Part shown: piece after piece, positions 1 through 26,987 of the stretch
Numbering within the stretch: the first letter of the stretch is position 1
Layout of the letters: every line of letters starts with the position of its first letter
Origin: Burkholderiaceae bacterium
Lineage (GTDB): Bacteria; Pseudomonadota; Gammaproteobacteria; Burkholderiales; Burkholderiaceae_F
Direction: 5' to 3'
Assembly: GCA_013813185.1 (NCBI GenBank)
Contig: JACCSD010000114.1
Coordinates: 1 to 26,987 of the forward strand
Length of the DNA: 26,987 bases
The notes under the pieces: model-generated
Told to the model about the DNA's origin: nothing
Seen by the model: the letters and a program-made list of their open reading frames with translations, nothing else
Databases searched by the model: none
Position numbers and translations under genes: made by a program

Positions 1-17
1 CGTCGTCGAGGAGCGGA

Positions 18-145
18 GCGCCAGCGGGTCCTTAAGGGCCTGCCTGTCTGAACGACCGCAGGGAGTGAGTTTGCAGGCCCGCCGATGGCGCGAGTACCGC
101 AGAGAAGGCACGAAGTGCCCGACGCCCAGGCAGCGCAGCGCTGCC
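18..145. repeat. Structured palindromic element (REP/MITE-like candidate)
   Basis: Nested inverted repeats GCGCCA(18-23)/TGGCGC(86-91) and GGGCCTGC(36-43)/GCAGGCCC(73-80), then hairpins GGCAC-GAA-GTGCC (107-119) and GGCAGCG-CAG-CGCTGCC (129-145). Non-coding position downstream of a minus-strand gene. Copy number cannot be judged from one window. Confidence 0.4.
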
Positions 146-170
146 CGCCGCTTGCGCACCGCGACCGGCT

Positions 171-758
171 TCACCGCGCCTTGCTTTCTGCTCCGCCGTC
201 CGCTGCAATCTCCTGACGTTTGCGATACGGTGCGATCACCTGCTTGTCCAGCCAGCGTGAGAACTTGTGGGCGACCGGATCGGTGCGGCGATCGAGCCAC
301 GCCTTAATTCCGATTTCGGAAAATGCCAGCAGTCGCGTGCCGGGCGGTCTGGCGAGGCCGTCGCGTCCTGCAATCTGGCGCACGCGCGCAACGTCGCGTT
401 GGCGGCCGTGCAGATCGAGGGCATCGAACACGTCGGTGGCGGCAATCCAGATCGAATCGCCCTGCATCAGCATCCGTATCTGACGGCCGTCGAATTCGTA
501 GTAGGACCCGTTCCACTCGGCTGAGACGCTGTCAGACTGCCACCGCCACCACCCGCGCAGAGTGCGGTAGCCGGGCCAGAGAAGCCAAAGTCCCCAGAAA
601 GGCGCGACCAACACCAGGCTCAGCGCCCCAGTGCCGGCCCTGATATCGGTCAACCACAGAGTGCCGCCGATGACGCCCCACGCGATCCATATCATCCAGC
701 CCCATCGAACGATGCGCTCGTCTGGGTCGTGTTCAAGCCATGAGACCGGGCGCGTCAT
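171..758 (-). CDS. Membrane protein: two N-terminal TM segments + C-terminal BRO-N-like domain
   Basis: 195 aa. Hydrophobic Trp-rich segments WGWMIWIAWGVIGGTLWL and ALSLVLVAPFWGLWLLWP. Then YEFDGRQIRMLMQGDSIWIAATDVFDAL ... FSEIGIKAWLDRRTDPVAHKFSRWLDKQVIAPYRK, matching the BRO-N pattern F.FEG..VR......PWFVA.DV..AL ... INESGLY.L..RS.KP.A..FKRWV...VLP.IRK. Confidence 0.7.
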   Translation of the reverse strand: MTRPVSWLEHDPDERIVRWGWMIWIAWGVIGGTLWLTDIRAGTGALSLVLVAPFWGLWLLWPGYRTLRGWWRWQSDSVSAEWNGSYYEFDGRQIRMLMQGDSIWIAATDVFDALDLHGRQRDVARVRQIAGRDGLARPPGTRLLAFSEIGIKAWLDRRTDPVAHKFSRWLDKQVIAPYRKRQEIAADGGAESKAR

Positions 759-919
759 CAGCGAGAGCGAATCGGGGTCAGCCGCGCCGGCGCTCCTCCT
801 CCATCAGTTCCTGTTACGAGGTGAACGTAGAAGCCCTTTTCGGCTACAAGCCTGCGGCGCGCTCGTTCTGCGCTGGCGGCGTCGTTCGAATCGATCGACC
901 TTGCGGGTTCGATGCTCAT
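758..919 (-). CDS. Small 53-aa ORF, N-terminal part resembles the 2TM-domain family
   Basis: Not in the ORF track (<60 aa). Manual translation: MSIEPARSIDSNDAASAERARRRLVAEKGFYVHLVTGTDGGGAPARLTPIRSR*. GGAG lies about 9 nt upstream of the ATG. Its TGA overlaps the next ATG (TGATG at 760-756). Confidence 0.55.
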   Translation of the reverse strand: MSIEPARSIDSNDAASAERARRRLVAEKGFYVHLVTGTDGGGAPARLTPIRSR

Positions 920-958
920 CGCGTCAACTCCATCGGAGATGGCGATTATGACTAGGCC

Positions 959-3900
959 TTACTCAGCATTCTTGGCGGGTTGGTGCGTCAGCGCCGGCGC
1001 GCCGTGACGGCGCCCTTTCAAACGCCGTTCCAGCGCATCCAGATATGTGTAGAGCACGGGCACCACGACCAGCGTCAACAGTGTTGACGTGATCACACCG
1101 CCGATAATGGCGCGCCCCATCGGCGCCTGCTGCTCGGAACCTTCGCCGAGCCCGATCGCCAACGGCAACATGCCGAATATCATCGCCGCCGTGGTCATCA
1201 GGATCGGACGCAGGCGCACTTGACCTGCAGCGAGCAAAGCATCGTTGCGCGTCCGGCCCTCGCGCTGGCCCTTGTTCGCAAAGTCAACCAGCAGAATGGC
1301 GTTTTTCGTCACGAGCCCCATCAGGAACACGATGCCGATCATCGAGAAGATGTTCAGCGTCGTATTGGTAATCAGGAGCGCGAGCATGACGCCGACAATC
1401 GACAACGGGAGCGACGCCATGATCGCAAGCGGTTGCAGGAAACTGCCGAATTGCGAGGCGAGCACGATGTAGATGAAGATCACCGCGAGTGCGAGCGCCC
1501 CGAAGATCGCTGCGTTGACTTCTTCCTGCTCGCGAATCTGGCCGCCGACATCGAAACGCAATCCCGGCGGCAGCTCGTAGGCTTTCACCATCGCCTGCAC
1601 TTCTTTGCCCGCATCGCCCGATGGGCGCCCTTCCACGTTGGCCCACAAAGCAATTCTGCGTTGCAAATCCTGGCGCCGGATGTTCTCAGGATTGAAAGTC
1701 CGCTCGATATTGGCAATCGCGCGCAGCGGAATCACCTCGGGCGTGCCGTCGGCCATCTGCCGGCCGGTGGCGATGTTCAAGCCCGAGATATCGTCGACGA
1801 CGGTACGGCTCGCGCGCGGAATCTGCGTGATCACTTCGTAGTTCTGGCCGTCCGGCGCAAGCCAGTAGCCGGAATTTTCGCCGCCGATCAGCGCCCGCAG
1901 CGTCGTGCCGAGCTGCGCATACGTGACGCCGTACTCGGACGCCAGCTCGGGCTTCAGACGAACCGACAGCGCCGGTGTGCCCTCCTTCGCCGACACTTCA
2001 ATATCGGTAATGCCGCGAATCGACAGGATTTTCTGTCGCAAGTCGGCGATCACGCGCTGCATTTCCGCGTCGTTGTTGCCGAGCAGCGCGACATAAATCG
2101 GGCCGCCCCAACCCACTTTCATCTCGATCCCGGGAATCGCCGCGAGCCGCCGGCGGATCGCCTGTTCGAGCTTTTTCTGCGAGCGATCCCGTTCCGAGCG
2201 CGGTACGAGTTTCAAATTCAGGCGGCCGGTGTTCTTCGCGCCCTCGGTGCCGATGCCGGTGTCGATCGAGTCGATCTCCTTGAACTCGCGCAGCGCCTGT
2301 TCGACACGCTTGACGCGCTCGTCGGCGTACTCAAGGCTGGAGCCAACCGGCATCGTCAGCCGCACGCTGGTAAAACTTTGGTCGCTCTCCGGCATCATCT
2401 CGGTGCCCACGATTCCGCCAATCGGAATCGCAAGCGCAAAACTTAGCGCCGCAATCCACAACGTGATTCCGCGCGGGCTGATCGTTGCAAAGCGTGGTTT
2501 CAGGTGGCGGACTTCGAGCGTGCGCAGTGCGCGCCAAACTCCGATCGACGGCAGGCCGACCGGAACATTGAGTTTCGGCACAGTCGTGCCAAGCGTCCAT
2601 TGGCGCGGCGACAGGACCCAGCCGAGCAGCCGGCCATAGATCGCATGCACGCGGTCCATGAAGCGATCGAAGGCGCGCAGCACCGGGCCGACGAAGCGCG
2701 CATCGTGCATGCCGCGCGGCGGATCGCGCCAGACCGCAGAAAGCATCGGATCGAGCGTGAAGCTGACGAACATCGACACCAGCACCGCCACTGCAACAGT
2801 GATGCCGAACGGATAGAAAAACTTCCCGACGATGCCGCCCATAAACGCGATCGGCACGAACACCGCCACGATCGAGAACGTAGTCGCCAGCACGGCAAGA
2901 CCGATCTCGTCGGTCCCTTCGCGCGCCGCCGTGTAGTGGTCTTTTCCCATGTGGATATGGCGCACGATGTTCTCGCGCACCACGATCGCATCGTCGATCA
3001 ACAGGCCGATGCACAGGCTCAACGCCATCATCGTCATATAGTTCAACGTAAAGCCGAACACGCGGAGCGCAATGAAGGTTGCGATGACCGCGATCGGCAG
3101 CGTGAGTCCCGTAATCACGGTGCTGCGCCAGCTGCCGAGGAAGAGGAAGACAATCAGCACGGTCAGCAGCGCGCCTTCGATGATCGTCACCTTGACGTTA
3201 TTGACCGCGCCCTTGACGAAGTCCGAGGTCGAGCGCAGCAGCTTCAGCTCGGTGCCTGCCGGCAACAGCTTGCGGATGTCTTCGGCGGCGATCTTCAGAC
3301 TGTCGCCGACCTGCACGATGTTGGCGTCCTGCGCCTTGAATACGTAGAAGCTGATCGCCGGAGCCCCGTTGATACGGGCGATCGAGCTGCGCTCGCGCTC
3401 GGTATCGAATATTTCGGCGACCTGCGACAGCAGGATCGGCGCCCCGCTTTTGCGCGCGACGATGATCTTGCCGAAATTAGCCGGGTCTTCGATGCGGCCG
3501 TCGACGCGCACAATGGCTTCGACCGTGTTGTTGCTGATCGTGCCGACCGGCACGCTGACATTCGCATTGCGCAGCGCGGTGACAACTTGATCGACGGTCA
3601 GGCCGAAAGCCGTCAGACGTCCCGGGTCGACCCGCACCTGGATCTCGCGAGTCACGGTGCCGCCGAGCGAAACCCGACCGACGCCGCTCACGCGTTCGAA
3701 GCCTTTCTGCACGACCTGCTCGCCGAGCGTCGTCAACTGGCGCTGCGACAGACCGGTCCCCAACAAGGCATAAAAAGCCACCGGCTCGTCGTTCTCGTCG
3801 CCGCCGCGTTGTACGACCGGGTCTTTGACGTCGCGCGGAAATCCGGCGCGGATCTGCGCAATCTTGTCGCGCACTTCCTGCGTCACTCGGTCGGTGTCGA

Positions 3901-4195
3901 CGTCCAGCCGGAACTCGATCCATGAATACGAGATGCCCTCGTACGACGCGGACAGAATGCGCTTGACGCCGGCCACCGTGTTGACGGCATTCTCGATCGG
4001 CTTGGCGATGTCGTTTTCAACCTGCTCGGGCGACGCGCCCGGATAGCGCACCTGGATCGACACGACCGGCGGACGCACATCCGGCATCGCTTCGACCCCT
4101 AGCTTGGCGTACGAAAAGAGCCCGAGTACGGTGAGCGCCACCATCACCATCGTGGCAAACACGGGGTGATTGATCGAAACGCGCGTGATCCACAT
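959..4195 (-). CDS. RND efflux transporter permease subunit (AcrB/AcrD/AcrF family)
   Basis: 1078 aa with two large periplasmic domains and 12-TM layout. Motifs [28 protein letters not shown] and RLRPILMTT. Confidence 0.97.
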
Positions 4196-4211
4196 CGGCG
4201 GATTCTCGGAG

Positions 4212-5381
4212 CTAGTTTCTCGCCGGCGCCTGGCGATTTCTGTCGGCGACGCTCGACTCGGCAGCCAGGCTGATCACTTTCGCGGCGAGTCCATCCTTCA
4301 GATTGTCGAACTTGGTGGCGAGCACGACTTCCCCCGGCGCCAATCCCGAGGTCACTTCGATCAGCTGGGCCCGCTCGTCGCGCTTGCCGGTGGCGATGTT
4401 GCGGCGGGCGAGTTTCTCATCGACGACGACCCATACGAAAGTCTGCGCAGCTTCGGTGCGCACTGCCGACAGCGGCAGCGCAGGGACTTCGATTTCCGGA
4501 GAAATCGTCAGCAGCACGCGCGCGAACATGCCGGCCTTCAACAAAGAATCCTCATTCGCGAGCGACACATAGACATTGATCGTGCGCGTTCCGGGCTCCG
4601 CGCTTGGATTGATGCGCTCGACCCCTCCCTCAAACTTGCGACCGTCGATGCCCTCGACGCTGATCTGAGCCGGCATGCCCTTGCGAATCTGAGTGACGTC
4701 GGAGATCGGCACCTGTGCCTGCACCTCCAGCTGTGCCAGATCGACGATCGACAGCAAGGGCGCATCGAAGCTCACCTTCTCGCCGGGCTGCACATGACGC
4801 TTCGATACCGTTCCGGAAATGGGCGCGCGCACGACGGCATCGGTCATCGACAGTTGGGTCAGCTCGAGCTGTGCCTGAGCGGTCGCAACAGCCGCAATCT
4901 GCACTTGATGTGCGCTACTGGCGGTATCGAACGCATTCTGCGAAATGAAGTTCTGCTTAAGCAGTTGCGAGTTTGCCTGCCGCGTGCGGTCGGCCATCGC
5001 CAACTGCGCACGCGAAGACTCGAGCGCCGCCTTGCGCTCGGCCATTTGCGCGCGTAACTGCGCAGTATCGAACTCCGCGATCGACTGACCGGCAGTGACA
5101 CGGTCGCCCTCACGGACCAGCACCCGTTTGACTTCCGCCGACAGCTTGGCGCGCACGGTCGCCTGCGAAACGGCGTGCACCGAGCCCGGCACCGCGAGCT
5201 CAACCGCCAGACGCTTCGCTTGCAGCGAGACGACGTCGCGTTGCGCAAATTCAAGCGGCGGGCGCTCCCGCTTCTTTGCGGAGTCTCCGTCTGCCTTCTT
5301 CGACGAGATCGCGATCGCGGCGCCCGCGATCCCGACGGCAGCCAACGCCGCGGTCAGTATCCATCCTGTGCGCTTACGCAT
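4212..5381 (-). CDS. RND efflux periplasmic adaptor (membrane fusion protein)
   Basis: N-terminal anchor (MRKRTGWILTAALAAVGIAG), lipoyl-like VLVREGDRVTAGQ, alpha-hairpin, VRAPISGTV. Directly upstream of the RND permease. Start at ATG 5381 preferred over the ORF-track start 5405. Confidence 0.95.
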   Translation of the reverse strand: MRKRTGWILTAALAAVGIAGAAIAISSKKADGDSAKKRERPPLEFAQRDVVSLQAKRLAVELAVPGSVHAVSQATVRAKLSAEVKRVLVREGDRVTAGQSIAEFDTAQLRAQMAERKAALESSRAQLAMADRTRQANSQLLKQNFISQNAFDTASSAHQVQIAAVATAQAQLELTQLSMTDAVVRAPISGTVSKRHVQPGEKVSFDAPLLSIVDLAQLEVQAQVPISDVTQIRKGMPAQISVEGIDGRKFEGGVERINPSAEPGTRTINVYVSLANEDSLLKAGMFARVLLTISPEIEVPALPLSAVRTEAAQTFVWVVVDEKLARRNIATGKRDERAQLIEVTSGLAPGEVVLATKFDNLKDGLAAKVISLAAESSVADRNRQAPARN

Positions 5382-5437
5382 TCCAAGAATCCCCCTGGGA
5401 TGCATGACTCGTGGCCAGGCACCCGTAATGGGGCGCG

Positions 5438-5465
5438 ATTATCCTCGACCCGGGATGGGCGTCAC
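5438..5465 (-). promoter_or_regulatory. Possible sigma70 promoter of the efflux operon
   Basis: Minus strand GTGACG (5465-5460) - 16 nt - GATAAT (5443-5438), about 57 nt upstream of the adaptor ATG. Weak match only. Confidence 0.3.
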
Positions 5466-5531
5466 CGGCGCTGCGACGAACTGCGGCGAGGTGCGACGAA
5501 ATGCAGGGACTTCAGGTTCAGCGTGCCGGAC

Positions 5532-7001
5532 TTACTCTTCCAACCCGAGATCCTGAATCTTGCGAGTGATCGTGTTGCGCCCCAGGCCAAGGCGCGTAGC
5601 GGCATCGATCCGCCGCCCGTGGGTGTGCTTGAGCGCAGTGCGGATCACCGTCGCTTCGAATTCGCGCGCCAGCGCGTCCATCACGTCTGGGGTGCCGGCC
5701 TTTAACCGGCGTTCGACTTCTGCGGTCAGTTGCGTCAGCCAGTCCTGATCCGACCACGCCGTCGCAGGCGGTACCAGCATCGGCAGCGGAGCTCCGTTGA
5801 CCGCAGTCGCGGCGCCTGCCGGCGCCGCCGTGCTCAGTGGCGATCCCGTGTCGTGCCGGATTTCCAGCGGCAGATCTTCGACTTTCACGATTTGTGCCGG
5901 AGCGAGCACGGTCAACCAATGACAGAGATTCTCGAGCTGCCGCACGTTGCCGGGAAACGGCAGCTGGCTAACGAAAGCCAAAGCCTCGTCGGATAAGCGC
6001 TTGGGTTCGACCGCAAGCTCCGCTGCGCTCTTGGCGAGGAAGTGGCGCGCCAGCAGCGCGATGTCTTCGCGACGCTCGCGCAGCGACGGTAGCCGCAGCT
6101 TGATCACATTCAAGCGGTGGTACAGATCTTCGCGGAAAGAACCCTGGCGCACCCGCTCTTCGAGGTTCTGATGAGTCGCGGCGATCACGCGCGCAGCAGC
6201 CTTGATCGGCTGATGCCCGCCGACACGGTAGTACGTTCCGTCCGACAACACACGCAACAAGCGCGTCTGCAGCTCTGACGGCATGTCGCCGATTTCGTCG
6301 AGAAACAGAGTCCCGCCTGCGGCCTGCTCGAAGCGGCCCCGCCGCATTGCCTGGGCGCCGGTGAACGCGCCGCGCTCGTGGCCGAACAATTCGCTTTCGA
6401 GCAGGTCACGCGGAATCGCCGCCATGTTGAGTGCGATGAACGGCATCTGTGTGCGCGGGCTGTGCTTGTGCAGCGCACGCGCGACGACCTCCTTGCCGCT
6501 GCCCGACTCGCCGGTCAACAGCACCGTCACATTTGACTGAGACAGGCGGCCGATCGCGCGAAACACTTCCTGCATCGACGGCGCCTGTCCCAGAATTTCC
6601 GGGACGTCCGACGGCGACTCATCGGCCTGCGATTCGCGCACGCTTTCATCGACGGCGCGCCGGATCAACTCGACCGCCTTGTCGAGGTCGAACGGCTTCG
6701 GAAGATATTCGAATGCGCCACCCTGAAAGGAAGACACCGCACTGTCGAGGTCCGAGAACGCCGTCATGATGATCACCGGCAGTGCGGGATGCTTGCGCTT
6801 GACCGCCCGCAATAGCTCGGTGCCGTTGACGCCGGGCATGCGGATGTCCGACACCAGAACCTGGGGAGTGTCGTGCTCGAGTTCGGACAACACTTCCTGC
6901 GCGCCACTAAATGCCTTACAGGGAATGTTCTCGCGCGCGAGCGCTTTTTCCAGCACCCAGCGTATCGAGCGGTCGTCGTCGACGATCCAGACGGGTTTCA
7001 T
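5532..7001 (-). CDS. ntrC: Nitrogen regulation response regulator NtrC (GlnG)
   Basis: Receiver (VWIVDDD, VSDIRMPG), AAA+ (GESGSGKE, ELFGHERGAFTGA, LFLDEIGDM), C-terminal Fis-type HTH (AATRLGLGRNTITRKI). In operon with glnA and ntrB. Confidence 0.97.
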   Translation of the reverse strand: MKPVWIVDDDRSIRWVLEKALARENIPCKAFSGAQEVLSELEHDTPQVLVSDIRMPGVNGTELLRAVKRKHPALPVIIMTAFSDLDSAVSSFQGGAFEYLPKPFDLDKAVELIRRAVDESVRESQADESPSDVPEILGQAPSMQEVFRAIGRLSQSNVTVLLTGESGSGKEVVARALHKHSPRTQMPFIALNMAAIPRDLLESELFGHERGAFTGAQAMRRGRFEQAAGGTLFLDEIGDMPSELQTRLLRVLSDGTYYRVGGHQPIKAAARVIAATHQNLEERVRQGSFREDLYHRLNVIKLRLPSLRERREDIALLARHFLAKSAAELAVEPKRLSDEALAFVSQLPFPGNVRQLENLCHWLTVLAPAQIVKVEDLPLEIRHDTGSPLSTAAPAGAATAVNGAPLPMLVPPATAWSDQDWLTQLTAEVERRLKAGTPDVMDALAREFEATVIRTALKHTHGRRIDAATRLGLGRNTITRKIQDLGLEE

Positions 7002-8080
7002 GCCAGTGGGATCAGGATCCGGAAATTGGTGCGGCCCGGGCGACTGTCGGCTTCGATCATGCCGTCGTGTTGCTGAATGAACGTTTGCGCAAGCGTTAGA
7101 CCGAGCCCGTTGCCACCGTCGCGGCCCGATACCAACGGAAAGAAAATCCGGTCCTTCAGATGATCAGCAATCCCGGGGCCGTTGTCGACGACATGCAGAT
7201 CGAGTGCCAGCCGGTGCCGCGCGCGCGCAATCGTCACTTGCCGCGCGACGCGGGTGCGCAACACGATTTCGGCGTCTCCAGCCGCGATGCGCCCGTCGAG
7301 CGCCTGGGCGGCGTTACGCACGACGTTGAGAAGGGCCTGGATCAGCTGCTCCTTGTCGCCGCGAAACTCGGGAGCACTCGCGTCGTAATCACGCGTGATC
7401 GCCAGCCCGCGCGGGAACTCGGAGACCATGATCAGCCGCACCCGCTCGCACACTTCGTGAATATTGACATCCGAGACCACACGCGGAGAGCGATGCGGCA
7501 TCAGCAAGCGATCGACCAGCGCATGCAGCCGATCGGCCTCCGCGATGATGACGCGCGTGTATTCGCGCTGCTCGCTGCTCGCAAGCTCGGCTTCGAGCAA
7601 CTGCGCGGCGCCACGCACGCCGCCCAGCGGATTCTTGATCTCGTGCGCAAGATTGCGCAGCAGCTCGCGGTTTGCTTCGGTCAAACCGATCTGCCGCTCT
7701 TCGCGGTCGACCTTTAGTTGTTGCTCGATCTCGGTGATCTCGAGCACCAGCGGAATGTTGTCAACGAACTGGACGGCGGCGATCACACGCACCGGCAGTG
7801 GATCGCGCCCCAGCCTGCGCAGTTCCATGATTTGCTTGCGCTGCCCAAAGGCGTTGGCTTGCGCATCCCCAACCAACTGCCGCATCTCCGCGTCATCACC
7901 CAACACCCGGCACGCGAGCTGACCCACCAGCGTCTTGCGCGATGTATCGAAGAGCAGCTCGGCCGACTGATTGACATGGGCGACCCTTCCGCCACTGTCG
8001 ACCAGCAACACCGCCGTCGACAGCAGGTCGAGGCCGTCGTAGGAATGCTGAGTCAGTGCGAACAGCTCGACCGCGCTCAT
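6998..8080 (-). CDS. ntrB: Nitrogen regulation sensor kinase NtrB (GlnL)
   Basis: PAS-like N-terminus, H-box LAHEIKNPLGGVRGAAQLL, N-box LLNVVRNAAQA, DNGPGI and GNGLGL. ATGA overlap with ntrC. Confidence 0.97.
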   Translation of the reverse strand: MSAVELFALTQHSYDGLDLLSTAVLLVDSGGRVAHVNQSAELLFDTSRKTLVGQLACRVLGDDAEMRQLVGDAQANAFGQRKQIMELRRLGRDPLPVRVIAAVQFVDNIPLVLEITEIEQQLKVDREERQIGLTEANRELLRNLAHEIKNPLGGVRGAAQLLEAELASSEQREYTRVIIAEADRLHALVDRLLMPHRSPRVVSDVNIHEVCERVRLIMVSEFPRGLAITRDYDASAPEFRGDKEQLIQALLNVVRNAAQALDGRIAAGDAEIVLRTRVARQVTIARARHRLALDLHVVDNGPGIADHLKDRIFFPLVSGRDGGNGLGLTLAQTFIQQHDGMIEADSRPGRTNFRILIPLA

Positions 8081-8110
8081 GCGCGGCCCAGCGTAACGAG
8101 GAAAACCGAC

Positions 8111-8626
8111 CTACTGGATTTTGAGAAGCGACATCTCGCGCGCGAGCGCGCGGACGTTGTTCTCGGTGCGAGCGATGTCTTCCTGCAAACGCTGCGTGCG
8201 CTCTTTGTAAAGCACGAAGTTGCGTTCATCGCCGCGCCGCTCGGGCTCGCCGTTGTTGAACTCGGACTTGAGTTTGGCCAGGCGCTCTTCCTCGGCCCGC
8301 AGCTCGTCTTCCAGAATGCGCCGCCGATCGCTGTCGCGTGTGCGCTGCGTGTCGCCGTCGACCCGCGGAAAGCTGGCCGGCGATACCGATGCGCGCGGCT
8401 CGGCCGAGGGTTGCACTGCGCTCCTGGCTTGCGGCACACGCGACGCCGGCAGCGTCAAGATCGGCTGCACGTCCATGCGCTTGCAGGTCTTGACATTGCC
8501 GGTGTTGGTGAACTGCTTCTCCCCATTTTCGCCGACGCAGACAAAAATTTCGGAGGATTGCGCCGACACGCCGGTCGACAATAAGGCGCAGGAAACGAAA
8601 CCGAGGACTGAGGCAAGACGCGTCAC
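8111..8626 (-). CDS. DUF4124-like secreted/periplasmic protein
   Basis: Signal peptide (VLGFVSCALLSTGVSA), IFVCVGENGEKQFTN motif, Pro/Ala linker, C-terminal coiled coil. Position between glnA and ntrB. Confidence 0.75.
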   Translation of the reverse strand: MTRLASVLGFVSCALLSTGVSAQSSEIFVCVGENGEKQFTNTGNVKTCKRMDVQPILTLPASRVPQARSAVQPSAEPRASVSPASFPRVDGDTQRTRDSDRRRILEDELRAEEERLAKLKSEFNNGEPERRGDERNFVLYKERTQRLQEDIARTENNVRALAREMSLLKIQ

Positions 8627-8785
8627 GGGGCGATTCCCTGGCAGGCGAGAGGCGCGCAGTGTAAGTCAGTACTTCGCGGTTGCATCCACGGAGTAAGCCG
8701 TCTTGACGGTCCAGTTCCCGCATTCGTGGGAGGGCGCGCTGGTGCTCCAACTGGCCGCCCCGCTTTTCGTCGCGCCGCCGCGACT

Positions 8786-10198
8786 CTACGAGCTGTAGTA
8801 CATGTCGAATTCGAGCGGATGAGTCGTCATCCGAAAGCGCGTGACCTCGTCCATTTTGAGCGCGATGTAGGCGTCGATCAGATCGTTGCTGAACACGCCG
8901 CCGCGCGTCAAAAACTCGCGGTCGTTGTCCAGGTACTCGAGCGCCTGCTCGAGCGACGAACATACCGTCGGAATCTTCGCGTCTTCTTCCGGCGGCAGGT
9001 CGTACAGGTTCTTGTCGGCGGGCTCGCCCGGATGGATCTTGTTCTGCACACCATCGAGCCCGGCCATCATCATCGCGGCAAACGCCATATACCCGTTGGC
9101 GGTCGGATCGGGGAAGCGTACTTCGATGCGGCGCCCTTTCGGGTTCGGAACGTAAGGAATGCGAATCGATGCCGAGCGGTTGCGCGCCGAGTAAGCCAGT
9201 TTCACCGGCGCCTCGAACCCTGGCACCAGCCGCTTGTACGAATTGGTGCCGGGATTGGTGATCGCATTCAATGCGCGCGCGTGCTTGATGATCCCCCCGA
9301 TGTAGTGCAGTGCGAAGTCCGAGAGACCGGCGTAGCCGTTGCCGGCAAAGAGGTTCGTGCTGCCGTTCCAGATCGACTGATGCACGTGCATGCCCGAGCC
9401 GTTGTCGCCCACGACCGGCTTCGGCATGAACGTCGCCGTCTTGCCGTAGCTCGCCGCGACGTTCCACACCGTGTACTTGAGGATCTGCAGCCAATCGGCG
9501 CGCTTGGTGAGCGTCGTGAACTTGGTGCCGATCTCGCACTGCCCCGGCGCCGCGACTTCATGATGATGCACCTCGACTTCGACGCCCTGCTGCTCGAGCA
9601 GCAGGCACATTTCCGAGCGAATATCCTGCAACGAGTCGGTCGGCGGCACCGGAAAGTAGCCGCCCTTCAGCGCAGGGCGATGCGCCAGGTTGCCCGCTTC
9701 GTAGTCGATGCCGGTCGACCACGGCGCCTCTTCGGACTTGATGCGCACCATCGAGCCCGACATGTCGACGCTCCATGTGACCGCATCAAAGATGAAGAAC
9801 TCAGGCTCGGGACCGAAGTACGCGATGTCGCCGACACCCGTCGATTTCAAATACGCCTCGGCGCGCTTGGCGAGCGAGCGTGGATCGCGGTCATATCCTT
9901 TGCCGGTCGACGGCTCGATCACGTCGCAGGTGAGGATCAGCGTGTTCTCTTCACGAAACGGGTCCATCCGCGCCGTGCCGGGATCCGGCATCAGCAGCAT
10001 GTCGGACGCTTCAATCCCCTTCCAGCCGGCGATCGACGAGCCGTCGAAAGCGTGCCCCAACTCGAACTTGTCGTCCTCGAACGCTTTGACGGGCACCGAG
10101 ACGTGCTGCTCCTTGCCTTTGGTATCGGTGAAACGAAGGTCGACGAACAACACTTCGTTGTCTTTTATTGTTTTCATTACGTCTTTGGCCGTCGCCAT
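8786..10198 (-). CDS. glnA: Type I glutamine synthetase
   Basis: 470 aa. [30 protein letters not shown], adenylylation motif [17 protein letters not shown]. Confidence 0.99.
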
Positions 10199-10269
10199 TC
10201 CAGGTTCTCCTAGCCGTTAGGGGTGGTGACGCGATAATTTTTTATCGCCATTTGCTGCTGCAGCGCATC

Positions 10270-10284
10270 GCACTAATTGTGCCA
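10270..10284 (-). promoter_or_regulatory. sigma54 -24/-12 promoter of glnA
   Basis: Minus strand TGGCACAATTAGTGC, GG-N10-GC, about 70 nt upstream of the glnA ATG. Confidence 0.8.
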
Positions 10285-10324
10285 AAACCGAACAACTGCC
10301 GGCCGAGGGCTGCACTACCTCGTG

Positions 10325-10337
10325 CATCAAGCGGTTA
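10325..10337 (+). promoter_or_regulatory. Possible IHF site
   Basis: CATCAAGCGGTTA vs consensus WATCAANNNNTTR (one mismatch). Lies between the sigma54 motif and the NtrC site, the usual position for IHF. Confidence 0.4.
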
Positions 10338-10382
10338 CAGCGTTCCGACACGGGACTCGCGAAGCCAAACGGCCTCGGAAGC

Positions 10383-10399
10383 CGCTCGTTTATGGTGCA
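10383..10399 (-). promoter_or_regulatory. NtrC-binding enhancer site
   Basis: Minus strand TGCACCATAAACGAGCG, resembling the NtrC consensus TGCACCA-N3-TGGTGCA, about 100-115 bp upstream of the -24 element. Confidence 0.6.
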
Positions 10400-10419
10400 G
10401 TATGCCCCGAAACCGGGCG

Positions 10420-11676
10420 TCAGCAGGCACCCGGTTTGGGCGCGGGCGTTGCCAGAAAAAGCGCCTGCAGATCCGACAGGAAACGCATACCGAGCGGCGT
10501 GGGACCAAACGTCCGGTGGTCGCGAGCCAGCAAACCACGCTGCTCCGCCACGTTTAGTTTCGATTCGATGGAGCTGAGTGACAAGCCGGTTCTTTGATAA
10601 AAGGAATCGCTCGCTACCCCTTCGGTCAACCGCAAGGCGTTCAGCATGAATTCGAAGGGCAGCTCATCACGCGACACTTCGTGGCTTTGCGCCACGAATT
10701 CGCCGCCCGCTGCGCGTTGCAGATAGGACGCCGGCTGGCGAAACCGCACCTGGCGGACGACGCGATGCGGAAAAGAGATCTTGCTATGCGCGCCAGCGCC
10801 AATGCCAAGGTAATCGCCGAACGTCCAGTAGTTCAGGTTATGCCGGCAGTCGCGGCCCGGTCTTGAAAACGCCGACACTTCGTAGCGACGATACCCGGCG
10901 TCCGACGTCCGCACCTCGAGCCAGTCGTACATCGCTGCCGACGCGTCTTCGTCGGGTAGCGCCGGCGGATGTTTCGCGAACACGGTGTTTGGCTCCAACG
11001 TCAGCTGATACAGCGACAAATGCGGCGGCTGCGCAGCGAGCGCGTGGTTGATGTCGTCCTGCAACTCGGCGAGCGACTGACCGGGGAGCGCGTACATCAA
11101 GTCCAGGTTGAAGTTCTCGAAGTGCCGATGCGCGATGTCAATCGCGGCAAATGCCTGCGCGCGATCGTGTATCCGGCCGAGCGCCTCCAGCTTTTGCTCG
11201 TCGAACGATTGGATACCAATCGACAACCGATTCACGCCTGAGGCGCGGTATGCCGCAAACCGTTCCGCTTCGAACGTGCCCGGGTTCGCTTCGAGGGTGA
11301 CTTCGCAATCGACTGCGAGCGGCAGCAGCGCGCGAACGTCCGACAGCAAGCGGTCCACCGCTCGCGCGCTCATCAAACTCGGCGTTCCGCCGCCGATGAA
11401 GACGCTGATGATGCGGCGTCCCCAGACGAGCGGCAGCGCGGCTTCCAGATCCGCGCGCAGCGCGTCCAGGTAATCATCTTCGGGAGCGCCCTGCGGGCTC
11501 GCCTCGTGCGAATTGAAGTCGCAATACGGGCACTTGCGTACGCACCACGGGTAGTGAACGTAGAGCGACAGTGGCGGCAGCGCCGGCAGGTTGATGCTGC
11601 CGGGGCGAAGATACGTCGACACGTCCGCCACGTGCGCTGGCGACTGTTCGGGCTTGATCTCGATGATCGAAGACAT
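10420..11676 (-). CDS. hemW: Radical SAM heme chaperone HemW (YggW/HemN-like)
   Basis: LSLYVHYPWCVRKCPYCDFNS (CxxxCxxC), FIGGGTPS, EANP, NLDLMYALPGQ, HNLNYW. Adjacent to rdgB. Confidence 0.93.
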   Translation of the reverse strand: MSSIIEIKPEQSPAHVADVSTYLRPGSINLPALPPLSLYVHYPWCVRKCPYCDFNSHEASPQGAPEDDYLDALRADLEAALPLVWGRRIISVFIGGGTPSLMSARAVDRLLSDVRALLPLAVDCEVTLEANPGTFEAERFAAYRASGVNRLSIGIQSFDEQKLEALGRIHDRAQAFAAIDIAHRHFENFNLDLMYALPGQSLAELQDDINHALAAQPPHLSLYQLTLEPNTVFAKHPPALPDEDASAAMYDWLEVRTSDAGYRRYEVSAFSRPGRDCRHNLNYWTFGDYLGIGAGAHSKISFPHRVVRQVRFRQPASYLQRAAGGEFVAQSHEVSRDELPFEFMLNALRLTEGVASDSFYQRTGLSLSSIESKLNVAEQRGLLARDHRTFGPTPLGMRFLSDLQALFLATPAPKPGAC

Positions 11677-12272
11677 CAGCGCCAGTCAACCATCTTCTTC
11701 GCTAAGGCCCGCAGGGCAAGGCCTCGATGACTGATCCGATTTTTGTGCGCGGGATCGAGCTCGGCGGCGGTCACGCCGAGGTCAGGAAGATAGAACAACG
11801 GGTCGTAGCCGAAGCCGCCGTGGCCGCGCGGCGCCTGCGCAATCTCGCCGTCCCAGCGCGCATCGACGATCAGAGGCTCTGCGTCGCCAGCCGTGCGAAC
11901 GGCGACGAGCACACACGTGTAATGCGCCTGCCGGCCTGTGACGCCGGCGAGTCGCCGCAGCAGCTCCGCGTTGTTGCTCTGATCATTCGCCGAATCGCCC
12001 GCGAAGCGCGCGGATGAGACGCCGGGTGCACCGTTCAAGGCATCCACGCAGATTCCCGAGTCGTCGGCCAGCGCCGCCATTTCAGTCAGCGCCGACGCGT
12101 GACGCGCCTTGGCAAGCGCATTTTCGATGAACGTCAGATGCGGCTCGTCGGCCGCGCCGACGCCTAATTCGCCTTGCGCCACGAGTCCCCAGGCCGAGCC
12201 GTGCAAAAGCGTCGACATCTCGCGCAGCTTTGCCGCGTTGTTGGAGGCCAGCACGATGCGGCGCCGGCTCAC
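11676..12272 (-). CDS. rdgB: Non-canonical purine NTP pyrophosphatase RdgB/HAM1
   Basis: [46 protein letters not shown] start overlapping the rph stop. Confidence 0.96.
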
Positions 12273-12997
12273 AACTCGAGCGCGTGCTTCTGCGCGGCAA
12301 TCAGCGAGCGGATGCCCCCGTCCGCCAATTGCAGCATCGACTCCATTTGTTGCGCGGTAAACGGCGCGCCCTCCGCTGTGCCCTGGACTTCAACGAAGCC
12401 GCCGGTGCCGGTCATCACCACGTTCATGTCGGTATCGCAGCCCGAATCTTCGACGTAATCGAGATCGAGCACCGGGACGCCTCGATGCAGACCGACCGAT
12501 ACCGCCGCCACAAAATCCGACAACGGTACGTTATCGATCATCCCGCGCGCGCGCAGCCAGCGGCAGGCGTCGTACGCGGCGACATAACCGCCCGTGATCG
12601 CCGCTGTGCGCGTTCCACCGTCGGCCTGAATGACGTCGCAATCGATGTGCAGCGAGCGCTCGCCAAGCGCCGCCAGATTGAACACAGCGCGCAGACTGCG
12701 CCCGATCAGTCGCTGGATTTCCTGGGTGCGGCCGCCTTGCTTGCCGCGCGCGGCTTCGCGGTCCGAGCGCGTATGCGTCGAGCGCGGAAGCATGCCGTAC
12801 TCGGCGGTCACCCAGCCCTCGCCTTTGCCCTTCAGGAACGCAGGAACGCGTTCTTCGACGCTCGCAGTGCAAATAACGCGGGTATCGCCGAACTCGACCA
12901 GTACAGAGCCTTCCGCATGCTTGGTGAAATTGCGCAGCAGGCGCACCGGACGCAACTCATCGGGGCGACGGCCGCTGGGCCGTGAACTTGAAATCAT
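12269..12997 (-). CDS. rph: Ribonuclease PH
   Basis: [48 protein letters not shown]. Start set at ATG 12997 (the track extends to GTG 13024). Confidence 0.97.
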
Positions 12998-13044
12998 TAG
13001 CTTTTGCGTGGGGCGGAGCCGCACGCTTCCCTGAACGTAACTCG

Positions 13045-13983
13045 CTATTTTGCGACGAGTTTGCCGCTGCGCTGAATCGCCTTCTGGATTTCGGCGACAG
13101 CGTCGTCGATTTGCTCTTCGGACAGCTCTTCGTCGACGCCTGGCTCCCCGACTCTTGGCATCTGAATCGTCGATGCAACCGTCCCCTCGGGAATCAGCAA
13201 CGTCGATACCGGTGCCTCGCTCGGCGGCACCATCTCCATAGACTCGGTGCCGGCCCAGGTCATCGCGACGCCGGTGCAGTTATCCGACTCGGGTCCGCCC
13301 AGCTCCAGCGCGAGCTCTATTAACTCCGGCACCGCGCGCATGACCGTCTTGCCGACGAAAGCGTCGGCGACTTGACGATCGTTCAACGTGCCCCACAGGC
13401 CGTCCGAACACAGCAGCAGCGTGTCGCCGTTGCGCAAAGCCACCGGCCGGCTGATCTCGACCGTCGGTGCGACGTAGGCGCCGATGCAGTTGAATATGCG
13501 ATTGCGTTCGGGATGATCCTTCGCGTCTTCGGGGCGTATCAAGCCCGATTGCACCAGGTGGTGCACGCGCGAATGGTCGATTGTGCGATCCAGAATGCGC
13601 CCGCCGCGAATCATGTACAGCCGGGAGTCACCCACGTGTGCCCAGATCGCAACGCCTTGTTGCACGATGCACGCCACCAGTGTCGTGCGCGGCGCCTCGG
13701 GCAGACTGTGCTCGGCCCGGTACCGATGCAATTCGCGATGTGCGGCCAGCACCGAATCTTCGAGAAAGCGCACCGGGTCAGGCAACAGCGGCTTGGCATC
13801 GCGCTGATAAATCGATGCCAACGTTTGCAGCGTCAGCTGCGAAGCCACCTCGCCGCGCGCGTGACCCCCCATCCCGTCGGCCACCAGCATCAGCATCGAA
13901 TCGCGCGTGTACAGGTACCCCATGCGATCCTGGTTGATCCGCCGGCCGCCTTTCTTGCTCTCTTGGTAAACGGAAAAACGCAT
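13045..13983 (-). CDS. PP2C/PPM-family Ser/Thr phosphatase
   Basis: [32 protein letters not shown] and DNCT metal-binding motifs. Confidence 0.93.
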
Positions 13984-14054
13984 GAAGGAACGATCGCTCG
14001 AGAGATCTGCTACAACGCGACCAAGTTTCGCGCCTTTTGCACGCAGTTACTCTC

Positions 14055-14086
14055 AAAAAATCGTCTGGCTTTGCCAGCGATTTTTT
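14055..14086. terminator. Intrinsic terminator-like hairpin (potentially bidirectional)
   Basis: AAAAAATCG-T-CTGGC-TTT-GCCAG-CGATTTTTT, between the kinase and phosphatase genes. Confidence 0.55.
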
Positions 14087-14096
14087 GCAAACCAAT

Positions 14097-14126
14097 CGCA
14101 CAAAAGTAGGGGTGCACTTTTGTGCG
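14097..14126. other. Perfect 11-bp inverted repeat after the kinase stop codon
   Basis: CGCACAAAAGT (14097-14107), 8-nt loop, ACTTTTGTGCG (14116-14126). Confidence 0.7.
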
Positions 14127-14130
14127 CCTC

Positions 14131-15126
14131 TTAGAACCAGGTGATGTTGTGATCCTTCATGAAACGGGTGACCCGCTCCTGCAGGTTGCGCCAGCGCGCA
14201 CCGGTGCGCTCGGCCATCGAGAACTCGGGCCGCTCGGGCACGTTTTGCAGCAGCTCCTTTTGCACCGCGAACACCGTCTGCGGCCGTTCCAATGAATTGA
14301 GCCGCAAACAGCGCTCAACCATCGAGATCAACTGATTCGAGTACAAACCGCGAAACGAGCGCAGCGCGGTCGGCATCTTGTCTTCCTTGAGCCGATGGTC
14401 TGATTCCTGCGGCGGCATGCCCGACATGCACGCATAGACGCACGATCCGATCGAATACACGTCGGTCCACGGGCCAAGCTCGGCATCGCGCTTGTACAGC
14501 TCGGGCGCGGCGAAGCCCGGCGTATACATCGGATAGGTCTTGCTGATGTCTCTCTGCAGCGTCTGCCGCGCCGCGCCGAAATCGAGCAGGATCGGCGTGC
14601 CGTCCATCCGCAGGTACACGTTGGCGGGTTTGACGTCGAGATGCAACAAGCGATTCGAATGCACTTCGCGCAACCCATTCATCACCTGCGCGAACACGCG
14701 CCGGATGAAGCGCTCGGACAAAACGTCTTTCTGGTCCTTGTTCCGGTTGCGCAATACGTGTTCCTGCAGCGAGCGACCGGATTCGTAGTGCATCACCATG
14801 TATACCGTCTCGTTCGCGCGAAAAAAATTGATCACGCGAACGATGTTCGGGTGGTAGATCGACGCGAGCGCCCGGCCTTCCTCGAAGAAGCACTTCAGGC
14901 CGATGCGGTAGGTGTTCAAATTCTCGGGCGCGATGTAAGGCGCCAGCTCGCCCGGCTTGCGCTGCGCCAGAGCGGCCGGCATGTATTCCTTGATCGCCAC
15001 CGAGTTGCCTTGTTCATCGGTCGCCAGATAGACGATCGAGAATCCGCCTGAAGATATCTTCTTTACAATGCGATATCCGCCGACCTCGAGGCTTTCAGGT
15101 AACGATGAGTTGGTTTGCGCGGGCAT
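14131..15126 (-). CDS. Hanks-type Ser/Thr protein kinase
   Basis: GGFSIVY glycine loop, VAIKEY, HLDVKPAN catalytic loop, DFG, YTPGFAAPE, DVYSIG. Soluble, no TM. Start at ATG 15126 preferred over 15189. Confidence 0.93.
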   Translation of the reverse strand: MPAQTNSSLPESLEVGGYRIVKKISSGGFSIVYLATDEQGNSVAIKEYMPAALAQRKPGELAPYIAPENLNTYRIGLKCFFEEGRALASIYHPNIVRVINFFRANETVYMVMHYESGRSLQEHVLRNRNKDQKDVLSERFIRRVFAQVMNGLREVHSNRLLHLDVKPANVYLRMDGTPILLDFGAARQTLQRDISKTYPMYTPGFAAPELYKRDAELGPWTDVYSIGSCVYACMSGMPPQESDHRLKEDKMPTALRSFRGLYSNQLISMVERCLRLNSLERPQTVFAVQKELLQNVPERPEFSMAERTGARWRNLQERVTRFMKDHNITWF

Positions 15127-15313
15127 CGTGTTGCATTTTGGGAACCGCGGCGATTCTAGCCAATAGGACTCGGTGGACCGTAACAACAATAAGGTGCGTT
15201 TTCGCCTGTTTTCGTCTTAAACCTGCGCCAACCGTCCCCGATATCTCTTGATAACTCGCCCTTGATGATGTTGCTTTCGCCGCTTTCATCGTTGCTTTCC
15301 CGTTGAATCTGCC

Positions 15314-16216
15314 GTGAAACCCGTCGCCAGCATGACCGGCTTCGCGAGTGCTGCGCGGCCAACCGCGTTGGGCCGTCTAACGCTCGAACTGCGTTCGGTC
15401 AACTCCCGCTTCCTCGACCTGTCGATGAAAATGCCCGACGACTTGCGCGGTACCGAAGCGGTCGTGCGAGAAACGATCGCCGCGCAGATCGCACGCGGAA
15501 AAGTCGAGTGCCGCATCTCGATCGCGCGCGGTGCGGGCGAAAGCGAGCCGCAACTGAATTCAGCGGCATTGGAGCAGCTCGCGGCCCTCGCATCGCAGGT
15601 GGCGCGCAGCCTGCCCGCGGTCGCGCCGATCAGCACAGCCGATGTGCTGAGCTGGCCCGGTGTCGTGGAAACGCCCGGTGCAGAGCCCGACGTGCTGCGC
15701 GCGCAAGTGTCGGCGGCGCTTATCGAAGCGCTCGCGGCATTGGCGGAATCGAGGCGCCGCGAGGGCCTGGCGCTGAGCACCATTTTGCAGGCTCAGTGTA
15801 AGCAGATCGAGCAGATTGCTGCGCAATTGGTCGAGCGTGCGCCCGAACTGATCGCCGCCGTCGAGCGCAAGTTAAATGAGCGGCTGGAAAAAGCGTTGGG
15901 ACCGGCGCTGTCGGGAGCATCAACGCTGACGCGTGAAGAAGTCTCGGAGCGCATTCGTCAGGAGGTCACGCTGTACGCGCTGAAAATGGACGTCGATGAG
16001 GAGATCAAGCGCCTTGCTACGCACGTGGTCGAAGTGCGGCGCGTGCTGCGGGCGGGGGGTGCCGTCGGGCGGCGGCTCGACTTTCTGATGCAGGAACTCA
16101 ATCGTGAAGCGAATACCCTGGGTTCGAAAGCCGCGGCGATCGAAATGACCAACGCGTCGGTTGAACTGAAGATCGTCATCGAGCAGATGCGCGAACAGAT
16201 ACAGAACCTCGAGTAA
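15314..16216 (+). CDS. yicC: YicC/YloC family endoribonuclease
   Basis: SMTGF N-terminus, SVNSRFLD, GKVEC, GRRLDFLMQELNREANTLGSK, EQMREQIQNLE. Confidence 0.96.
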   Translation: MKPVASMTGFASAARPTALGRLTLELRSVNSRFLDLSMKMPDDLRGTEAVVRETIAAQIARGKVECRISIARGAGESEPQLNSAALEQLAALASQVARSLPAVAPISTADVLSWPGVVETPGAEPDVLRAQVSAALIEALAALAESRRREGLALSTILQAQCKQIEQIAAQLVERAPELIAAVERKLNERLEKALGPALSGASTLTREEVSERIRQEVTLYALKMDVDEEIKRLATHVVEVRRVLRAGGAVGRRLDFLMQELNREANTLGSKAAAIEMTNASVELKIVIEQMREQIQNLE

Positions 16217-16225
16217 CGCCCGCCG

Positions 16226-16882
16226 ATGGCAACCCCATCCCCAGTTGCAACCCCATTCGATGACCGCGATGCAGGCAACCTGTTCATGGTGGTCGCACCT
16301 TCCGGCGCCGGGAAATCAACGCTGGTCAATGCGCTGCTCGCGCGCGAGCCGAACATTCAGTTGTCGGTTTCATTTACGACCCGCGCGCCGCGCCCTGGCG
16401 AACGGAGCGGGCGCGAGTATCACTTCGTCGGAGTCGATGAGTTCAAGCGGCGGCGCTCGGCCGGCGAGTTCATCGAAAGTGCCGAGGTGCACGGCAACTA
16501 CTACTCGACGTCGCGGGTCTGGATCGAGGAGCGAATACGCAGCGGGATCGACGTTCTGCTCGAAATAGACTGGCAAGGCGCGCGCCAGGTCAAAGCTCAG
16601 TTCGCACATGGTGTCGGAATTTTTATCCTGCCACCGTCGATCGACGCGCTCGAAGCGCGCTTGAAAAAGCGCGGGCAGGATTCGCCGGCCGTGATCGCGC
16701 GCAGGCTGTTGGCCGCCCGTAGCGAAATGGAGCACGCGCCCGAGTTCGACTACATCGTCATCAACGAGGATTTCGAGCATGCCCTGTCCCATCTGATGGC
16801 GATCGTGGCTGCGACGCGACTGCGGTTCAGTACGCAAAAGGTCCGCCATCGAGAGTTATTCACGCAATTAGGGATCGGATAG
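16226..16882 (+). CDS. gmk: Guanylate kinase
   Basis: P-loop [35 protein letters not shown]. Confidence 0.97.
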
Positions 16883-16950
16883 CGCCGATTTGATAGCACC
16901 AACACACCGCGCTCGGCTAAAATGGCGTCATATCCCAAGAAGGTACCGCC

Positions 16951-17154
16951 ATGGCTCGCATCACCGTTGAAGACTGCCTGAAACAGATCCCGAACCGTTT
17001 TCAGCTCGCGCTGGCGGCCGCGTACCGCGCGCGCCAACTGGCACAAGGCCACACACCGAAGATCGACACGCGCGATAAGCCACCCGTGGCTGCGTTACGC
17101 GAAATCGCTCAATGCAAGGTGGGCATCGAGATGTTGCGCAAGGTTCCAACTTAG
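16951..17154 (+). CDS. rpoZ: RNA polymerase omega subunit
   Basis: [30 protein letters not shown]; gmk-rpoZ-spoT synteny; RBS GAAGG. Confidence 0.98.
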
Positions 17155-17210
17155 AGCGAAGCACTGCTCGAGCCCATCAGCTCCTGACCCCGACGTGGCC
17201 GGCGCGGCTG

Positions 17211-19520
17211 ATGGACTCGCAAGATCCCCCGGTTGTATCGAACGTCGCTGAGCCGGCAGCGCCCGGCTTTGCGCGGCGTGCGGCACAGGCACTCAGGAAA
17301 GCCGTCTGGCGCTCTGAGCCGAACGCCGAACCTGCGAGCGCAGTGGCCACGGTCGCGACTCTGACTGACCGGGTCAAAAAGTATCTGCCGTCCGCCGACG
17401 TTCAAAAAATCAAGGACGCCTTTCGCTTCTCGGACGAGGCGCATCTAGGCCAATTCCGGCGCAGCGGTGCACCCTACATCACACATCCGCTCGCGGTCGC
17501 GGAGATACTGACCGAATGGCGCCTGGACGGCGCGGCGATCCAGGCGGCGCTGCTGCACGACGTCATCGAAGACTGCGGTGTCGAGCAAGCGCGATTGATC
17601 GAGCGATTCGGTTCGACCGTCGCCGATCTGGTCGACGGCGTGTCGAAACTGGATCGACTCCAGTTCTCGTCAACCGAGCAGGCCCAGGCCGAGAACTTTC
17701 GCAAGATGTTGCTGGCGATGGCGCGCGATGTGCGCGTGATGCTGATCAAGCTTGCCGATCGGCTGCACAACATGCGCACGCTCGAAGCAGTCGATTCCGA
17801 GCGCCGCCGCCGTATCGCGCGTGAAACCTTGGAAATTTATGCGCCGATTGCGCACCGGCTCGGGTTGAACACATTGTTTCGAGAGCTCGAGGAGCTGAGC
17901 TTCGAGCACCTGTATCCGCTGCGCTACCAAGTGCTCAATCGAGCGGTGCTGGCGGCGCGTGGTAACCGGCGCGAAGTGCTGGGCAAGATGATGGTGGCCG
18001 TGCGCAAGTCGTTATCGGATGCAAAGCTGCGCGCGGAAGTGCAGGGGCGCGAGAAGACCGTCTATGGCATCTACCGAAAAATGGCCGACAAGCGGCTTTC
18101 GTTTTCTCAGGTGCTCGACATCTATGGCTTTCGCGTCGTGGTCGACACACTGGCGCAGTGTTATCTGGCGCTGGGTACGCTGCACAGTCTCTACAAGCCC
18201 GTGCCGGGCAAGTTCAAGGACTACATCGCGATTCCCAAAGTCAACGGCTACCAGTCCCTGCACACGACGCTGATCGGGCCCTACGGCACGCCGGTGGAGT
18301 TTCAGATCCGCACCAAGGACATGCACCATGTGGCCGAAACCGGCGTCGCCGCCCACTGGCTATACAAAGACGACGATTCCGATCTTTCGGAACTGCAATC
18401 GCGAACGCATCAGTGGCTGCAATCGCTGTTGGAAATCCAGCGTCAGACGGGTGACTCGAGCGAGTTTCTCGAACACATCAAAGTCGATCTATTTCCTGAC
18501 AAGGTTTACATCTTCACTCCGAAGGGCCGAATCGTGGCGCTGCCGCGGGATGCGACCCCCGTCGACTTTGCCTACAGCATCCACACCGACGTTGGCAACA
18601 AGACCGTTGCCGCCCGCATCAACAACGAGATCCAGCCGCTGCGCACGCAACTGAAAAACGGTGACATGGTTGAAATCGTGACCGGGCCCGAAGCGAAACC
18701 TAATCCGGCGTGGGTCTCATTTGTCAGAACCGGCAAGGCGCGCTCGGAGATTCGCCACTTTCTGCGCACGATGAAGTTCGGCGAGTCCGTCGAACTGGGT
18801 GAGCGTCTGCTTGCGCAAGCTGCTCAGCAATTCAGCCTGGCACTTAGCGATATCGGCGAAGAACAGTGGAGCAAGGTCCTCAAACAATCGGACAACAAGT
18901 CACGCGAAGACTTGCTGGCCGATATCGGTCTGGGCCGCAAGCTGCCGGCCGTTGTCGCACGCCAACTTGCATTGGATTCGGCCGAGAGCGAGGATCCTCA
19001 AAGTGCGGGCCCGATTGCGCAGGCCAGCCAGGTACCGGTCGTTGTGCGCGGCACCGAAGGCATGGCCGTGCAGATGGCGACCTGCTGCCATCCGATCCCG
19101 GACGATGCAATCGTCGGGCACATCCGTAAAGGGCAGGGATTGGCGGTGCATCAGGCCGAGTGTTTACACGCGCAGCGCGCTCGACGCGCCGATCCGGATC
19201 GCTGGATCGAATTGCAGTGGGCCAAGGATCCGGCGAGCAATTTTACGGTCGGGGTCGACGTCAGCGCGCTCAACGAGCGCGGTGTACTGGGCCGGATCGC
19301 AGTCGCCATCGCCGAAGCCGAGTCGAACATCCTCAACGTGCATCTTGAAGACGAGGACGCCAGGCTCGCGTTGATTCATTTCAAAATTCAAGTTCACGAT
19401 CGCGTGCACCTGGCGCGCGTGATCCGCGCCTTACGCCGCGTCAAGAATGTGCAGCAGATCGTACGGCCGCGCGGGGGCGGCACAAGTAACGCGCGCGCAC
19501 ACGCTCACGATCTGGCGTAA
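17211..19520 (+). CDS. spoT: Bifunctional (p)ppGpp synthetase/hydrolase (long RSH)
   Basis: Hydrolase motifs RRSGAPYITHP and LLHDVIED, synthetase KFKDYIAIPKVNGYQSLHT, TGS (FTPKG), C-terminal ACT. Start at ATG 17211 preferred over 17112, which overlaps rpoZ. Confidence 0.96.
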   Translation: MDSQDPPVVSNVAEPAAPGFARRAAQALRKAVWRSEPNAEPASAVATVATLTDRVKKYLPSADVQKIKDAFRFSDEAHLGQFRRSGAPYITHPLAVAEILTEWRLDGAAIQAALLHDVIEDCGVEQARLIERFGSTVADLVDGVSKLDRLQFSSTEQAQAENFRKMLLAMARDVRVMLIKLADRLHNMRTLEAVDSERRRRIARETLEIYAPIAHRLGLNTLFRELEELSFEHLYPLRYQVLNRAVLAARGNRREVLGKMMVAVRKSLSDAKLRAEVQGREKTVYGIYRKMADKRLSFSQVLDIYGFRVVVDTLAQCYLALGTLHSLYKPVPGKFKDYIAIPKVNGYQSLHTTLIGPYGTPVEFQIRTKDMHHVAETGVAAHWLYKDDDSDLSELQSRTHQWLQSLLEIQRQTGDSSEFLEHIKVDLFPDKVYIFTPKGRIVALPRDATPVDFAYSIHTDVGNKTVAARINNEIQPLRTQLKNGDMVEIVTGPEAKPNPAWVSFVRTGKARSEIRHFLRTMKFGESVELGERLLAQAAQQFSLALSDIGEEQWSKVLKQSDNKSREDLLADIGLGRKLPAVVARQLALDSAESEDPQSAGPIAQASQVPVVVRGTEGMAVQMATCCHPIPDDAIVGHIRKGQGLAVHQAECLHAQRARRADPDRWIELQWAKDPASNFTVGVDVSALNERGVLGRIAVAIAEAESNILNVHLEDEDARLALIHFKIQVHDRVHLARVIRALRRVKNVQQIVRPRGGGTSNARAHAHDLA

Positions 19521-20053
19521 TTCACGTCGAGCACTTCGAGCGTTTCAGTGCCGGCTGGCGTGCGCAACGTGACCGTGTCGCCGGCGTATGCCTTCAGCAA
19601 CGCGCCAGCGATCGGCGAAATCCAGCTGACAAACCCTCGCGCCGGATCGACTTCGTCGACGCCAACAATGGTCACCGTGTTCTCGCTGCCATCGGGCAGC
19701 ACATAGCGCACAGTGGCGCCGAAAAAGACTTGCTCGGTGACTTCGCGAGCGGCGGGATCGACAACTTCGGCCACATCCAGCCGCTTGGTTAGGAACCGGA
19801 TGCGTCGGTCGATCTCTCTGAGGCGCTTTTTGCCATAGATGTAGTCACCGTTTTCAGAGCGATCCCCGTTAGAGGCGGCCCAGGAAACGGTTCGCACAAC
19901 CTCTGGCCGGTCCGTATTCAACAATTGCAGAAGTTCATCTTTCAAACGCTGATGCCCGGCGGGCGTGATGTAGTTGCGCACACCGGCAATCTGCGGCGGG
20001 TTAAGCTCATCGTCGTCCTGATCGTCGGACTCTTTGACGAATGCCTTACTCAT
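19505..20053 (-). CDS. greB: Transcription elongation factor GreB
   Basis: MSKAF, WAASNGDRSENGDYIYGKKRLREIDRRIRFL, ISWISPIA-type C-terminal motif (VSWISPIA). Confidence 0.96.
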   Translation of the reverse strand: MSKAFVKESDDQDDDELNPPQIAGVRNYITPAGHQRLKDELLQLLNTDRPEVVRTVSWAASNGDRSENGDYIYGKKRLREIDRRIRFLTKRLDVAEVVDPAAREVTEQVFFGATVRYVLPDGSENTVTIVGVDEVDPARGFVSWISPIAGALLKAYAGDTVTLRTPAGTETLEVLDVNYARS

Positions 20054-20133
20054 TACGGACGACCCGCATCTTCCGTTATGCCGTACGCCGAGAGCCCGCG
20101 AAGACCGCTGGCGAGGTGCTAACGTACTCGTAA

Positions 20134-20397
20134 CTACTTCGGATTGTTTTTCCCCGTCTTGATGTCCTCAGGGCGGTCAAGCAGCGGATCCTCGTCCTTT
20201 GCACGTTCTCGTCCGACCTGTTCCGCACGTTCGAGCTGTTGCTGCTCGCCGTCGCTTTGGGGCTGTGCGTCGCGGGCGGCTTCCGCAACGTCTTCCTCCT
20301 GGACAAACTCACGCGTCGCCTCGTTGTACCGGCGCGCAGCTTTGTGATCACCTTCGCCTTGCACTTCGCTTTTCGTGTTTGGTTGATTGTCTGCCAT
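20134..20397 (-). CDS. Small hydrophilic hypothetical protein (87 aa)
   Basis: MADNQPNTKSEVQGEGDHKAARRYNEATREFV...; GGAG RBS before ATG 20397; highly charged. Confidence 0.75.
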   Translation of the reverse strand: MADNQPNTKSEVQGEGDHKAARRYNEATREFVQEEDVAEAARDAQPQSDGEQQQLERAEQVGRERAKDEDPLLDRPEDIKTGKNNPK

Positions 20398-20419
20398 CAC
20401 GTCTCCCAAGTAAATAAAG

Positions 20420-20447
20420 GCGACGCGGCCCTTATCAGCCGCGTCGC
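20420..20447 (-). terminator. Hairpin downstream of the BON gene (terminator-like)
   Basis: Perfect 10-bp stem GCGACGCGGC/GCCGCGTCGC with 8-nt loop, followed on the minus strand by CTTTATTTA. Confidence 0.55.
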
Positions 20448-20471
20448 TCAAACAAGAATGCCTGCTTGCTG

Positions 20472-20927
20472 CTACGGCTTCTTGGCCGGCGGTGTTGGGT
20501 TGTTCGGCATCGGTGTGGCGGCCGGGGCAGTGCCCGGCGGCTGCGTGCCCGGCACGATGCCCGGGGCGGCATTCGGGCTCGAGGCCAGGTTGTTCTCGAC
20601 GCGCTGCACGCCCGAAACGCCCTTGGCGACTTCGACCGCGCGCGCCAACTGGGCCGGAGTGTCGACGGTCCCCGTCAGCTTGACGGTGCCGCTGTTGGAA
20701 TCGACGTTTATCTGCGTACCTTTAACCATCTCGTCGGCAATCAACGCAGCCTTCACTTTAGTAGTAAGCGCGGCATTGTCGACCACATTGGCGGTGGCGT
20801 TGGTTGCCTGTTTGGCTTCCGTGCGCACTTCCTGGCGTTCGGAACGCGAGCATGCGGCGAGAACGAGCGCGGCTGCGGTGGTCACGACCACCGCTCGCAA
20901 TGTGTGACGTGCAGCTTTCTGCATCAT
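20472..20927 (-). CDS. BON-domain lipoprotein (OsmY-like)
   Basis: RBS GAGGAG. Lipoprotein signal ending LVLAA-C. BON domain DNAALTTKVKAALIAD...INVDSNSGTVKLTGTV...AVEVAKGVSGVQRVENNL, then a Pro-rich tail. Confidence 0.9.
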   Translation of the reverse strand: MMQKAARHTLRAVVVTTAAALVLAACSRSERQEVRTEAKQATNATANVVDNAALTTKVKAALIADEMVKGTQINVDSNSGTVKLTGTVDTPAQLARAVEVAKGVSGVQRVENNLASSPNAAPGIVPGTQPPGTAPAATPMPNNPTPPAKKP

Positions 20928-21032
20928 TTTGTGGCTCCTCTTTGGGTAAGTTAATTTATTCGAGCCCTTGCTTGCATGTCGACGGGCCCATGCCTCGCAC
21001 AACAACAAGCTTCGGCGCAAGCAATCAGAAGT

Positions 21033-21048
21033 CGCAAGTTACATGCCC
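21033..21048 (-). promoter_or_regulatory. sigma54 -24/-12 motif upstream of the BON gene
   Basis: Minus strand GGGCATGTAACTTGCG, GG-N10-GC with TTGC. Confidence 0.7.
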
Positions 21049-21085
21049 GGCCGGCGACCGGGACGGAGCATTCAGGATCAGGCGC

Positions 21086-22465
21086 TCAGGCGGCGCGGCG
21101 CTCTTTCGGAGGCTGATTTCCCTCGCCGCCGTATTCCTTCAGCCGGTTATAAAGGGTCTTCAAACTCACGCCCAATGCGGCAGCGGTCCGTTCCTTGTGG
21201 CCCTCAAAGTGTTCGAGCGTCGCAAAAACCAGGTCACGTTCCACATCAGCGAGGGTAGTGCCGATCCGTACCGACAGGATCGACTCCGCGTTGCCGGCCG
21301 AAGAGCGCCCGGCTTGCAATTCGAGCCATTCATCACTGATCGTTGCGCCAGACGCCATCACATAGGCACGCTGCACGACATTGCGGAGCTCGCGCACGTT
21401 GCCCGGCCAGTCGTACTCGTTCATGCGTTCGTAAGCGCTCTTGCTCAAACGCTTTTCCTTGCCTTCTTCTTTGCAAATTTCCGCCAGGAAGTGGTCCGCG
21501 AGTAGCGCGATGTCCTCTCTTCTTTCGCGCAGTGGCGGCAAACGGATAGGAAAGACATTCAATCGATACAGAAGATCCTCGCGCAGCTTGCCGTCGACCA
21601 CGGCACGCTCGGGCACCCGGTTGGTCGCGCCTAGTACCCGCACATCGGCACGCTGCGTTTCGGTCGATCCGACCCGGTTGAAGGTGCCGGTCTCCAAAAC
21701 CCGCAGCAGCTTGACCTGAAGGTCAGGCGGCATTTCCGTGACTTCATCCAGGAAGAGTGTTCCGCCGTGGGCACGCTCAAAGAAGCCAAGATGCTGCCGA
21801 TTGGCACCGGTGAAGCTGCCTTTCTCGTGACCGAAAATTTCGCTCTCCATTAAATGGGGCGAAATGGCGCCGCAGTTGATCGCGAGAAACGGCCGGCTGC
21901 GACGCCGACTCAGCGAGTGAATCGTTTGCGCCACCAATTCCTTGCCGGTGCCGCTTTCGCCCTGTATGAGCACCGTCACCGCGGTTGCCGCCACGCGTGA
22001 CACTTGCTCGTAAACGCGCTTCATCGACGGCGAGCCGCCCCACATATCTCCGAATCGCCCGCTGCGATCGAGTTCAACGCGCAGATCGGAAATTTCTGCC
22101 TGTAACTGCCCAGGCCGCATCACTCGTGCCAGGATGCCCTGCACTTGACCGGGGCTCACCGGCTTGATCAAGTAGTCCGTCGCGCCCAAGCGCAACGCTT
22201 CAATCGAGGTTTCTAGACTTGCGTGCCCGGTGATCAATACGACTTCGGTGTCCGCGAGCGCTGCTTTGTCGTTGAAGAGCTCGGTTCCCTTGCCGTCGGG
22301 CAAGACGAGATCGAGGAACACCACATCCGGAGCGCTGGTCGCAAGCTGGCGTCGCGCGTCGCGCATGGTGCGTGCAGTCGAAGCGGTGAACCCCTGGCTG
22401 GCGACAAGTTCCGCCAGCATTTCCGCCGTATCGGAATCGTCGTCGACGATGAGTGCGTGACTCAT
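21086..22465 (-). CDS. sigma54-dependent response regulator (receiver-AAA+-Fis HTH enhancer-binding protein)
   Basis: ALIVDDD, FLDLVLPDG receiver; GESGTGKE, EIFGHEKGSFTGA, LFLDEVTEM, WPGNVRELRN; C-terminal TAAALGVSLKTLYNRL. Confidence 0.95.
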   Translation of the reverse strand: MSHALIVDDDSDTAEMLAELVASQGFTASTARTMRDARRQLATSAPDVVFLDLVLPDGKGTELFNDKAALADTEVVLITGHASLETSIEALRLGATDYLIKPVSPGQVQGILARVMRPGQLQAEISDLRVELDRSGRFGDMWGGSPSMKRVYEQVSRVAATAVTVLIQGESGTGKELVAQTIHSLSRRRSRPFLAINCGAISPHLMESEIFGHEKGSFTGANRQHLGFFERAHGGTLFLDEVTEMPPDLQVKLLRVLETGTFNRVGSTETQRADVRVLGATNRVPERAVVDGKLREDLLYRLNVFPIRLPPLRERREDIALLADHFLAEICKEEGKEKRLSKSAYERMNEYDWPGNVRELRNVVQRAYVMASGATISDEWLELQAGRSSAGNAESILSVRIGTTLADVERDLVFATLEHFEGHKERTAAALGVSLKTLYNRLKEYGGEGNQPPKERRAA

Positions 22466-22476
22466 TGCTTCCCCTT

Positions 22477-22554
22477 GTTGTCGCAGGCAACGCTCGGCAG
22501 CTGCGCACTTAGTTGAGCGCCAACGATACCGCAGTTGACGTTGTCGTCGGCAAC
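22477..22554. promoter_or_regulatory. Pair of 15-bp imperfect palindromes (candidate operator/enhancer sites)
   Basis: GTTGTCGCAGGCAAC (22477-22491) and GTTGTCGTCGGCAAC (22540-22554), 63 bp apart. Confidence 0.45.
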
Positions 22555-22652
22555 AGGGAATGTGTTAAACGATCAAGGGAGGATGCCGCAGCCGACGAGT
22601 GGCCGCCTGCGCGCCGCACTGCCCGGGCGTGAATGCGCTAGCGGGCTGGCCC

Positions 22653-22682
22653 AAAAAAAAAGAGCAATAGGGAACTGCCCTA
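22653..22682 (-). terminator. Intrinsic terminator after the 80-aa ORF
   Basis: Minus strand TAGGGCAGTTCCCTATTGCTC followed by T9. Can fold as TAGGG/CCCTA or AGGGCAG/TTGCTCT. Confidence 0.55.
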
Positions 22683-22922
22683 CACGACGTTGCGACCCGC
22701 CTCGACCACCGTCAGCAGAAAATTATGGCGTCCGACAGCGTGTGCAAGGTCCGCAGCGTAGGCGGCCGCCGCCGGCAACGAACTCAGCACCGCACCGGCA
22801 ATCAGCTTGCCCTGATAACCGACAACCCAGCACCCCTTGCCGAGCCTCGCGAGCAAGAATTCATTAGAGCTCGACTTCGCTGCCACTGAGCGTTTAGCGC
22901 GCGCCTGATCCGATGCTTTCAT
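22680..22922 (-). CDS. Small hypothetical protein (80 aa)
   Basis: AGGAG 5 nt before the ATG, near-consensus sigma54 promoter 40 nt upstream, terminator at the stop codon. Confidence 0.75.
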   Translation of the reverse strand: MKASDQARAKRSVAAKSSSNEFLLARLGKGCWVVGYQGKLIAGAVLSSLPAAAAYAADLAHAVGRHNFLLTVVEAGRNVV

Positions 22923-22961
22923 CGTTGCTCCTAAGTTTCGGTTACCAGCGTGAGGATTGTA

Positions 22962-22977
22962 AGCAACGTGCGTGCCA
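22962..22977 (-). promoter_or_regulatory. sigma54 -24/-12 promoter (consensus match)
   Basis: Minus strand TGGCACGCACGTTGCT = TGGCACG-N4-TTGCW. Confidence 0.85.
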
Positions 22978-22998
22978 GCATGCAGTTCGCCGCTGTAC

Positions 22999-23014
22999 GG
23001 GCATGCAGTTTGCT
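22999..23014 (+). promoter_or_regulatory. sigma54 -24/-12 motif, copy 1
   Basis: GGGCATGCAGTTTGCT, GG-N10-GC. Confidence 0.7.
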
Positions 23015-23025
23015 TTTCGTTGTAG

Positions 23026-23041
23026 GGGCATGTAGTTTGCT
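23026..23041 (+). promoter_or_regulatory. sigma54 -24/-12 motif, copy 2
   Basis: GGGCATGTAGTTTGCT, GG-N10-GC; 27 bp downstream of copy 1. Confidence 0.7.
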
Positions 23042-23137
23042 TTTCTCAGCCCACTGCGGTTCGCTGGTGCGTGAAGCGTCCGCTACGTCACTGTTTACTA
23101 AACGAGGCACTTGACCAACCAACTAGAGGTAAACGTA

Positions 23138-23410
23138 ATGATTAACTTCATCATTTGGCTCATCGTGGGTGGCGTCGTTGGCTGGCTGGCCAGTTTGATC
23201 ATGCGGACCGATGCGCAACAGGGAATTTTCCTCAACATTATCGTCGGCATCGTGGGAGCTGCGCTGGGCGGATGGTTGATTTCTCCGCTGCTGGGAATGC
23301 CTTCAATCAACCAGGATGCGTTTAGTTTTGGAGCTTTGGTCGTGTCGCTGATTGGCGCGGTCATCCTGCTCGCGATCGTCAATTTGTTTCGTCGCGGCTC
23401 AGTTCGTTAA
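23138..23410 (+). CDS. GlsB/YeaQ/YmgE family stress-response membrane protein
   Basis: FIIWLIVGGVVGWLASLIM, NIIVGIVGAALGGWL, SLIGAVILLAI; RBS GAGGT; start at ATG 23138. Confidence 0.92.
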   Translation: MINFIIWLIVGGVVGWLASLIMRTDAQQGIFLNIIVGIVGAALGGWLISPLLGMPSINQDAFSFGALVVSLIGAVILLAIVNLFRRGSVR

Positions 23411-23492
23411 GCCCGAGCCGCTGTGAGTGACCTGCACGCGTGAGCGGGCCGGCATTGGAAGAACACATTAACCATAAACAACGGGAGCAAAG

Positions 23493-23837
23493 ATGGAAAC
23501 CACCACTCCGAATACCGGCAATCTTGGTTCAACGGGCAGCACCGGAAAACTCAACCCAAACCAAGCGGCGGACCGCGCGCACACCACGGTGGATCGAGTC
23601 GCCCAAGGGGCGCACGACACTGTCGACCGTCTTGCCTCCAAGGCTGCGCCCATGCTGGATCGCGCGCGATCAGCCGCCACCGATGCGCAAGACACGCTGT
23701 ATGCCAAGTACGATGACTTCATGGCGATGGAAGAAGAATGGGCAGAATCAGCGCGCGATCAAATCCGCGCCCACCCATTGGCCGTCGTAGGCATCGCGCT
23801 GATGGCGGGATTGCTGATCGGCCGCTTGTCCCGCTAG
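23493..23837 (+). CDS. DUF883/ElaB/YqjD-like tail-anchored protein
   Basis: Helical repeats (AHTTVDRVAQGAHDTVDRLA) and C-terminal anchor IRAHPLAVVGIALMAGLLIGRL; RBS GGGAG. Confidence 0.8.
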   Translation: METTTPNTGNLGSTGSTGKLNPNQAADRAHTTVDRVAQGAHDTVDRLASKAAPMLDRARSAATDAQDTLYAKYDDFMAMEEEWAESARDQIRAHPLAVVGIALMAGLLIGRLSR

Positions 23838-23863
23838 TTGCGAAACACGGCTTCAAACTGAAC

Positions 23864-24385
23864 GTGGACATCGCAAGCGATACGGCGGTAGGTGGAGGTG
23901 GTGCGTCGCCGCCGGCAGCGGGCGCAAGCGTGGACCCGCGTGTGCACGCGGCTTCGGGGGGCTCGTCTGCTTCAGCCAGGCAGTCGAGCCGTCGCTCTGC
24001 GCGCGATTCCGGTTCGCCTCCCCTGCGCCCAGGCTTTGCGCAGTTCATTCGTGAGATCCGCGCCGCGTTCGGCGCGCGTTTCCATTTACTCGAACTCGAG
24101 GCGAAACGCGCGGCGTGGTCCGCCGCGTACATGCTGGCGTTTGGTGTCGGAGCGGCTCTGCTTGGAGTCACGGCCTGGCTGATCCTGATCGCGGGACTTG
24201 TCTATGGGGCAGTAGTGGCAGGCGTGCCGTGGATAGTTGCAGGCATCGTGGCCATTGCTCTGCACGCGGTGGCCGTTTTTATGCTGGTGCGCGCAATCCG
24301 GGGCATGGTTGACAACCTGACATTCGCGGCGACGCGTCGCACCTTGGCGGAATCTTCAACGGCCCACGATGACAGCGGCGCTTGA
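23864..24385 (+). CDS. Phage-holin-family (YqjE-like) membrane protein
   Basis: RFHLLELEAKRAA followed by two TM helices; position directly after a DUF883 gene, as in yqjD-yqjE. Start uncertain (GTG 23864 or 23930). Confidence 0.75.
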   Translation: MDIASDTAVGGGGASPPAAGASVDPRVHAASGGSSASARQSSRRSARDSGSPPLRPGFAQFIREIRAAFGARFHLLELEAKRAAWSAAYMLAFGVGAALLGVTAWLILIAGLVYGAVVAGVPWIVAGIVAIALHAVAVFMLVRAIRGMVDNLTFAATRRTLAESSTAHDDSGA

Positions 24386-25184
24386 CTTCCTGAGGACCGA
24401 CATCGAAGCGGCTGAACGAGCCGTTCGATTGGCCGATCAGCGCGCCGCGAACACGGGTCGGGCCTTACGCGCGAGCTGGAAGTCCAAGGGCCCGATGATC
24501 ATGGGTGCAGCAGGAGCAGCGTTGCTTCTACGCCAGGTGCTCAGGGCAAGACGGAAGGTGCCGAGAGACCGCGTGCGCGGGCAGGGACTTGGCGGATGGC
24601 TTCGCTCATACGGGCCATACGTGTCGGCGCTTGGACCGCAGGCGATCACTGCGATCAGTGCGTTGGTCGCTGCGATGGTCGCCAAAAACGCGAAGAAGGC
24701 TCTGGCGAGCGCAGCACATGTAGATCTGGATCGTTTCGTGGGCAGCTGGTTCGAGATCGCCCGCCTGCCGCATGGAACGGATGCGCAATGCGTATCGGAT
24801 GCGCGCGCTACCTATGCAAGGACCGAAGACGGTCTTCGTTTGTTGAGCCTGTGCCGGCGCGAAAACGGAAGCACCAAGCGCTCGACGGGCCGCGCGAAGC
24901 TGACCGACGACGCGACGCAGGCTCGCTTCAAGATTTCTTATTCGCACTCGGCACTCGATGTAATTCCGTTCGTGTGGTCGGACTACACGATCATTGATGT
25001 TGCCGATGACTACAGCACCGCGATGGTCGGTGCAGCCGATCGCAAACACCTTTGGCTGCTTTCCCGGCAGCCGTCGATCGGAGATTCAGTCCGGCAAGAC
25101 TTCCTGAACAAGGCGCGTGCACAGGGGTTCGATACCAGCGCGCTCGTGCTCACGCGGCATTCCGCCGCGAGCACGCAGAGCTAG
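24369..25184 (+). CDS. Lipocalin (Blc-like) with about 110-aa N-terminal extension
   Basis: Lipocalin motifs VDLDRFVGSWFEIARLP, DYTIIDVADDY, LWLLSRQP plus a Cys pair (QCVSD, SLCRR). N-terminus has no lipobox. Overlaps the upstream gene by 17 nt. Confidence 0.88.
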   Translation: MTAALDFLRTDIEAAERAVRLADQRAANTGRALRASWKSKGPMIMGAAGAALLLRQVLRARRKVPRDRVRGQGLGGWLRSYGPYVSALGPQAITAISALVAAMVAKNAKKALASAAHVDLDRFVGSWFEIARLPHGTDAQCVSDARATYARTEDGLRLLSLCRRENGSTKRSTGRAKLTDDATQARFKISYSHSALDVIPFVWSDYTIIDVADDYSTAMVGAADRKHLWLLSRQPSIGDSVRQDFLNKARAQGFDTSALVLTRHSAASTQS

Positions 25185-25205
25185 AGTCTTAGAAGGAGAA
25201 CGTCG

Positions 25206-25403
25206 ATGTCATTTTTCGTTCGTGCCGCCTTGCTGGGCGGCCTTGCCTATGTCGTTTCTCGCGCGGTCCGGAACAGCCAGTATTCGCTGGATTCTTCGCG
25301 GTCCGAAACTCAACGGCTTGCGCGCACGCCAGGCTCTGGTGAAGAAAACCTGAAGACGTCCAGCGATCAACGCTCGGCAATGGATACTTCCGCGCCAGTA
25401 TGA
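25206..25403 (+). CDS. Small hypothetical protein (65 aa)
   Basis: RBS AAGGAG; N-terminal hydrophobic segment (FFVRAALLGGLAYVV) then Ser-rich polar tail; stop codon runs into a terminator. Confidence 0.65.
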   Translation: MSFFVRAALLGGLAYVVSRAVRNSQYSLDSSRSETQRLARTPGSGEENLKTSSDQRSAMDTSAPV

Positions 25404-25431
25404 AAAATGGGGACCCGGGGTCCCCATTTTT
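25403..25431. terminator. Bidirectional intrinsic terminator
   Basis: AAAAATGGGGACC-CGG-GGTCCCCATTTTT, perfect 13-bp inverted repeat between convergent genes. Confidence 0.85.
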
Positions 25432-25444
25432 GCAAGTGCAACCC

Positions 25445-25906
25445 TTAGCGGCCTTTGTTTCGCGAACCACTCAAAGTATCGCGATCCGAACCCGTAGATT
25501 CAGATGAACCTTGGGGTCGATTCGTTTGCTGATCCGTCTTCGACGAACTGCTCGTTCCATATTGGGTGTCCAACGCACCCTGGCGCAACTTGTCGGAAGA
25601 CTGTTCGCCGGCTTGGTTCATCTCCGGAGACTCGCCGTCGTCATCGTTGGCTCCCGCACCCTGCTGGTTGCTCGTTTGACCCCGCTGCGAGCCTTTCTGT
25701 GATCCGGGGTTGCGAGAGTCAGAAGACTCACCCCCGGATCCTTGATCCGATTGGCGCGCGCCCGGCTGTCCTTGCGATCCTGGATTGGAACCCGGTTGGC
25801 CGTGCGACTCTTGGCCACCTTGCTGCTCGGGATTTTTTCCGCTTTGCGAAGTGTTCTGCTGCTGCTGGTCCTTCTGTTCCGGCTTTGGCTGATTCTGCTT
25901 GGTCAT
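25445..25906 (-). CDS. Low-complexity hydrophilic (Q/G/S/N-rich) protein, likely intrinsically disordered
   Basis: 153 aa with no W, F, C, I or V; RBS AGGAG; sigma54 motif upstream; terminator downstream. Confidence 0.8.
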   Translation of the reverse strand: MTKQNQPKPEQKDQQQQNTSQSGKNPEQQGGQESHGQPGSNPGSQGQPGARQSDQGSGGESSDSRNPGSQKGSQRGQTSNQQGAGANDDDGESPEMNQAGEQSSDKLRQGALDTQYGTSSSSKTDQQTNRPQGSSESTGSDRDTLSGSRNKGR

Positions 25907-25975
25907 GTGTAGCTCCTATGGTGTCAAAGCGGGCGATTGCTCGGAATGACTCCGCATCACCCGTAGAAAACTTCC

Positions 25976-25991
25976 CGCAAGCGTTGTGCCT
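25976..25991 (-). promoter_or_regulatory. sigma54 -24/-12 promoter
   Basis: Minus strand AGGCACAACGCTTGCG, GG-N10-GC, 70 nt upstream of ATG 25906. Confidence 0.75.
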
Positions 25992-26032
25992 ACACCCTGA
26001 AGCGCGGGATGGAGTGCGCAATTCATCGCCTC

Positions 26033-26048
26033 GGGAATGCGGCTTGCC
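26033..26048 (+). promoter_or_regulatory. Weaker sigma54-like motif upstream of the HisKA gene
   Basis: GGGAATGCGGCTTGCC, GG-N10-GC with TTGC but a non-consensus -24 element. Confidence 0.35.
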
Positions 26049-26120
26049 GCACTACCCCGCGCTTTGGTGCACCGAGCAGCGCTTAAACCCAACGCGCAAT
26101 CCGGCATCTGCTGACGCTAA

Positions 26121-26819
26121 ATGAAGACGATCGCCGTTGTTGCCGACACCGACCGGCGATGTGGTGCGTACTGGCTCGCAAATCTTGATGCTGCGGGTAG
26201 CACGGCATTGATGGCGGCCGTCGTCAGCCGCTTCAATCATGATCTGCGCACCCCGCTGAACACTATTCTCGGCTGGACGCACTTGTTGCAGCAAGGCGGC
26301 CTCGATGCCGTTCGCGCCAAACATGTCGCCGACGTCATCGCCCGCAACTCGCGCGATCAAACGCAGCTACTGGAAGATTTTGTCGATGATGGCCGCGCCA
26401 TCCTTGGCGCATTGGAATTGCAACGGGTTGCGCTGAACATTGACCACCTGCTGGCAGACGCGATCACGCGTCTGAATCCGTTGCTCACCCTGCACGGCGT
26501 CTCGCTGAACACGAACTTCGACACCACCGACGTCTCAGTCACTGGCGATGTGCGCCGTCTGACGCGATTGGCATACCGGTTGCTGGTCATCGTGACGCGG
26601 CGCGCGCGCGAGGCGACAAAGATCAAGGTCGAAACGGATGTCGATCGCGGGCAGTACGTGCTGGCGCTGTCGGGAACCGCGCACGAGCCGGATTGGTCGG
26701 ACGCGGCGCTGTTGGATTTGCGTGTCAGCACATTGGTCGCGGCGCTGCACGAAGGCGAATTGCAAGTCGGTGCTGACGCAACGCGACCTTGCATCATGCT
26801 CAGATTGCCGTGCAGCTGA
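26121..26819 (+). CDS. Histidine-kinase-derived protein: intact HisKA, degenerate HATPase, no sensor domain
   Basis: H-box NHDLRTPLNTILGWTHLL. C-terminal domain follows HATPase layout (GDVRRL..., LHEGEL, LRLP) but lacks the N-box Asn, DxGxG and GxGLG. Start may be ATG 26211. Confidence 0.8.
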   Translation: MKTIAVVADTDRRCGAYWLANLDAAGSTALMAAVVSRFNHDLRTPLNTILGWTHLLQQGGLDAVRAKHVADVIARNSRDQTQLLEDFVDDGRAILGALELQRVALNIDHLLADAITRLNPLLTLHGVSLNTNFDTTDVSVTGDVRRLTRLAYRLLVIVTRRAREATKIKVETDVDRGQYVLALSGTAHEPDWSDAALLDLRVSTLVAALHEGELQVGADATRPCIMLRLPCS

Positions 26820-26855
26820 CGCCGCACGCCGAGGTTGACTTGTTAGGAGTTTTCG

Positions 26856-26987
26856 ATGCCGGACAGCACGCTTGATTTGGAACTATCAACTCCTCCCGTC
26901 ACTGACAAGGGGCACGGAACGCGCGCGCTTGGCCCCAGCGATACGTCGGACAGCGGCAGCGACCTGCAGGGCCCGGGCATCTACGAG
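26856..26987 (+). CDS. Hypothetical protein, 5' part only (runs off the window)
   Basis: RBS AGGAG; MPDSTLDLELSTPPVTDKGHGTRALGPSDTSDSGSDLQGPGIYE...; no stop before the window end. Confidence 0.65.
   Translation, partial: MPDSTLDLELSTPPVTDKGHGTRALGPSDTSDSGSDLQGPGIYE

Follow-up and report, generated by a model that had tools for sequence, protein, structure and literature searches.

A membrane-anchored BRO-N domain in a patchily distributed and apparently undescribed family of betaproteobacterial proteins

BRO-N domains are usually found at the N-terminus of soluble viral proteins, where an effector, for example KilAC, is attached to them (PMC9043618; bioRxiv 2024.01.05.574328). The locus described here raises the question of what such a domain would do at the C-terminal end of a small membrane protein that is encoded on a bacterial chromosome, behind the genes of an RND efflux pump. 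It is located in the genome of a Burkholderiaceae bacterium, from which we have analysed a stretch of 26,987 nucleotides, termed the window (Table 1). The original prediction for this locus had proposed a membrane-bound regulator or DNA tether, domesticated from phage and possibly coupled to the pump. The underlying open reading frame is a real gene under purifying selection. A homologue search of its product has retrieved 166 sequences, the closest named ones originating from Burkholderiaceae MAGs, and comparison with 11 relatives yields dN/dS values between 0.07 and 0.19 for the full length and between 0.07 and 0.16 for the BRO part, with a minimum over the C-terminal domain. Its GC3 of 0.75 is close to the 0.76-0.82 found in neighbouring genes. 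The window constitutes a housekeeping region encompassing glnA-ntrB-ntrC, hemW, rdgB, rph, gmk and a relA/spoT-type gene, and no phage hallmark gene was detected among its scanned open reading frames, which confirms the predicted absence of phage genes nearby and defines a chromosomal, non-prophage setting. Housekeeping neighbours also prevail in the other loci examined, as opposed to the viral or prophage location of phage Ant and baculovirus BRO proteins. Neither a second copy of the gene nor any other Bro-N match was found in the same genome, which is 84% complete. Near-identical DNA is present in soil, sediment and rock metagenomes, with no RNA data listed among the sequencing runs carrying it.

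Table 1. Features of the locus, with positions referring to the window.
Feature	Position	Strand	Basis
Gene of the membrane-anchored BRO-N protein (ATG start, 195 aa)	171..758	(-)	ORF list, homologues, dN/dS
Predicted BRO-N domain, aa 86-181	216..503	(-)	Pfam, matches of relatives, structure model, residue comparison
W-x-G-x-Y-Y-x-F motif, aa 82-89 (W 83%, G 98%), joining anchor and domain	492..515	(-)	Alignment
Predicted amphipathic linker helix, aa ~63-80	519..572	(-)	Hydrophobic moment; position inferred
Predicted transmembrane helix 2, aa ~44-62, conserved Pro53 (68%)	573..629	(-)	Hydropathy in 110 relatives; helix in model
Predicted transmembrane helix 1, aa ~20-38, Trp-rich	645..701	(-)	Hydropathy in 110 relatives; helix in model
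Broken 2TM-domain (PF13239) gene	758..919	(-)	ORF list, relatives, deletion comparison, bridging contigs
RND permease (AcrB/AcrD/AcrF family), 1078 aa	959..4195	(-)	Profile matches
RND periplasmic adaptor (MFP), 397 aa	4212..5405	(-)	Profile matches
Candidate operon control region, LytTR-like operator	5435..5504	(-)	Conservation, consensus comparison

Judged by profile similarity and predicted structure, the C-terminal domain is a divergent BRO-N domain. Both motifs on which its initial recognition was based are present in the 195-residue protein, which matches the Pfam family Bro-N (PF02498) between residues 94 and 175, covering profile positions 2-95 of 96, with an E-value of 0.012 and a score of 16.7 bits that does not reach the cut-off of 25.6 bits. 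A match to a PHROG anti-repressor is stronger (E 5e-7). Bro-N is further matched by 49 of 60 close relatives (best E 3.5e-7) and by 21 of the 110 aligned members of the family. The relatives P0052 and P0122 both carry PF02498, with P0122 bearing the NCBI name 'BRO family protein', and in the reverse direction the family profile finds ordinary antirepressor BRO-N domains at E-values between 1e-13 and 1e-19, so that similarity at the level of the family extends over the whole domain. The domain was modelled with a pLDDT of 93 and a pTM of 0.85; a homodimer prediction (score 0.00) was given no weight in either direction. In a Foldseek comparison with viral models, 51 matches were obtained at E≤1e-3, the named ones being mostly BRO-N or antirepressor proteins. 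A sequence search of the PDB gave no match and Foldseek on the PDB returned nothing at E≤1e-3. A structural comparison placed eight solved chains at Z≥5, namely CpGV Orf22-N (Z 9.2, rmsd 3.2, 92 aligned) and, with their Z-scores, Mbp1 (7.6 and 6.5), Bqt4 (7.2 and 7.1), DdrC-N (5.9 and 5.8) and Dachshund (5.8), which are for the most part DNA-binding domains. Core residues shared with soluble BRO-N domains include R95, W104, D109, E148, G150, F166, W169 and V174 besides the S-E-x-G and E-V elements, whereas the W-x-G motif in front of the domain is absent from soluble BRO-N. The assignment to BRO-N has thus held up, with the single protein remaining below the Pfam cut-off, most close relatives matching and the fold in agreement.

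The two hydrophobic segments preceding this domain are helical in the AlphaFold model, with Kyte-Doolittle window means of 1.36 and 1.92 in the protein from this locus and averages of 2.07 and 2.09 in its 110 relatives, and both segments reach a value of at least 1.3 in 104 of the 110 aligned members, which supports the predicted pair of Trp-rich transmembrane segments ahead of the domain. They are followed by a linker with a hydrophobic moment of 0.47 (family mean 0.41), whose helix probably runs along the inner face of the membrane. The loop connecting both transmembrane helices, with a median length of 8.5 residues in the 110 members, is too short to leave room for a periplasmic sensor. In 109 of 110 proteins, the combined number of lysines and arginines in the two flanks exceeds that of the loop, and following the positive-inside rule both ends, and hence the BRO-N domain, would be cytoplasmic, as anticipated in the original prediction. 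The protein terminates about 11-15 residues after the domain (median 11 in the family), which is consistent with the proposed C-terminal, membrane-tethered arrangement and leaves the family devoid of an effector domain.

At least 110 divergent proteins share this layout. When representatives at 50% identity were searched with a profile, 115 of the best 150 matches were full-length proteins, and 110 aligned members have a mean identity of 19%. Of 401 Burkholderiales genomes sampled, 28 from 13 families contained full-length matches, a number that is a lower bound because only eight candidates were scored per genome. Conversely, a sample of 401 genomes of the phylum contained no full-length match outside Burkholderiales. 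In a tree of the domain alone, 55 membrane-anchored and 59 soluble BRO-N sequences are placed on opposite sides of a branch with a support of 100/98. Since all sequences of this unrooted tree were gathered with the same profile, a single origin of the membrane-anchored domain is plausible, and the tree is neutral with respect to a transfer from virus to host. The proposed domestication from phage is thus putative, despite the well-supported separation from soluble BRO-N. No relative was found in IMG/VR contigs, searched with one short pattern, or among phage and plasmid records, for which one family member served as query; both searches are insensitive. The failure to find longer fused forms is weak evidence. 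The protein shares fold and core residues with phage antirepressors and baculovirus BRO proteins (PF02498), but it is not a phage antirepressor: instead of a soluble N-terminal BRO-N followed by an effector, the domain is C-terminal, placed behind two membrane helices, effector-less, chromosomal and on a branch of its own. We found no published description of a transmembrane-anchored BRO-N architecture in a literature search that extended to work other than Iyer 2002 and Zemskov 2000, and the proteins apparently constitute an undescribed family that is patchily spread through betaproteobacteria. In two of its members (L153:5872-6360 in genome G102 and L050:1237-1802), the gene is split over two frames, reflecting either pseudogenes or assembly errors. 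Among other sequences encountered, three gammaproteobacterial loci of a single family (L139, L144 and L145, family f67) belong to genomes with several short soluble BRO-N-like open reading frames, up to eight per genome, that cluster on a separate long branch of the tree, and four profile matches (P0170, P0174, P0182 and P0253, 383-1106 residues) contain three to five tandem BRO-N repeats.

With more than 100 divergent chromosomal members, in which BRO-N is the sole soluble domain and bound to the membrane, the family offers a clean system for studying the function of BRO-N itself, and it is open to experiment owing to named hosts such as Undibacterium and Zoogloea oleivorans. It places a known domain in a new architecture, which, by analogy, would resemble a membrane-tethered DNA-binding protein. 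We consider it most likely, with a probability of about 0.4, that the protein is a membrane-tethered nucleic-acid binder of low specificity, comparable to Bqt4 of fission yeast. Its gene would share a transcript with the pump, but exclusively in this lineage. We favour such a tether because periplasmic sensor, effector domain and a fixed neighbour are all missing, and because a basic, conserved BRO-N domain would be located at the membrane. In this mechanism, the two helices would form a hairpin in the inner membrane with both termini in the cytoplasm, and the amphipathic helix would lie along the membrane and hold the BRO-N domain at its inner face, where it could bind nucleic acid with little sequence specificity. 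DNA, either of the chromosome or while crossing the membrane, would thereby be tethered to the envelope by a dispensable accessory that, in this lineage, would be encoded by the last gene of an adaptor-permease-(2TM) operon under a separate LytTR-type regulator. Its presence in about 7% of the sampled genomes of the order argues against a core role in chromosome biology. If true, the family would add a new domain class to membrane-tethered DNA-binding proteins that is missing from current censuses.

A parallel is offered by Bqt4 from Schizosaccharomyces pombe, whose APSES/KilA-N domain has a related fold at the membrane (Z 7.2, rmsd 2.9, 90 aligned), although the identity of ~9% to this eukaryotic protein describes an analogy and not orthology. 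In Bqt4, the domain is N-terminal and the anchor resides at the C-terminus. The APSES domain binds DNA from its membrane anchor (PMC7464478) and Bqt4 interacts with both DNA and peptides (PMC7464478, PMC6379675), whereas DNA binding of the BRO-N protein is putative. We regard it as possible, with somewhat less conviction than the tether itself, that betaproteobacteria have captured a viral BRO-N once and fixed it at the membrane as a DNA-to-membrane tether or sensor, as counterpart of Bqt4 that might act on incoming phage or plasmid DNA. A viral origin has also been proposed for fungal APSES domains, to which such a capture, if true, would form a parallel.

The residues of the domain do not point in a single direction. 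The retained BRO-N core, several conserved basic residues and a net domain charge of +6 in this protein speak for a tether. Weighing against it, basic positions conserved in soluble BRO-N are altered, since the lysine of the S-x-K-P motif (K160), present in 75% of soluble BRO-N domains, is lost, with K or R in only 5% of the family, and the V-L-P-S-I-R-K segment is replaced by a basic P-x-R-R-R-R helix at the end of the domain. Its HTH-like middle is poorly conserved, with the candidate recognition region (residues 116-145) being the least conserved part, and the median net charge of +2 in the family is only slightly above the value of +1 in soluble BRO-N. Moreover, the best solved structural match, the N-terminal domain of CpGV Orf22 (PDB 4YE7, Z 9.2-9.3), belongs to a viral envelope protein of 12-13% identity, whose aligned part does not contain a membrane hairpin, and the fold alone thus does not force DNA binding. 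The loss of K160 and the match to an envelope protein would also suit a BRO-N domain that has lost DNA binding and instead serves as a docking module bringing a cytoplasmic partner protein to the membrane, a role reminiscent of the related Bqt4 domain, which is a protein-interaction module (PMC6379675). The aromatic character of the most conserved family-specific residues (W82, Y86, Y87 and F89) is in line with such docking. Still, several basic residues are conserved over a mean identity of ~20% (K/R165 88%, K/R180 82%, K/R172 65%) and no conserved partner gene is found nearby, and we thus view docking as an unlikely, albeit the strongest, alternative to the tether.

As a second alternative, the protein could regulate transcription from the membrane in a sequence-specific manner, sensing a membrane property and acting on genes at other sites of the genome. 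Its layout, an anchor connected to a DNA-binding fold, would be appropriate, and hydropathy and charge bias both suggest the combination of transmembrane helices and a cytoplasmic DNA-binding-type domain that is shared by ToxR/CadC-like proteins, where such a domain is likewise tethered to the cytoplasmic membrane. One-component regulators of this kind occur widely, and in ~57% of them no additional domain can be recognised (PMC10269533). However, they employ HTH-type and other MiST-listed domains and Bro-N is absent from the domain table of that census (PMC10269533), the BRO-N protein does not contain a periplasmic sensor and its regulatory role is only putative. In addition, neighbours are not conserved, the only conserved operator in the vicinity is retained irrespective of the gene, and the presumed recognition region is the part that varies most. 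We rate such regulation as less probable than docking.

The genomic neighbourhoods bear on a third possibility of marginally lower likelihood, in which a host-captured BRO-N serves as anti-phage or anti-mobile-DNA factor by trapping incoming DNA or by acting as decoy for partners of phage antirepressors. A virus-type domain, its patchy presence, shifting genomic positions and the location at the membrane would be expected of such a factor. Opposed to that, none of the 110 members has a match in PADLOC (2023 library), and the genes around them largely have housekeeping functions (rpsB/map-glnD, groEL, rpiA, metH, ntrC), with only scattered PADLOC matches among 114 neighbours, so that neither profile nor location places the protein among known defence systems. 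Host-like GC3, strong purifying selection and a stable position per lineage also argue against it. Beyond the lineage of this locus, distant members adjoin rpsB/map-glnD, groEL, rpiA, metH, rbgA, dgt, rmuC and others, with no Pfam family occurring in more than three of 114 neighbours. The position of the gene is stable inside each lineage and differs between lineages, which fits a stand-alone gene. A link to nitrogen regulation, considered in view of glnA-ntrBC here and map-glnD in another lineage, was dropped since other lineages do not contain such neighbours.

The same comparison bears on the coupling to the efflux pump. Among 53 close loci (matches of at least 42% identity), 47 have the permease directly upstream of the gene and in the same orientation, and these homologues are linked to transport genes; the intervening gap often spans 10-130 nucleotides (roughly 130 or less in about 20 of the 47 loci), compared with 200 nucleotides between the RND stop codon and the BRO-N gene in this genome. 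Conversely, an RND permease is nearby in none of 35 distant loci, of which 29 extend for 4 kb or more to either side and several are near kin. In a sample of 91 genomes of the same bacterial family, 43 contain the pump adaptor, 29 of them together with a full BRO-N gene (24 adjacent), 2 with a partial match and 12 with none, and three further genomes encode the BRO-N protein without this adaptor, which is thus present in 29 of 32 gene-bearing genomes. Linkage and co-occurrence are hence not obligate, and the synteny can be ascribed to shared ancestry, as kin are not independent and the link between ntrC and the adaptor is similarly conserved in these loci. The suggested coupling is weakened accordingly, its linkage being restricted to this lineage. 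As side observations, the pair of RND genes (959-5405) forms an operon without a gene for an outer-membrane factor, scores under all listed NCBIfam RND subfamily cut-offs and, in most members of the bacterial family, immediately follows ntrC.

Between permease and BRO-N gene, the locus contains the remnant of a 2TM gene that had escaped the original prediction, in which both membrane helices were lost with a deletion of about 170 nucleotides near position 812 and whose frame, once shifted, ends at a stop codon that overlaps the ATG of the BRO-N gene. The gene is intact (~105 residues) in close relatives and optional in the operon across relatives. Contigs from two other studies span the same junction, and the deletion, common to strains of several studies, is consequently not an assembly error. 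No terminator-like site was found in the gap between permease and BRO-N gene, and since the following gene is mostly on the opposite strand in relatives, the placement at the end of an RND efflux operon is a fair description. In this lineage only, the BRO-N gene is probably expressed with the adaptor-permease-(2TM) operon.

The pump itself may be a LytTR-controlled system. Its upstream region contains two direct repeats GCAnTTCGTCGCA (5504-5492 and 5484-5472) with a 20-bp period, which precede a conserved GATAAT -10-like box (~5443-5438). In the second repeat, 8 of 9 positions conform to the LytTR consensus, while its spacer measures 11 instead of 12-13 (PMC5600425). Four LytTR-domain proteins are encoded in the genome. 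The repeats were found in none of 1000 shuffles and in none of 34 regions upstream of family genes that are not behind the pump. They are present in 35 of 38 loci with the BRO-N gene adjacent and in 9 of 12 pump genomes without it, and since this putative operator persists irrespective of the gene, the pump most likely has its own regulator, presumably a protein binding the repeats. The BRO-N protein is thus probably not the regulator of the neighbouring pump, and its role as dedicated regulator or accessory subunit, despite the shared strand, proximity and terminator-free gap, is the least probable of all readings considered and quite improbable in itself; a new mode of efflux regulation is apparently not at hand. 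A strict scan of the genome revealed two other candidate repeat sites only (C7 and C358).

Further features of the window were noted in passing. Positions 1-170 harbour a REP-like palindromic repeat, inside which the contig terminates; it matches about 40 contigs of the genome, frequently close to their ends. A pair of genes coding for a Ser/Thr kinase and a PP2C phosphatase (13045-15189, minus strand) is located between rph and a yicC-like gene. Finally, positions 20472-26819 hold a cluster of small stress-type genes, named by eye from the sequence. It encodes a BON-like lipoprotein, a sigma54 response regulator, a lipocalin-like protein extended at its N-terminus (24369-25184) and a low-complexity protein rich in Q, S and G (25445-25906), and it includes an open reading frame (26121-26819) that resembles a histidine kinase lacking a sensor.

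Follow-up and report, generated by a model that had tools for sequence, protein, structure and literature searches.

Predicted sigma-54 promoters precede stress-type genes in a conserved island of a soil and rock betaproteobacterium

In Escherichia coli, osmY, elaB, yqjD-yqjE, blc, otsA and katE belong to the RpoS regulon. This regulon has been described in the literature (PMC10734530, PMC3416271). A second sigma-54 gene, rpoN2, is known in Ralstonia, where its expression depends on rpoN1 (PMC4371752). RSp1667 and RSp1668 were listed as rpoN2 activators, and four Ralstonia enhancer-binding proteins (bEBPs) carry GSFTGA or GAYTGA (PMC4676750). Cupriavidus is without rpoN2 (PMC4371752). In B. 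pseudomallei, RpoS and RpoN2 occur together, and RpoN2 activates katE, a gene with an RpoN box (PMC4745423). The host of the locus analysed here is a soil or rock betaproteobacterium without RpoS, in which classic survival genes lie behind conserved predicted sigma-54 promoters. The island holds a second sigma-54 gene, and the role of this gene in Ralstonia and Burkholderia is still termed "enigmatic" (PMC4371752 for Ralstonia).

The window, meaning the whole stretch of 26,987 nucleotides that was analysed, ends with its contig in the middle of the island, and the continuation was read from contiguous relatives. Nine contiguous genus genomes showed this continuity, as did the annotated island of G002. 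Past the contig end, two GT4 glycosyltransferases were encoded, together with DUF2383-like and YflT-like proteins and an AI-2E transporter. The paralogous activator bEBP-B lay there too, as did another BON lipoprotein gene and a second rpoN (rpoN2), which was complete. This part contained at least five further sigma-54 motifs, one directly upstream of rpoN2, and the island total was at least 10 predicted sigma-54 promoters preceding stress genes. The preliminary description had called the module self-contained. This did not hold, since the cluster makes up the left part of an island of ~20 kb, in which another activator and rpoN2 are also encoded, and since the predicted regulon extends to genes elsewhere in the genome. 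We consider it likely that the interval in Table 1 forms the left half of an island that is conserved and runs a stress and dormancy programme through sigma-54. DNA samples carrying these genes came from soil, rock, hypolith, sand and salt lake, and the relatives' gene copies were present in ice metatranscriptome libraries.

Table 1. Features of the cluster at the right end of the window.
Feature	Coordinates	Strand	Remarks
86-aa acidic hydrophilic protein, no family	20134..20394	-	GRAVY -1.75
GC-rich hairpin with T-rich tail	20420..20447	-	between BON gene and hydrophilin gene
Single-BON-domain lipoprotein-like protein, OsmY-like	20472..20933	-	Pfam BON 62 bits
Part of conserved BON 5' leader, sigma-70-like TCGACA-18-TAAATT	20953..20982	-	9/12 match
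Predicted sigma-54 promoter, BON-hydrophilin unit (GGGCATG-N4-TTGC)	21033..21048	-	PWM 11.6; predicted start near 21024
bEBP-A, response-regulator enhancer-binding protein	21086..22465	-	REC + sigma-54 AAA+ + HTH_8
Hairpin with T9 after p80	22661-22681	-	
p80, 80-aa basic protein, family unknown	22680..22922	-	same strand, directly upstream of bEBP-A
Predicted near-consensus sigma-54 promoter of p80 (CTGGCACGCACGTTGCTT)	22962..22977	-	PWM 18.0; core invariant in 19 genomes
Two tandem predicted sigma-54 promoters, YmgE operon	22999..23041 (22999-23014; 23026-23041)	+	27 bp apart; PWM 15.0 and 14.3
GlsB/YeaQ/YmgE-family membrane protein	23111..23410	+	Pfam Transgly_assoc 51.8 bits; likely start ATG 23138
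Tail-anchored DUF883/ElaB-like protein	23493..23837	+	PF19029 21.3 bits, cut-off 27, sub-threshold
YqjE-like membrane protein (Phage_holin_3_6)	23738..24385	+	30 bits, cut-off 28.4
Lipocalin (Blc-like), N-terminal extension ~110 aa	24369..25184	+	Lipocalin_2 126 bits
p65, small basic protein, no family	25206..25403	+	last operon gene
153-aa hydrophilin (hyd153)	25445..25906	-	GRAVY -1.95; 16% Gly; 86% polar or charged
Predicted sigma-54 promoter of hyd153	25976..25991	-	PWM 11.6; GGCA...GCTTGCGG invariant in 5 genomes
Weak sigma-54-like motif (GGGAATG-N4-TTGC) facing HisKA gene	26033..26048	+	PWM 5.2
Sensorless histidine-kinase core (HisKA-only protein)	26121..26819	+	DHp with invariant His40; CA-like domain without N, G1, G2 boxes
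ORF start	26856..26987	+	141 aa in G002; precedes class II fumarase/aspartase gene; island goes on past window

The six motifs reported earlier, five good and one weak, were all recovered, each facing a downstream gene. In the cluster, four conserved predicted promoters (one duplicated here) and the weak motif preceded five units, which were BON-hydrophilin, p80 with perhaps bEBP-A, the operon YmgE to DUF883-like to YqjE-like to lipocalin to p65, the 153-aa hydrophilin and the HisKA-only protein. The variant GGGCATG-N4-TTGC, said to be shared by three motifs, matched exactly at 21034-48(-), 22999-23013(+) and 23026-40(+), and with one mismatch allowed it gave 5 matches in the window against 0.89 expected. 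For GGCAY-N5-TTGC, the window had 7 matches where 0.91 were expected, and at least 7 were reached in 0 of 100 shuffles. Five of these 7 copies were intergenic in the cluster and oriented toward a gene. The PWM was approximate, as it was derived from the published consensus and not from a curated matrix, and the p80 motif had the third best score in the genome. A genome-wide scan, one of the checks named in the preliminary description, gave a divided answer. The frequency of matches scoring at least 14 was not above that in Markov shuffles. However, their location was biased, with 25 of 47 in the non-coding 13.7% of the genome against 6.4 expected (p = 2e-10). In the 6.85-kb cluster, 5 intergenic matches of at least 11.5 were found against 0.21 expected (Poisson p = 3e-6). 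The score of the BON and hyd153 motifs was modest and was attained ~150-480 times across the genome; their weight lies in position and conservation.

The GGCA and TTGC cores were invariant at BON, p80, YmgE and hyd153 in 5 aligned genomes. The p80 and YmgE cores were invariant in 19 genus genomes and the BON core in 10, while flanks and spacers varied. In the p80/YmgE region of the 19 genomes, the two sigma-54 cores were the sole conserved DNA. Only the spelling GGCA(T/C) was conserved across relatives, and the full GGGCATG was not kept. The tandem second YmgE copy was present in this genome only, and relatives had one. The weak HisKA-facing motif was retained in 4 of 5 genomes, scored 6.9-10.6 in relatives L006, L009 and L008, and was absent in L007. 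It overlapped the palindrome TGCGGCTTGCCGCA, which was not enriched. No sigma-54 motif scoring at least 5 was found in the internal gaps of the YmgE operon. Judged from sequence, the motifs are very probably sigma-54 promoters ahead of stress-type genes.

Among the proposed cargo families, BON, YmgE, YqjE-like and lipocalin were identified. ElaB/YqjD stayed below the Pfam threshold, and PF05957 was not detected in the DUF883/ElaB-like protein. The BON protein was rejected as an OsmY equivalog (NCBIfam OsmY 62 bits, cut-off 174). The lipocalin gene overlapped the end of the YqjE-like gene, and its product scored 92.5 bits for the Blc subfamily (cut-off 267). The true start of the YqjE-like gene probably lies downstream of the ElaB-like stop. 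The 86-aa protein probably starts at ATG 20394-20392, rather than at TTG 20451.

The receiver-containing enhancer-binding protein was confirmed as a REC-AAA+-HTH8 activator among the stress genes. The loop of bEBP-A read GSFTGA, and its receiver had the residues DD9-10, D52, T79 and K101. The p80 promoter possibly also serves bEBP-A via read-through. A His-phosphotransfer-like protein had been proposed as well, and a HisKA protein was present. However, the HPt-domain identity was rejected; the fold was a DHp plus CA-like kinase core with a conserved His and without ATP-binding motifs. The top structural matches were DivL (4q20), HK853 and RetS. The HisKA-only family has at least 241 members, all of ~232 aa, and is not known to have been described. 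The complex of the HisKA-only protein with bEBP-A had a weak score, which hints only faintly that the two might be paired.

No rpoS reaching the TIGR02394 cut-off was found in 22 genus genomes, namely its own (84% complete) and 21 others, of which five were 97-100% complete. The proposed use of sigma-54 instead of RpoS applies to this genus alone. Elsewhere related activators coexist with RpoS, and the activator family is also found in loci of Burkholderiaceae, to which B. pseudomallei with its RpoS and RpoN2 belongs (PMC4745423). The genome had two complete rpoN genes. rpoN1 occupied the canonical locus, where hpf and ptsN-like genes follow it, and rpoN2 adjoined bEBP-B. Only four bEBPs were found, which were NtrC, two GSFTGA-type proteins and a second GAFTGA-type protein on contig C289, read as PilR-like from its neighbouring genes. 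In other Burkholderiales, the activator family adjoined BON, DUF883, CsbD, PfpI and glgA genes, and it lay beside a sigma-54-preceded rpoN2 in 21 loci and beside otsA in 9.

A tentative alternative, somewhat unlikely in our view, is that the promoters depend on sigma-54 but are served by the housekeeping RpoN1 with bEBP-A or bEBP-B, with RpoN2 uninvolved, a competitor or an antagonist. RpoN1 and RpoN2 share a nearly identical RpoN box, and Lundgren et al. propose an antagonistic role of RpoN2 (PMC4676750). The need of Ralstonia rpoN2 expression for rpoN1 (PMC4371752) points the same way. In addition, the activator family occurred in Cupriavidus, which has no rpoN2 (PMC4371752), and in one relative among those searched (G035) it occurred with one rpoN and with RpoS, so neither RpoN2 nor RpoS loss is needed for it. 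However, rpoN2 was within 8 kb of an activator-family member in 28 of 80 loci, with its own sigma-54 motif in 21. RpoN2 was a complete sigma-54 with AID, CBD and DBD, and the positive control of katE in B. pseudomallei (PMC4745423) also argues for an active role.

A narrower reading, in which a single two-component pathway mounts an envelope, osmotic or desiccation response (cf. Psp, ZraSR) and the island is no general stress response standing in for RpoS, is rather unlikely. Among the products in the window, hydrophilins and small proteins of the membrane or periplasm predominated, and two sister genera had neither rpoS nor the island, which means that RpoS loss does not demand the island. 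However, the predicted regulon extended to cytoplasmic and DNA-repair functions and included CsbD, YflT, GSP26-like PNPOx, LigD, fumarase and glycosyltransferases, which are general-stress members in other bacteria, and relatives added otsA, glgA, PfpI and katE (katE: PMC4745423).

Sigma-54 motifs preceded all three genomic YmgE paralogues, two of which lie outside the island. Also outside it, the CsbD, GSP26-like PNPOx, YflT, OmpA-like and LigD genes had such a motif. The GSP26 motif was present in 18 of 18 genomes. For LigD, 13 of 16 orthologues had the motif, against 0 of 9 copies of a LigD paralogue. Both single-BON genes had a motif, and the housekeeping DolP-like double-BON gene had none.

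The BON leader was nearly invariant in 10 genomes, and no covariation was detected in it. The leader element may be a second promoter, or an RNA or protein-binding element. Two RNA-library contigs over BON ended at 20942-20955, just past the sigma-70-like -10 and with a gap of ~70 nt to the predicted sigma-54 start. Contig ends are unreliable, but these do not favour the sigma-54 start. That sigma-70 promoters such as TCGACA-18-TAAATT drive the main transcription, with GG-N10-GC marginal or kept for other reasons, draws on these contig ends, the low depth over the sigma-54 5' UTR, the 9/12 match and a leader better conserved than the motif itself, but is very improbable, because the -10 hexamer was not retained as such in relatives, the region had only 2 sigma-70-like sites against 1.6 expected, only sigma-54 cores were conserved between p80 and YmgE, and the motif recurred upstream of unlinked stress genes, at a constant distance, but was missing from their housekeeping paralogues.

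For the sigma-54 stress programme, we propose that a stress signal would lead, via a kinase, to phosphorylation of the receivers of both GSFTGA-type activators. The HisKA-only protein may serve as phosphotransferase or phosphatase. Activated hexamers would remodel sigma-54 holoenzyme at the island promoters. Positive feedback would arise once rpoN2 is induced, and perhaps also bEBP-A from the p80 promoter. The products may shield envelope, ribosomes, proteins and DNA in desiccation, osmotic and freezing stress and in non-growing cells. The sigma-54 circuit would then fill the role of RpoS in this genus. Of the earlier picture of a general-stress set rewired under sigma-54, the predicted promoters and the activator were supported by sequence; self-containment and a general replacement of RpoS were not.

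Compared with known systems, the HisKA-only protein resembles the ChpT, DivL and RetS-type kinase cores, being DHp plus CA-like, sensorless and without recognisable ATP-binding boxes. Unlike DivL, it keeps the phospho-acceptor His, and phosphotransfer, phosphate removal or binding are candidate roles. bEBP-A shares REC, AAA+ and HTH_8 domains, intact receiver residues and Walker motifs with NtrC/ZraR/AtoC-type bEBPs. However, it fell below every NCBIfam equivalog cut-off (best: AtoC, 413 against 714), and it differs by the GSFTGA loop and the back-to-back promoter layout. It also had no recognisable upstream activating site, as GTAA-N3-TTAC was not present, the local palindrome was not enriched, and dyad and k-mer enrichment yielded nothing. 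With the E. coli RpoS regulon, the locus shares overlapping cargo families (BON, YmgE-type, YqjE-type, lipocalin), trehalose and catalase genes in relatives, and a presumed role in stressed or non-growing cells. The logic of control is wholly different, as RpoS belongs to the sigma-70 family and is controlled through its synthesis and proteolysis, whereas the factor here is sigma-54, which requires an ATPase activator. The megaplasmid rpoN2 of Ralstonia solanacearum (RSp1671) with RSp1667/RSp1668 is likewise a second rpoN off the canonical locus and beside bEBPs. It is also sigma-54-controlled, as judged from rpoN1-dependence there (PMC4371752) and from the upstream motif here. The RpoN2-dependent katE of B. 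pseudomallei is a further likeness to the stress role proposed here (PMC4745423). In those systems, no regulon or phenotype past katE is known, and RpoS is present. In contrast, the island here spans ~20 kb, has at least 10 predicted promoters and two receiver-containing paralogous activators, and belongs to a genus without rpoS.

Six sigma-54 motifs had been placed in the interval 20134-26987 by the preliminary description, and all six were found at their positions, each facing a gene. The GG and GC elements were separated by exactly 10 nt in a TGGCAC/TTGCW-like context upstream of the genes, as in sigma-54 promoters, and 5' UTRs of 30-92 nt were predicted from them. The pattern GGCAY-N5-TTGC had 7 matches in the window versus 0.91 expected, and 0 of 100 shuffles reached 7. 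GGGCATG-N4-TTGC was present in the window in three exact copies. Sites were scored with an approximate position weight matrix (PWM) built from the published sigma-54 consensus. The promoter of p80, an 80-aa protein, scored 18.0 and was the third best site genome-wide. The two YmgE promoters scored 15.0 and 14.3, the BON and hydrophilin (hyd153) promoters 11.6 each, and the weak motif 5.2. The expectation that the motifs would stand out from background failed for the genome-wide number of hits, which was not above Markov shuffles, but held for their placement. Hits of at least 14 lay in the non-coding 13.7% of the genome in 25 of 47 cases (p = 2e-10), and the 6.85-kb interval held 5 intergenic hits of at least 11.5 versus 0.21 expected (p = 3e-6). 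Within the window, the matrix had an internal positive control in the motif TTGGCACAATTAGTGCGA at 10268-10285 (-), 69 nt 5' of glnA, the expected NtrC target. Within window positions 5532-10285, glnA was accompanied by a histidine-kinase-sized ORF and an NtrC-type enhancer-binding protein (bEBP), which we read as ntrB and ntrC solely from their position and size.

Genes and sigma-54 motifs of the interval
Feature	Position	Strand
86-aa acidic hydrophilic protein	20134-20394	-
Single-BON-domain protein	20472-20933	-
BON promoter motif	21033-21048	
bEBP-A, REC-AAA+-HTH_8 enhancer-binding protein	21086-22465	-
p80, 80 aa, without family	22680-22922	-
p80 promoter motif	22962-22977	
YmgE promoter motifs (tandem)	22999-23014, 23026-23041	
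YmgE/GlsB-family protein	23111-23410	+
DUF883-like tail-anchored protein, below threshold	23493-23837	+
YqjE-like protein	end at 24385	+
Lipocalin, N-terminally extended	24369-25184	+
p65, 65 aa	25206-25403	+
hyd153, 153-aa hydrophilin, GRAVY -1.95, 16% Gly	25445-25906	-
hyd153 promoter motif	25976-25991	
Weak motif	26033-26048	
232-aa protein, HisKA as sole domain	26121-26819	+
ORF start; in relatives this ORF precedes class II fumarase	26856-	+

In 5 aligned genomes, GGCA and TTGC were invariant in the promoters of BON, p80, YmgE and hyd153, and the remaining intergenic DNA diverged. Between p80 and YmgE, 19 genomes of the genus had nothing conserved but the ribosome-binding sites and the cores of the two back-to-back promoters, whose spacing varied from about 25 to 65 nt. 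The BON promoter core was invariant in 10 genomes, and the weak HisKA-facing motif was retained in 4 of 5. The tandem second YmgE promoter was found in this genome alone, and the GGGCATG spelling was not conserved. A further motif at 26568-85 inside the HisKA gene scored 15.6. Of the relatives, just the closest (L006, G002) retained it, and L007-L009 did not, so it was probably a chance match within coding sequence. Apart from p80, the stress promoters mostly had no T at -26 and read V-GGCA, not TGGCA, both in the window and in the stretches L133-L166. This could reflect an RpoN2 preference or tunable weak promoters.

The genome, of which the window is contig C308, is metagenome-assembled (2.28 Mb, 375 contigs, 84% complete), and the closest relatives of the contig were uncultured Burkholderiaceae/betaproteobacteria. 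The BON protein, for which osmY had been named as E. coli relative, was no OsmY equivalog, with 62 bits against NF007858 (cut-off 174) and one BON domain where OsmY has two. ElaB/YqjD/YgaM (DUF883) proteins are defined by an N-terminal PF05957 domain and a C-terminal PF19029 anchor. The DUF883-like protein reached 21.3 bits for PF19029 versus a cut-off of 27, and PF05957 was absent from the genome in our search. The order of the DUF883-like gene, the YqjE-like gene and the third gene resembles yqjD-yqjE-yqjK, which we take to be the E. coli order. No Pfam or NCBIfam family was found for p80, and its Atlas matches, all below 0.85, were uninformative.

The cluster does encode its own receiver-containing enhancer-binding protein, as had been proposed. 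By Pfam, bEBP-A has a receiver, a sigma-54 AAA+ domain and HTH_8. The residues DD9-10/D52/T79/K101, the motifs GESGTGKE and LFLDEV and the loop variant GSFTGA were read from its sequence. The module was not self-contained; that claim was wrong because the contig simply ends, and the cluster is one half of an island of about 20 kb with a second rpoN gene (rpoN2). Two rpoN genes, both complete, are present in the genome. The one at the canonical locus, on contig C154, has hpf- and ptsN-like genes after it. rpoN2 is on C276, divergent from the gene of a small BON lipoprotein (BON2) and that of bEBP-B, a paralogue 52% identical to bEBP-A, and sigma-54 motifs face rpoN2 and BON2. A complete second rpoN off the canonical locus, beside a GSFTGA-type bEBP and with a sigma-54 motif upstream, is the arrangement of a Burkholderiales RpoN2 module, and 21 other loci showed it likewise. 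Only four bEBPs are encoded in the genome: NtrC, a GAFTGA-type protein on C289 that we read as PilR-like by its neighbours, and the two island activators. Both sigma-54, in two copies, and enhancer-binding ATPases are thus present.

The two activator genes lay about 15 kb apart on a single contig in nine contiguous genomes of the genus. In the relative G002, whose island was assembled from two stretches, the left border is spoT and greB; spoT and a greB-like gene also lie upstream of the cluster studied here. The G002 island continues with hydrophilin, BON, bEBP-A and p80; YmgE, DUF883-like, YqjE-like, lipocalin and p65; hydrophilin, the HisKA-only protein, a 141-aa ORF and fumarase; DUF2383-like, GT4, a 283-aa ORF, YflT-like, a 186-aa ORF and GT4; and AI-2E transporter, bEBP-B, BON2 and rpoN2, up to phoR-phoB-phoU-pst at the right border. 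At least 10 sigma-54 motifs were present in the island, which contigs C125 and C276 continue in our genome. Three tRNA genes directly follow rpoN2 at the right border on C276 (L086:6721-6987), and no integrase was seen. The tRNA border and the absence of a second rpoN and of the activator family from the three sister genera searched are compatible with acquisition or loss of the island as a block.

The genome was searched for rpoS with TIGR02394 (at least 378.7 bits). Its best hit was 150 bits, below the cut-off, and 0 of 22 genomes of the genus reached it; five of the other 21 are 97-100% complete. The top hit in the genus, about 279 bits, was in an open frame of 700-790 aa, which we read as RpoD. 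rpoS was present in one of three sister genera and in 8 of 17 other families of the order. The three sister genera had one rpoN each and 0 members of the activator family, and G035, a relative with RpoS, had three members and a single rpoN. This distribution indicated that the island is patchy and coexists with RpoS elsewhere, and that a position in the place of RpoS can be claimed for it in this genus alone. The lack of rpoS in the genus agreed with the proposal that the module acts instead of RpoS, but the island is no general substitute for RpoS.

The regulon was not confined to the island. In the rest of the genome, the top-ranking intergenic sigma-54 sites lie upstream of the two other YmgE paralogues, the sole CsbD gene and the genes for a GSP26-like PNPOx, YflT-domain proteins, an OmpA/glycine-zipper lipoprotein, LigD and an AsmA protein. 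glnA was also behind such a site and served as a sanity check. All three Transgly_assoc genes and both single-BON genes had a sigma-54 motif upstream; the housekeeping DolP-like double-BON gene had none. The GSP26 motif was found in 18 of 18 genomes of the genus at a fixed distance, and the LigD motif in 13 of 16 orthologues versus 0 of 9 copies of the LigD paralogue across the genus. These internal controls supported motif specificity. A 190-nt conserved block upstream of the GSP26 promoter was considered as an enhancer and rejected, as it is the cobalamin riboswitch of the divergent gene. This riboswitch (104.5 bits, L133:2071-2305, contig C247) and the sigma-54 promoter that faces the GSP26-like gene are arranged back-to-back. 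The idea of a sigma-54 general-stress module was right in substance, with stress genes, a dedicated activator and no RpoS; its extent had to be revised to a genome-wide regulon and an island with rpoN2. We infer the assignment of sigma-54 and activator to individual promoters.

The HisKA-only family comprised at least 241 proteins, all of about 232 aa and with PF00512 alone. His40 and the H-box were invariant, and the N, G1 and G2 boxes were absent. The AlphaFold model (pLDDT 90.8) showed a full DHp and CA-like kinase core, with DivL, HK853 and RetS as the best structural matches. The label "His-phosphotransfer-like" was not retained, since this is not the four-helix HPt fold; the protein is a sensorless pseudo-kinase-like core. 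In the predicted complex with the bEBP-A receiver, the score was 0.37 versus 0.00 for the best control and was rated weak; 51 of 78 solved complexes reached the mark, as did 2 of 108 mismatches, and a pass at or below 0.60 is wrong more often than right. The runs agreed in at least 91% of contacts, and the partner had a pLDDT of 81. Scores for kinase-receiver pairs can also arise by memorisation in the predictor, and a pass says nothing on which family member binds. The dedicated phosphorelay that had been proposed is unproven. Two further features of the family are an invariant N-terminal motif, D-x-R-C/F-G-x-x-W...LD, and a Cys close to the C-terminus (TRPC) that is nearly invariant. In a sensorless protein, this might act as a redox or ligand switch.

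Enhancer sites were sought in several ways, and no shared site emerged. A paired GTAA-N3-TTAC site had 1 match, with one mismatch, in the window versus 1.6 expected, and the local palindrome TGCGG-N4-CCGCA was not enriched. Dyad and k-mer enrichment across 16 upstream regions gave nothing exceeding multiple-testing noise. The back-to-back promoter arrangement leaves little intergenic room for an upstream activating sequence. A 17-nt block CAACTGCGGTATCGTTG at 22530-22560 (-), in the otherwise variable spacer between p80 and bEBP-A, was conserved in 5 genomes. It sits about 95 nt ahead of the start codon of bEBP-A and is a candidate promoter or autoregulatory site.

No RNA run matching the DNA was found, and no run yielded transcript 5' ends. 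In ice metatranscriptome libraries, contigs from relatives (85-92% alike) covered the BON, bEBP, p80, YmgE, DUF883-like, YqjE-like, lipocalin and hydrophilin genes; being assembled contigs of relatives, they cannot give starts, and DNA carry-over is possible. The HisKA gene had almost none. Two BON-gene contigs stopped at 20942-20955, short of the predicted sigma-54 start near 21024 and just 3' of a conserved sigma-70-like element, TCGACA-18-TAAATT. The BON 5' leader at 20934-21022 (-), AGGCAy-GGGCCC...GACATGCAAGCAAGGGCTC...AATTAACTTA, was nearly invariant in 10 genomes, exceeding promoter conservation. Candidate roles for this leader are second promoter, protein site and RNA element, and its GGGCUC stretch could pair with the ribosome-binding GAGGAGCC. 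RNAalifold gave a GGGCCC/GGGCUC hairpin without covariation, and an Rfam search of 19500-26987 matched no family.

In a tree of 94 bEBPs, the activator family was split from NtrC and the C289 protein (SH-aLRT 100). The bEBP-A clade contained Comamonadaceae, Sphaerotilaceae and Rhodocyclaceae, the bEBP-B clade Burkholderiaceae, Alcaligenaceae and Aromatoleum, and a third clade receiver-less partners. GSFTGA replaced GAFTGA in 81 of the 94. Among 80 loci, 28 had a second rpoN within 8 kb of the activator. In activator-family loci, a sigma-54 motif was upstream of rpoN2 in 21 and of otsA in 9, and in smaller numbers it preceded BON, DUF883, CsbD, PfpI and glgA. In Aquabacterium, the neighbours of the bEBP-A orthologue were a GSP26-like gene, a DUF883 gene, a PAS-HK-REC hybrid kinase and a single receiver that has a sigma-54 motif. 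In Ralstonia, Lundgren et al. reported GSFTGA or GAYTGA in 4 of 13 EBPs, and RSp1667/RSp1668 are listed as rpoN2 activators (PMC4676750). Expression of rpoN2 in Ralstonia requires rpoN1, and no phenotype is known for it (PMC4371752, PMC4676750). Since 2015, the function of RpoN2 in Ralstonia/Burkholderia has stood as an open question ("its role remains enigmatic", PMC4371752). In B. pseudomallei, RpoN2 activates katE, which carries an RpoN box (PMC4745423).

The island and its relatives offer a concrete and testable candidate regulon of BON, YmgE, hydrophilins, CsbD, GSP26 and LigD, with otsA and katE in relatives. They also single out the two activators as knock-out targets, and the two hydrophilins, p80 and p65 are candidate desiccation/freeze protectants. 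Near-identical cluster DNA was present in soil, rock, hypolith, sand and salt-lake metagenomes from 17 studies, and transcripts, or DNA, of relatives in ice metatranscriptome libraries.

No description of this sigma-54 stress regulon was found in the literature searched. The mechanism class is textbook; its use for a regulon of the general-stress type that has a sigma-54 paralogue of its own was undescribed in that literature. We tentatively suggest, with somewhat less than even confidence, that RpoN2 and GSFTGA response-regulator activators may form an enhancer-dependent general stress/dormancy response, which would add a third solution to RpoS and EcfG/SigB. After rpoS loss it may have taken over fully in this desiccation-exposed genus, with rpoN2 autoinduction as a commitment switch. 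Sigma-54 promoters are silent until the ATPase fires, whereas RpoS acts by competition for core polymerase. A sigma-54 stress programme would therefore be all-or-none and signal-gated.

Follow-up and report, generated by a model that had tools for sequence, protein, structure and literature searches.

What a histidine kinase homologue does once it has kept its phospho-acceptor histidine and lost the means to phosphorylate it, and on which regulator it then acts, are the questions raised by a gene close to the end of a 26,987 nt stretch of DNA from a Burkholderiaceae bacterium (GCA_013813185.1, contig JACCSD010000114.1), the whole of which is referred to here as the window. A sequence-only reading of the window had taken the product for a sensorless, kinase-dead, probably ChpT-like phosphotransferase, and had proposed that it shuttles phosphate to, or acts as a phosphatase or scaffold for, an orphan sigma-54 enhancer-binding protein (bEBP) encoded in the same window. 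The name pHK is used below for the kinase-dead HisKA protein of the open reading frame at 26121-26819 (+), the gene and protein regions of which are as follows.

26121..26819 (+): the pHK gene, stop codon included; open reading frame with translation, 232 aa.
26190..26405 (+): DHp helical hairpin, residues 24-95, with AF2 helices at 24-58 and 63-95.
26238-26240 (+): His40 codon CAT, in the motif H-D-L-R-T; H40 and T44 are invariant.
26427..26816 (+): pseudo-catalytic domain of predicted CA fold, residues 103-232, without nucleotide-binding boxes, from structure matches and hhalign.
26547..26615 (+): former N box, residues 143-165; Asn positions replaced, R149 and R153 invariant.
26667..26726 (+): vestigial G1/lid/G2 region, residues 183-202, with conserved E-P-D-W-S and L-L-D-L-R; about 24 lid residues deleted.

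pHK is a soluble, sensorless protein of the HisKA type. The in-frame codon directly 5' of its ATG is TAA, so that no upstream sensor or membrane segment can be fused to it; residues 1-23 are not hydrophobic, the remainder of the protein contains no hydrophobic segment either, and no PAS domain was detected with Pfam. The sole Pfam match is HisKA (PF00512; residues 38-92, E 7e-9), and the same domain was matched in 25/25 members of the family. In the AF2 model, which was built on 25 homologues (pLDDT 90.9, pTM 0.85), the DHp hairpin is followed by a compact alpha/beta domain of the CA fold that spans residues 103-232. A structure search with this model returned HK853 (Z 18.6, 209 residues aligned), CusS (Z 18.1) and DivL (Z 17.7), while the second domain alone matched isolated CA domains, namely those of ThkA (Z 17.8, 130 residues aligned) and VanS (Z 17.1). 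The top 50 structural matches were made up of true HisKA kinase cores together with DivL and RetS.

The nucleotide-binding boxes were mapped by profile alignment (hhalign) of pHK to the kinase core of a real hybrid kinase encoded nearby. At the N box the canonical NLLNNA is replaced by RLLVIV, at G1 the canonical DxGxG by LSGTA and at G2 the canonical GLGVGL by ALLDLR, nothing in pHK aligns with the F box, and the CA-like domain is shorter than the real kinase core by about 24 residues, which correspond to the ATP lid. HATPase_c (PF02518) gave no match at E<=10 in any of 25 family members, and a HATPase_c scan of the whole genome matched 28 places, the pHK open reading frame not being among them. 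NCBIfam kinase models (VanS, TorS, LuxQ, PhoR and others) stop at about residue 180 of pHK and score far under their cut-offs. No member of the family has kept the Mg-binding Asn of the N box, the Asp that binds adenine, either of the glycine boxes or the lid, and no orthologue with intact N or G boxes was found. On the strength of these alignments and of the model, the ATP site of pHK is lost, with the CA fold predicted to be retained. The sequence-only reading had pointed to the intact histidine in HDLRTPLN (residues 40-47), to the strings RLLVIVTRR (153-161), SGTAHE (184-189) and LLDLRV (197-202) in place of the boxes, to the missing F box and lid and to the lack of any transmembrane, PAS or other input domain, and each of these points was borne out.

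A protein search of 5.8 billion sequences yielded at least 245 matches to the pHK family, and the best 120 of these were nearly all of about 232 aa, carried HisKA as their sole Pfam domain and were 60-99% identical. An exhaustive search of 50% cluster representatives recovered only about eight full-length clusters, reaching down to 39-44% identity, below which the scores drop to those of generic kinases. Residues R37, F38, H40, R43, T44, P45, N47, T48, G51, W52, R149 and R153 are invariant over the whole range of the family. His40, Thr44, Arg149 and Arg153 remain so down to 33-43% identity, and His40, Asp/Glu41, Thr44 and Pro45 are invariant or conservatively replaced down to 33%, which we read as the mark of a protein that has kept its phosphoryl chemistry. 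Pairwise comparison of 22 orthologues gave a dN/dS of about 0.12 overall, with 0.06 in the DHp, 0.15 in the CA-like domain and 0.12-0.17 in the stretches that were once the N box and lid, all of which are rough values because dS is partly saturated. The gene is present as a single copy in 20/21 genomes of the window's genus, the sole miss being a 71%-complete genome; among 201 genomes of the same GTDB family it also occurs in four sister genera and was not detected in the other 21 genera of the sample. To judge from these sequences, loss of the ATP site is a trait of the whole family and not local decay. Orthologues with intact boxes, or a His that varies, would have told against the sequence-only reading, and neither was seen. 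The records that carry pHK are all MAGs, labelled as Burkholderiaceae or uncultured betaproteobacterium, and the database names for the protein are 'sensor histidine kinase', 'HisKA domain-containing protein' or, wrongly, 'KdpD'. Automatic labels such as the first and last of these lead to misassigned two-component wiring. Two cysteines are kept in the close family and not in distant members, Cys14 (26160-26162) in the N-terminal tail, where it is part of a conserved R-C/F-G-x-x-W motif, and Cys224 (26790-26792), which lies in R-P-C near the C terminus.

The proposed partner of pHK is encoded upstream of it on the opposite strand.

21086..22465 (-): orphan NtrC-type bEBP, with the order REC - sigma-54 AAA+ - Fis HTH, from Pfam, REC alignment, synteny and co-occurrence.
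22091-22465 (-): REC domain of the bEBP; D8-D10, D52, T79 and K101 are invariant.

With these invariant residues in place the receiver should be phosphorylatable, and no kinase gene adjoins the bEBP gene. From 99% down to 60% pHK identity the gene order is kept as spoT, greB, small ORF, BON, bEBP, orf80, Transgly_assoc, DUF883-like, holin-like, lipocalin, Q/G-rich gene (-) and pHK. An orthologue of the bEBP, 87-98% identical and with an intact REC, was found about 3.6 kb from pHK in 19/19 close loci with enough flanking sequence, and the pair shares a contig in other genera too, at a distance of 3-24 kb. When orthologues were counted at E<=1e-156 over the 201 family genomes, the bEBP was present in 30/35 pHK-positive genomes versus 4/166 pHK-negative ones, figures that overstate independence because the genomes are related to each other. 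In one locus (L060:4904-6278, -) the match to the bEBP orthologue is split into two pieces that overlap, covering residues 1-328 and 326-459, which points to a frameshift in that MAG or to an error in its long-read assembly.

Promoters of the sigma-54 type were analysed in the intergenic DNA around pHK and further into the gene island, where the following features are found.

26033..26048 (+): sigma-54-type promoter, GG-N10-GC, GGGAATG-N4-TTGC, 87 nt before the pHK ATG.
25976-25991 (-): sigma-54 promoter of the Q/G/S-rich gene, stronger than that of pHK, present in all 22 loci aligned and the best conserved of the region.
25445..25906 (-): gene divergent from pHK, for a low-complexity protein of 153 aa that is Q/G/S-rich and lacks any Pfam match; it has its own conserved sigma-54 promoter.
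22680-22922 (-): orf80, its sigma-54 promoter back-to-back with that of the Transgly_assoc gene.
23138-23410 (+): Transgly_assoc gene, its sigma-54 promoter back-to-back with that of orf80.
26857..26987 (+): start of the gene for a 140-aa acidic Gly/Asp/Ser-rich protein without Pfam match, 37 nt after the pHK stop and truncated where the window ends.

The pattern GG(A/T/C)A(C/T)(A/G)-N4-TTGC is present 59-87 nt upstream of pHK in 18/22 orthologous loci against a background of 0.04 per 220 nt, the pattern having been defined after seeing the data and the surrounding intergenic DNA being otherwise poorly alignable. In the more distant loci L077, L078 and L079 (40-60% pHK identity), pHK lies directly 3' of the Transgly_assoc gene, and back-to-back consensus sigma-54 promoters are found there also. 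Judged by this putative promoter motif, the pHK gene would be part of a sigma-54 regulon, and since pHK appears to have its own promoter of this type, the bEBP probably controls the level of its partner and thereby closes a feedback loop. The genes of the surrounding island (BON, YmgE-type, DUF883, lipocalin and second-rpoN genes) give it the look of a stress regulon, as far as gene content can tell. Each genome of the window's genus carries two rpoN genes, and in genus members the second of these, together with a paralogous REC-bEBP (52-55% identical to that of the window), is located about 10-13 kb from pHK; an rpoN gene also lies about 2 kb downstream of pHK in L077 and L078. The stress island may possess its own sigma-54 paralogue. 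The second rpoN is divergent from the paralogous REC-bEBP gene on contig C276 of genome G000 (L081:2717-6296), and also at L007:20342-20699. A literature search for a sigma-54/BON stress regulon in Burkholderia found nothing relevant. The acidic 140-aa protein, the full gene of which was found at L007:10736-11158, is encoded downstream of pHK in 13/27 tabulated loci, including L007 from the window's own species, and it may share an operon with pHK or be a partner.

Contact between the two proteins was assessed by co-folding a pHK dimer with the REC domain of the bEBP. This gave an ipSAE of 0.59 versus 0.00 for the best of three controls, a score that the tool rates as 'weak support', the mark being one that 58/80 solved complexes and 2/110 mismatches reach; the runs agreed in at least 84% of contacts, with a partner pLDDT of 77. 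Because kinase-regulator complexes have already been solved, the co-fold speaks for a kinase-like docking mode and not for specificity, and the weak pass may reflect memory of such complexes. Covariation of the DHp and REC specificity residues proved unusable as evidence, both sets being almost invariant. When synteny, co-occurrence, the shared putative sigma-54 regulon and the weak co-fold pass are considered together, a functional tie of pHK to the bEBP is well supported by sequence comparison and modelling. That pHK is kinase-dead and acts on the receiver of the bEBP, taken as one claim, is in our judgement probable. The sequence-only reading had named this bEBP as the partner and had noted that no kinase gene stands beside it; the tie is supported, with the reservation just given on the docking, and the second statement held.

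Our main reading, to which we assign a probability of roughly 0.45, is that pHK is a histidine phosphotransferase that connects variable hybrid kinases to the bEBP, the transfer steps and the identity of the donors being what we infer. pHK would be a sensorless, ATP-blind descendant of a histidine kinase of the HisKA class, similar to those of hybrid kinases, and would form a DHp dimer unable to phosphorylate itself. HPt-less hybrid kinases would phosphorylate His40 through their receiver domains, and His40~P would pass the phosphate on to Asp52 of the bEBP; the reverse step, by which pHK would drain phosphate from the activator, is also possible. The nearest paralogues of pHK in its own genome are hybrid kinases and not the NtrB of the same window, and that genome encodes six HPt-less hybrid kinases.

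Hybrid kinases without an HPt (sensor - HisKA - HATPase_c - REC) were found near pHK in three lineages, none of them universal. In six close loci such a gene follows pHK at 1-1.5 kb; the distance is about 5 kb in L016 (41% pHK identity) and about 6 kb in L077 (43% pHK identity), where the gene adjoins another bEBP. Two candidates for a universal donor were rejected: four further genomes of the group lack an orthologue of the adjacent DUF4118-PAS hybrid kinase, and the C196 hybrid kinase, the most similar to pHK in the window's genome, is present in only 10/21 genomes of the genus. In one subclade, at L012:9244-12230 and likewise in L065, L069, L072, L074 and L076, a Csp gene and the DUF4118-PAS hybrid kinase gene are inserted between pHK and fumC, and Csp (PF03860, cysteine-rich and of the copper-storage type) recurs near the 41%-identical pHK relative of L016. 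With regard to free HPt proteins, none was found in the window's genome, where HPt domains occur only in a ChpA-like protein of 1981 aa, and none in the 100%-complete genome G029. A general statement that the genus has no free HPt fails, however, as an open reading frame of 122-146 aa encodes one in 2/5 near-complete genus genomes, and the argument for pHK by exclusion is accordingly incomplete.

To our knowledge, degenerate kinases that act as histidine phosphotransferases have been studied in only a few cases, namely Spo0B, ChpT, PhyT and RedE. ChpT, of the Caulobacter CckA-ChpT-CtrA/CpdR relay, resembles pHK in being soluble and sensorless, with a DHp-like dimer, a phosphorylatable His and an ATP-blind CA-like domain, and it stands where pHK is proposed to stand, between the receivers of hybrid kinases and the receiver of a transcription factor. 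In contrast, its target is a regulator of the OmpR type, whereas that of the betaproteobacterial pHK would be a sigma-54 activator, and pHK appears to derive independently from the HisKA (PF00512) class and has no fixed partner hybrid kinase that we could find. HPTransfase (PF10090, the ChpT family) gave no match at E<=10 in 25 pHK members, neither ChpT nor Spo0B was in the top 50 structural matches under either ranking, and the genome scan for HPt (PF01627) did not match the pHK open reading frame. Membership in the ChpT/HPTransfase, Spo0B or HPt families was ruled out on these grounds of Pfam and structure ranking. Of the earlier label 'ChpT-like phosphotransferase', the architecture (intact His, dead CA domain without a lid, no input domain) was upheld and the homology to ChpT was not.

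Spo0B of the Bacillus sporulation phosphorelay is, like pHK, a dimeric helical-bundle protein with a vestigial CA-like alpha/beta domain, and acts as a His phosphotransferase, but it has no sequence match to pHK and receives its phosphate from Spo0F, a single-domain receiver. PhyT (formerly PhyP), from the general stress response of Sphingomonas melonis, is a histidine kinase with a degenerate ATPase domain that is encoded at the locus of the stress-response regulator and integrates several kinases; owing to that domain it was first assumed to be a phosphatase, and later work established it as a phosphotransferase in which no phosphatase activity could be detected and which also restrains its regulator by binding (PMC5898713). 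The degenerate ATPase domain and the location at the locus of a stress regulator are shared with pHK. PhyT, however, is membrane-anchored, with a periplasmic domain and a DHp of the HRxxN type, and its output goes to PhyR, NepR and an ECF sigma factor (PMC5898713), whereas pHK is soluble, without a membrane anchor, has an H-D-L-R-T DHp and is linked to a sigma-54 activator. The kinase-like RedE of Myxococcus xanthus is unable to autophosphorylate; it takes up phosphate from a receiver domain and removes phosphate from a response regulator. We liken it to pHK on these described properties, but unlike pHK it is encoded in a four-gene operon with its partners (PMC2755868).

In sequence pHK is closest to hybrid-type kinases (TorS, LuxQ, GacS) and to the pseudokinases DivL and RetS. 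The latter two (4q20, 6dk7, 7n0e), kinase cores repurposed as binding regulators, are among its best matches in sequence and fold; DivL differs in having Tyr in place of His as well as PAS domains, whereas pHK keeps its His, and RetS is a large hybrid sensor, whereas pHK has no input domain at all. The best match among solved sequences is PDB 6nb0 chain A ('Histidine kinase', 287 aa; E 1.4e-15, query residues 29-197), the aligned N-box stretch of which is also without Asn. This protein is only distantly related to pHK and is not in the Foldseek top 50, and a literature search on the entry found no publication; given the missing Asn, the structure of a related degenerate kinase may already exist without a paper that describes it. 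By analogy, pHK would represent an independent degeneration of an ordinary HisKA kinase that works like ChpT, Spo0B, PhyT and RedE and belongs with none of them.

A dedicated phosphatase could also be envisaged, although we hold this to be rather unlikely. In that case the DHp would bind the phosphorylated activator and dephosphorylate it, the activator having been phosphorylated by an unlinked kinase or by acetyl phosphate, and the sigma-54 feedback would shut the stress response off. The invariant Thr44 lies at His+4, the position which we take to be needed for HisKA phosphatase activity, and together with the feedback promoter the H-D-x-x-T motif would suit a phosphatase equally well. The conservation of that promoter and the failure to find a universal donor kinase also favour it, and the same pHK-bEBP synteny and co-fold evidence applies. 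What it leaves unexplained is the recurrence of HPt-less hybrid kinases near pHK. The strict invariance of the His likewise tells against it, since in several HisKA kinases phosphatase activity does not depend on a strictly invariant His. As to precedent, RedE is a kinase-like protein that dephosphorylates RedF (PMC2755868), which favours a phosphatase, while PhyT, for which the same assumption was first made, proved to be a phosphotransferase (PMC5898713).

Regulation independent of phosphorylation, in the manner of DivL and RetS, is a less probable role, which we regard as doubtful. pHK would then bind the receiver of the activator, or pair with hybrid kinases in DHp heteromers, and would sequester or modulate its partner in this way without carrying phosphate. 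The prominence of DivL (4q20) and RetS (6dk7, 7n0e) among the best sequence and structure matches, and of hybrid kinases as nearest paralogues, is in keeping with such a role, as is the conservation of the vestigial lid surface (E-P-D-W, L-L-D-L-R) and of Arg149/Arg153, which would be expected of a binding face; PhyT, moreover, also represses by binding unphosphorylated PhyR (PMC5898713). However, pHK has kept His40, Asp/Glu41, Thr44 and Pro45 down to 33% identity, whereas DivL has lost its His, and phosphotransfer through His40 remains the reading that we prefer.

It is very improbable that pHK is a still-active kinase using ATP or another donor through a non-canonical pocket in a remodelled CA domain, for although the CA fold appears to be retained under purifying selection and invariant arginines line the former N-box helix, the Asn, the Asp, the glycine boxes and the lid are missing in every member and there is no sensor domain to regulate such an activity. 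That the gene is a decaying, functionless kinase remnant, to which the lost catalytic motifs might point, is scarcely credible given a length kept at about 232 aa with no stops, single copies in 20/21 genus genomes and presence in four other genera, a dN/dS of 0.12 and a conserved upstream promoter, and local pseudogene decay in particular was ruled out by the family-wide conservation, the single-copy presence and the dN/dS.

A further and more speculative step, which we consider unlikely as a whole, would place phosphotransfer by pHK at the constant hub of a phosphorelay in which many kinases converge on one regulator and switch on a self-contained stress island with its own sigma-54 paralogue (rpoN2) in an uncultured soil lineage of Burkholderiaceae. 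If true, this would make pHK the centre of a betaproteobacterial system, based on sigma-54, that parallels the general stress pathway Pak-SdrG-PhyT-PhyR of Alphaproteobacteria and evolved separately, from a HisKA hybrid kinase. pHK adds an example to a known design and does not define a system of a new kind, and because the design is already known and the hosts are uncultured its practical impact is limited. The family is set apart by its ordinary HisKA scaffold, its tie to a sigma-54 enhancer-binding protein and its place in an island that resembles a stress regulon, and pHK offers a candidate answer to the questions of how HPt-less hybrid kinases reach a transcription factor and of who controls an orphan receiver-containing activator.

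Elsewhere in the window, a canonical glnA-ntrB-ntrC operon at 5532-10198 (-) encodes glutamine synthetase, a kinase with intact HisKA and HATPase_c domains and a REC-sigma-54 activator, and within the same stretch of DNA it serves as a useful contrast to both the dead kinase and the orphan bEBP. Adjacent genes for a PP2C phosphatase and a Hanks-type Ser/Thr kinase are located at 13045-15189 (-), between rph and yicC.
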